From positions 30,001 through 62,000 of the forward strand of contig JBMSAQ010000015.1 of NCBI GenBank assembly GCA_049414405.1: 32,000 nt of DNA. Reading direction: 5' to 3'. Made by a program: the position numbers and the translations under genes. This document shows positions 1 through 32,000 of the stretch, in pieces. Source of the DNA: Candidatus Nanopusillus sp. GTDB lineage: Archaea; Nanobdellota; Nanobdellia; Nanobdellales; Nanobdellaceae. The notes beneath the pieces are model-generated. The model saw nothing but the letters and a program-made list of their open reading frames with translations, was not told where the DNA came from and did no database searches. Position 1 is the first letter of the stretch. Each line of letters starts with the position of its first letter.

Positions 1-278
1 TCAATATATTTTATTGCTCTATCACCTGGTGCAAAAGCTGTAACAATTTTTCCATTTTTCTTCAATTGCACTTTTACACATTTTATCATTCCAGAATATG
101 GCTGTCTTTTTTCAATCTGTACTTTTTCTAATACAATTCCTGATGCCATTGAACTTCCCTCCAAAGGATCATATTTCTCCTTTAATTTCAATATTCTTCT
201 CTTCCATTCCTTTTTGCTCCATCTAAATTTTTTTCTATTTTCAATTAATTTCTTAGCAGCAAATAATCCGTTAGCCAT
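1..278 (-). CDS. rps12: 30S ribosomal protein uS12 (S12), partial; the 3' end runs off the window
   Basis: Not in the ORF track; hand translation of the minus strand from the ATG at 278-276 gives [92 protein letters not shown]. This matches archaeal uS12 hallmarks (DPLxG, GIVLEKV, KCVxVQLxKNGxxVTAFxPGD). The start overlaps the rpl30e stop by 8 nt. Confidence 0.9.
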
Positions 279-543
279 TCTTTAATATAGATATAACAGA
301 AATTTTAAATGGCTTTTTTAATAATAAACCTACTTCTTCATTTGAATGATTCAATAGTTCTACTTCAAAATTTTCCAACTTTTGATAATATTCTATATCT
401 TTTTTTATATCTTCTGGGACATTTTTTGCTAAAAATACTTTCTCTACTTTCCCTCTTTTGATCATTTTCAAAGTTCTATTATATCCAATAATTATTTTTT
501 TCTCATCAACAATTTTCTTTCTTAAATCATCAAATGCTACCAT
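271..543 (-). CDS. rpl30e: 50S ribosomal protein eL30 (L30e)
   Basis: 90-aa protein of the L7Ae/L30e fold family ([37 protein letters not shown]). It sits immediately downstream of rpoA'', as in the conserved archaeal rpo cluster. Confidence 0.8.
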
Positions 544-569
544 AAAATTTATCTATATAAAAAATATTT

Positions 570-1664
570 TTATTCCTTATCTTCCCTCTTCTTTCCTACG
601 AAGTATATGTCATATAAACCAGTGCCCAAATATATTGGTTGATTCATTATGACATTATCTATTCCACTCAATACTTTATCAGACTGTCCTATTATCGAAG
701 ATTTAACAAATATAGAAACTGGTGTTTCGAATGCTGCTTTTGATAATGTAGATTCTTTTTCTGCATGTAATCCATATCTATTTATACCTAAATATATACC
801 ATACCATGTCAACATATCTGCTACCAACATAAAATGTCTTACATTTACACTAAGACCTTGTTGCTCATATAATCCAACCAATTCTTGTAATATAGCAGCC
901 CTAGTAGCTTCTATCCCAAAAACTCTCTCTATTTCTCTTAAATCGTTCGTATATACTTTTGTATAATCTACTTCCGGTATTTTCATAACTTCCAATAAAT
1001 TAGATCCAACAGTATATATTACATATTCATTATCCTCTTTATGTATAGTTACATCCTTAATTCCCTTAATTCCTTTTATTAGTATTTTCTTTATCATTTC
1101 TTTAAACAAGTATAATTCCCTAGCAGATAATTTTGGAGCAGTTATGTATATATTTTGTTTGTCATTTTCAACCTTGTATTTCTTTATTTTCTTTTTTAAT
1201 ATTTTAAATACTTCATCAAATGTTAATTCTTCTTTTTTCAATTTTTCTTTATCCAAACTAATTATTATTTTATTTTCAAATACGTCTAACGTTATTGACA
1301 ATAATATATCTTCTAATAATAGTTCTCTTATCCTTTTTGCAACACTTTGAGCCACATTCAAATCATTTTTATATTCATCCAATAACCTTATTATCATATA
1401 TTTTCTTTTCATCTTCTTTTTTGCATCGGTTATTTCTGTAATTCTAGGTAAACCCAAAGAAACCTGCTGAGCAGAGATGCCTACAAAGTGGAATGATCTC
1501 AATATCATTTGCGTAGTTGGTTCCGCAATTGATTGTGCAGCAACTATTCCAACAGGTTCTCCCGAATCTATTATAAATTTATATGAAAAATCTTCTATAA
1601 CTTTCCTTAACTTTTCATCTTCTGTTTTTTCTAGATCCTTTTTTATTTTTTCTGGAAGTTCCAT
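570..1664 (-). CDS. rpoA2: DNA-directed RNA polymerase subunit A'' (Rpo1C)
   Basis: Carries conserved motifs of the C-terminal part of the largest RNAP subunit (GEPVGIVAAQSIAEPTTQM, GIEATRAAILQEL, VNVRHFMLVADMLT). It follows rpoA'. Confidence 0.95.
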   Translation of the reverse strand: MELPEKIKKDLEKTEDEKLRKVIEDFSYKFIIDSGEPVGIVAAQSIAEPTTQMILRSFHFVGISAQQVSLGLPRITEITDAKKKMKRKYMIIRLLDEYKNDLNVAQSVAKRIRELLLEDILLSITLDVFENKIIISLDKEKLKKEELTFDEVFKILKKKIKKYKVENDKQNIYITAPKLSARELYLFKEMIKKILIKGIKGIKDVTIHKEDNEYVIYTVGSNLLEVMKIPEVDYTKVYTNDLREIERVFGIEATRAAILQELVGLYEQQGLSVNVRHFMLVADMLTWYGIYLGINRYGLHAEKESTLSKAAFETPVSIFVKSSIIGQSDKVLSGIDNVIMNQPIYLGTGLYDIYFVGKKREDKE

Positions 1665-4290
1665 CTTTATTATCTTCTACATAAGATTTTAAAATTTGGG
1701 CCAGTAAATTTACATCTAATTTTCCATTTATTGACTTATGTACTGCAACACCATCCCCGCCATATACAAATTGTACAATCCTGTTATAAGCATCCCTAAC
1801 AGTTAAATCGTCATTTACATGAAGATCGTATAAACTTAATACCAATCTTCTATAGAAATATCCAGATTGGGCAGTCCTTATTGCTGTATCCATTAAAGCA
1901 TCTCTACCAGGTAATGCATGGAAAAACATTTCCCATGGTTTTAGGCCATCTCTATAAGAACTTATTACCCAACCATGATATTTTGGATGATATACATTTC
2001 TCTCAAATATTGATAGATTCCTCCTCTCGTAACCAAAATCTATAAACCCTCCTCTAAATGCTTGGAATCCCAAAGATCCCACCATCCTAACAGCATTCTG
2101 CCAATCACCCCTTGCGCCAGTTATAGACATAATATATGTACCTGTATCTTTTTTCATATATTTTCTAAGAACACCTTGTATTTTTGTTACACTTTCAGAT
2201 ACTGCCTGCATGGATTTTAATTCATATGTTTCTTTTAAACTTCTGCCAGCAATTCTTTCGAGAGTTTCTTCAATATATTGTTTATATGAATCATCTACCA
2301 CCTTTTGTGTATCTTCTATTATCTTTCTTATTTCTTCTTTTGCTTCTTCAGGCAAATCAAAATCTGAAATAGACATAGTAATTCCCAAATTGTATTGATA
2401 ATATATTCCTAACAAACTATACTTTTGCAATAAATTTGTCACGTATTCCTTTCCATATATTTTATATAATACAACAAATAATCTTCCCTTTTCTGCTTTT
2501 ATTAAACTTGAGTCTAGATATCCTCCAACTATCATTCCATTTTCTATTTTTATTTTATCATTTTCAAAATTAAAGTTATTTGGTAAAAATACTGAAGCAA
2601 CTTCTTTTCCAGTTAAATAACCCCTTCCCTCCTCCCTTGCTTTTTTGATAATATTAGATAACTTTTCCAAATCTTTGTCATTAGCATTAGACATATATAT
2701 TAACTGTGTAGCTTGATTAATTGGTATTTTTACATCATCTTGTGTTATCAAATATAGTCCTGTTATCATTTCTTGAATCATGCCAACAATAAAATCTCCA
2801 TACCTTGGGGTAATATAATTATTTGATATTTCTGTTAAAAGTTCTGCTTCTGCTCTTGCTTCCTCACTTCTTGGTAAAAATACGTTCATTTCATCTCCAT
2901 CAAAATCTGCATTATAGGGTTTACATATTATTGGATTTATCCTAAAAGTATTTCCTGGAAGTACCTTAATATAATGACTCATCATTGACAATCTATGTAA
3001 AGAAGGATATCTTAATAATAATATAATATCTCCATCCATTAGATGTCTTTCAACAATCCAACCTGGTGCTATCATTGAAGCAAGTGTTTCTTTGTTTTCT
3101 TCAGTAATTACTCTTTTTCTTCCATCTGGCGATATTACATAATTTGCACCTGGATATCTTTCAGGTCCATTCAAGATATATTCTTTCATCTTTTCAATAT
3201 TCCATTCAGTAACCCTTTCTGGAACTGTTAATGTTTTTGCAACATATAATGGTATTCCAACCTCATTTGGTCTTATCTTTGTATCTGGAGTAATAACTGC
3301 TCTTGAACTATAATTTATTCTTTTTCCAAGTAAATATCTTCTAATTATACCTTCTTTTCCAGAAATTCTCTCAACCAGTGATTTTAAAGGTTTTCCAGAT
3401 CTATGTTGAGCCTTTGGAATGTTTGGTAGAGTATTATTAAAGTATGTAAATATATGGTACTGTAATAAATTATATATATCATCTACAATTACTTGTGGGG
3501 CTCCTGTCGTTATATCTTCCTTTAATCTTTGATTTGTTCTTACAATATCAACTAATTTATGGGTTAAATCATCTTCTGCTCTCTCACCGGTTTCCAAAAC
3601 TATTGAAGGTCTCATTGTTACTGGGGGTACAGGTAAAACAGTTAATATCATCCATTCTGGTCTAGAAGATGATGAATCAAATCCAATCAATGGTAAATCT
3701 TCATTTGGTATTTTTTCAAATATTGCCCTAATTTCAACTGGATACATTCTTCTTTCATTTTCCCTATCCTTAACATAAAAATAAAATGGTTTCTTAAATT
3801 CAACTTTTGGATTTTCATATCCACATATGGGACATTTTGTTCTTTTTTTAGCTTTTGAATATGTAAACTTAATTACAAATTTAAATAATCTATTCCATCT
3901 TCTTGAATTTCTATATCTTTCTATTTTATTTAATGAAAATTCCCTTTCTTCTTTAATTAATTTTACATGACTACAATTATGGCAAACAGCATTTAATAAT
4001 TCTCTAACAATTGGTAAAAATTCTGGATGCAATACTGGTCTTGCCAATTCAATATGACCAAAATGACCTAAACATTTTCCTGCAGTTTTTCCACATGTTT
4101 CACATACATAACTTGGATCTACTACTCCCAATCTTAAATCCATCAACCCACCTCTTATCGGAGTTCCATCCTCATCATATAATTCTGATACAATTATTTT
4201 TGCTGCAGACATCTTTCTTATAGCATCTGGGCTTAATAAAAAATATTGAATTTCAGAAATTTTTTTGAAGAATATATCTTTCATCATCAA
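1615..4290 (-). CDS. rpoA1: DNA-directed RNA polymerase subunit A' (Rpo1N)
   Basis: Zinc-binding N-terminus (CETCGKTAGKCLGHFGHIEL), catalytic NADFDGDEMN motif, and RYPSLHRLSMM. The ATGA overlap with the rpoB' stop is at 4287-4290. Confidence 0.97.
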   Translation of the reverse strand: MMMKDIFFKKISEIQYFLLSPDAIRKMSAAKIIVSELYDEDGTPIRGGLMDLRLGVVDPSYVCETCGKTAGKCLGHFGHIELARPVLHPEFLPIVRELLNAVCHNCSHVKLIKEEREFSLNKIERYRNSRRWNRLFKFVIKFTYSKAKKRTKCPICGYENPKVEFKKPFYFYVKDRENERRMYPVEIRAIFEKIPNEDLPLIGFDSSSSRPEWMILTVLPVPPVTMRPSIVLETGERAEDDLTHKLVDIVRTNQRLKEDITTGAPQVIVDDIYNLLQYHIFTYFNNTLPNIPKAQHRSGKPLKSLVERISGKEGIIRRYLLGKRINYSSRAVITPDTKIRPNEVGIPLYVAKTLTVPERVTEWNIEKMKEYILNGPERYPGANYVISPDGRKRVITEENKETLASMIAPGWIVERHLMDGDIILLLRYPSLHRLSMMSHYIKVLPGNTFRINPIICKPYNADFDGDEMNVFLPRSEEARAEAELLTEISNNYITPRYGDFIVGMIQEMITGLYLITQDDVKIPINQATQLIYMSNANDKDLEKLSNIIKKAREEGRGYLTGKEVASVFLPNNFNFENDKIKIENGMIVGGYLDSSLIKAEKGRLFVVLYKIYGKEYVTNLLQKYSLLGIYYQYNLGITMSISDFDLPEEAKEEIRKIIEDTQKVVDDSYKQYIEETLERIAGRSLKETYELKSMQAVSESVTKIQGVLRKYMKKDTGTYIMSITGARGDWQNAVRMVGSLGFQAFRGGFIDFGYERRNLSIFERNVYHPKYHGWVISSYRDGLKPWEMFFHALPGRDALMDTAIRTAQSGYFYRRLVLSLYDLHVNDDLTVRDAYNRIVQFVYGGDGVAVHKSINGKLDVNLLAQILKSYVEDNKDGTSRKNKKGSRKNRR

Positions 4291-6089
4291 AATTTATAAT
4301 CTAACTTAAGCTTAGGCCAAATTCCAAGAGAGATCAATTCATTTAATAATAAATGAAATGCATAAGAAACTTTAACTTTTGATATTTTTTCAGTTTCACC
4401 ACAAATAGGACAATAAACTCTGTTTCTTATATTATCTTCAACAGCAAGAGAACCACATTTTTCACAAACATAAATAGTTGTATCATCAGAAGAATACATT
4501 TCTCTTAATAATATGGAAGCACCATGAGCAGCAAGAACTTCATGTTCCATTTCACTAAATTTCAAACCACCTTTCTTTGATTTACCCTCTGTTGGTTGTC
4601 TCGTTAACAATGTAACAGGACCTGTTGCTCTTGCTTGCAATTTATTCTTTGCCATATATTTTAATCTTAAATAATAAATACTTCCAATAAATATTTTAAC
4701 TTTAAATTCATCTCCAGTTAAAGGATTATATAGTGTTTCTGTTCCATCTTCTCTAAATCCTAAAGATAATAATTCTTTCCTTAATTCTTCTTCACTTTCT
4801 CCATACCACGGGGTTCCATCAACATATCTTCCACTCAAGCCCCCAACTTTTCCAGCAAGTAATTCTAATAATAAACCAACAGTTTCTCTTGAAGGAATTC
4901 CAGCAGGAGAAAATATTATATCTGGAACTAAACCAGAAGAAGACCATGGCATATCTGATGGATCAACAATCATTCCCAAAACACCTTTCTGTCCATGTCT
5001 TACAGAAAATTTATCCCCAAGTTCTGGAATCCGCAAATCTCTTAATTTTATCCTAACTAACAGATTTCCATCATCAGATTCTGTTATTACAACCCCATCT
5101 ACCCATCCTTCTTCCCCACTGCCAGTAGTTAATGAAGAATCTTTTTTTCTTAAGCCTGTTGCAATAGATTCAGAAGTTAAACCAATAAATCTCGGAGGTG
5201 ATACTCTTCCAACAATGACTTCTTCAGATCTTACAAAAGATTCAACAGCAACAATTCCATCTTCTTCTAAATTTTTATATTTATCCTTTCCCCTATATAA
5301 TTCTACAGATGGGTCTGGAATTGTAATTTCATCTTGTAATCCTCCAGAATATCTTAATCTTTCTATTTCATAAGATCTAAAATATACAGATCTAAATAAA
5401 CCCCTATCTATTGAACCTTTGTTCATGATAATCGCATCTTCAATATTATATCCTTCCTGTGTCATTACAGCAACAATTACATTTTGTCCTATCGCATAAT
5501 CATCCTTGAATATATTAAAAGAAAATGTTTTGGTAATCGGGTGCTGTGGATAATATAATATTGAAATATCAGTATCAAACCTATTGTGGAAGTTTAAAGA
5601 ATATATAGCATGAGCCTGCCTCTGTGGTCTAACACCTCTATTTAATCTTGCAGATTGATTTCTATTTGAAAATGGAACTAAAGACGTAGCTATACTAAAT
5701 ATTACTAAAGATGATAATTCCAAATGAGTTGTATTTTCTTTTATGTCTTCTGGATATAATGCAACATTTAAATTTTCTTCCTCAGCAGGATCAACCCATT
5801 CAATTATACCTTCCTTTTCTAAATCAGACCACTTTATTTCTCCTCTCTTTAATTTTTCAATATGTTCTTTTGTTAATAGTGGTTTACCATCTTTTACAAC
5901 AATTAAAGGTCTTAAAATCCTTCCTTTTCTTGTTAGTATTTCTATAACATTTCTTGTTTCATCAAAATGTATATTTACAAAGTATGGAATACTACCCTTT
6001 CTTCTTTTTTCCTTAAATTCCTCAATAAACTTATTAGCGTCATCAACATATCCAACAAAAATACCATCTATATAAACTTCATATGCCAT
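4287..6089 (-). CDS. rpoB1: DNA-directed RNA polymerase subunit B' (Rpo2C, C-terminal half of subunit B)
   Basis: GDKFSVRHGQKGV, PDIIFSPAGIPSRETVG, GGLKFSEMEHEVLAAHGA, and a C-terminal zinc ribbon (CEKCGS...CPICG). Confidence 0.95.
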   Translation of the reverse strand: MAYEVYIDGIFVGYVDDANKFIEEFKEKRRKGSIPYFVNIHFDETRNVIEILTRKGRILRPLIVVKDGKPLLTKEHIEKLKRGEIKWSDLEKEGIIEWVDPAEEENLNVALYPEDIKENTTHLELSSLVIFSIATSLVPFSNRNQSARLNRGVRPQRQAHAIYSLNFHNRFDTDISILYYPQHPITKTFSFNIFKDDYAIGQNVIVAVMTQEGYNIEDAIIMNKGSIDRGLFRSVYFRSYEIERLRYSGGLQDEITIPDPSVELYRGKDKYKNLEEDGIVAVESFVRSEEVIVGRVSPPRFIGLTSESIATGLRKKDSSLTTGSGEEGWVDGVVITESDDGNLLVRIKLRDLRIPELGDKFSVRHGQKGVLGMIVDPSDMPWSSSGLVPDIIFSPAGIPSRETVGLLLELLAGKVGGLSGRYVDGTPWYGESEEELRKELLSLGFREDGTETLYNPLTGDEFKVKIFIGSIYYLRLKYMAKNKLQARATGPVTLLTRQPTEGKSKKGGLKFSEMEHEVLAAHGASILLREMYSSDDTTIYVCEKCGSLAVEDNIRNRVYCPICGETEKISKVKVSYAFHLLLNELISLGIWPKLKLDYKF

Positions 6090-6090
6090 T

Positions 6091-7608
6091 TTATTTTTTT
6101 ATATCTGAAATATTTTTAACTATTGATCTTAATCCAATATCCCCCAATTTCTTAATTAATTCGCGCTTATCAACCTCCTCAAAACTTATCTTCGCCAGAA
6201 TTGTTTTATTTTTTCTCAATCCAGTTTCATGACCTTCGGGTGTTTCTATTAAATCTAACCTACCCCAGTGTGTACCATGAGCCATTCTTGCTTCCAACAA
6301 CTCAGCTTCACCAGATATTGAAGAAACAACCCTTGTTAAATGAGATAAAACAGAAATTTTATTTGTTCTATCTAGAGCTTGAGAAATTCCAGTCCTATTT
6401 CTTGTCCATTTTCCAATAGCCATTACATTTTCAAATCTCTCAGTAAATATTTTTGATCTAAATATAGATGTATATGTGGGTATTTTTCCTCTTTTTACTA
6501 ATCTTTCATATTGATACATTGCATCTGTCATCAACGTTCTTAAAGTAACTAAGAAAAATTCTCTTAATAATTCTCCAGGTGTTCTAACTATTTTGTTTGC
6601 AAAGTGATCCTTTATATCTTCACCAATCTTTCCATGAGCTAATAATAATATCTTTCTTGCCATCTTCAATAAATTGTATGCCTTTAATAATCTATCATTT
6701 GGTGATGTACCAATATTTGGTAATAGTAAATTATCTAATATTGACAATAATTTTTCTCTTTTAACTTCTGGAGATCCTGTTAATTTCAATTTATCGGCTA
6801 AATAAGTTATTGCATCTTCAGAAGTTCTAATATTTTGAAATTCTAATAAGTTAATATATACTTCTTCAAACTCTTCTCCTTCTGAAATCAATTGGTTTAT
6901 TTCAACATCCTTTTCTAAGCCTAAAGCCCTTACCAGTGGTATTAGAGGAACTCTTTTATATTTCTCAAATGATAAGTATAATAAACCATCTTTTGTCATC
7001 TCCATTCTATGAGCCTTTAATTGAGTTAAAGATTCGGATAACAAATATCCACTATATTTTATAGAACCGGACTCTTTTTGAACATAAAATTTATTTGTAC
7101 CAAGTTCTTCAGATAGTACAATTAATTTTTCATTCCCATTAATAATAAAATACCCGCCCCTATCTGTCGGATCTTCTCCAATTTTTATTAATTCTTCTTC
7201 AGATAATCCATAAGTATTACAATATTTTGATCTAATCATTATTGGCAATCTTCCAATAGATACTTGGTATTTACTCTTAAAAGTCTCATTTTCATATACA
7301 GAAAATTCCATAAATACTGTTCCAGCGTATGTAAGTCTTCTAATTCTAGCCTCTATTGGATATATTAATCTAGAAACTCCCTCCTTTTCCATAAAATCTG
7401 CCTTCCCCAACCATAATTTTTCTATTTTAAATTGCAAATCCCTTAATCCAGGAGCTAATAATCTTGGGGAAAATTTCCCCAAATCTCTTCCAATCTTTGT
7501 CATTTCTACATCAACAAAATATTCAAATGACCTAAGTTGTACTCCTAAGAGCTCATTTTCCTCCAAGTATTTATAAAATAAGATATAATTATCTGTATTA
7601 TTAGCCAC
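6091..7608 (-). CDS. rpoB2: DNA-directed RNA polymerase subunit B'' (Rpo2N, N-terminal half of subunit B)
   Basis: RLTYAGTVF, GRLPIMIRSKYC, DRGGYFIINGNEK, and THWGRLDLIETPEGHETGL. Its stop (6091-6093) lies 1 nt before the rpoB' ATG. Confidence 0.95.
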   Translation of the reverse strand: MANNTDNYILFYKYLEENELLGVQLRSFEYFVDVEMTKIGRDLGKFSPRLLAPGLRDLQFKIEKLWLGKADFMEKEGVSRLIYPIEARIRRLTYAGTVFMEFSVYENETFKSKYQVSIGRLPIMIRSKYCNTYGLSEEELIKIGEDPTDRGGYFIINGNEKLIVLSEELGTNKFYVQKESGSIKYSGYLLSESLTQLKAHRMEMTKDGLLYLSFEKYKRVPLIPLVRALGLEKDVEINQLISEGEEFEEVYINLLEFQNIRTSEDAITYLADKLKLTGSPEVKREKLLSILDNLLLPNIGTSPNDRLLKAYNLLKMARKILLLAHGKIGEDIKDHFANKIVRTPGELLREFFLVTLRTLMTDAMYQYERLVKRGKIPTYTSIFRSKIFTERFENVMAIGKWTRNRTGISQALDRTNKISVLSHLTRVVSSISGEAELLEARMAHGTHWGRLDLIETPEGHETGLRKNKTILAKISFEEVDKRELIKKLGDIGLRSIVKNISDIKK

Positions 7609-7640
7609 TTTTTATGTATATGTATGATATTCTTATAAGC

Positions 7641-7955
7641 TTAATCCTCAACAACAACTCTATAGTATATTTCTTCCCCAATCCATGGGTTGTTTCTTAT
7701 AATCTTAACTACATCCCCTGGCTTAACATTTAAGTTTTTTAATGCAGGATCTGAGATTTTAATCTTTGGTAAATCTGATAGAGATGCTTTATATTTTTCT
7801 AATAATTCTTTTTTCTCTTCTTCAGATAATATTACGTGTTTTGGTACTAAATAGTGTTTTGTTATATCAATTTCCGATAGTTCTCTTAAACTCTTTTTAG
7901 GTTCATTAACCTTAGAAACTTTTTTAGATTTAGACTTTTTGACGGATTTGGCCAT
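7641..7955 (-). CDS. rpoH: DNA-directed RNA polymerase subunit H (Rpo5) with a Lys-rich N-terminal extension
   Basis: Core [22 protein letters not shown]...[12 protein letters not shown]...GDVVKIIR matches archaeal RpoH. It is the first gene of the rpo cluster. Confidence 0.85.
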
Positions 7956-7977
7956 TTAATTAATTTTTATAAAAAAC

Positions 7978-7983
7978 TTATAA
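7978..7983. promoter_or_regulatory. Palindromic TATA-like hexamer TTATAA at the exact midpoint of the 50-bp divergent rpoH / ATP-grasp intergenic region
   Basis: The hexamer centre (7980.5) is 25.5 nt from both start codons (7955 minus, 8006 plus). This fits archaeal TATA placement for leaderless transcripts in both directions. AT-rich background makes chance occurrence plausible. Confidence 0.3.
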
Positions 7984-8005
7984 CTTTACCCTCTAGATAT
8001 TAAGA

Positions 8006-8857
8006 ATGGGTGGAATAGCTATATTTGCAAAAACTAATTCACATGATTATAGGATAATAAAGTTAAAAGAAGAAATAAAAAACTATAATAATATTAATAT
8101 TATTGATATAGAGAAAGACAATATATTTCCATATAATGAAAAAATATTAAACTATGACGTATATTACTTTTTCCTTGGATCAAATTTTTTATCTGATATA
8201 TACTTTCTAGCAAGATATCTTAAACAAAATGGAAAAGAAGTAATAAATACCATACACATTAAAGAACCTGTAATATCAAAAACTCTATTTTACAGTATTC
8301 TTAATAAATATGTAGAAATTCCAGAATTTATGAAAATATATTCAATAGATAACATAGAATATGTAATAAATAAAATAGGATTTCCAATAATAATAAAGCA
8401 CCAGTTTGTTCATAGAGGGGAATTCGTACATAAGATAGATAATGAAAAAGAACTATATAACTTTTTAGAAAAATATTTATTAGAGAAGAAAATAAAAATA
8501 AAACATTTAATATTTCAAAAATACATACCTTATGAGAAAGATATAAGAATAATTTTTGTGGGAAAGCCAATTGGTGCAATGGAGAGAATCAATAGAAATA
8601 GTTTTAAGGCAAATATTAGTCAGGGTGGATATGGGAGACAATACGAATTAGATGAAGAGATAGTAGATATTGGATATAGGATTATGGATAAATGTGACTT
8701 ACAAATATTTGCATTTGATCTATTATTAAAAGATGGTCAATATTATTTAATAGACTTGCATCATATATTTCAATATGAGGGATTTGATAAATATTTAAAT
8801 AGAAATGTTACAAGAGAAATATTGAATTACTTAAATGAAATTAGTAATAAAAGCTAA
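8006..8857 (+). CDS. ATP-grasp ligase of the RimK/LysX (alpha-L-glutamate ligase-like) type
   Basis: ATP-grasp signature blocks are present: PIIIKHQFVHRGEFVHKI, IFQKYIPYEKDIRIIFVG, NISQGGYG, and FAFDLLLKDGQYYLIDLH. Substrate is unknown. Confidence 0.7.
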   Translation: MGGIAIFAKTNSHDYRIIKLKEEIKNYNNINIIDIEKDNIFPYNEKILNYDVYYFFLGSNFLSDIYFLARYLKQNGKEVINTIHIKEPVISKTLFYSILNKYVEIPEFMKIYSIDNIEYVINKIGFPIIIKHQFVHRGEFVHKIDNEKELYNFLEKYLLEKKIKIKHLIFQKYIPYEKDIRIIFVGKPIGAMERINRNSFKANISQGGYGRQYELDEEIVDIGYRIMDKCDLQIFAFDLLLKDGQYYLIDLHHIFQYEGFDKYLNRNVTREILNYLNEISNKS

Positions 8858-9242
8858 AGGGCATAAATTAATAAAAGCGACACATAAAAGCACCTTAGAA
8901 ATTACTAAAGACAATTATCTAACAGAAAGAGGAGATTGCATAATCGGTATAAATGCGAACTACTCTGTAAAAGATTTACCAGAGGATCTTAAAGATCATA
9001 TATTAAATGAAGGAAAAATAAAGATTGTAATTAAGATTGATGATTTAATAGACAGTATAATTGCTTATGGTTCGAGAAATTTATTATTAACAAATGATAG
9101 AAGTATTGTTATAAGAAAAAGTAATTATATTGATGATAGAACCTTAGCAATAAACTCAAATAAAAGTGCTACTGATATTGATAAGAAACTAATTGAAAAA
9201 TTAAGGTGTGAAAAAGATATGGAATTCATTATATATTACTGA
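8835..9242 (+). CDS. DUF371-like archaeal protein
   Basis: KAKGHKLIKATHKSTLEITKDNYLTERGDCIIGINA resembles, from memory, the DUF371 N-terminal signature (GHxNIxATHxTTxExTKDxxLTxRGDCIIG). It overlaps the upstream gene by 23 nt. Confidence 0.55.
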   Translation: MKLVIKAKGHKLIKATHKSTLEITKDNYLTERGDCIIGINANYSVKDLPEDLKDHILNEGKIKIVIKIDDLIDSIIAYGSRNLLLTNDRSIVIRKSNYIDDRTLAINSNKSATDIDKKLIEKLRCEKDMEFIIYY

Positions 9243-9248
9243 AAAACA

Positions 9249-9256
9249 TTTATAAA
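9249..9256 (+). promoter_or_regulatory. Candidate TATA box (TTTATAAA) for the 9280-20713 operon
   Basis: The octamer centre is 27.5 nt upstream of the ATG at 9280. It is preceded by purine-rich GAAAAACA, which is BRE-like. This implies a leaderless or near-leaderless mRNA. Confidence 0.45.
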
Positions 9257-9279
9257 GAATAAAATATTTATCCATAATT

Positions 9280-10038
9280 ATGAAAAGAAGGGGTATAGAC
9301 ATGGCTGTACAGTTGATATTCGTAATAATAATAATGTTGGTAGTAGCAGTTATTGTAATTAGGCTATTTCAGCAACAATCATCAAATATTAGCCAAATAT
9401 CAAATACACAAATACAACAGGCAGTTGCTAATTGTTTAAACTATTGTCAAGATCCAGTAACATTCTGTACAAGATATGAAAACATTGGAAATGGAATTGT
9501 ACAAGTAAGTCCTGGGTATTATGTTTGTTCAAATGCAGTTCCATGTAGTGTAGTATTACAATTATATGGAGGTCCCTCTAGTCAATGTCACTATCAAGGA
9601 TATCCAATAACACCGTTGGCATGTATGTATTTAACATGTCAACATTACATTGATAGATTATATTATACTCCGGTACAAGCAACAAGTTATGTATTTGGAA
9701 ATTATTCTTCTACTACATCATTTAATGTAGAAACTGGACAAGCGACGATTTACATTTCTTCTCCATCCCAAATATTATACCCAGGTCCAGCACAATGTTC
9801 TGCACAATTACCAACATGGATTACAAACCAAGTATTTATTGCACTGTTAAAAGTTCTTAATTACTATAATAGTGCACATGGATGTAATTTAAACTTAGTA
9901 GTCAGTAATGGAATATTAGTAGTAACGGGAAATTGTGCAGCATTGGGTATAAATAATAATAATGGTATGCCATTATGCCAATTCTTGATGAGAGTACCAT
10001 ATAATCAGTTAATTAACACACCAGCCACAACAAGTTAA
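9280..10038 (+). CDS. Secreted or anchored cysteine-rich protein with a prepilin-like N-terminus (operon gene 1)
   Basis: MKRRG-IDMAVQLIFVIIIMLVVAVIVI is a basic leader followed by a hydrophobic helix. The ectodomain has 12 Cys and several N-x-S/T sequons. I recognise no homolog. Confidence 0.6.
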   Translation: MKRRGIDMAVQLIFVIIIMLVVAVIVIRLFQQQSSNISQISNTQIQQAVANCLNYCQDPVTFCTRYENIGNGIVQVSPGYYVCSNAVPCSVVLQLYGGPSSQCHYQGYPITPLACMYLTCQHYIDRLYYTPVQATSYVFGNYSSTTSFNVETGQATIYISSPSQILYPGPAQCSAQLPTWITNQVFIALLKVLNYYNSAHGCNLNLVVSNGILVVTGNCAALGINNNNGMPLCQFLMRVPYNQLINTPATTS

Positions 10039-10043
10039 AGGTA

Positions 10044-12014
10044 ATGAATTTTTTTGAACGTTTTTACAATAATTTTAATTTAATAAAATTAAAAGCTCCC
10101 AATCCTATATATAAAAAATATGCATTTCATTTATGGTTAAATAGATTAAATACTAATCCCGATAATATATTTTCTTCTGTAATAACTCTAATAATATTAT
10201 CTATAATCATATATCTTATTTTAAGTTTTGTAAGCTTTCAATTAGCTTTTTCTTTATTAATATCTTTACTAATATTATCATTCTATTTCGCATATTATCC
10301 AATATTCTATACACAAATTGTTAGAATACAGGTAACGTCAGAAATTGTATGGATAATATTATATTTATCTTTATATCTAAAGAGAAATCCCAATCTAGAA
10401 AATGGAATAAAATATGTAGCATATTATATGAAAGGTTATATTGCAACAGACTTTAAATCATTATTATATAATTTAGAAACAAATAAGTTTAAGGATATTG
10501 AATCAGCACTAGAATATTATCAAAGAAGATGGTTTTATTTAAGTCCAGATTTTGTATATGCAATGACACATATTGTAAATATTAAATATAAAACGTCTAT
10601 TGATGATATAAATAAATTATTAGATAGAATATTGGGATGGGTATTAAAGAAATCTTTAGAAAAATCCCAACTATATGTAGATGCTCTGAAAGAACCAGCA
10701 ACAGTTATCATATCTTTCTTAGTAATGATGCCTATAGTCAGTTTGATGATGTTACCAATAATATCTGTGTTTTTGTTAAATACTGTAAGTTTTTATTTCA
10801 TAGCATTTTCATATATAATAATTCTACCTGTCATTACATTCTTAATAATTCAAAATTTTCTATCGAAAAATCCATTTGCATTTGCTGTTCCAGATTTATC
10901 ATTAGCAAAGGATTTACCAAAACCTGGAAAATTTAAATTAGGAAATAAAGAAATTCCGGCAATAATAATTTCAATAATATTGGGATCAATTGCAATTATG
11001 GGAATTTATCATTTAATTTCTTTAGCTATAAAAATTGCTCTTATCCCACAAGGATTTTTAAGTGATTATTTAAATATAGTTTACCAAGATAGAGCATTAA
11101 TATATTCGGTTTTAACTTTAACATTACCCCTGGGATTGGGTTTAGGTATAGGATCTTATTATTATCTGACATCTTTCCAAAAAGTTAAAAAAATATATGA
11201 AATTGAAGAAATAGAAAATGAGTTTCCAATTGTTGTATATGAATTTGCATCACTATTAGAAGATGGTTATCCGTTTGAAATAGTAATTGAAAAAACCTAT
11301 TATAATTATAAGATAATAAAATCTTCCGGAGTTTTGGAAAACTTCTTAAAAACAACACTATATAATTTAAGAAGGGGATATGATTTAAATACATCTATAT
11401 TTAATCCAAAAATTGGTTCATTAAATTTATATCCATCAAAGTTAGTAAGAGAGTCTATGCAACTTTTAGTCACTTCTGCATCAAAGGGTCCTGAAGCTTT
11501 ATCAAAAATTGCATATAATGTATCAACAAATTTAGAAAATGTAAACAATATAAGATATAATGTAAGAAAAATATTAAATGAAATAATTGGATTAATAGAT
11601 ATGACATCAAGAAATCTAGTACCATTAATTTCTGCAATGGTTACAGTTTTTAATAATGGTATAGTTTCAATGCTTTTTGCACTTGCATATTTCTTTCAAT
11701 TGATAAGCCAATCTTTTGGTCTGGGGGGTGGATCTAATTTATTCAATTTTATTGTAACCACATTTAATCTATATAACCTAATACCACCAACATTTTTTGT
11801 AGCAATAATAGGTATATTTTTTATAGAATATGTAATAATAACATCATATATGAGTGCTGGAATAAGATATGGCTTTGATAGTACAATGACTTCATATTAT
11901 ATAGGTAGAAATCTTCTGTTTGGAACAATATTTTATGTAACATTTTCAATAATAGGAATATTAGTAGTATACACAATGTTCGGCCCATATCTGCCAACAA
12001 ATATACAACTATGA
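10044..12014 (+). CDS. Polytopic membrane protein, candidate FlaJ/TadC/PilC-like (T2SS-F-like) platform protein (operon gene 2)
   Basis: About 10 predicted TM helices are arranged as two repeats, each a soluble helical domain of about 100-150 aa followed by TM helices (aa ~113-217 and ~379-525). The second domain begins EFPIVVYEFASLLEDGYPFEIVIEK, which resembles the T2SS-F domain. Assigned by pattern only. Confidence 0.45.
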   Translation: MNFFERFYNNFNLIKLKAPNPIYKKYAFHLWLNRLNTNPDNIFSSVITLIILSIIIYLILSFVSFQLAFSLLISLLILSFYFAYYPIFYTQIVRIQVTSEIVWIILYLSLYLKRNPNLENGIKYVAYYMKGYIATDFKSLLYNLETNKFKDIESALEYYQRRWFYLSPDFVYAMTHIVNIKYKTSIDDINKLLDRILGWVLKKSLEKSQLYVDALKEPATVIISFLVMMPIVSLMMLPIISVFLLNTVSFYFIAFSYIIILPVITFLIIQNFLSKNPFAFAVPDLSLAKDLPKPGKFKLGNKEIPAIIISIILGSIAIMGIYHLISLAIKIALIPQGFLSDYLNIVYQDRALIYSVLTLTLPLGLGLGIGSYYYLTSFQKVKKIYEIEEIENEFPIVVYEFASLLEDGYPFEIVIEKTYYNYKIIKSSGVLENFLKTTLYNLRRGYDLNTSIFNPKIGSLNLYPSKLVRESMQLLVTSASKGPEALSKIAYNVSTNLENVNNIRYNVRKILNEIIGLIDMTSRNLVPLISAMVTVFNNGIVSMLFALAYFFQLISQSFGLGGGSNLFNFIVTTFNLYNLIPPTFFVAIIGIFFIEYVIITSYMSAGIRYGFDSTMTSYYIGRNLLFGTIFYVTFSIIGILVVYTMFGPYLPTNIQL

Positions 12015-12295
12015 AACTTCAAAATTCAATATATTGGATTACAATAACCTTTATATTAATTGTAGCTGCTAGTCTATTTTCTTTTTATTATATTTATAAC
12101 ATAAAAAATAGTTTAGATGGAGAAAATATACAGACTATTAGCTGTCAACAATTAAAAAATCTATACAATAAGAGTTTTCGAGAAATAATCGATATTAAAG
12201 TATTTCTTAGTGAAAATTGTACAATAAATGGAATAACAATACCTTCCGGCTATAGAATTATATATATTTATAACGGAAGTATTCATTATATATGA
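12011..12295 (+). CDS. Small pilin-like protein (operon gene 3)
   Basis: MKLQ-NSIYWITITFILIVAASLFSF N-terminus, 2 Cys, and ATGA overlaps at both ends. Confidence 0.6.
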   Translation: MKLQNSIYWITITFILIVAASLFSFYYIYNIKNSLDGENIQTISCQQLKNLYNKSFREIIDIKVFLSENCTINGITIPSGYRIIYIYNGSIHYI

Positions 12296-12771
12296 AGAAC
12301 GATATAGCAATAGATACTATATTTATAATAATAATAGCGATAATATCTGCTGTAGCTGTATTGAGTATTATATATACAAAATTCTTTAGTAATTCTCAAG
12401 CATATTATTGTCAAACATTAATATCACAAGGTGGCTTTTCCCCATCATGCAAAGAATATTATCCTTCTGCAATAAATGTTATATACTCAAATGAGAGTAT
12501 TGATACAATTTATTCAAGTATAGTGGGATTAATATTAAATTGCTACAACAATAATGTAAATACAAATAAGTTATTTGATATATGTTATGATGTTTATATA
12601 AATAGGAATATTGTCTTAAATTCGGCAACATTAATTCAATATGTACAAAATTATACTAAATTTAATCCAAATAAAATTATATTCCGTTTAAATAATAGTG
12701 AAGGGAAGATATACCCATACAACAGCATATTTATAATATACAACAATAGTTATATTATAATATGGCAATGA
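12292..12771 (+). CDS. Small pilin-like protein (operon gene 4)
   Basis: MKND-IAIDTIFIIIIAIISAVAVL N-terminus, 4 Cys, and an ATGA overlap with the upstream gene. Confidence 0.6.
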   Translation: MKNDIAIDTIFIIIIAIISAVAVLSIIYTKFFSNSQAYYCQTLISQGGFSPSCKEYYPSAINVIYSNESIDTIYSSIVGLILNCYNNNVNTNKLFDICYDVYINRNIVLNSATLIQYVQNYTKFNPNKIIFRLNNSEGKIYPYNSIFIIYNNSYIIIWQ

Positions 12772-13175
12772 GAATTCAAGAGCTTCCGATTAATTATACT
12801 TTTTTAATCTTTATTGGAATAATTGTTACATTAACAATTATAGGAATAATATTTGTATTAAGAGGAAACATATCTTCTTACATAAATAACATAATGCCAA
12901 AATACAATACTACACAGACTGTAGTAGAAACAAATGTAAATTCAATGACAACTGTCGCAATGAATGTAGTATCATGTTATTATAAAAAAGCCCAAGGTCT
13001 CTGTTATTTGATTCATTATCAAGGATCACCATTTACATGTCAAGATTTAATAAATAGAGTAAATAGCATAGATCCAAATGTTGTAATGCAAAATTGTAAT
13101 TATAATATAAACCCTGGAAAGTATATATTAATTTATTCGGCAGGAAATTATGTCTACATTAATATTCAAGGATAG
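12762..13175 (+). CDS. Small N-terminally anchored, pilin-like protein (operon gene 5); the likely true start is the ATG at 12768
   Basis: N-terminal hydrophobic helix (YTFLIFIGIIVTLTIIGIIFVL) and 4 Cys. The second Met at 12768 forms an ATGA overlap with the upstream stop. Confidence 0.55.
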   Translation: MAMRIQELPINYTFLIFIGIIVTLTIIGIIFVLRGNISSYINNIMPKYNTTQTVVETNVNSMTTVAMNVVSCYYKKAQGLCYLIHYQGSPFTCQDLINRVNSIDPNVVMQNCNYNINPGKYILIYSAGNYVYINIQG

Positions 13176-13177
13176 AG

Positions 13178-13618
13178 ATGGAGAAGTGGTTTTGGATAAT
13201 TATAACAATTGTTGCTTTTGGTTTATCTTTATATTTATATTTTAAATTTGTAGGCATAAATAATGAGACTCAATTATTATATAAAAATATATCTTCATGT
13301 CAAAATTTATATACAACAGTTGAAAGAGCGTGCTATTCCAATAACGGAACAGAATTTTATATTACTATTGAAATAAATAAATATCTAGATTATATATATA
13401 GTAATGGTAATTTACTAAGTTGTTACATATATGACAGATATTATAATTATACAGTACCTTGTAATGTAATAATAAATACAACTAATAATATGATTCAATA
13501 TTATACTTCTGGATTATTTTATGAATTGTCACGTGGAAGTCCCAATCAAAAAATACCTTTGCTTGTTAAAAAAACTTCCCCAACAGATGTAACAATTTAT
13601 ATAGAAAAACCAGGTTAA
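13178..13618 (+). CDS. Small N-terminally anchored protein (operon gene 6)
   Basis: MEKWFWIIITIVAFGLSLYLYF N-terminal helix, 4 Cys, and a 2-nt gap from the upstream gene. Confidence 0.55.
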   Translation: MEKWFWIIITIVAFGLSLYLYFKFVGINNETQLLYKNISSCQNLYTTVERACYSNNGTEFYITIEINKYLDYIYSNGNLLSCYIYDRYYNYTVPCNVIINTTNNMIQYYTSGLFYELSRGSPNQKIPLLVKKTSPTDVTIYIEKPG

Positions 13619-13654
13619 AAATTTTAAAAATTTTTTAGATATTAATAGATCATA

Positions 13655-15157
13655 ATGAAAAAAAATCAGTTAAATTTACTCTCAGTAGCAATAATGTTAT
13701 TAATCGTATCATTATCTTTCTTAATTTATTATCAATACTCTACAAATGTTAAAAGGGAACAAGAAAAATTTATATTTGAAATTTTTGTCAATAATTTACA
13801 AAATTTACAGGATACGATAAGTAATATGCAAGGTACATATTATATAAAAGTTGATATACCAAGCGGGATTATATTATATTCGAGAGATGACGAATTAATA
13901 ATCCAATATAATAATAATAATTATACAATTAATTTTCAAAATAAATCTGTAATTTTATACAATAATGGTCAAAATGTAAGTTTTCTATATCCAAATAATT
14001 ATATATATTTGATTAGTACAAATAATATTGTTTTTATTTCTGCAGATTTTAATGATACAATTTTCTTATTTAACCGATATTTACCTAATGGAACTATTAT
14101 AATTATAAATCCAGATAATAATCAAAATAATAACAATAATCAAAATCAGAATAATAATCAAACTAATCAAACTAATAACACCAATCAAACAAATAATACT
14201 ATTGACCCAAATAGTAGATGTTTAGTTAAATATACTGGACAACCAAAATTTTTCTGGGGTAATGTAAATGGAAATAATTATTTACCTCCAATAGGTGATC
14301 AAGGAGTTTGTGGAAGTTGTTGGGCATTTGCATCTGCAAATGGGATTGCTGCAGTTTATATGATAAGAAATAACAAACCTAACGAAGGATTAACACTATC
14401 TGCCGCATACATGGCAATAAAGTGCAATAGAGGTTATCCAAATACTCCAAGATATTGTGAGTATAATATGGGTTGTAATGGTGGTTGGCCATATTTAGGT
14501 ATATTATATACATCTCAATATGGTATACCAGCAGATCCGGGACGGGCACATTATAGTTCTACTTTAAAAAGATGCAATACAGGTGCTACTAGTTATCCTG
14601 GTAATGTATGTGGTTTTGATTATAACGGACCTACTTCACCAATGTATTATTCACACAGAGTTATGGAATTAGTTCAAAGAGAAAAACCCTTATCAAGTCC
14701 AGAAATAATTCAATATTTGCTATGCTATGGACCATTAACTGTTGGTGGCTTTATGGCTGGACGGGGGGGATCTAACCCAAACAAATATCCTTCAAATTTT
14801 GTAGAAACCACAGGTCATGCTATGCTGTTGGTTGGATATGATACACAGTCCCAACTATGTCAAGAAGTATATGGAACTCCAAAATGTTGGATAATTGCAA
14901 ATTCTTGGGGAACTATAACAGGATGCTTAGCTTTTACTTCAGATGGTAGAATGCGCATGATAACTCGTAGTAAAAGTGAGTGCTATAAATATTATTCAAA
15001 TTATCAAGCTTGCAGCGCTGCAATGGGAGCACCTTGTGGAGGGATTTATTGGTCACAAAACGGATATCTATATGTACCATTTGAACAGTCACCATTTGGC
15101 ATATCATTTCCCAAGTTTACAATAGTAGCAATACAAAATGTTACTCTCGCAAAATAG
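13655..15157 (+). CDS. N-terminally anchored papain-family (MEROPS C1A-like) cysteine protease (operon gene 7)
   Basis: The complete catalytic signature is present. GDQGVCGSCWAFAS supplies the oxyanion Gln and the nucleophile Cys222 (codon 14318-14320). TGHAMLLVGYD supplies His388 (codon 14816-14818). WIIANSWG supplies the Asn. The N-terminus has a MKKNQ leader plus TM helix, then a domain of about 120 aa, then an N/Q/T linker. Confidence 0.85.
   Translation: MKKNQLNLLSVAIMLLIVSLSFLIYYQYSTNVKREQEKFIFEIFVNNLQNLQDTISNMQGTYYIKVDIPSGIILYSRDDELIIQYNNNNYTINFQNKSVILYNNGQNVSFLYPNNYIYLISTNNIVFISADFNDTIFLFNRYLPNGTIIIINPDNNQNNNNNQNQNNNQTNQTNNTNQTNNTIDPNSRCLVKYTGQPKFFWGNVNGNNYLPPIGDQGVCGSCWAFASANGIAAVYMIRNNKPNEGLTLSAAYMAIKCNRGYPNTPRYCEYNMGCNGGWPYLGILYTSQYGIPADPGRAHYSSTLKRCNTGATSYPGNVCGFDYNGPTSPMYYSHRVMELVQREKPLSSPEIIQYLLCYGPLTVGGFMAGRGGSNPNKYPSNFVETTGHAMLLVGYDTQSQLCQEVYGTPKCWIIANSWGTITGCLAFTSDGRMRMITRSKSECYKYYSNYQACSAAMGAPCGGIYWSQNGYLYVPFEQSPFGISFPKFTIVAIQNVTLAK
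14156..14200 (+). repeat. Five consecutive in-frame N-x-T codon triplets (NQT NQT NNT NQT NNT), a 9-nt periodic microrepeat inside an Asn/Gln-rich linker (14117-14200)
   Basis: Read directly from the sequence: AATCAAACT AATCAAACT AATAACACC AATCAAACA AATAATACT. Confidence 0.85.
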
Positions 15158-16001
15158 AAATTTATTAGCACCTATTATAATTATTTTTATAATTTTTTTG
15201 TATATTGTATATTCTATGAATATTATATATTCTATGAAGAATCCAATAGCAGTTTATTGTGAATATGGAGGAGGAACTTATTATACAAATGATACTGGTT
15301 CTTATTGTATTATAAATAATACATATTTTGATGCTCTACAATATTATGAAAATAATGTACCTCCAGAATATTCCTTTTGTACCCATCATGGATTAATATA
15401 TGTAAATAGCAGTTATTGTAAATATCCAAATGGTACATTAGTTAGTCCATATCTATTAATTCCCCCATCCGCATATCAAGATGTAATTATACCAGAGGAG
15501 AATCTTACATTGTGTGATAATCTGTTAGATTGTTCAAATACTCCATGGTATTATCCACCATGTTCTAATCAAATTTACCCTTGTTTTGATCCTCCATATA
15601 TACCACCTTCTTACTTAGCAGGTAATGATTCTTATCAGCAACTATTGTCATACTACCGTAATTTTTATGGCTGTGGCTATTGTCCAGAGAGTTTATCTTT
15701 CCAAGGTAACTGGTTCAGATGTCCGTACAATTATTCATTAAATCAATTATATCAAGAATTTCTACAAAAATGTCCACCACCAAGTATTGTTTATATTTCT
15801 TGTACTGGCGTATTTGAATGTATAAATCAAACTGAAATGAATTTAACAAATAATCTTACAAATAATAATCAACAATTAATTTATCCACAACCAAATATAA
15901 GTACTAATAACAACAATAACGTTAATTTGATTTTACCAACAGCAATGGTTATAATTATAGTAATAATAGGCCTATTTATGTTATTATATTATCTAAAATG
16001 A
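15138..16001 (+). CDS. Cys/Pro-rich surface protein with a DUF333-like N-terminal motif and TM helices at both ends (operon gene 8)
   Basis: KNPIAVYCEYGGGTYYTNDTGSYCIINNTYFDALQYY resembles the DUF333 pattern NPAxxYCxxxGG...G..C...W. It has 14 Cys and a C-terminal anchor (ILPTAMVIIIVIIGLFMLLYYLK). It overlaps the protease gene by 20 nt. Confidence 0.5.
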   Translation: MLLSQNRNLLAPIIIIFIIFLYIVYSMNIIYSMKNPIAVYCEYGGGTYYTNDTGSYCIINNTYFDALQYYENNVPPEYSFCTHHGLIYVNSSYCKYPNGTLVSPYLLIPPSAYQDVIIPEENLTLCDNLLDCSNTPWYYPPCSNQIYPCFDPPYIPPSYLAGNDSYQQLLSYYRNFYGCGYCPESLSFQGNWFRCPYNYSLNQLYQEFLQKCPPPSIVYISCTGVFECINQTEMNLTNNLTNNNQQLIYPQPNISTNNNNNVNLILPTAMVIIIVIIGLFMLLYYLK

Positions 16002-17626
16002 AAAATCAAATAAATACTATAACCTTTGTTATTATAATTTCAATAATATCATTGTCAGTTCTATTATATATTTTAATATCAAGTGACTACAATCAAAAAA
16101 CAATGCAAACATATAATGTAGAAAATCAATACACACTAACAATCCAGAATAGTATTGTTTTATTATCATATATTGATGATAATAAAGTTAACTTATCCTA
16201 TGCATTTTTATTATCTTATTTTTCATCTTCTGGAAATGATACATACTGCATAAATCGAAATATATGTACGAATATATCACAAACCATAACAAATTACTTT
16301 AATAGTATATACGGAAATAGATGGAACTTTACAATATATTTTGTACCACCAGTAACTGGCTGGATCGTTCAGATGTTTGTAGTGGCCGGTAATATAAATA
16401 ATTGGGATCCATGTTCAATGAGACCTCCACCAGATCAAAATGGCAAACAATGGTATGAATGGGATTATACGTATTTCTTTACAAATAATTATGTACAGAA
16501 TATTGATATACCAGTAAGACTGACTATATATGGAGCTGGATGGGTTAATGCAACAGCACCCTTCCATCAAACATTATCAACAAATTCTTGGGGATTACAA
16601 TCATTTTATCCACAACAATCACAAGCAATAGCTATACAATTAGGATATTGTGAACCTCTATCAAGAATATTTCCAAATTATAATTTTAATGAAGCTTCTG
16701 TATATTGTCCAAATAGTGAATGGCATTTATTTCCAAATTTTTTGGGTGTAGGTGGTGTACCAGCCCAACCAGTATCTAACTTACCAAATTTCTTTTCCGG
16801 ATTCTTATGCATATATACAGGATCTTGTCCGGTAACTAACAATCAATATTTAACCTCCACACCTTATTATTATCAAGGTCCTCCCGTTTATAAAACTGCC
16901 ACTGACATAAATAGACTAGCAGATTCTATAATCCCAAGAGAATATTTAGATGCAGCATGCCAACAAATGTTTGGTACAAGATATACGGGTAATTCTCTTT
17001 GTGGGGGTGGTCAAGTTTTAGTTGTAGGATCTTTTTACAGAGGTGTAGCAAATATACCACCACATTGTCAACAAATATTCATAGATTACCCATGGCATGA
17101 AACAATAGCTTTATATATATCCTACATAAATAAAAATGGACAACCAGATTATGTATTTTTAGCAGCAGATCCTTTGTGTGAATATAAAATAAATGGGAGA
17201 ATAATAAGATGTCCAACTGGTGTATATAATGACATACAAAATATAAACGGAATTATTATTGGAAAAGAATGTCCTTTAGTTTATTTAGGTGGTATTAATA
17301 CATATTCTCAAGGATTTTATAGATTTAATATTACTAAATGGGTAATAAATAATAGGGATCCAAATACAAATCAATTTATAATTTCTGCAGTATATTATGA
17401 TCCACATGCTGGATCAAATGGTGTTGCAATGGCGAGAGCATATTGTATTACTGATACAGGAAACAAAGAAGAATTAAACGCTTATATTTACCAAGGTAGT
17501 CAAAATAGTGTAAGTTTAGGATATCCAATACCACCAAATACAAACATATATGTACATTACATATATTTGCCAGTAAATATGCCTTTTCTAGGCGGATATC
17601 TTGTCGCTAAATTAACAGTATGGTAA
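15998..17626 (+). CDS. Large N-terminally anchored (prepilin-like MKNQ leader) secreted protein of unknown fold (operon gene 9)
   Basis: MKNQ-INTITFVIIISIISLSVLLYILI N-terminus, 14 Cys, and an ATGA overlap with the upstream gene. Confidence 0.6.
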   Translation: MKNQINTITFVIIISIISLSVLLYILISSDYNQKTMQTYNVENQYTLTIQNSIVLLSYIDDNKVNLSYAFLLSYFSSSGNDTYCINRNICTNISQTITNYFNSIYGNRWNFTIYFVPPVTGWIVQMFVVAGNINNWDPCSMRPPPDQNGKQWYEWDYTYFFTNNYVQNIDIPVRLTIYGAGWVNATAPFHQTLSTNSWGLQSFYPQQSQAIAIQLGYCEPLSRIFPNYNFNEASVYCPNSEWHLFPNFLGVGGVPAQPVSNLPNFFSGFLCIYTGSCPVTNNQYLTSTPYYYQGPPVYKTATDINRLADSIIPREYLDAACQQMFGTRYTGNSLCGGGQVLVVGSFYRGVANIPPHCQQIFIDYPWHETIALYISYINKNGQPDYVFLAADPLCEYKINGRIIRCPTGVYNDIQNINGIIIGKECPLVYLGGINTYSQGFYRFNITKWVINNRDPNTNQFIISAVYYDPHAGSNGVAMARAYCITDTGNKEELNAYIYQGSQNSVSLGYPIPPNTNIYVHYIYLPVNMPFLGGYLVAKLTVW

Positions 17627-18825
17627 AAAAACAAGATAAAATTTTATTTCTTTTATATCTATTAATATTCTTATTTTTTACTTTTGATAGTAAATTTGAT
17701 ATAAATGTAATTATCTTTGGTACAATATACCTATTCTTATTATCTTTTATATTAAAAAATTCAAAGAATACTTCTTTGATATATAAGTCGGTATTCTTAC
17801 TTATACCAATTATAATTTTTGGAACTCTCTATTATCAAGATTGGCCCTTATTAGCACGTTTATCGCTTGGTCTTGCAATAAATTATTGGCTATTTTACTT
17901 TATAGCATTTGCTCTAGGATATTATTTATTTGAAAATAATTTTTATATTTCAAAAAAATCTTTGATATTTTATGTACTTTCTTTAGTTTTATTTATAATA
18001 TTATTTTTCCTTGAAATAGTAATCAACGTTATAACCATGGATTTAGAAGTAGCAACAGGACCTATAGTCGGTTCGGTCATTAACTTTGCATTATCAAATT
18101 TTTATACTTTCAAAATATTATATTCAACTTTGTTTATTGTATTTGCTATATTTCTATTTCTAGTTATACGTTTTAATAGAAATGAAATACTTATAGTAAG
18201 AACAAAAATATTCAAGAAGTTGTCAGAAATTTATAAATATAAAAAGTATATATTTTTATCAATATTTTTTATTATAATAATACAACTTATTATTGCTATA
18301 TATGGATTATCATTCTATAGTAATCTAGCTTCAGAAAGTTTAATTGTAAAATATCAAATCACTGTATATAAAGCTCTTATACTTTTATCAATATTTGAAT
18401 TTATTATTTATTTTTTAATTTATAAGAGCATGAAAAACGATCATTTCACAAATTATTTCTTATTATTTACCATGGTTTTAATAATATTCTTTGGTGCATT
18501 ATTCACATCGTACAAAGATTTTGCTTCTTATGCCATACATACAAGATATCTTATGGCTGTGATATTTTTCTTCATGGGAATGCATTATAAACTATTTAGT
18601 AATGTTAAAAAACCAATTAAAAAAGCCATTGGTATTACAATTGGAATATTACTTCTAATACAAGTTATAATTGGAGAACTGCTCGAATTTGCAGTATATG
18701 GAGGTCCCCCATTAAGTATATTAGCTATACCAAATATAATGAAAATACTTGGCATAATACATGGACCAGTGGTAACAATACTCATATTAACACTTATATA
18801 TCTTCATGTTAAGTTAGAAATATGA
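17620..18825 (+). CDS. Polytopic integral membrane protein of unknown function (operon gene 10)
   Basis: About 10-12 hydrophobic helices across 401 aa, with no recognisable catalytic motif. The start overlaps the upstream stop (ATGGTAA). Confidence 0.6.
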   Translation: MVKKQDKILFLLYLLIFLFFTFDSKFDINVIIFGTIYLFLLSFILKNSKNTSLIYKSVFLLIPIIIFGTLYYQDWPLLARLSLGLAINYWLFYFIAFALGYYLFENNFYISKKSLIFYVLSLVLFIILFFLEIVINVITMDLEVATGPIVGSVINFALSNFYTFKILYSTLFIVFAIFLFLVIRFNRNEILIVRTKIFKKLSEIYKYKKYIFLSIFFIIIIQLIIAIYGLSFYSNLASESLIVKYQITVYKALILLSIFEFIIYFLIYKSMKNDHFTNYFLLFTMVLIIFFGALFTSYKDFASYAIHTRYLMAVIFFFMGMHYKLFSNVKKPIKKAIGITIGILLLIQVIIGELLEFAVYGGPPLSILAIPNIMKILGIIHGPVVTILILTLIYLHVKLEI

Positions 18826-20057
18826 GAAATCAAACAGAAAGTATTTATGTAGTTCTATTTTTAACAGTTTCTATATTGATAATTCTTCTATCTTTTTATG
18901 CGCTAACATATAGTTACAATCAGAATGTTGTTTTTGGTAGATTTACATCTTTATCGACTTTATCAAACTACCTTTTAGGATATTTACAAACAGCATTAAC
19001 ACAAGAAGGTTATGCAAAATCTTATGTAGCAGGAACAAGTGGTTGGGGAAAAGAAAACTGGGCCTCTTTTCCTCCTCAGTGCATATTACCACAACCATGT
19101 GAAAATGCAATTCAATATTACAATAATTTGATAACTTCTGGATTTACAAGCTTAATAAGTTATGGAGAACAATATTTATTTGCATATAGGTACTATCATC
19201 CGTATAATATATCTTTCAATTTCTCAAACAATTATCGAGCTGGTCTTCTAGGAACCTGTGATGACGTTGTTTCTGGAAGATATAATTATAGTTTTCCCAT
19301 TTATGTTCAGGGAGTATATATAAATATTACCGGACCTTCTTCTGGTTCAATAATCCCCTATGCATCAACATCAAATATAACGAACAATCCAGCATTTTAT
19401 TTATATAATTTAGCATATCAATTTTCTTTAGAAGAATTTCCAGAATGTTCCTTTCAAGATTGTGTAAATACATTATTTAATAGCGGTCCAACCGACAACT
19501 GTGCAAGAAGATTTGAACAATTCTCAAATAATCCAGATATTAAATGTAATGAAACAATAATCCCACATGAATGTGTAGATATTCCGTTATGTAAGATATG
19601 TTTATATCCCAGAGCAATTGCCTGTAGAGTAATATTAAAATGTTCTGACAATCGATATAATGTATATTTTAATGGGAATGCATATCCGCAATCCATAGCT
19701 ATTACTTCAATAGTTTTTTATGAAAATGTAACAAACAAGTATTATCTAAATTGTATATATAAATGTGTTGGAATATACAATGAAACAAATAAGACAGCGA
19801 TATCGAAAAGTTGCACATTACAAGATCAACAATATTCATGTTCCCCAATATATGGATGTGGTGATGTAAGCATAAGTAGGAAAGATTCAAAAATAATATT
19901 TACATTCCCATATTATTATTCAATTCCAGTTGAATGTTATATGTGTATAATCGGTGGAGAAGAATGTCCAGTATGTTTGCCCGGACAATGTCCTAACAAC
20001 CCAACATGCCCAGAAACAATACCATTCCCAGAGGAATGTATAGAAGATTATCTCTAA
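18822..20057 (+). CDS. Large cysteine-rich (24 Cys) N-terminally anchored secreted protein (operon gene 11)
   Basis: MRNQ-TESIYVVLFLTVSILIILLSF N-terminus and a C-terminal Cys cluster (ECYMCIIGGEECPVCLPGQCPNNPTCPETIPFPEEC). ATGA overlap with the upstream gene. Confidence 0.6.
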   Translation: MRNQTESIYVVLFLTVSILIILLSFYALTYSYNQNVVFGRFTSLSTLSNYLLGYLQTALTQEGYAKSYVAGTSGWGKENWASFPPQCILPQPCENAIQYYNNLITSGFTSLISYGEQYLFAYRYYHPYNISFNFSNNYRAGLLGTCDDVVSGRYNYSFPIYVQGVYINITGPSSGSIIPYASTSNITNNPAFYLYNLAYQFSLEEFPECSFQDCVNTLFNSGPTDNCARRFEQFSNNPDIKCNETIIPHECVDIPLCKICLYPRAIACRVILKCSDNRYNVYFNGNAYPQSIAITSIVFYENVTNKYYLNCIYKCVGIYNETNKTAISKSCTLQDQQYSCSPIYGCGDVSISRKDSKIIFTFPYYYSIPVECYMCIIGGEECPVCLPGQCPNNPTCPETIPFPEECIEDYL

Positions 20058-20065
20058 TATGAAAG

Positions 20066-20713
20066 ATGAAAGGACAATTTTCTATAGTATTTATAACAAT
20101 ATTAACTGTATTATTTTTATTAGGTATGGTGCTTTTATTAGCAATATTTTCTAGCATTAATTTAACAAATTATAAAGAGCAAACTTCTTTTTCATATCAA
20201 CAAAAAATAATATACAGCCTATTTTCTCCAAATTGTATAGGATATCCAAATTATCCAATATACTTTACAACAATGGAAAAAATAAGACAATTCAATCAAA
20301 CATATTATAATATGCTTCCAAATTGTACAATATTTCCTTATACATTTAGAGCAGAAATTGGTAATTATAGTTTTGGAATTATAAATTTTAATGGAAATTG
20401 TAATACGCATACGTATCCAATTTCAGTATATTATTCTTTAGATTATATCAAATTAACCATATGTAAAAATTATTATTCAGACTTTTATTATTTCTTATAT
20501 AGTTTTTGTTTGAGTGATAAAAATATTTCAAATCAAACTTTTGTATTTCTATTTCCAACAAATTTATCTGGAAATATTACATGTACAGAAAATACAAATG
20601 GAAATATTATATGTAATTACATACCATGTTATTCAGTAAATAATATTACATTTTATCAACTTGTAACAGTATATGTAAAAAGAATTAATCAAACACATTT
20701 CATGATTGCATAG
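20066..20713 (+). CDS. Pilin-like protein with a canonical class III signal (operon gene 12)
   Basis: MKG-QFSIVFITILTVLFLLGMVLLLAIF matches the archaeal prepilin pattern [KR]-G followed by Q and a hydrophobic stretch. It has 8 Cys and many N-x-S/T sequons. Confidence 0.65.
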   Translation: MKGQFSIVFITILTVLFLLGMVLLLAIFSSINLTNYKEQTSFSYQQKIIYSLFSPNCIGYPNYPIYFTTMEKIRQFNQTYYNMLPNCTIFPYTFRAEIGNYSFGIINFNGNCNTHTYPISVYYSLDYIKLTICKNYYSDFYYFLYSFCLSDKNISNQTFVFLFPTNLSGNITCTENTNGNIICNYIPCYSVNNITFYQLVTVYVKRINQTHFMIA

Positions 20714-21536
20714 ATTTATTAAAGATTGCTATTGATTCAATAACAATTTTTGCAGCTAAATTATCACATATTTCATTTGAAAATAATTCTACTAAATCAA
20801 AACCAATTAAATTGATATTTTTTAATTCTTTTATAATCTTAAAATAATGATATGGTCTAATTCCAATGCCTTCTAACCAATGTCCACATCCTGTATCAAA
20901 TACGTCTATATCAACCGAAATATATAAATTTTTATTTTCTAATATATTTGCTATCTCCTCTGAAATTTCTTTTATATTATCCCAAACATCCAAAGGATTA
21001 TAATACTTTATCCCCCATTCCCCTATTATATTCTTTTCTTCAAATGACAAATTAGATATACCAACAAAGATGATTTTTTCAGGTTCAATATAATTTTCCT
21101 TTATTAAATGATAAATAAAACTTTGATAATTTGAATATGGATCAGGATGAATATCTGGGTGAGCATCGAAATACAATAAGTAAAAATCTCCCCAGTTCTC
21201 TTTAACAATTTTTAATATTGGATATGTTATTGAATGGTCCCCCCCTAAAAATACATATTTTTTATCTTTTCTATATATTTTTTTAATCTCCTTATATATT
21301 TTTTCATATAATTTATCCAGATCTTTTATATCTTCCAACTCTATATCGCCATAATCATATATATCTTCCACATTTATTTTTCCAAATATTGGAGAAAATA
21401 TTCTGTAAGATGCATTCCTAATAGATTCGGGCCCTTCGATATAATTTTTTACATGTGATAAACTACCAATTTCTGATGGAATTCCAACAATTATCCATTT
21501 CGATTTATTATATTCACCTTTAGCATGTGCAAACAT
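20700..21536 (-). CDS. speB: Ureohydrolase family protein (agmatinase/arginase-like)
   Basis: The Mn-ligand motifs GGDHSITYP, FDAHPDIHPD and SVDIDVFD are all present. The loop after the third motif (DTGCGHWLEGIG) diverges from the usual DPxxAPGxG. Confidence 0.75.
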   Translation of the reverse strand: MFAHAKGEYNKSKWIIVGIPSEIGSLSHVKNYIEGPESIRNASYRIFSPIFGKINVEDIYDYGDIELEDIKDLDKLYEKIYKEIKKIYRKDKKYVFLGGDHSITYPILKIVKENWGDFYLLYFDAHPDIHPDPYSNYQSFIYHLIKENYIEPEKIIFVGISNLSFEEKNIIGEWGIKYYNPLDVWDNIKEISEEIANILENKNLYISVDIDVFDTGCGHWLEGIGIRPYHYFKIIKELKNINLIGFDLVELFSNEICDNLAAKIVIESIAIFNKSMQS

Positions 21537-21569
21537 TAAACTAAAATAATTATCATACTTATATTTTTA

Positions 21570-22184
21570 ATGGATAAAAGAAAGATGATTGATGAATTAA
21601 ATAATCAGATATCAAAATGTACTAGATGTCCCTTATATAAATATAAAACAAATTATGTTCCTGGAGACGGTAATCCAAATTCAAGAATATTATTTATAGG
21701 AGAAGCACCGGGTAGGGAAGAGGATAAACAAGGAAAACCATTCGTTGGAAAAGCTGGACAAGTATTGAATGAAAATATAAAAAATATATTAAACATAGAT
21801 AGAGGTGATGTGTATATAATCAATGTTGTTAAATGTAGACCTCCAGAAAATAGAGAACCAAAAGAAGAAGAAATAAAAGCATGTTCTTTTTGGTTAGAAA
21901 AGCAATTAGAAATAATTCAGCCAGAAATAATAATAACTTTAGGTCATTATTCAACAAAATGGATTTTCGATTATTTCAAATTAAAATTTTTTTCAATAAC
22001 AAAATTAAGGGGAAAAATATTTAAAGTAAATAAATGGGGAAAAAATATCACAATAATACCAACATTGCACCCAGCATCTACATTATATCATAAAGAATGG
22101 AGAGAATATTTTGATCAAGATTTTAAAACAATAAAAGAAATATTAAATAAAGATAAAAAGGAAGGAATATTAAAATTTATATGA
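21570..22184 (+). CDS. udg: Uracil-DNA glycosylase, family 4 (Fe-S type)
   Basis: CTRCPL...[47 protein letters not shown], and LHPAS. Confidence 0.9.
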
Positions 22185-22231
22185 TGATGTTGCGCGCGAC
22201 TGAATAAATGATGAATACACCTCCTTCCTGA
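22181..22231 (+). ncRNA. C/D box sRNA (2'-O-methylation guide)
   Basis: All four boxes match consensus: C box AUGAUGA (22181-22187), D' box CUGA (22200-22203), C' box AUGAUGA (22208-22214) and D box CUGA (22228-22231). A 12-nt guide lies at 22188-22199 and a 13-nt guide at 22215-22227. The element forms a GC-rich island in AT-rich sequence. Confidence 0.75.
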
Positions 22232-22233
22232 AA

Positions 22234-22241
22234 AAATATAA
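22234..22241 (+). promoter_or_regulatory. Candidate TATA-like element (AAATATAA) for the 22265 gene
   Basis: The centre is 27.5 nt upstream of the ATG at 22265, directly after the sRNA D box. Confidence 0.3.
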
Positions 22242-22264
22242 GATAGTTTAAATATTAATTAATT

Positions 22265-22651
22265 ATGGATAATATTCAAGATTTAGAAAACCAATTATTA
22301 ACTCAAATCAAGAATTTATTATCACAAATAAATAGCAATATTTTGCAATTAGAAAGTTTAAATGCATATGAAAAAAATATTAATGAGAACCCTTACTATT
22401 TATATAATTATCAAATGCAAGAAATTAATAATTTAATAAATTCAATGAAGTTATTAATAGGTGTTTTGGAAAGTATAAAGGATTATATAACTCTATATTA
22501 TAAAGAAATAAGTAGAAACCCTTATATAACACCAAGTATAAAAATAGAAATTCTTGGACAGATAAATAATGGAATAAAAGAAGTAAAAAGTTTGATAGAT
22601 AAATTGTTTATAGAGATAGAAATATTAACTAATAATTTACAGAGATTTTAA
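22265..22651 (+). CDS. Hypothetical protein, predicted helical or coiled-coil
   Basis: 128-aa ORF with heptad-like Leu/Ile/Asn/Gln-rich sequence. No recognisable family. Confidence 0.45.
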   Translation: MDNIQDLENQLLTQIKNLLSQINSNILQLESLNAYEKNINENPYYLYNYQMQEINNLINSMKLLIGVLESIKDYITLYYKEISRNPYITPSIKIEILGQINNGIKEVKSLIDKLFIEIEILTNNLQRF

Positions 22652-22957
22652 ATACTCTATTGAATAATTTAACATATCATCATTTATATCCAAACCTTCA
22701 ATTATATATCTAAATTTTTTCTTTGGAACCAAAATTTTAAATGGCTTTAATTTTTTATAATATTGAACTAATTCGAAATTTGAATTATATAGATAAATAT
22801 CCAATGGTTTTAAACAAAAGAATGTGTGAACAAATCCTCCTTCAACATCTTTTTTTAGATCTAAAATATATATAGTATCTTTTTTTGGTAATTGAAACAT
22901 TAAACCAATAAAAGATCTAATAGGACCAAAATATTTTATACTATATTTGTATTCCAA
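22637..22957 (-). CDS. DUF192-like (COG1430) small protein
   Basis: RSFIGLMF...GFVHTFFCLKPLDIYLYNSNFELV...FRYIIEG follows the DUF192 pattern (rGLMf ... ihT..m..pLDi.f.d....v ... yvlE). Assigned by pattern only. Confidence 0.5.
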   Translation of the reverse strand: MEYKYSIKYFGPIRSFIGLMFQLPKKDTIYILDLKKDVEGGFVHTFFCLKPLDIYLYNSNFELVQYYKKLKPFKILVPKKKFRYIIEGLDINDDMLNYSIEYLKSL

Positions 22958-23144
22958 TTTCTTTTATATATCTTTTTTCTATTTTTTGCTTAAATTCTGT
23001 ATATCCACAATATCCACAATGACACCTATCCTTGTGTTCTGCCATAAATCTTCCACATTTTGGACACACTTTTTTTAACCTAACTACCTTATCTTCTTCA
23101 ACCTTGTATAATTTTAATATTCTCAAATCTTTCTCTTTACTCAT
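22941..23144 (-). CDS. rps27ae: 30S ribosomal protein eS31 (S27ae)
   Basis: Zinc ribbon CPKCGRFMAEHKDRCHCGYCGYTE, located directly downstream of rps24e as in the conserved archaeal pair. Confidence 0.85.
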   Translation of the reverse strand: MSKEKDLRILKLYKVEEDKVVRLKKVCPKCGRFMAEHKDRCHCGYCGYTEFKQKIEKRYIKEIGIQI

Positions 23145-23425
23145 TGTATAATCTTATTCCTTTTTAATATATGTTTTGGCTCTAATTTTTTCATATCTTC
23201 TTCATTTTGATATACATTTACAAATGCTTTTGATCTTTGCTTTCCAAATTCTGTCAATATTTTTTCTACCACAATTAAGTTTTTATTTTTTCCAATCATT
23301 GCTGAAATTTTTTCCCTTATATCATCCCTCTTTGGTGTTGATTCATTTTTATGATCTATCAAAACAATAATTTCTTCTCTATTCAATAATTGATTATTTT
23401 CCCTGCTTATTATTTTTAGATCCAT
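23141..23425 (-). CDS. rps24e: 30S ribosomal protein eS24 (S24e)
   Basis: ENNQLLNREEIIVLIDHKNESTPKRDDIREKISAMIG...FGKQRSKAFVNVYQNEEDMKKLEPKHILKRN is typical eS24. ATGA overlap with rps27ae. Confidence 0.9.
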   Translation of the reverse strand: MDLKIISRENNQLLNREEIIVLIDHKNESTPKRDDIREKISAMIGKNKNLIVVEKILTEFGKQRSKAFVNVYQNEEDMKKLEPKHILKRNKIIQ

Positions 23426-23449
23426 GTAATTAATTTATATGATATAATT

Positions 23450-23457
23450 TTTTAAAA
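23450..23457. promoter_or_regulatory. Palindromic A/T element TTTTAAAA near the midpoint of the 54-bp divergent rps24e / 23480 intergenic region
   Basis: The centre (23453.5) lies 28.5 nt from the minus-strand ATG (23425) and 26.5 nt from the plus-strand ATG (23480). Confidence 0.3.
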
Positions 23458-23479
23458 TAATGAGTAACATTATTATAAA

Positions 23480-23770
23480 ATGAACGATATTGTCGCAATA
23501 ACTTATGGTTTATCATTCTTAGTAGGATATTTATCAGCAGATTATATAATTAAAAAATTTTCGCCAGAATTATTTATTGAAATTAAAACACAGACAAAAA
23601 AATATAGGACAAAAATCCATCATGTATATTTATCAATAATCGGGATGTTAACATATTTATATGAATTATATGTATTAACATCTTTGTTTCTCGGTGCTGC
23701 AATTCATGATGCAATATTAGAAATAAGAAAGAAGTTAAAAAAATTAGATTATATTAAGCAAAATAAATAA
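23480..23770 (+). CDS. Small membrane protein (2-3 TM helices), unknown function
   Basis: 96-aa ORF with hydrophobic segments (IVAITYGLSFLVGYL, VYLSIIGMLTYLYELYVLTSLFLGAAI). Its 3' end overlaps the convergent surface-protein gene by 27 nt. Confidence 0.45.
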   Translation: MNDIVAITYGLSFLVGYLSADYIIKKFSPELFIEIKTQTKKYRTKIHHVYLSIIGMLTYLYELYVLTSLFLGAAIHDAILEIRKKLKKLDYIKQNK

Positions 23771-26700
23771 TCCCAATATTAAACTTACAATTCCAATTAA
23801 ACCTGTTAAAGATATTCCTTCAGATACTATTATTTGGGGGGGCTGTGTATAATTAGCTATTACATTATTTGGTCCCAATACATATATTGGAACTTGGGTA
23901 CTATATGTTGAAGACCCATATGTAGAATTACATGTTATTCCGTATATTAAATTACTTACACCACTAGAAGCTCCCAAGATTCTTATATTTAATTCTGAAG
24001 ATTCGTAAGGACCTATGGTAAATACATTATTATTTACACCATTTACACTATAGTTAGTAACAATTGCATTATCATTTGTGGTTGATGGAATTGGTATTAG
24101 AGAACATTGAATATTTGTTGGTACCAAATTCTTTATCAAGATTGTATATTCATATTCTTGTCCTACATATAAACTTATCACATTTGTTAAAACTGCTATT
24201 CCTATTATTGATGTTTGATTTGTTAAATAATTATAGTACATATAATTTCCGAAGAATTTTGCATAATCATTTACTGCTTGAATTTGCGTATTACATAATG
24301 ATCCTGCACACATATATTGTTGATATACAAAATTTGAATTACAATTTCTAGGGAATTGAGCCCCATTAAATATTATATAACATTCTTGTGTATTCTTATC
24401 TACTATATTAAATGTCGTTAATGATTGTAGTTGTGCTCCATTTGGTGGGGAAATTATATAACTTATTGGTAATATTATTGAATAATTGTATATGTAAGTA
24501 TTCCATCCATAAATTGTAAACGTTATATTATAATCCTGTGAAGAACAATATGGGTTTGTTATATTAATTTCTACATTTAAATAACCTATGTTATTTGTAT
24601 CTAATGAATCTATCTGACCACCGGTATTTAATACCTGTATACAATTTGGATTATAATATACATTTCGTACAGATATGTTTTTAGCAGGTACTGGTCCTGT
24701 ATTTTGTATTACCAATGTTATATTTGATGTTTTTCCATATGTTATCTGCGTTAATGATGGATTAGTGTATATATTTAATGTATTCCACTTGATATCTACA
24801 TATCCGTAATATGTTACTGAAGGATAAACTGTCAGTCCATATGCATTTTGATATGTTACACTATAATTTATTCTACAGTCATAATGTGGACATAAATTCG
24901 TTGGGAAATAAATATATAGTGGTGAATTTTGTTGCTGTTGTAATAAAAAACTCATTGATTTAACTGGAAGTGTTTGGTTTATAATTATTGTAAGATTCCC
25001 AATTCCAACGTTAGATATATTACCGATATAGATTGCAACACCCGGATTTATATTGTAAATATATGGATAATACGTTATATTTTGCAAGTATATAGTAGCA
25101 TTTGGATTTATTACTAATAAATAATATCCAGGTTCTGGAAATATTGGTAACCATCCTTGTGCTTGTCCGGTTATATACCCAATATTACATAAATTTCCAT
25201 TTGCATCACATATATATCTTGCTGGATTATCACATATTGTTTTTACATAATCCTGATATATTACATAATAACCAACATTATTACTAAAATTATACAAAGT
25301 AAAGTAAGAACGTATAGTTGAGGAACTTCCCGATATTAATAATCCTTTATTTGGATATATATTGTAAACAGTATTTCTACTTATATTATATTGTGTGAAA
25401 TTAAATGGGAGATTTGATATACCTTGTAAATACTGGAAAGAGTTTGGATGATAATATTGATTTGATCTATATAACCAAGCAACAACAGATGGTATATTAT
25501 CTCTTGTAACACCATCACTACACAAAATATTATATCCGCTACTTACACTAAATCCTACAGAAGTATTCTGCGCTAAAACATATATTCCGTTATAATATGT
25601 ATAATATGATCCAGAATATGGTCCATAATATGAAAAGCGTATAGACATAGGATTTGAACTAACACTAGTTATTGTCCATGCGTGGAAACATGATTGAGTA
25701 GTAAATCCTCCGGGGTTAGCTACCAATACTTGCAATGGATTATTAATAAATGATTGATTAAATAGTGTATTGTTATAATAATATCTTCCATAGTATGTAT
25801 AATTTCCAGCATTGTTAGTATAATCTCTTAAATATAAATCACATAAATTTTGACCCCACTCCGGATCTCCCGATCCGGGACAGTTTGTTCTAGTAACTAC
25901 ACTTGTTCCATTTGGAAAAATTAATGTAAAGTTAAAGAATGTATTATTTAATAACCTACTTGAAGAAGGACAACCTGGAATTATTCGTACAGCATTACTT
26001 GCTCCTTGATATATGGGATTTACATAATATTCAAAATAATATGGATAATTTAAATATATTGATCCACTATAATTATATTGACTACAATTGGATGATGTAC
26101 AGTTTCGAACAGTTATATTATAATTTATTATTGTAGAATTCATATCATTTGGTAGGTTTAATGGTAAATTATTAAAGTATACTGTATAATTATAAATAGA
26201 TATATTATTTCCTGAATAACTATAATTACCACTTGCGAAAATTTGTGAAATATTTGATGAATTATAAAACTTATAAGAAACTGTTATAGATCCATTAAAT
26301 CCTTGCGTTATTATATTTAATGAATCTGCTGGTATACATATTTGGCTTGTACTTAGATATAGTTCCTGAGAATGCACATTAAATAATAGTGGTAATAAAA
26401 CTAATGCAAGGATAAATAATTTTTTTCTTCTCAATATCATAAACAATATTATTGCAGCAAAAATTATTAATATTATTAAATAATAGTTTGGATAATTATA
26501 ATTGTTTTGTACATTATTTATTGGTTGAGTTTGGTTTACACTTATATTATAATATGGCATTCGCATTACTGTATCTATTATCCATAGATATGAATATTGT
26601 GGTGAATGGAAGAAAATATAATAAACCCCACTACCTAATGTATAATTTAGACAATTATTATTTATACTTGTGGTATATATTATGTTCGATTCAGAATTGT

Positions 26701-28012
26701 ATCCTATATTTAATATTCCAGAAATATTTGAACATATATAGAAGTAATTGTCTGTATAGTCTACATAAATTAAATCATCTATTGGAATTCCATAAGTATT
26801 TGATTTATTTATGAAATAATATGTACAATAACCATAATTTAAATTATTATTTAAATTATTATTAGAATATAAGTTTATACATAAATCAAAGCTGGTAGAA
26901 TTTAATGGTAACTTTAGATTTACATAAGTAAATTTAGTATTATTCCAACTTATATTTCCCAATTGTATATTCTCTTTAAATCCAAGTATATTTGAATAAA
27001 CTTCTGCTACTACATTTGGAGTGACTGGATATGTATAATGATCTGGAGATGGTGTTACTATAAATGTTAAATTTCCATTACCCTGTAAATATACGCCTCC
27101 CAATCTTGTTGTTGGACCTAGAACAATAAATCTTAATCTATATATAGATTTTGTTTGATCATTATGTAATAATTTTATTGCTAATGAATATGCATTTGGA
27201 TTCAATGCTGCAACATTTATGTATGGAATATTTATTGTATTATATCCTTCCTTTAGTTGTATATTTTCAGTATAATTATATATTGGATTATATAGGATAT
27301 CATCCCATGGAGATATTAAAATATTCAAAGTAGCATTAGTATCTTTACTTGAATATATACTAACTGTTAAATTAATATAATTTGAAACACCATAACCAGT
27401 AGGTCCACTTAATGAAGAATAATAATATCCTGATGATGATAACAAACTACCCCATGTATATAATGTGGAAGAACTTAAATATGTGTGATCTTTTATAATA
27501 TAAATTTCCGGAACATTATTTGGATTATTCACATAAAATTCTTTATATACTCCTGGATAATATATAAACGGTAAACCATTTATTTCAATTAAAGGTGTGT
27601 ATAAATATGCAACAATATAGTAATGTCCAGAAGGTAAATTATCTGGAATTGTATAATTTAATCGTATATTTAAAGATTCTCCTGGTTGTAAATATATGTT
27701 CTTTATCACATATTCATATACCTGATTATTTGATGTAAATTGGAATGGATATATATCATTATTATTATCAGTTTTTTGTATTATTTGTATTACTAATGAT
27801 ACATTTGGTATATAATAAATATCTCTATAATTTATATGTACATCATAATACAATGTTTGACCTACAGATAAATTATAATTTAATAAATTTATACTTAAGA
27901 ATGCTGTTGGTTTATATAAATATTCTGAATGCCATATGTTATACCCTTGAGAAAATATTGGATATAATAAAAACAAAAGAAATGATAATAAATACATCTT
28001 TTTCTTTTTCAT
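23744..28012 (-). CDS. Giant (1422 aa) sequon-rich cell-surface protein, possibly an S-layer or adhesin type, built from two signal-peptide/ectodomain/TM-anchor modules
   Basis: N-terminal signal peptide (MKKKKMYLLSFLLFLLYPIFSQG), C-terminal TM anchor (LTGLIGIVSLILGLFILLNII), and an internal TM-RRKK-signal-like segment around aa 509-548. Dozens of N-x-S/T sequons. Segments such as SNITLVIQNTGPVPAKNISVRNVYY and YLQPGESLNIRLNYTIPDNLPSGHYYIV resemble CARDB / archaeal S-layer-domain beta-sandwiches. Confidence 0.8.
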   Translation of the reverse strand: MKKKKMYLLSFLLFLLYPIFSQGYNIWHSEYLYKPTAFLSINLLNYNLSVGQTLYYDVHINYRDIYYIPNVSLVIQIIQKTDNNNDIYPFQFTSNNQVYEYVIKNIYLQPGESLNIRLNYTIPDNLPSGHYYIVAYLYTPLIEINGLPFIYYPGVYKEFYVNNPNNVPEIYIIKDHTYLSSSTLYTWGSLLSSSGYYYSSLSGPTGYGVSNYINLTVSIYSSKDTNATLNILISPWDDILYNPIYNYTENIQLKEGYNTINIPYINVAALNPNAYSLAIKLLHNDQTKSIYRLRFIVLGPTTRLGGVYLQGNGNLTFIVTPSPDHYTYPVTPNVVAEVYSNILGFKENIQLGNISWNNTKFTYVNLKLPLNSTSFDLCINLYSNNNLNNNLNYGYCTYYFINKSNTYGIPIDDLIYVDYTDNYFYICSNISGILNIGYNSESNIIYTTSINNNCLNYTLGSGVYYIFFHSPQYSYLWIIDTVMRMPYYNISVNQTQPINNVQNNYNYPNYYLIILIIFAAIILFMILRRKKLFILALVLLPLLFNVHSQELYLSTSQICIPADSLNIITQGFNGSITVSYKFYNSSNISQIFASGNYSYSGNNISIYNYTVYFNNLPLNLPNDMNSTIINYNITVRNCTSSNCSQYNYSGSIYLNYPYYFEYYVNPIYQGASNAVRIIPGCPSSSRLLNNTFFNFTLIFPNGTSVVTRTNCPGSGDPEWGQNLCDLYLRDYTNNAGNYTYYGRYYYNNTLFNQSFINNPLQVLVANPGGFTTQSCFHAWTITSVSSNPMSIRFSYYGPYSGSYYTYYNGIYVLAQNTSVGFSVSSGYNILCSDGVTRDNIPSVVAWLYRSNQYYHPNSFQYLQGISNLPFNFTQYNISRNTVYNIYPNKGLLISGSSSTIRSYFTLYNFSNNVGYYVIYQDYVKTICDNPARYICDANGNLCNIGYITGQAQGWLPIFPEPGYYLLVINPNATIYLQNITYYPYIYNINPGVAIYIGNISNVGIGNLTIIINQTLPVKSMSFLLQQQQNSPLYIYFPTNLCPHYDCRINYSVTYQNAYGLTVYPSVTYYGYVDIKWNTLNIYTNPSLTQITYGKTSNITLVIQNTGPVPAKNISVRNVYYNPNCIQVLNTGGQIDSLDTNNIGYLNVEINITNPYCSSQDYNITFTIYGWNTYIYNYSIILPISYIISPPNGAQLQSLTTFNIVDKNTQECYIIFNGAQFPRNCNSNFVYQQYMCAGSLCNTQIQAVNDYAKFFGNYMYYNYLTNQTSIIGIAVLTNVISLYVGQEYEYTILIKNLVPTNIQCSLIPIPSTTNDNAIVTNYSVNGVNNNVFTIGPYESSELNIRILGASSGVSNLIYGITCNSTYGSSTYSTQVPIYVLGPNNVIANYTQPPQIIVSEGISLTGLIGIVSLILGLFILLNII

Positions 28013-28037
28013 AAAGATTCATTTATAAAAAAAACTT

Positions 28038-29900
28038 TTAAATATTTTTACCGGTTGCAATTTCTATAACTTCATCTATTGTTTTTACAGGTGTTATCTT
28101 TATTTTATCAAATAAGTCTTCCGGTATATCATTATAATTACTTTCAGGTACTATAACTTCTTTTAATTTAGATTCTATAGCTGCTTCTATTTTTGCTATT
28201 ATACCACCAACAGGTAATACTTCCCCCCTTATTGATAAAGAACCTGTCATCGCCAAATCTTGTCTTACTGGCCAATTCTTTAATGCAGATATTATTGCGG
28301 TTGCAACAGTTATTGAAGCTGAATCTCCTTCTACACCTTCATATGTCTGCAAAAATTGAACATGAACTCTATATTTCTTCAAATCTTCTCCAAATTTCTT
28401 TTTTATTACTGCGGATACATTTACTATTGCTTCCTTTGCAATTTTTCCCAAATTTCCTGTTGCAATAATTTCCTTACTACCTTCTCCGGGTACAACTTCT
28501 GCCTCAACAGGTAATACCAATCCTGAATAATATAATCTTGATCCAATTACTGCTAAACCATTTACTCTTCCAATTTCATATCCTTCAGTTTTTATTATTT
28601 GATATTCTCTCTTTTTTTCAATATAATATTTAGATAATTGTTCTTCAATTGTTAGTGTTTTTTCCCTTGCTTCTATAACATCTTCAGATTCTACATATTT
28701 TTTTCCTTTTGCTCTTGCAATATCTCCTGCCAATCTTACTAATCCACCCAAATCTCTTAATCTCAATGTTAAATAACTTTTTCTTCCAGATCTTCTTTGT
28801 GCTTCCCTAATAACTTCTATTACAGCTTCCTTTGTAAAATGTGATATATTACCTGTCTTTTTAACTTCTTGTGCAACAAATTGGGCAAATTTATTTGCAC
28901 TTTCTTCAGTAAATAATATTTCAGAATTCATAAATACTTCATACCCATATCCTCTTATTCTTGATCTAAATGCTGGGTGTAATTTCTCTAATGTTTCTAA
29001 ATTTCCAGCCGCCACTAATACAAAATCGGCAGGAGCTGGTGTAGTTCTTACCATAGCACCAGCAGATCTTTCAGATCTTCCAAATATTGAATATCTCTTT
29101 TCTTGTAAAACAGATAATAATTCTATCTGAACCTCTGGTCTTAATGTTCCAACCTCATCTATGAACAATACACCTTTATTTGCCTTATGTATTGCACCCG
29201 CAATTACTCTTTGATGTGGTGGAGTTTCAAGACCACCAGATTGAAATGGGTCATGTAATACATCTCCGAATAGCATACCTTCAAATGCTCCTGTAGCATC
29301 TACAAATGGTACAGAAGTTCTATTTGAATTATCAACTAGCAATTTTGGTATATTTTTCATTATTTGCCTTTGCACTACTTGAAAAGAAAAGGACAAACTT
29401 GCCATTAAAATCATAAATCCAATAAATGTTGCACCAGCCATTATATAATTTCCTATATAGTAAAAGTACATCGGAGTAAATGCTGATATAAGTAATAATA
29501 AAATATAAAAATATCTAAACATCTTTGTTTGCTCTAATACTCTTTTTCTCATTTCTTCTACAATCTTTTTACCAGTTCCCATTGGAACTGTTTTTATTAT
29601 TGGTTGATATTCATCATTTGGATTTGGAAATACAAGTATATCTTCTAAATTTTTAACTTGTTCTTTATCTTCTGATAATATTTCTGCTAATGCCTGTGCT
29701 AACATAGATTTACCAGTACCAGGATCTCCTATCAGCAAAACATGTCTTCTCTGTTTAGCGGCTTTTCTAATTATGTCCAATGCTTTATCTTGTCCAATAA
29801 TTTGCTCTGATATTTTTTCAGGTACACTTATTTCTTCCGTGGTTTTAAATTTAAATATATTATGTAGGTCCTTTATAGATATTGTTCTATTTTCAGACAT
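28038..29900 (-). CDS. lonB: Archaeal membrane-bound Lon protease (LonB)
   Basis: Walker [20 protein letters not shown] and Walker B VLFIDEV. Two TM helices are inserted in the AAA+ module ([17 protein letters not shown]..., [17 protein letters not shown]). Protease Ser in [16 protein letters not shown] and Lys in [12 protein letters not shown]. Confidence 0.95.
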
Positions 29901-29908
29901 AATATATC

Positions 29909-29915
29909 TTATAAA
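29909..29915 (+). promoter_or_regulatory. Candidate TATA-like element (TTATAAA) for the 29939 gene
   Basis: The centre is 27 nt upstream of the ATG at 29939, within the 38-bp divergent region shared with lonB. Confidence 0.3.
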
Positions 29916-29938
29916 GTTAAAAAATAAAAAGATGAAAT

Positions 29939-30904
29939 ATGTTTGAATATATAAAAATAGATAGAAGAATAATATATTATTTAATAATTGTAGGTTTTTT
30001 CCTGTCTTTTAATCATTGGGATAATTTATTTATTGGATTGAGTAATTTATTTTTCTCAATAATCTATACAATAATTTCATATTTTATATTTTTATTTGTA
30101 TTTAATTTAGTTTCATCATTTTATGGTTTATATATTTATCTAGATAATGTAATTGCAGAATTAAAAATATCATTTTATAAAAAGGAATCTTATACATTTT
30201 TTTATTATCTGCTAATTATTTTGGAAATAATTTTGTTTTTTATATTTAGACATAACTTATTTTTATACGTCATTATATCTATTTTTGTAATATTGTTCTT
30301 TTATAATTATATAAAACAACTAAAAATAAAGAGTTCAAAGAGTGAACAACTAAATTTTACATATATAAAGAGACATAATCTAAGTTATATAATTACAATT
30401 ATAGTATCAATACTTACACTGGGATTGTTTGTTCCAGTAGTATTTTCCATGAAACCAATAGTAATAGAATATAAAAGACTTGGAAGAAGTAAAAATATAG
30501 AAGTAAGAAATGATGAATTATTAAGGATATTTCTACTTTCTATATTATTATTATGGATAATATATTCATCAATAAAATATATATCACATTATTCAACACT
30601 ATTATATGGTTTTGTTTATTATTTCTTTAATTTCTTATTCTTCTTTACATATATATCAATAATACCAATAGGAATATTATTGTCCCCATATTTATCAATT
30701 AGAAGGGGATATGTATATTCCAATAAATTTATTGGAGATATATTAATATTATCAAATACACCATTTTATATTGCATCTATTGTAACTATTGCTCTATTAC
30801 CAATGTTTTCAATAATATTTACTCCATTAGAAGTAATACTATTTTCTCTAGCTATATTCTCTATAATATGGATAAGGAAGCAATTTGATGTCCTAACAAA
30901 ATGA
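29939..30904 (+). CDS. Polytopic integral membrane protein, unknown function
   Basis: 321 aa with about 8 hydrophobic helices. No recognisable motifs. Confidence 0.55.
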
Positions 30905-30974
30905 TATAAAAATTATTTTAAGGATTATATTCATTGATCAATAGTAAAAAATTGATAATGCTTAAAAGGTTAAC

Positions 30975-30982
30975 TTTATAAA
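30975..30982 (+). promoter_or_regulatory. Candidate TATA box (TTTATAAA) for tfb
   Basis: The octamer centre is 25.5 nt upstream of the ATG at 31004. It is the same octamer as the one upstream of the 9280 operon. Confidence 0.45.
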
Positions 30983-31003
30983 CATAATATTTAAAAGTTT
31001 ATT

Positions 31004-31930
31004 ATGGTCCAAAAGCTCATAAAAAATCCAGAATTAAAATGTCTAGCATGTGGAAGTACAGAATTTATATACAATGAAAAGACAGCAGAGTTAGTATGTG
31101 CAAAATGTGGTTATGTAATTGAAGAAGTTCCATATCTGGGAAAGGAATATAGGACAATAAATTCAGAAGATGCAGAAAAATTATCAAGAACTGGTAGTGC
31201 AATGAGATATGCCAACATACCAAGTATGATATCAACAGAAATCGGAAAGGTAGAATCTGAAGACGAAGATATCTCATTATCTAAAAAGCTGAAAAAATGG
31301 CAACAGAGGTCTACAAGTTCTTATGAAAGAAATTTAAAGTTAGCACAACAAGAGTTAAGAAGAATTTCTTCATTCTTACAATTGCCAAAACAGGTAGAAG
31401 AAACAGCATTAAAATTATATTTAGATGCCGTTGAGAGAGGATTAATTAGAGGAAGATCTGTAGAAACAGTTATTGCTGCTTGTACCTATATATCATGTAG
31501 ATTACATGATGTTGCAAGAACAATAGATGAAATAGTTAAAGCATCAAACATACATAAAAAGGAATTGGGAAGAACATATAAACATTTATTACAGGCATTA
31601 AAGATAAAAATACAACCAATAGATGTTACAGAATATGTACATAGATTTTCATCATTATTAAGCTTACCACCAGAAGTTGTATCTACAGCAATAGAAATAG
31701 TTAATAAAGCAAAAGAATCTGATATAACCGCAGGTAGAGGTCCGGCGGGGGTTGCTGCGGCTGCAATATATTTAGCGTGTGTAAAGCATGGAATACAAAA
31801 GACACAAAAGGATATAGCAGAAGTTGCTGGAATAACTGAAGTTACAATAAGAAACAGATATAAAGAGATGTTAGAAAAATTAAGTCTTAAAGATATTGAA
31901 GCAAAAATGAATAGTATTGAAGAATGGTAA
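31004..31930 (+). CDS. tfb: Transcription initiation factor B (TFB/TFIIB)
   Basis: N-terminal zinc ribbon (CLACGSTEFIYNEKTAELVCAKCGYVIEE) and two cyclin-fold repeats (RGRSVETVIAACTYISCR; GRGPAGVAAAAIYLACV), followed by ITEVTIRNRYKEM. Confidence 0.95.
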   Translation: MVQKLIKNPELKCLACGSTEFIYNEKTAELVCAKCGYVIEEVPYLGKEYRTINSEDAEKLSRTGSAMRYANIPSMISTEIGKVESEDEDISLSKKLKKWQQRSTSSYERNLKLAQQELRRISSFLQLPKQVEETALKLYLDAVERGLIRGRSVETVIAACTYISCRLHDVARTIDEIVKASNIHKKELGRTYKHLLQALKIKIQPIDVTEYVHRFSSLLSLPPEVVSTAIEIVNKAKESDITAGRGPAGVAAAAIYLACVKHGIQKTQKDIAEVAGITEVTIRNRYKEMLEKLSLKDIEAKMNSIEEW

Positions 31931-32000
31931 TGCTACCAAAGGCACTAAAAGTCAAAAATAGATATATTTTGATAGATTTTTTTGATGAAAATAAATTAAA
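31930..32000 (+). CDS. Probable RNase P protein component 2 (Pop5/Rpp14-like), 5' fragment only
   Basis: Hand translation from the ATG at 31930 (TAATG overlap with the tfb stop) gives MLPKALKVKNRYILIDFFDENKL. This resembles the archaeal Pop5 N-terminus (LPPTLRxKxRYIxFE). Only 23 codons are visible. Confidence 0.4.
   Translation, partial: MLPKALKVKNRYILIDFFDENKL

Follow-up and report, generated by a model that had tools for sequence, protein, structure and literature searches.

In modular type IV pilins of bacteria, such as PilB and PilC of Streptococcus sanguinis, a pilin module is followed by a linker and a grafted functional domain, which the filament displays. These proteins belong to another domain of life than the operon of Candidatus Nanopusillus sp. 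described here; their grafted domains are vWA and lectin modules, and their signals are canonical (G, then F/M-xxxE) and go with PilD. In archaea, the Epd pilus locus of Methanococcus maripaludis (archaeal TFF system 1, or clade 1) resembles the operon in being an 11-gene single transcript with TadC-type platform genes and several minor pilins, in its class III proteins bearing adhesin or sugar-binding domains, and in its prepilins, whose leaders are very short and in which Gln at +1 is essential; RAQI, KGQV, KGQL and KGQI are the sites cut by the peptidase EppA, which requires that Gln (PMC4371748). Unlike the operon, the Epd locus has its own ATPase and, with EppA, a dedicated large A24 peptidase, residue -1 is G or A, there is no protease-pilin fusion and the platform falls in a different arCOG. 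Surface cysteine peptidases of papain fold do reside in methanogen clade 1 T4P loci, as a papain-type enzyme does in the operon, but they are transglutaminase-like rather than C1A, with no reported fusion to a pilin-like N-terminus (Makarova 2016). The bindosome of Sulfolobales (BasEF and sugar-binding proteins) similarly places functional, non-filament proteins on class III or pilin-type N-termini; these proteins depend on TFF base machinery, and genes for cargo and machinery can be unlinked. There, however, the cargo consists of binding proteins of ABC transporters, not of protease or Cys-rich domains, basE (ATPase) adjoins basF (platform), and PibD processes the signals. The halobacterial subclade 4F pili combine an arCOG01818 ATPase with an arCOG01814 TadC, the arCOG to which the ortholog of the operon's platform is also assigned. 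In nanoarchaea, the ATPase of 4F type is also present, along with a further arCOG01814 TadC. Makarova 2016 found none of the 4F pilin arCOGs there; as far as this can be tested, the operon subunits are unrelated in sequence to 4F pilins. Two loci from Aenigmatarchaeota/Micrarchaeota (L003, L004) have a homologous platform (26-28% identity over ~95% of the length, E ~1e-59), again followed by about ten coupled same-strand genes whose products have hydrophobic N-termini behind short basic leaders, some of them large (350-819 aa). In contrast with the operon, they include a T2SSE ATPase gene that overlaps that of the platform, their products have the canonical leaders MKG or KKG, and a C1 protease is lacking; beyond the N-terminal helices, no similarity is detectable between their subunit sets and that of the operon. 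We found no pilus locus of this gene content already annotated as standard.

Nanopusillus are tiny host-dependent hot-spring archaea. The window that we analysed covers 32 kb (JBMSAQ010000015.1, positions 30,001-62,000; coordinates below are counted from its first letter). The operon comprises twelve ORFs on the + strand at 9280-20713, numbered g1 to g12 from 5' to 3', with products of 252, 656, 94, 159, 137, 146, 500, 287, 542, 401, 411 and 215 aa. Gaps at the successive junctions are 5, -4, -4, -10, 2, 36, -20, -4, -7, -4 and 8 nt, with ATGA start/stop overlaps at 12011, 12292, 15998 and 18822, a recount agreeing with the twelve coupled same-strand genes and four overlaps first proposed. A TATA-box-like promoter element, TTTATAAA, lies at 9249-9256 on the + strand, 24 nt 5' of the g1 ATG, which implies a transcript with no leader or almost none. 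As a sequence, the octamer shows no enrichment in the window (8 occurrences vs 10.3 expected), although its position as candidate promoter is well kept, a TATA-like box standing at -31 to -24 in all 13 orthologous Nanopusillaceae loci, also where the flanks have diverged. In the genome studied, g12 is the final operon gene, and its 3' end overlaps a convergent arginase gene by 14 nt. The synteny check suggested at the outset came out positively: the order of genes in the block is kept in 13 Nanopusillaceae loci, and YN1 has the same operon at the same place (L001/L019). N-terminal motifs persist across these loci with overall identity down to 35-55%, while ectodomains evolve 2-5 times as fast as g2 and split into two haplotypes among close relatives.

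The product of g2 (656 aa, 10044-12014, + strand), proposed earlier as a FlaJ/TadC-like platform, is a genuine but highly divergent platform of the TadC/FlaJ (T2SSF) superfamily, built of two helical-bundle-plus-TM repeats and devoid of Cys. The protein itself has no direct Pfam match. Homologues were found at E = 1.9e-64 to 2.4e-44, and those at E = 6e-59 to 1.5e-47 exceed the Pfam T2SSF threshold on both repeats (residues ~154-280 and ~433-570), four homologues passing with 36.6, 31, 27.1 and 26.5 bits for a cut-off of 25.2. Published tables assign the ortholog of N. acidilobi and Nst1 (Nps_00520/Nst1_638) to arCOG01814, TadC. The AF2 model displays the two repeats (pLDDT 85, pTM 0.81); compared with the PDB by Foldseek, it has no match at E <= 0.001, the match of highest probability (0.60), seventh by E-value, being the PilC model 3jc8. 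In conservation, g2 equals subunits of RNA polymerase.

The products surrounding this platform are mostly pilin-like. The initial annotation counted ten class-III-like N-termini, and a hydrophobic helix does open ten of the products; no more than eight have a clear basic leader, and both g6 and g8 depart from the pattern. For most products, class-III-like motifs are conserved across the orthologs of the 13 loci. The single canonical class III N-terminus, of the form KR[GSA] followed by [IVL][DE]MAV, is that of g1 (252 aa, 9280-10038, + strand), which reads MKRRG followed by IDMAVQLIFVIII and, in 13 orthologs, M[KRG][KR]R[GSA][IVL][DE][MI]A[VI][QE]; its 12-Cys ectodomain has no Pfam or PDB match, and g1 is a candidate for the major subunit. 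Six products (g3, g5, g7, g9, g11 and g12) share another arrangement, M[KR]xQ with a hydrophobic helix, where a basic leader of variable length (2-5 residues) is followed by a near-invariant Gln and ~20 hydrophobic residues. Of the 48 ORFs in the window that start with ATG and reach 60 aa, seven have this motif, all inside the operon, the seventh being g10, whose Gln is not conserved in orthologs. The arrangement matches that of EppA-type Gln+1 archaeal prepilins, except that residue -1 is degenerate: before the Gln, N, S, L, Y, E and I are found far more often than G/A, and characterised A24 peptidases are not known to accept any of these six at -1. None of the twelve products is matched by a pilin or class III model of Pfam or NCBIfam.

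Four of the small proteins follow g2 in a row. The 94-aa g3 (12011-12295, + strand), its start joined to the g2 stop by an ATGA overlap, has MKLQ before its hydrophobic helix, an M[KR]xQ motif kept in 12 of 13 orthologs, and 2 Cys. The next two, pilin-like with 4 Cys each, are g4 (159 aa, 12292-12771, + strand; MKNDIAIDT), which has an acidic residue 5 positions past the putative mature N-terminus, and g5 (137 aa, 12762-13175, + strand; MAMRIQELP), whose relatives begin MKNQEMP or MKSQEMP; their profiles are weakly similar (hhalign 73%). With an N-terminal TM helix and 4 Cys, g6 (146 aa, 13178-13618, + strand) starts MEKWFW, without basic leader; its ortholog in L007 begins MRNQVEKFLW. At the end of the operon, g12 (215 aa, 20066-20713, + strand) combines a pilin-like MKGQFS with 8 Cys and 10 N-glycosylation sequons. 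The number of Cys is even in every exported product, the catalytic Cys of g7 being set aside. Altogether, the operon appears to code for about nine pilin-like surface proteins beside the platform.

Large Cys-rich cargo on several pilin-like proteins, an intact papain-family protease among them, had been claimed from the start, and g7, g9 and g11 answer to this description. In g7 (500 aa, 13655-15157, + strand), a pilin-like N-module starting MKKNQ and a low-complexity, Asn/Gln-rich linker precede a papain-family (C1A) domain (PF00112, E = 3e-21), with CGSCWAF at 219, GHAM at 387 and NSWG at 416, in register with DPP1 and cathepsins, so that the triad Cys219/His387/Asn416 is intact. The carrier of the C1 protease varies: the g7 N-module in Nanopusillus, it is the g6 module in YN1 (a 579-aa fusion), whereas the g7 N-module is a free-standing gene of 141-143 aa in YN1 and KM4331-08, the latter missing the protease domain. 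The ectodomain of g9 (542 aa, 15998-17626, + strand; pilin-like MKNQ) is large, has 14 Cys and is without recognised fold, g9 matching no Pfam or PDB profile; its N-terminal 70-100 residues are weakly related to those of g7 (hhalign 82%) and g11 (79%). Similarly, g11 (411 aa, 18822-20057, + strand; pilin-like MRNQTE, with Gln4 and Glu6 invariant) has a 24-Cys ectodomain without recognised fold. By its Sec-like signal and C-terminal TM anchor (residues 259-287), g8 (287 aa, 15138-16001, + strand) is not pilin-like; it has a Cys/Pro-rich domain with 14 Cys and is duplicated in YN1 and KM4331-08. As to the DUF333 resemblance first noted, the match spans 22 residues with 17.3 bits, below the 25-bit cut-off. 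Finally, g10 (401 aa, 17620-18825, + strand) is a membrane protein of ~11 TM helices with conserved H307-T-R, G-x-H322, G-E353-x-x-E356, H381-G and H396, and no invariant Asp or Cys. Its profile retrieved only 7 clusters, all of its own family, from 1.84 billion representatives, making it a lineage-specific orphan; its AF2 model is poor (pLDDT 53).

As first observed, the window is devoid of the machinery expected next to a platform: scanned with Pfam, the twelve products, 19 ORFs on the flanks and an ORF of 96 aa (23480-23770) yielded neither a T2SSE ATPase nor KaiC/FlaH nor an A24 peptidase anywhere in the 32 kb, where the sole ATPase is LonB. In the 13 loci, likewise, the 10 kb around g2 never include an ATPase. 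Taking this absence as the sign of a different type of machine does not hold. N. acidilobi has five secretion ATPases of the VirB11/FlaI family, none at the operon locus, one an orphan (Nps_01175) and another (Nps_02250) accompanied by the second arCOG01814 TadC, and even flaI and flaJ of its archaellum lie apart from each other (Wurch 2016 Supplementary Data 1). Unlinkage is thus a general habit of this genome, and with five ATPases elsewhere, the composition of the operon points to gene dispersal rather than to an ATPase-free machine, the motor ATPase being probably encoded at another locus. As for the peptidase, no A24 enzyme is annotated in N. acidilobi, whose host has one, and none was reported in two nanoarchaea (Makarova 2016).

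On balance, we lean towards reading the operon as the platform and subunit set of a Nanopusillaceae type IV filament (TFF/T4P-like) system that borrows its ATPase from another locus. Leaders would be cut off at the cytoplasmic face of the membrane, and a VirB11/FlaI-type ATPase, possibly the ortholog of Nps_01175 or Nps_02250, would drive extraction of the hydrophobic N-termini and their polymerisation on g2. The product may be a short pilus or pseudopilus made mostly of g1, in which the small pilin-like proteins would act as primers or form the tip, with g8 (Sec-dependent, C-terminally anchored) and g10 (polytopic) as accessory proteins.

The N-terminal helices may instead be ordinary uncleaved signal anchors of co-regulated, membrane-tethered, disulfide-rich proteins (protease, adhesins, small subunits of an envelope complex), with g2 as a scaffold or insertase-like partner and no need for a filament or an ATPase. 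We consider this unlikely, but viable because residues other than G/A/S occur at -1 and the lineage has no known A24 peptidase; the missing leader of g6, the lack of any matching pilin model and of an ATPase near g2, and the fact that L022, the closest homologue outside the family, is a lone TadC without adjoining ATPase or pilin genes, point the same way. Yet plain anchors would not require what six paralogous families have, a near-invariant Gln immediately behind leaders of differing length; g1 carries a textbook KR[GSA] site, g2 is as constrained as RNA polymerase and has homologues in complete ATPase-TadC-prepilin loci, and unlinked genes, as with flaI and flaJ, are general in the genome.

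Rather improbable, in our view, is that the operon supplies components of the large attachment organelle that cryo-ET has revealed in YN1 and in Nanobdella aerobiophila (cone with a portal ~20 nm wide, and intercellular filament), or of the 15-nm appendage, TFF machinery extruding a filament that penetrates the host while the protease opens its S-layer. YN1 does have the operon, the literature assigns no component to the organelle (PMC11420986, PMC11104419), and fast-evolving ectodomains in two haplotypes are expected of host-facing proteins; however, no direct link of any kind ties the organelle to the operon, KM4331-08 lacks the protease domain, and the intercellular filament and cone are far larger than T4P-type filaments, an argument of size that the YN4 preprint used against T4P genes for its nanotubes. 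Least credible is a T2SS-like device, where a pseudopilus composed of small pilin-like proteins would push soluble enzymes released from their anchors through the S-layer. One platform with many small pilin-like genes and enzymes does resemble a T2SS gene set, but the enzymes themselves bear pilin-like N-termini and are therefore not separate Sec or Tat substrates, and the TFF surveys consulted describe no archaeal T2SS. To our knowledge, these archaea have neither secretin nor outer membrane, which also counts against it.

Returning to the type IV filament reading, we infer that a filament forms, that leaders are cleaved and that the system takes part in contact with the host: the filament would present its large modular subunits (the g7 protease, g9 and g11) at the cell surface, where they may attach to the host archaeon's proteinaceous envelope or cleave it. 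To be sure, proteomics of N. acidilobi detected no product of Nps_00465 to Nps_00525; as counter-evidence this is weak, since the dataset caught few membrane proteins. A divergent platform associated with some nine putative pilin-like proteins, one of them carrying a papain-type protease, makes the operon a good candidate for the host-contact machinery of Nanopusillus.

Nanopusillaceae (Nanoarchaeota, DPANN) are obligate ectosymbionts, with hosts of the Sulfolobales and Acidilobus types. The window analysed here has a G+C content of about 27% and carries a set of archaeal housekeeping genes recognised in Pfam scans (split rpoA and rpoB, rpoH, S24e, LonB and TFB). Its 401-aa product shares 100% identity with a protein from a metagenome-assembled Candidatus Nanopusillus sp. 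genome, which places the organism in the Nanopusillaceae. From 9280 to 20713 it is filled by twelve open reading frames of the + strand, g1 to g12. The tight coupling proposed for this block in the initial annotation is confirmed, the successive gaps being 5, -4, -4, -10, 2, 36, -20, -4, -7, -4 and 8 nt, with four ATGA overlaps at 12011, 12292, 15998 and 18822. The candidate promoter holds as well. A TATA-like box, TTTATAAA (9249-9256, + strand), lies in the 37-nt gap that follows a DUF371 gene, 24 nt before the ATG of g1. This octamer is not over-represented in the window (8 found vs 10.3 expected), and a TATA-like box is present at -31 to -24 in 13 of 13 orthologous loci, even where the surrounding sequence has diverged. 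Since its position is kept in all of these loci, the box would fit a promoter for a leaderless mRNA. It begins 7 nt past the DUF371 stop codon. At the other end, the 3' end of g12 overlaps that of a convergent arginase-family gene by 14 nt (20700-20713), which leaves no space for an intergenic terminator.

The same gene order, within the same flanks, was found in 13 Nanopusillaceae loci, including those of Nanopusillus acidilobi 7A, Nanobsidianus Nst1 and YN1: the RNA polymerase operon, RimK and DUF371 stand upstream, arginase downstream. The block is also present in hot-spring metagenome contigs. The RimK-type ATP-grasp and DUF371 genes (8006-9242), which overlap by 23 nt on the same strand, immediately precede the operon in every relative. 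We rejected an origin from a mobile element or a virus, as in all relatives both the flanks (RNA polymerase operon, RimK-DUF371, arginase) and the base composition are of core-chromosome type. Further downstream, an open reading frame of 1422 aa on the - strand (23744-28012), for which Pfam gives no match, encodes a Sec-like signal and 25 Cys; its counterpart in the N. acidilobi table, judged by synteny, is Nps_00425, which bears the annotation 'S-layer domain' (arCOG02079).

The identity of the system hinges on g2 (656 aa), initially read as a FlaJ/TadC-like platform candidate. The protein has no Pfam match even at E <= 0.1, and none direct in NCBIfam or among PDB sequences. Homology searches retrieve orthologs with 55-94% identity and, beyond them, DPANN proteins of 630-720 aa that share 20-29% identity with g2 (E = 1.9e-64 to 3e-9). 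Four g2 homologs (P0010, P0013, P0014 and P0015; E = 5.7e-59 to 1.5e-47 against g2) match the Pfam family T2SSF (PF00482, cut-off 25.2 bits) with 36.6, 26.5, 31 and 27.1 bits. Their matches fall at about 154-280 and about 433-570, on both repeats; in the g2 family as a whole, 7 of 17 members match T2SSF. The AlphaFold2 model of g2, made from 17 family members (pLDDT 85, pTM 0.81), places one helical bundle at 118-182 and a second at 411-477, with long transmembrane (TM) helices after each. Homolog matches and model together give the protein a two-tandem-repeat architecture, with a cytoplasmic helical bundle and TM helices in each repeat. A Foldseek comparison of the model with the PDB returned nothing significant, the highest probability (0.60) going to the PilC model in 3jc8. 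As g2 itself has no Pfam match while its homologs pass the cut-off, its T2SSF membership is a case of transitive homology, and on this ground, together with the architecture, we accept g2 as a platform protein of the TadC/FlaJ superfamily. Its ortholog (Nps_00520, Nst1_638) is filed in the published N. acidilobi tables under arCOG01814, which a survey of type IV pili (T4P) names 'Pilus assembly protein TadC, subclade 4F'.

What accompanies this platform was examined by comparing N-termini across orthologs from the 13 loci. The class III-like signals that had been ascribed to most products stand for g1, in canonical form, and in part for six further families, in a form resembling that of EppA substrates; they do not for g6 and g8. 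The g1 proteins begin with M[KRG][KR]R[GSA], followed by [IVL][DE][MI]A[VI][QE]L, after which comes a hydrophobic stretch, and the KR[GSA] site is found in all 13 orthologs, with K or R at -2 and G, A or S at -1. In g3, g5, g7, g9, g11 and g12, a leader of 2-5 residues containing K or R precedes a Gln kept in nearly all orthologs, at what would be +1, and then about 20 hydrophobic residues; in g11, Gln4 and Glu6 are invariant. For the EppA-type prepilins of Methanococcus, the processing sites are RAQI, KGQV, KGQL and KGQI, with Gln required at +1 (PMC4371748). The Gln layout of the operon families is the same, the difference lying in the residue before it (-1), which is N, S, G, A, L, E, Y or I. 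As for the other products, g4 starts with MKNDIAID and has an acidic residue five positions past its likely mature end; g6 (MEKWFW, or MRNQVEKFLW in the ortholog of locus L007) has no basic leader and begins about where the others would be cut; g8, with a Sec-type signal and a C-terminal TM anchor, is not pilin-like. Hydrophobic segments begin at residues 1-8 in g1, g3-g7, g9, g11 and g12. An M[KR]xQ motif plus hydrophobic run is seen in 7 of 48 ATG open reading frames of the window, all 7 inside the operon; one of them is g10, where the Gln is not kept in orthologs. No pilin or class III model of Pfam or NCBIfam matches the operon products (best TIGR04205 and GspG, E = 0.09), and the label 'pilin-like' for these putative subunits rests on N-terminal pattern and genomic association. 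Because the exported products have even Cys counts (2, 4, 4, 4, 8, 12, 14, 14 and 24), their ectodomains may well be disulfide-bonded; g7 has 15, namely 14 and the catalytic Cys, and the polytopic g2 and g10 have none. N-glycosylation sequons number 2-5 per 100 aa in ectodomains vs 0.2-0.3 in membrane proteins.

Several of these products carry large domains behind the N-terminal helix. In g7 (500 aa) the papain-family protease proves intact: PF00112 matches with 76.8 bits (cut-off 20.7 bits), and Cys219, His387 and Asn416 are present, within CGSCWAF219, GHAM387 and NSWG416, in register with DPP1 and the cathepsins. No propeptide family (I29-type) was matched; the 190 residues ahead of the catalytic domain are made up of a TM helix, an N-module (about 130 aa) and a linker rich in Asn and Gln. 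This N-module is common to free-standing genes and is the carrier of the C1 domain in Nanopusillus. In YN1 (locus L019) it forms a separate gene of 141 aa (15785-16210), and the protease sits on the g6 module via a middle domain and a Pro/Ser linker (13201-14940). The C1 domain was not found in KM4331-08, the g6-like gene of which encodes 256 aa without protease (L006/L016 13201-13971). Genes resembling g8 are duplicated in YN1 and KM4331-08; the likeness of g8 itself to DUF333 had to be given up, as PF03891 reaches only 17.3 bits against a cut-off of 25, over 22 residues. As first noted, the Cys-rich g9 (542 aa) and g11 (411 aa) belong to no recognised family, with no match to Pfam or PDB profiles, and the same profiles yielded none for g1. 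Over their first 70-100 residues, g9 and g11 resemble one another, and g7, weakly in profile comparison, and the paralogy signals among operon products are all weak (g7-g9 82%, g9-g11 79%, g4-g5 73%). Given the carrier switch in YN1, the missing C1 domain of KM4331-08, the g8 duplications and the weak N-terminal similarity of g7, g9 and g11, the cargo reads as modular, exchangeable on pilin-like carriers.

The pace of divergence differs along the operon. The platform is conserved like RNA polymerase subunits (91-97% identity within Nanopusillus, 55% at the deepest split); where g2 keeps these 91-97%, g7 goes down to 57-60%, g10 to 62-64%, g9 to 69-74% and g11 to 72-74%. Compared with the window, RSNS12 (L013) has 92-96% identity over most of g4-g12 (g7 81%, g8 86%, g10 90%) and only 80-91% over g1-g3, and other close species have 57-87% over g4-g12. 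As the identity of RSNS12 is thus a mosaic, it suggests two haplotypes of a variable surface module, with exchange or recombination between lineages. A high density of non-synonymous SNPs has been reported in hypothetical surface proteins of Nanoarchaeota and in a FlaJ/TadC homolog, and roles of T4P in host specificity were proposed (Jarett et al., 2018). Further afield, in L003 and L004, two loci of Aenigmatarchaeota, the gene for the g2 homolog shares an overlap with the 3' end of one for a T2SSE ATPase; after it come about ten genes whose leaders are of the MKG or KKG type. Profile comparison of the operon products with these Aenigmatarchaeota prepilins gave no match beyond the N-terminal helices (best probability 47%). 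Because both loci hold ATPase, g2 homolog and MKG/KKG prepilin genes together, the Nanopusillaceae operon appears to derive from a more widespread ATPase-TadC-prepilin system of DPANN, with loss of the ATPase linkage and relaxation of the -1 residue. The closest g2 homolog outside the family, in L022, is also a lone TadC. The L003 ATPase (6283-10032, 1249 aa) contains an intein with a LAGLIDADG endonuclease, found as well in several other database ATPases of its family. Divergent from the ATPase-TadC pair, five conserved genes of 130-236 aa (L003 3383-6224, L004 4821-7703, - strand) include three paralogs in which a hydrophobic segment (..FNFLFPFLLT..) lies internally, about 20 residues in; this set has no counterpart in the Nanopusillaceae operon.

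The motor and the processing enzyme are not encoded next to the platform. In keeping with the initial annotation, Pfam scans of the 12 products, 19 flanking open reading frames and one short open reading frame found no T2SSE, FlaH or A24 domain. No ATPase lies within 10 kb of g2 in the 13 Nanopusillaceae loci, and neither ATPase nor peptidase was found in the operon locus of any of the 13 genomes. When a Nanopusillus ATPase was sought with the Aenigmatarchaeota partner ATPase, none was so named among the 120 matches listed, mostly named Aenigmarchaeota. A complete archaeal TFF locus is defined by ATPase, platform, pilin and class III peptidase; the operon, having the platform and pilin-like genes only, departs from this definition because ATPase and peptidase are not in the locus. 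In published gene tables of N. acidilobi, half of this machinery is listed, ATPases but no A24 peptidase. Five secretion ATPases are encoded outside the operon locus in N. acidilobi: Nps_00925, with FlaH; Nps_01175, an orphan; Nps_02250, of arCOG01818, which adjoins a second arCOG01814 TadC and is in the proteome; Nps_03100, with a TadC; and Nps_03260, with two TadC genes. The flaJ gene (Nps_02340) stands alone amid ribosomal protein genes (Wurch et al., 2016, including Supplementary Data 1). Of the Nst1 ATPases, three were assigned to clade 2 and one each to the archaellum clade and clade 4 (Makarova et al., 2016), and three FlaI paralogs were described (Podar et al., 2013). With ATPases and flaJ dispersed in N. 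acidilobi, absence of an ATPase from the operon locus is the norm for this scrambled genome, and a partner ATPase acting in trans is plausible. An A24 peptidase is annotated in the host and none in N. acidilobi (Wurch et al., 2016), nor was one found in two nanoarchaea (Makarova et al., 2016); the lineage makes archaella although it has no recognisable A24 peptidase. The products Nps_00465 to Nps_00525 were not detected in the N. acidilobi proteome, which covers about 200 mostly soluble proteins and is weak negative evidence.

Candidates for the missing peptidase were considered. The second polytopic protein, g10 (17620-18825, about 11 TM helices), was rejected as an A24 aspartyl peptidase because its invariant residues include no Asp: in 12 orthologs there is no GxGD motif, and the residues kept, without invariant Asp or Cys, include H307-T-R309, H322, E353, E356, H381 and H396. 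It also has no Pfam match. A profile search of 1.84 billion representative proteins for remote homologs of g10 returned its own family only, and the AlphaFold2 model is poor (pLDDT 53). In its C-terminal third, two predicted TM helices each have an invariant His pair 15 residues apart (H307/H322 and H381/H396), with the invariant R309, E353 and E356 nearby. This pattern suggests a metal-binding or heme-binding protein, or a glutamate/histidine intramembrane enzyme. A paralog of g10 (28-31% identity) is the thirteenth gene, after g12, in N. acidilobi, RHS.bin.5, KM4331-08 and YN1 (L018 20641-21711 in one such locus), and is missing from the window. Two other peptidase candidates, a 321-aa membrane protein (29939-30904) and an extra 356-aa gene of N. 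acidilobi, had no Pfam match at E <= 5. The former, polytopic and on the + strand, corresponds by synteny to Nps_00415 (9 TM, uncharacterised).

On balance we lean towards a TFF-type system engaged in contact with, or cutting of, the host envelope, with its ATPase supplied from elsewhere. The g2 protein would be the platform and g1 the main subunit, while the small K/R-x-Q proteins would have a minor or priming part; as modular subunits, g7, g9 and g11 would display a protease and Cys-rich domains, either at the surface or on a filament. Assembly would be driven by a secretion ATPase encoded elsewhere, and the purpose would be to touch or cut the protein envelope of the host. The sequence features behind this scheme are read directly; that leaders are cleaved and subunits polymerise, which ATPase serves, and that the system is aimed at the host are what we infer. 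A less probable account, still to be taken seriously, sees plain signal anchors in the N-termini and gives g2 a non-polymerising role; the canonical g1 site and the conserved Gln weigh against it, the free -1 residue and the leaderless g6 in its favour.

Membership in the attachment organelle seen by cryo-electron tomography in YN1 and N. aerobiophila, or in the 15-nm appendage, is rather unlikely as an explanation, and a T2SS-like secretion device very unlikely indeed. There is a bolder version of the TFF-type reading, to which we give little credence: the operon would supply the subunits, long missing, of a type IV filament system of nanoarchaea, building a host-contact apparatus that is part of the 'attachment organelle' or of the 15-nm appendage of YN1 and N. 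aerobiophila. Enzymes would there be delivered as modular pilins, with the motor ATPase in trans. Since no prepilin peptidase can be recognised in the lineage, an enzyme other than A24 would take off the leaders, and the His/Glu-rich g10 would be one candidate for it.

Known systems provide partial likenesses. In its working the operon is closest to a combination of the Epd pilus locus of Methanococcus, with many minor pilins and Gln+1 signals, and the bindosome, which places functional proteins on class III N-termini; the DPANN ATPase-TadC-prepilin loci are homologous to it through the platform. T4P systems have been described before in Nanoarchaeota, and the arCOG to which the g2 ortholog is assigned has been published; in the literature searched, we did not find described the operon, its pilin-like complement, the protease-pilin fusion with carrier swapping, or the relaxed -1 rule. 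Few DPANN ectosymbionts have been cultivated, and Nanopusillaceae are among them. Around a TadC paralog, the operon offers well-defined and conserved candidate subunits, and since N. acidilobi 7A and YN1, both cultivated systems, have it, these can be tested in culture. Detection of TFF systems that demands an ATPase in cis would miss those of scrambled, reduced genomes. If confirmed, the operon would carry over to a protease the bindosome idea of enzymes borne by pilin N-termini, and Gln+1 signals that tolerate almost any -1 residue would imply that processing is either the work of an unusual enzyme or does not take place.

Follow-up and report, generated by a model that had tools for sequence, protein, structure and literature searches.

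Papain-family (C1A) peptidases, which include papain itself and cathepsins C, B, S, K and L, share a common fold and the residue order Gln-Cys...His...Asn-Ser-Trp. They have been reported across all major archaeal lineages, including DPANN (PMC10380794), and the statement in a preliminary description of this DNA that such enzymes are uncommon in archaea is outdated. The nanoarchaeal protease considered here has the same fold and catalytic order and also keeps the disulfide Cys of the CGSCW and GCNGG motifs. It differs from described family members in having neither an I29 propeptide nor a cathepsin-C exclusion domain, about seven disulfides rather than three, a Cys-rich insertion of ~40 aa and a membrane-anchored carrier. 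The top-scoring relatives outside its own family, which are also the closest by mean distance, are prokaryotic DUF333-Peptidase_C1 fusions (P0041, P0042, P0044, P0049 and P0081). C1 and DUF333 are paired in both systems, including a common YS[FY]CA extension. In the fusions, DUF333 lies in cis, after the signal peptide and ahead of the C1 domain, whereas in the nanoarchaeal locus it lies in trans, where it opens the next gene (with a C-terminally anchored product), and a pilin-like carrier fills the N-terminal slot. Gene contexts of the fusions are mixed: one lies beside cohesin/dockerin genes and one is virus-like.

Modular type IV pilins offer a second comparison. Streptococcus sanguinis PilB and PilC (PMC8179133) likewise combine a helix and beta head with a bulky C-terminal module in a type IV filament locus, and pilin-S74 and pilin-M26 peptidase fusions (Raynaud et al. 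2021, PMC8179133) are a predicted precedent for peptidase modules. Those proteins are bacterial and have a canonical class III signal (IPR012902, Gly at -1, Glu5). In contrast, the nanoarchaeal protein is archaeal, lacks Gly at -1, belongs to no pilin family and carries a C1A module, and its incorporation into a filament is conjectural. Archaeal arCOG01814 TadC systems (subclade 4F; Makarova, Koonin and Albers 2016, PMC4858521) are a third comparison, to which the platform protein of the present operon (o2) belongs or is related. Cognate pilins of nanoarchaeal arCOG01814 representatives have been reported as unidentified (PMC4858521), and no protease component has been described for these systems. 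The nanoarchaeal locus differs from them in having no ATPase or prepilin peptidase and in the degenerate leaders (MK.Q...) of its downstream “pilin-like” genes.

Nanopusillaceae and other Nanobdellota live as obligate ectosymbionts on Sulfolobales-type hosts, whose very robust S-layer and membrane they pierce. Relatives form an attachment organelle that penetrates the envelope, and its components and breaching mechanism have been reported as unknown (PMC11420986). In Nanobdella aerobiophila, thermopsin-like and pectin-lyase-like surface proteins, suggested to break down the host S-layer, have the same proposed role as the protease described here, that of a glycosylated, membrane-anchored hydrolase acting on the host envelope (bioRxiv 10.1101/2023.10.27.564410), but they are of aspartic/thermopsin class, have a C-terminal anchor with Ig-like repeats and an N-terminal pilin-like carrier is lacking, and their genes lie in no TadC operon. 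The window analysed here is a 32,000-nt stretch of Candidatus Nanopusillus DNA; all coordinates below refer to it, and all features are on the + strand. No tRNA genes were found in the window.

The protease and its catalytic domain

The protease gene (13655..15157) is complete, starts with ATG and encodes 500 aa, as indicated by its ORF, Pfam and orthologues. Orthologues include Nps_00495 and Nst1_643 (arCOG03611), with annotations from Wurch 2016 Suppl. Data 1. Its papain-fold catalytic domain occupies aa 189-500 (14219..15154), for which Pfam, PDB alignment, AlphaFold, Foldseek and orthologue conservation all provide evidence. The domain start is confirmed by the protein of strain YN1, with which homology begins at Cys189, 7 residues before FFWG. 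In Pfam, Peptidase_C1 (PF00112) scores 76.8 bits over aa 208-443 (cutoff 20.7; E 3.3e-21), and profile positions 12-210 of 220 are covered. Among solved structures, cathepsin C (3pdf_A) gives the best sequence match (E 4e-10), and Gln216, Cys222, His388 and Asn416 fall on its NQ..CGSC, NHA and NSWG motifs in the family order Gln, Cys, His, Asn. The corresponding motifs in the protease start at aa 214 (GDQGVCGSCWAF), aa 387 (GHAMLLVGYD) and aa 414 (IANSWG). That match prompted the possibility of a cathepsin-C-like dipeptidyl peptidase, which was ruled out because the exclusion domain (PF08773) is missing.

Catalytic residues, as placed by the cathepsin C alignment, are conserved among about 44 protease orthologues, with lineages down to 41% identity. 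The oxyanion-hole Gln216, equivalent to papain Gln19 (codon 14300..14302), is present in 42 of 44 orthologues; the nucleophile Cys222 (14318..14320) and the catalytic base His388 (14816..14818) are each present in 44/44; and Asn416, which lies inside IANSWG and orients the catalytic His (14900..14902), is present in 43/44. One subclade (P0038 and P0039) has replaced both the oxyanion Gln and the Trp177-equivalent residue. AlphaFold predicts a two-lobed papain fold with pLDDT of about 90 or higher over aa 190-500, and the model matches cathepsins S, K, V, B and C with a Foldseek probability of 1.0 and TM scores of 0.70-0.75 normalised to the target. Sequence identity to solved structures is only 16-22%. 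All 15 Cys of the protein lie within aa 189-461. The 14 non-catalytic Cys in the catalytic domain are near-invariant among orthologues and probably form seven disulfides. A Cys-rich insertion of ~40 aa (aa 420-462) follows the NSWG motif. Pfam detects no I29 propeptide (PF08246) in the protease or in any of about 40 orthologues, while eukaryotic hits carry it; the I29 (ERFNIN/GNFD) propeptide defines the cathepsin-L-like subgroup and not family C1A. As judged from alignment and model, residues 189-500 are confirmed as an intact peptidase of clan CA, family C1A, and the intactness of the protease is far beyond chance. The preliminary description had proposed such a papain-family domain without an I29-type prodomain, with all Cys confined to it, behind a TM helix, a domain of ~120 aa and an Asn/Gln/Thr linker, and it is borne out on each of these points by Pfam, alignment, model and composition.

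The protease sequences form a monophyletic family (97/100) at the end of a long branch. No protein outside the family exceeds 31% identity to it, and the tree places no group firmly as its sister. Recent horizontal acquisition was ruled out by this monophyly and branch length. The gene itself is not new. Related nanoarchaea carry it already annotated as “Peptidase C1A subfamily”, and the caveat of the preliminary description that such annotation would lower its novelty applies. What is new here is its context: operon membership, a pilin-like carrier, a carrier swap in YN1, a DUF333 neighbour and a catalytic domain that evolves faster than the rest of the locus.

Carrier module, linker and the YN1 swap

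The first 146 aa (13655..14092) form an N-module, as defined from AlphaFold, its relatives, a free-standing gene in YN1 and dN/dS. In the AlphaFold model (pLDDT 87.7), a basic leader, MKKNQ, is followed by a 56-residue alpha-helix (about aa 2-57), an 8-strand beta-domain (aa 62-129) and a short helix. The hydrophobic stretch after MKKNQ is about 22-25 residues long and is part of the 56-residue helix. This fits the pilin layout, in which an N-terminal helix of about 50 residues protrudes from a small beta-sheet head. Relatives of the module are rare (about 7 among 1.8 billion representatives) and include stand-alone proteins about as long as a pilin (141 and 142 aa). The earlier suggestion of a pilin-like N-terminus holds for this size and helix/beta layout and fails for several other attributes of pilins: the Gly/Ala at -1 of a class III signal peptide is missing, with N, Y, D, L or S before an invariant Gln5 in nearly all orthologues and Gly at -1 in P0024 alone; the N-module has no FlaFind motif; it matches no pilin family in Pfam or NCBIfam; and it matches no solved pilin structure by sequence or Foldseek. 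The dN/dS of the module is 0.09-0.29, and that of residues 1-57 is 0.10-0.16. Residues 1-57 are strongly constrained, with many invariant positions, so the N-terminal helix is retained and not discarded. The N-terminal 146 aa are an autonomous carrier that resembles a type IV pilin in size and layout, and a propeptide role for them is disfavoured.

Between carrier and enzyme lies a low-complexity linker rich in Asn, Gln and Thr (aa 147-188, 14093..14218), recognised from pLDDT, composition, sequons and alignment. Asn makes up 19 of its 42 residues and Thr and Gln 6 each, and 5 N-x-T sequons cluster within it. AlphaFold predicts it to be disordered (pLDDT 32-36), and its length differs among orthologues. 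N-terminal module and linker together hold 10 of the 11 N-glycosylation sequons in the protein.

Strain YN1 has a different arrangement. There, the N-module is a free-standing gene of its own (141 aa), and the C1 protein (579 aa) has a different carrier in its place, which consists of o6, an extra segment of ~140 aa and a Pro/Ser linker. In the present window, o6 is a separate N-terminally anchored protein of 146 aa (13178..13618), to which aa 1-144 of the YN1 C1 protein have 58% identity (E 3e-59). The YN1 locus is locally rearranged around the C1 gene, and o8 is duplicated there. Such an exchange of carriers would extend to archaea the “modular pilin” principle, which has so far been surveyed and described in bacteria (PMC8179133).

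The operon, its platform protein and the DUF333 neighbour

The protease gene belongs to a 12-gene operon (o1, o2, o3-o6, C1 and o8-o12; 9280..20713), defined by ORFs and synteny. Genes overlap or are separated by gaps of <=8 nt, except for a 36-nt gap before the C1 gene. The operon is collinear in the Nanopusillaceae loci examined (about 12 lineages), with local rearrangement in YN1. It is restricted to Nanopusillaceae and invariably includes the protease. A further nine of its products are N-terminally anchored surface proteins, and a protein with an S-layer domain is encoded nearby. In the published N. acidilobi proteome (Wurch 2016), no operon protein was detected, and the protease is not named in the SNP tables consulted.

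The description of the operon as pilin-like is supported by o2 (10044..12014), a 656-aa polytopic membrane protein that is the most conserved gene in the operon. Direct searches with o2 return no match in Pfam or NCBIfam at E <=0.1 and none in PDB; its assignment comes from distant homologues and arCOG membership. Alignment-based searching finds full-length homologues (P0135, P0136, P0139 and P0140; E 1e-52 to 1e-64, 95-99% coverage), which themselves match PF00482 with 26.5-36.6 bits (cutoff 25.2). P0139 directly follows a T2SSE ATPase, and short-leader class III pilins come next at that locus. The N. acidilobi orthologue of o2, Nps_00520, is assigned to arCOG01814, “Pilus assembly protein TadC”. 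By homology, o2 is a divergent TadC/FlaJ (T2SSF) platform of a type IV filament. The first gene, o1 (9280..10038, 252 aa), was recognised from its ORF and by leader inspection. Its leader, MKRRG|IDMAVQLIF (KKRA| in the most divergent orthologue), is the only class-III-like N-terminus in the operon, and o1 matches no pilin family; it is a candidate for the major subunit. Neither a secretion ATPase nor a prepilin peptidase is encoded within the 32,000-nt window, and a prepilin peptidase has been reported as not recognisable in two nanoarchaeal genomes. The protease itself was considered as this “missing” nanoarchaeal prepilin peptidase and was ruled out on predicted topology: leader peptides lie on the cytoplasmic side, and the enzyme, disulfide-rich and glycosylated, is predicted to lie outside the cell.

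The downstream gene o8 (15138..16001) overlaps the protease stop codon by 20 nt and is syntenic in all loci compared. Its layout is that of a type-I surface protein: an N-terminal signal comes first, DUF333 and a Cys-rich ectodomain follow, and a TM anchor closes the C-terminus. Its DUF333-like domain (aa 32-87, 15231..15398) was delimited with hhalign. In Pfam, the o8 match to DUF333 (PF03891) is below the gathering threshold (17.3 bits against 25, E 0.006) and covers profile positions 1-22 of 47; sub-threshold DUF333 matches occur in 7 of 9 o8 orthologues. Compared by hhalign with DUF333 from C1-fusion proteins, o8 aligns with probabilities of 96.5% (E 7e-10, 47 columns) and 97.5% (E 6e-12, 56 columns), while 60 column-shuffled controls give <=4% and nine other operon families give <=0.6%. 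A transitive search with the o8 family returned clade members only and no DUF333-annotated intermediates. It is probable that o8 is a partner of the protease. The recurrent pairing of DUF333 and C1 offers a first functional lead for this widespread domain of unknown function.

Probable function at the symbiont surface

The most probable reading, which we put at roughly 55%, is that the protein is a catalytically competent C1A endopeptidase that is exported and held at the cell surface, where it most likely cuts envelope proteins at the symbiont-host contact. Tethering outside the cell is supported by the N-terminal KK with its hydrophobic helix, by the strong constraint on residues 1-57 and by the concentration of sequons in module and linker. 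The N-module carrier would place the enzyme in or beside a type-IV-filament-like surface apparatus, and the glycosylated linker would let the catalytic domain extend past the symbiont’s own envelope. At the interface, the enzyme could cleave the host S-layer, other surface proteins or the symbiont’s own wall. With no propeptide in cis, its activity would probably be under control in trans, with the DUF333 protein o8 as the most plausible regulator. A host-interface role is supported by the attachment organelle of relatives and by evolutionary rates: no other part of the region evolves as fast as the catalytic domain, with dN/dS of 0.32-0.41 compared to roughly 0.1-0.2 in neighbours. Overall dN/dS is <1, so relaxed constraint could account for these rates instead of host-driven diversification. 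The locus is a concrete candidate for host-envelope entry, in which a clade-wide pilus-type operon always contains a tethered protease with intact catalytic residues, and this protease is the gene of the operon that evolves fastest. Co-cultures exist for N. acidilobi with Acidilobus and for YN1 with Sulfurisphaera, and specific, membrane-impermeant inhibitors and activity-based probes are available for C1 peptidases (E-64, DCG-04), which makes this hypothesis testable without genetics.

It is also conceivable that the protease acts on the surface of the symbiont itself, where it would mature the Cys-rich operon proteins or open the symbiont’s own S-layer for a filament or organelle. Strict operon membership with the nine anchored surface proteins, the nearby S-layer-domain protein and a tether that sits in the producer’s own membrane are consistent with such a role, and detached YN1 cells already bear attachment organelles (PMC11420986). 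Nevertheless, the operon proteins that it would have to recognise evolve about three times more slowly than the catalytic domain, so an external, variable target fits better, and action on the symbiont’s own surface is unlikely on balance. A more specific form of the host-contact reading is also rather unlikely when taken as a whole. It combines an operon that would be the filament part of the nanoarchaeal “attachment organelle”, with derived pilins that function without prepilin cleavage, a protease on interchangeable pilin-like carriers that would locally digest the host S-layer for filament entry, and a membrane-anchored DUF333 protein that would act as a propeptide or inhibitor in trans. 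If true, DUF333 would gain its first function as a regulatory domain of C1 peptidases.

Quite unlikely is a nutritional role, in which the signal or linker would be cut and the soluble enzyme released to supply the auxotrophic symbiont with amino acids. Nanoarchaea must take up amino acids from outside (PMC4935971, PMC11420986), secretion occurs in many prokaryotic C1A enzymes (PMC10380794), and the long unstructured linker is a possible shedding site. Yet few parts of the protein are as conserved as residues 1-57, as the low dN/dS values given above indicate, and the N-terminus is predicted to run as a continuous helix into a folded module, unlike a disposable signal peptide. In addition, the N-module is kept as its own gene in YN1, and glycans probably shield the sequon-rich linker. 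Retention of the enzyme at the surface is more consistent with these features.

A very improbable reading, which the preliminary description had raised, is that the N-domain of ~120 aa serves as a previously undescribed propeptide or inhibitor and blocks the active site until it is removed. The domain does sit where I29 propeptides do, and no other propeptide is detectable. Against this, an unrelated module replaces the N-domain in YN1, where it persists as a separate gene; the domain is membrane-anchored and set off from the enzyme by a disordered linker of variable length (pLDDT around 33); it is more conserved than the enzyme; and hhalign gives a probability of 0% between it and the DUF333 pro-region of the outgroup enzymes. 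It is barely plausible that the protein is a catalytically inactive papain-fold adhesin that only binds, as loss of the oxyanion Gln and Trp177-equivalent in the P0038/P0039 subclade might suggest, because conservation of Cys222 and His388 in all 44 orthologues and of Asn416 in 43 of them, down to 41% identity, is not expected without catalysis.

Catalytic domain, distribution and evolution of the protease

The protease is encoded on the plus strand (13655..15157; 500 aa) and comprises an N-module (aa 1-146), a linker (aa 147-188) and a catalytic domain (aa 189-500). The preliminary description had read this frame as an intact papain-family enzyme with the motifs GDQGVCGSCWAF, GHAMLLVGYD and IANSWG, with all Cys in the protease domain, an Asn/Gln/Thr linker and no I29-type prodomain, and ORF, composition and family analyses bear this out. 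The three motifs begin at aa 214, 387 and 414, respectively. All 15 Cys lie within aa 189-461, and 19 Asn, 6 Thr and 6 Gln occur among the 42 linker residues. Pfam assigns Peptidase_C1 to aa 208-443 (score 76.8 bits, cutoff 20.7; E 3.3e-21) and finds no I29 propeptide match in the protease. Among solved structures, cathepsin C (3pdf_A, E 4e-10) is closest in sequence, and in that alignment Gln216, Cys222, His388 and Asn416 fall on the canonical NQ..CGSC, NHA and NSWG motifs. An AlphaFold model built from 58 sequences has pLDDT values of ~90 or higher over aa 190-500, and Foldseek searches with it retrieve cathepsins S, K, V, B and C (probability 1.0, target-normalised TM 0.70-0.75). By every sequence and predicted-fold criterion tested, the protease is a member of family C1A.

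Across 44 sequences, Cys222 and His388 are retained in all 44, Asn416 in 43 and Gln216 in 42. One subclade of the orthologues (P0038, P0039) keeps Cys, His and Asn, replaces the oxyanion-hole Gln216 with Thr or Ser and has Phe at the equivalent of papain Trp177; its activity may be altered or weakened. The 14 non-catalytic Cys of the catalytic domain are almost invariant, which fits a disulfide-stabilised extracellular enzyme in a hot acidic habitat. The linker is predicted to be disordered (pLDDT 32-36) and differs in length among orthologues. N-glycosylation sequons are concentrated in the N-module and linker (10 of 11); the sole catalytic-domain sequon, N-V-T at aa 495-497 (window 15137-15145), lies four residues from the C-terminus and is invariant in an 18-sequence alignment.

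The window is archaeal by gene content (split RpoB, RpoA'/A'', RpoH, TFB, LonB, S24e), with a GC content of ~27%. About 40 full-length orthologues (42-90% identity) were found, the named ones from Ca. Nanopusillus, Ca. Nanobsidianus stetteri and Nanopusillaceae, and beneath them search scores fall abruptly from E 1e-124 to E 1e-12. Screening a single genome for each GTDB species places the gene in Nanopusillaceae alone, including Nst1 and the cultivated Ca. Nanopusillus acidilobi 7A; additional loci occur in the ectosymbiont Nanobdellota archaeon YN1 (AP031373.1) and two more divergent lineages. The protein is not new because the gene is already annotated, a case that the preliminary description had said would lower its novelty: orthologues are named "Peptidase C1A subfamily" or "C1 family peptidase" at NCBI, and Wurch et al. 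2016 list the gene as Nps_00495 / Nst1_643 (arCOG03611, one TM domain). It is not discussed in Wurch et al. 2016, Jarett et al. 2018, or the YN1 or Nanobdella papers. The suggestion that papain-like enzymes are uncommon in archaea is outdated, since Kordis and Turk 2023 (PMC10380794) document C1A peptidases across every major archaeal group, DPANN included; multidomain prokaryotic forms were left unanalysed there.

Measured against close relatives, dN in the region peaks at the protease gene. Its dN/dS is 0.32-0.41 in the catalytic domain and 0.09-0.29 in the N-module, with roughly 0.05-0.2 in most neighbouring genes, and selection is still purifying overall. A rough neighbour-joining tree recovers the family as monophyletic (97/100) on a very long branch; by mean distance, DUF333-type enzymes are nearest and I29-bearing eukaryotic cathepsins farthest. 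Phylogeny had been proposed as a check for horizontal acquisition; neither this analysis nor the relatives' gene contexts give evidence of recent transfer or an identifiable donor.

A TadC-type operon around the protease gene

The protease gene belongs to a tightly packed plus-strand operon of 12 genes (9280-20713; o1-o6, the protease, o8-o12), in which adjacent genes overlap or leave gaps of at most 8 nt, except for a 36-nt gap upstream of the protease gene. Its borders are rpoH/rimK/DUF371 and, at the opposite end, arginase. The same order of genes recurs in nine Nanopusillaceae loci and is kept in the most divergent lineages too. The encoded proteins are mostly Cys-rich, and 10 of the 12 begin with 2-5 charged residues, often with Gln, followed by a ~25-residue hydrophobic helix. 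Glycosylated membrane proteins are often missed in proteome data. The whole operon is undetected in the published N. acidilobi proteome, whereas RimK was detected (Wurch et al. 2016). The RimK-type ATP-grasp ligase and DUF371 genes overlap (window 8006-9242) and precede the operon in all genomes examined.

The most conserved gene of the operon (91-97% identity) encodes o2, a 656-aa protein with no direct family match in Pfam, NCBIfam or PDB. An alignment-based search retrieves full-length o2 homologues (25-28% identity, E 1e-52 to 1e-64) whose scores for T2SSF (PF00482, the platform family of GspF, PilC, TadC and FlaJ) exceed the Pfam threshold. For one of these, at the distant locus L014, the gene immediately upstream encodes a T2SSE secretion ATPase, and the genes that come next encode small proteins whose class III leaders are extremely short (MKG↓, MKKG↓); FlaFind recognises two of these proteins. 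That ATPase (L014 6283-10032, 1249 aa) contains an intein with a LAGLIDADG endonuclease domain. Wurch et al. 2016 assigned the N. acidilobi o2 orthologue to arCOG01814, which Makarova et al. 2016 (PMC4858521) list as "Pilus assembly protein TadC, subclade 4F"; they reported this machinery in nanoarchaea and could not identify its pilins. Because o2 homologues match T2SSF and arCOG01814 is TadC, the operon is best read, on homology, as a derived type-IV-filament-type locus whose ATPase, and prepilin peptidase if any, would be encoded elsewhere.

Only o1 (window 9280-10038) has a class-III-like cleavage context, KRRG↓IDMAVQ, which becomes KKRA↓ in its most divergent orthologue. The o3, o9, o11 and o12 N-termini (MK.Q/MRNQ/MKGQ) resemble the L014 leaders, mostly without the Gly, and these proteins may be pilins that are no longer processed, in keeping with the published finding that no prepilin peptidase could be recognised in two nanoarchaeal genomes (PMC4858521). 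The polytopic, Cys-free o10 (window 17620-18825; 401 aa, ~10 TM) has no family match and no GxGD motif suggestive of such a peptidase; o10 and the protease evolve faster than the other members of the operon (o10: 62% identity and dN/dS 0.46 vs N. acidilobi). The protease itself is excluded as the missing prepilin peptidase because leader cleavage occurs on the cytoplasmic face of the membrane.

The N-module as an exchangeable carrier

Modelled alone (pLDDT 87.7), the N-module forms one alpha-helix (aa 3-57), then a beta-domain of eight strands and a short helix, and would thus resemble a type IV pilin in overall layout and size. It has numerous invariant residues, among them Gln5, Asn7 and an IYYQY motif, and dN/dS over aa 1-57 is 0.10-0.16; this strong conservation argues that the mature protein keeps it, unlike a disposable signal peptide. 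The preliminary description of a pilin-like N-terminus and operon holds for layout and for context and fails as strict pilin membership: the residue at -1, before Gln5, is N/Y/D/L/S rather than Gly/Ala, the FlaFind motif is absent, no Pfam or NCBIfam pilin family matches, and no solved pilin is matched by sequence or Foldseek. To the remaining operon proteins the N-module shows weak similarity, confined to its N-terminal helix. It is accordingly termed pilin-like and could represent a degenerate pilin.

Among 1.8 billion representative proteins, a profile search retrieved only the protease's own family, one fusion protein of greater divergence (P0124, 436 aa) and, as free-standing N-modules, two proteins of 141 and 142 aa. 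The 141-aa protein is encoded by YN1, where the protease occupies the same operon with a different N-terminus. In this 579-aa protein an o6 module (58% identity, E 3e-59) comes first; after it stand an additional segment of ~140 aa, a Pro/Ser linker and a C1 domain that is 41% identical to the window protease from Cys189 onward (E 3e-76). The window-type N-module is a gene of its own two positions downstream, flanked by two paralogues of o8, the DUF333-like neighbour (protease/o8/free N-module genes at 5417-7156, 7153-8004, 8001-8426 and 8439-8957 of locus L010, from AP031373.1). The arrangement looks like local duplication and recombination that swapped the protease carrier; the o6-C1 fusion and free N-module gene indicate that the catalytic domain moved between two carriers within one operon. 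This swap argues strongly against the proposal that the N-domain acts as a propeptide, and it argues that N-module, o6 and protease are parts of one physical assembly.

DUF333 partner and candidate function

The best relatives of the catalytic domain outside the family all carry, in this order, a signal peptide, DUF333 (aa ~45-90), a ~90-aa spacer and Peptidase_C1. Directly after the protease gene, with a 20-nt overlap of its stop-codon end, o8 (window 15138-16001) encodes a type-I surface protein whose ectodomain opens with an invariant NPxAVYCEYGGG...G.YC motif. Its DUF333-like part (window 15231-15398) gives only sub-threshold Pfam DUF333 matches, in 7 of 9 orthologues. With hhalign it aligns over the whole domain to the fusion-protein DUF333 regions (96.5% probability, E 7e-10), rising to 97.5% (E 6e-12) when the subsequent YS[FY]CA motif is added; the maximum was 4% among 60 column-shuffled controls and 0.6% among nine other operon families. 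Searches found no annotated intermediates linking o8 to DUF333 proteins and, by sequence, no solved DUF333 structure. C1 and DUF333 recur together, fused in the outgroup (in cis) and on neighbouring genes here (in trans), which suggests that they are functionally coupled and points to a general, undescribed partnership; that o8 is a propeptide-like regulator is purely hypothetical. On a metagenome scaffold (L016, ENA), a DUF333-C1 fusion (5157-6527) lies amid ~30 small same-strand unannotated ORFs and thymidylate synthase, a virus- or mobile-element-like context hinting that such peptidases can be mobile.

The enzyme is predicted to be an intact C1A peptidase without a propeptide, exported and tethered through a conserved N-terminal helix module and a glycosylatable flexible linker; comparative evidence makes it a fixed component of a clade-specific TadC-type operon, paired with o8. 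By analogy, the closest architectural concept is that of the bacterial modular pilins, for some of which S74 or M26 peptidase modules are predicted (PMC8179133); unlike these, the window protease is archaeal, has no canonical class III signal and bears a C1A module. What appears new is its obligatory place in the operon, its interchangeable carriers, its DUF333 partnership and its candidacy for host-envelope proteolysis.

The protease is most likely displayed on or beside a filament-type surface apparatus and would cleave envelope proteins at the symbiont-host interface. We infer this role from the lifestyle of these organisms, the fast-evolving catalytic domain and cryoET of YN1, which describes a cone-portal-filament attachment organelle and states its components and host-envelope-breaching mechanism as unknown (PMC11420986). 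The more novel version, with the operon building the filament used for attachment and the protease breaching the S-layer of the host, is unlikely, with a probability of somewhat under one in five. Alternatives are self-directed processing or wall remodelling and a shed nutritional protease; a propeptide role of the N-domain fares worse against the YN1 swap, and a pseudoprotease is improbable with Cys222 and His388 kept in all 44 sequences. About 4 kb from the operon, a minus-strand 1422-aa ORF (window 23744-28012) without a Pfam match appears by gene order to correspond to Nps_00425 of N. acidilobi ('S-layer domain', arCOG02079), and is therefore probably the symbiont's S-layer protein. GC and AT skew change sign at ~8 kb of the window, from ~-0.3 over minus-strand RNA polymerase genes to ~+0.1 to +0.2 thereafter, and this tracks the coding-strand switch.

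Follow-up and report, generated by a model that had tools for sequence, protein, structure and literature searches.

A predicted dual-guide C/D box sRNA for 16S rRNA methylation overlaps the udg stop codon in a Nanopusillaceae-type nanoarchaeon

The steps by which archaeal C/D box ribonucleoproteins (RNPs) act, with L7Ae, Nop5, and fibrillarin as the proteins and methylation placed by the N+5 rule, are established biology. In N. equitans, whose fibrillarin and NOP56 are encoded by NEQ125 and NEQ342, respectively, C/D sRNAs of the same architecture as the one described here are abundant; most of them overlap mRNAs, have no recognizable promoters, are apparently processed, and have unpaired ends (Randau 2012 Genome Biol 13:R63). 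One of these sRNAs, sR15, carries the D guide AGAUGCGCGCGG, with a predicted methylation in ACGCGmCGCAUCA (i.e., Neq 16S-1197; Randau 2012 Genome Biol 13:R63, Additional file 2), and is marked N15 in Dennis et al. 2015 BMC Genomics 16:632. For sR13 of the same organism, the methylations Am1408 and Am1534 were verified experimentally (Seistrup et al. 2017 NAR 45:2007). Several sRNAs, including sR120 of M. kandleri, are marked on a 100-nt block of 16S rRNA that contains the helix 34 stretch considered below (Dennis et al. 2015 BMC Genomics 16:632, supplements 1 and 3). In Pyrobaculum, the C box of 23 C/D sRNAs supplies the stop codon of the upstream gene (Lui et al. 2018 NAR 46:5678). In the following paragraphs, we describe a nanoarchaeal locus in relation to these systems.

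The window (i.e., the whole 32-kb stretch of DNA analyzed) has a G+C content of 27% and encodes archaeal RNA polymerase subunits, TFB, LonB, and the ribosomal proteins S24e and S27ae. All the elements of a C/D box sRNA were located on its forward strand at positions 22181 to 22231. Box C (ATGATGA in DNA, AUGAUGA in RNA; 22181 to 22187) is followed by a 12-nt D' guide (TGTTGCGCGCGA as DNA, UGUUGCGCGCGA as RNA; 22188 to 22199), box D' (CTGA, CUGA; 22200 to 22203), a D'-C' spacer (ATAA, AUAA; 22204 to 22207), box C' (ATGATGA, AUGAUGA; 22208 to 22214), a 13-nt D guide (ATACACCTCCTTC as DNA, AUACACCUCCUUC as RNA; 22215 to 22227), and box D (CTGA, CUGA; 22228 to 22231). As in other archaeal C/D sRNAs, a box C of the form RUGAUGA lies near the 5' end and a CUGA box D near the 3' end, the D' and C' boxes are internal and separated by a short loop (about 3 to 9 nt is usual), and the guides, of 12 and 13 nt, are close to the usual length of about 12 nt. 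The guide cores and boxes are kept among relatives while the flanks vary, and in the 16S rRNA of a relative the guides find complementarity of at least about 9 bp that includes the nucleotide 5 from box D or D'. At the sequence level, the element has every feature of an archaeal dual-guide C/D box sRNA. This agrees with a preliminary description of the window, which had named it a canonical sRNA of that kind, and each box, guide, and spacer listed there was found in its place.

A strict regular expression describing the four boxes at the spacing usual in archaea, applied to both strands of the 32 kb, matched once in the window and in none of 300 first-order Markov shuffles. A relaxed version of the four-box pattern is expected 0.04 times per window. 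At the gathering score, Rfam gave no match for the sRNA region. In E-value mode, two generic archaeal C/D families, sR11 (RF01150; 26 bits, E = 0.004) and snoPyro_CD (RF00095; 23.9 bits, E = 0.004), aligned end to end with positions 22177 to 22234 on the forward strand only, where the E values (about 0.004) are those computed for a 221-nt stretch; a window-wide scan in the same mode returned no C/D-type match besides these two at the sRNA. Although boxes and spacing aligned with both families over their full length, the scores lie below the gathering cutoffs (26.0 versus 39 bits for sR11 and 23.9 versus 45 bits for snoPyro_CD), the match lies in the boxes, and the window guides differ from the family consensus. 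The predicted RNA lacks a stable self-structure (−1.6 kcal/mol at 37°C and 0 at 80°C), which fits the N. equitans sRNAs with their unpaired ends.

The upstream gene, udg (21570 to 22184, forward strand), encodes a family 4 uracil-DNA glycosylase (UDG; Pfam PF03167, E = 1.1e-36), and its homologs in Nanopusillaceae and Nanobdella are named type-4 UDG. The last 4 nt of udg are shared with the sRNA: the stop codon TGA (22182 to 22184) forms the first of the two UGA triplets in box C, and the other (22185 to 22187) is in frame with it. The double use of box C as the stop of udg, which had been pointed out before, is confirmed here, and the same layout was present in all seven homologous loci (the window and six other lineages). 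On the 3' side, an open reading frame (ORF) of 128 amino acids without a Pfam match (22265 to 22651, forward strand), syntenic in all related loci, begins 33 nt past box D and bounds the sRNA gene. The gene order of arginase, udg, and the 128-amino-acid ORF, followed by S27ae and S24e on the opposite strand, was kept in all the relatives fetched. No tRNA genes were found in the window, and genes for fibrillarin, Nop5, and L7Ae were found neither within the 32 kb nor in the gene tables of related loci. The Pyrobaculum sRNAs of Lui et al. (2018) resemble this arrangement in that the overlap is on the same strand and RUGAUGA provides the translation stop, with excision from the mRNA and protection by the RNP proposed. 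They differ in belonging to Crenarchaeota rather than Nanoarchaeota, and the overlap of the window type was kept in all seven lineages examined. A C box serving as a stop codon is an already reported phenomenon and not a new one.

No exact copy of the window's UDG was on record among public assemblies, and relatives of the locus were recognized through homologs of this protein. Homologs with 92% identity to the window's UDG were found on JGI hot-spring-type metagenome contigs, those with 77 to 83% identity in Nanopusillaceae metagenome-assembled genomes and in the 773-kb genome AP031373, and one with 68% identity in Nanobdella aerobiophila. Together with the archaeal genes and low G+C content of the window, these homologs point to a Nanopusillaceae-type nanoarchaeon as its source. 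Six further lineages (L001/L002, L003 from AP031373, L007/L008, L005 from Nanobdella aerobiophila AP019769, L009, and L134) have the sRNA directly behind udg, and their UDG identity to the window is only 65 to 92%. Across the seven loci, the sRNA had a mean pairwise identity of 0.89, against 0.79 in udg DNA and 0.67 in the downstream 34-nt spacer. Changes in the element concerned its D'-C' spacer, the ends of the guides, and the flanking sequence. Where the UDGs are only 65 to 68% identical, the identity of the 3' spacer falls to 56 to 71%, and the G+C-rich guides are kept. The udg homolog L135, which is about as distant, is not followed by the sRNA.

The boxes are constant in the seven loci except in L003 (G for A at the first C-box position) and L134 (GUGAGGA as box C'); the D' and D boxes (CUGA) are invariant. 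The spacer between D' and C' differs among homologs in sequence and in length (3 to 4 nt). The guides measure 12 nt (D') and 12 to 13 nt (D). In the D' guide, the core UGCGCGC is invariant and variation concerns one or two positions at either end. In the D guide, counted from box D, ACCUCCU at positions 3 to 9 is invariant, and six of the seven loci have C at position 10 (U in L134) and at position 2 (U in the window). The three 5'-most positions read AUA in six loci, with CU in L009.

The targets were assigned on a 16S rRNA gene from a relative whose UDG is 65% identical to that of the window. [quoted passage not shown] One such match, P0122 (motifs RGGVW and GYTRATMGG), came from the ENA contig ERZ1669411 NODE_2430 (L131), where a flank of 24.5% G+C is followed by an archaeal 16S rRNA of 62 to 67% G+C (Rfam RF01959, 1,310 bits). 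NODE_2414 of the same assembly (L134) carries arginase, udg, and the sRNA. The two contigs probably come from one organism, judging by the shared assembly, their coverage (12.2× for L134 versus 11.5× for L131), and their base composition. Every guide variant was slid along the L131 16S rRNA, in which the two target stretches read GCUGAGAGGAGGUGUAUGGCCACC and GGGCUACACGCGCGCAACAAUGGG. E. coli numbers were counted on the E. coli row of the alignment of Dennis et al. 2015.

The best site of the D' guide in this 16S rRNA was ACGCGCGCAACA, equivalent to E. coli 1227 to 1238, with 11 of 12 Watson-Crick pairs and −22.0 kcal/mol. The target predicted earlier for this guide, UCGCGCGCAACA, accordingly exists in the relative, as ACGCGCGCAACA (11 of 12 positions). 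The same stretch, E. coli 1227 to 1238, reads GGGCUACACGCGCGCAUCAAUGG in the 16S alignment of Dennis et al. 2015. By the N+5 rule, the D' guide is predicted to direct a Gm at the equivalent of E. coli G1231, and the target expected in the 16S rRNA of the window organism is CGCGCGCAAC at E. coli 1228 to 1237. The guide of Nanobdella has a C at position 10, which is mismatched with A1236 of the L131 16S rRNA. Placement of the D' target in 16S helices 35 and 36 (about E. coli 1100, GAGCGCAAC) had also been considered and was ruled out in favor of 1227 to 1238 by the N. equitans table and the alignment.

Two pattern scans bear on this site. Genome contigs were scanned for GCGCGCANC-N{137,167}-GCACACACCGCCCGTCA, which yielded at least 120 loci, the matches listed being 16S genes of Woesearchaeota and Nanoarchaeia. 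In these loci the D' site reads CACGCGCGCAACAAUGG (11 of 12 positions matching the predicted target). No Nanopusillaceae occurred among the matches listed; the scan anchor is unable to match 16S rRNA of the Nanopusillaceae or N. equitans type, because both read GCACUCAC(U/C)GCCCGUCA. The sole match of a metagenome scan for GAGGAGGTGTATGG-N{165,190}-GCGCGCAAC, L130, was G+C-rich and had no Rfam match, and it was set aside as a chance match that is not rRNA.

The D' guide shares its target nucleotide with the D guide of N. equitans sR15 (Neq 16S-1197), i.e., the same nucleotide, the equivalent of E. coli G1231, is predicted for both. Both sRNAs have compact boxes, 12-nt guides, and no terminal stem. 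In sR15, however, the G1231 guide occupies the D slot, the other guide targets 16S-919, and the gene lies between NEQ373 and NEQ375 with its own promoter reported. By sequence, the D' guide of the window is functionally equivalent to the D guide of sR15.

For the D guide, the best site in the L131 16S rRNA was in the 5' strand of helix 34, AGAGGAGGUGUAU (E. coli 1044 to 1056). The consensus guide forms 12 of 13 Watson-Crick pairs there (−21.6 kcal/mol), and the window guide forms 11 Watson-Crick pairs and 1 G-U pair (−19.7 kcal/mol). Aligned by hand, the guide of L134 itself (AUAUACCUCCUCA) forms 11 Watson-Crick pairs and 1 G-U pair with the L131 16S rRNA at positions 2 to 13; the shorter guide of L009 (CUCACCUCCUCC) forms only 9 pairs. 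The N+5 rule places the predicted methylation of the D guide at the equivalent of E. coli G1048. In the 16S rRNA of the window's lineage, the target is expected to read GAGGAGGUGUAU at E. coli 1045 to 1056, with the core GAGGAGGUG(U/C)AU. A target in 23S helix 81 (ACGGAGGAG) was considered as well and was superseded by the helix 34 match. In the at least 120 Woesearchaeota and Nanoarchaeia 16S loci, the sequence closest to the complement of the D guide is again in helix 34, GAGAGG(A/U)(G/A)GUGCAUGG, at a candidate site 191 to 193 nt upstream of the D' site.

The helix 34 stretch resembles a Shine-Dalgarno (SD) sequence: each of the seven archaea in the alignment of Dennis et al. 2015 has GAGAGGAGGUGCAUGG or differs from it by one base. 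The D guide resembles the anti-SD sequence because helix 34 holds the SD-like GAGGAGGUG, and any guide against helix 34 must contain CACCUCCUC. The preliminary description was right that the guide carries an anti-SD-like sequence, CACCUCCU, oriented like the 3' end of 16S rRNA, which reads GGAUCACCUCCU in the alignment of archaea. The further idea, of an unusual guide aimed at SD-like mRNA sequences, is not supported: the complement was found in 16S helix 34 (12 of 13 pairs for the consensus guide), and M. kandleri sR120, with an anti-SD-like guide, is annotated on the same 16S stretch (Dennis et al. 2015). CACCUCC occurs in no N. equitans sRNA of the table of Randau 2012.

The guide of sR120, GAUGCACCUCCG, is complementary to GGAGGUGCAUC in helix 34, and the D guide of the window is predicted to target the same stretch. 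The two differ in that the methylation by sR120 would fall about 2 nt downstream, at the G1050 equivalent by our own reading. They also differ opposite position 1054: at guide position 11, the D guide has an A that pairs with an unusual U at the C1054 equivalent of the L131 16S rRNA, whereas sR120 has a G at that guide position, opposite the usual C1054. In addition, sR120 belongs to another phylum and lies in another context.

Together, these data indicate that positions 22181 to 22231 of the forward strand very probably encode a canonical dual-guide C/D sRNA of about 51 to 60 nt in a Nanopusillaceae-type nanoarchaeon, with predicted Gm1048 and Gm1231 sites in 16S rRNA. The C/D and C'/D' kink-turn motifs would be bound by L7Ae, after which Nop5 and fibrillarin would assemble. 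Each guide would pair with 16S rRNA over about 10 to 12 bp, and fibrillarin would 2'-O-methylate the nucleotide opposite guide position 5, counted upstream from box D or D'. The equivalents of G1048 and G1231 are separated by 183 nt and both belong to the 3' major (head) domain, the folding of which the RNP may therefore also assist.

The sRNA could in principle do more than guide methylation. It is nevertheless distinctly unlikely, in our estimation, that the predicted sRNA covers the SD-like strand of helix 34 during assembly and averts mispairing with the anti-SD sequence, or that the RNP on the kink-turn at the udg stop could couple translation or decay of the udg mRNA to sRNA output. Masking of this kind would parallel the role proposed for N. 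equitans sR13 on the anti-SD side, and it could be linked to the rare U of this lineage at the C1054 position. Both sR13 and, by prediction, the window sRNA are dual-guide sRNAs of nanoarchaea that act on the SD/anti-SD family of sequences in 16S rRNA. The D guide of sR13 (GAGGAGGUGAUA) pairs with the anti-SD tail and gives the verified Am1534, whereas the window guide is of the opposite sense and would pair with helix 34.

Distinctly unlikely, too, is a real C/D sRNA whose main role is that of an rRNA-folding chaperone masking the SD-like strand of helix 34, or that of a cis element at which L7Ae bound to the stop controls udg translation or decay. The helix 34 sequence GAGGAGGUG is complementary to the 16S 3' tail CACCUCCU, and N. 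equitans sR13 was proposed to cover the anti-SD sequence and helix 44 and so to time 16S folding (Seistrup et al. 2017). Chaperone roles of dual-guide sRNAs and binding of L7Ae to kink-turns in mRNAs have been discussed (Dennis 2015, Lui 2018), and the overlap of stop codon and C box is kept in seven of seven loci. That overlap, however, is also the simplest result of genome compaction, and the udg of L135, which has no sRNA behind it, implies that udg has no need of the sRNA. The N+5 rule is satisfied at both guides, and no datum here distinguishes a chaperone or cis role from plain methylation guiding.

Action on mRNAs is very improbable. Here the D guide would pair with the SD-like GGAGGUG of mRNAs and methylate them, or it would mimic and compete with the anti-SD tail of 16S rRNA. 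The guide does contain CACCUCCU in the same sense as the 16S 3' end GGAUCACCUCCU, and targeting of mRNAs by C/D sRNAs was raised as a possibility by Lui et al. 2018 NAR 46:5678. Yet the top site of the guide is 16S helix 34, with a 12 of 13 match, and guide positions 11 to 13 (AUA), which lie beyond the SD core, match the 16S-specific UAU. Within the window, an SD-like 4-mer occurred at −20 to −1 in only 1 of the 27 ORFs of at least 100 amino acids. The 9-nt core GAGGAGGUG was absent from the whole window, and the 13-mer with up to 2 mismatches had only two other matches there, which is near chance. A search of the window for the target of either guide gave a sole exact match, the antisense of the sRNA itself. 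The reading as a chance motif in AT-rich intergenic sequence after a UGAUGA tandem stop, devoid of RNA function, is close to refuted, since the AT-rich genome, the UGA stops that make UGAUGA likely around gene ends, and the lack of a gathering-score match in Rfam are outweighed by the absence of the four-box pattern from all 300 shuffles, by G+C-rich guides that are kept at 65 to 68% UDG identity while the spacer drifts to 56 to 71%, and by the single best sites of both guides falling in one 16S rRNA.

The most likely source of the sRNA is the 3' part of the udg mRNA; its bound proteins would shield it while the remainder of the message decays. Protection of the sRNA by its RNP during mRNA decay was proposed by Lui et al. 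2018 NAR 46:5678 and also by Tripp et al. The alternative source would be an internal promoter in the 3' end of udg. A TATA-like candidate for such a promoter, TTAAATAA, lies inside udg at 22143 to 22150 of the forward strand, 31 to 38 nt upstream of box C, and a similar A/T element was found at an equal offset in five of the seven homologs. Because the genome is very AT-rich and the coding sequence that holds this element specifies many lysine and asparagine residues, conservation of the element is ambiguous and no evidence by itself. Between the two sources, both named in the preliminary description, we somewhat favor cotranscription with udg followed by trimming.

By all of these sequence comparisons, the window holds a real but ordinary archaeal 16S methylation guide, and current understanding is unchallenged. 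Any sRNA directed at helix 34 can be expected to carry an anti-SD-like guide, so guides of this kind should not be taken as regulators of mRNAs. That the C box doubles as a stop throughout the seven lineages, even where UDG identity is only 65%, is useful for the annotation of compact DPANN genomes. To our knowledge, almost no sRNA annotation exists for the lineage of the window; for this lineage, the locus contributes a well-supported C/D box sRNA, whose two predicted sites in 16S rRNA are the equivalents of Gm1048 and Gm1231.

In helix 34 of the 16S rRNA gene carried by a relative's contig (L131; ENA ERZ1669411 NODE_2430), the equivalent of C1054, which is normally conserved, is U (L131:3143; GGUGUAUGG). 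In a published alignment, the equivalent of position 1054 is C in seven archaea and E. coli (Dennis 2015). The D guide of the C/D box sRNA (22215-22227) is predicted to pair with this helix, and its position 11, counted from box D, is A in six of the seven sRNA homologs and pairs with the L131 U at the C1054 equivalent. The recurrence of this A suggests that the C1054-to-U change is widespread in the family. Among the Woesearchaeota and Nanoarchaeia 16S matches listed, GUAUGG was seen only in L079, a locus from the motif-anchored genome scan.

A second 16S motif, CACGCGCGCAACAAUGG (E. coli positions 1226 to 1242), was common to over 100 genomes of Woesearchaeota and Nanoarchaeia among the matches listed (L010-L129); at this site the published alignment shows GCG(G/A)G(C/U)U(A/G)C for the other archaea it includes (Dennis 2015). 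Some of these contigs were labeled "uncultured Methanosarcinales," "Acidobacteriota," "Gammaproteobacteria," or "Ignavibacteriaceae" and may be mis-binned DPANN rRNA contigs.

The L131 decoding centre (L131:3490-3506) apparently reads GCACUCACUGCCCGUCA, a reading that is provisional because it lies about 20 nt from an adaptor-derived contig end. To our knowledge, GCACACACCGCCCGUCA is the sequence in nearly all organisms. Two changes are apparent, equivalent to A1396-to-U, which N. equitans shares, and C1400-to-U. Nextera transposase adaptor sequence (CTGTCTCTTATACACATCT) was detected at the ends of L131 (3528-3578) and of L134 (3572-3595), the contig of the same assembly (NODE_2414) that carries arginase, udg, and the sRNA. 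The ends of these two contigs are artefactual and do not affect the sRNA or the target sites in the 16S rRNA.

No C/D sRNA was found 3' of a udg homolog with 65% identity to that of the window (L135:714-722; ENA ERZ23499768), where the next gene begins 8 nt downstream. Because this homolog lacks the sRNA, the udg-sRNA linkage is, on this comparison of sequences, confined to a subclade.

Elsewhere in the window, RNA polymerase subunits A (1615-4290 and 570-1664) and B (adjoining ORFs at 4287-6089 and 6091-7608, reverse strand) are each split in two, as is usual in many archaea; the subunit B pair divides Rpb2 into domains 1 to 3 and domains 4 to 7. Eleven tightly packed, co-directional ORFs (9280-20713, forward strand) retain their synteny in four related loci (L001, L003, L005, and L007). 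The sole Pfam match in this block is a papain-like cysteine peptidase (13655-15157), and at least one of its ORFs (18822-20057) is cysteine-rich. Nearby is a 1,422-aa ORF with no Pfam match (23744-28012, reverse strand). LonB protease has 620 aa in the window (28038-29900, reverse strand) versus 1,088 to 1,094 aa in AP031373 (L003:16582-19848) and Nanobdella aerobiophila (L005:16422-19706), and so the insertion seems to vary in presence among close relatives. Its LAGLIDADG match suggests an intein.

Of the 27 window ORFs that are 100 aa or longer, only 1 has a Shine-Dalgarno-like 4-mer within 20 nt upstream, and a TATA-like A/T-rich sequence often lies about 25 to 30 nt before the ATG (e.g., 22232-22241, preceding the ORF at 22265). 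The rarity of such motifs and the TATA-like spacing are consistent with mRNAs that would be mostly leaderless.
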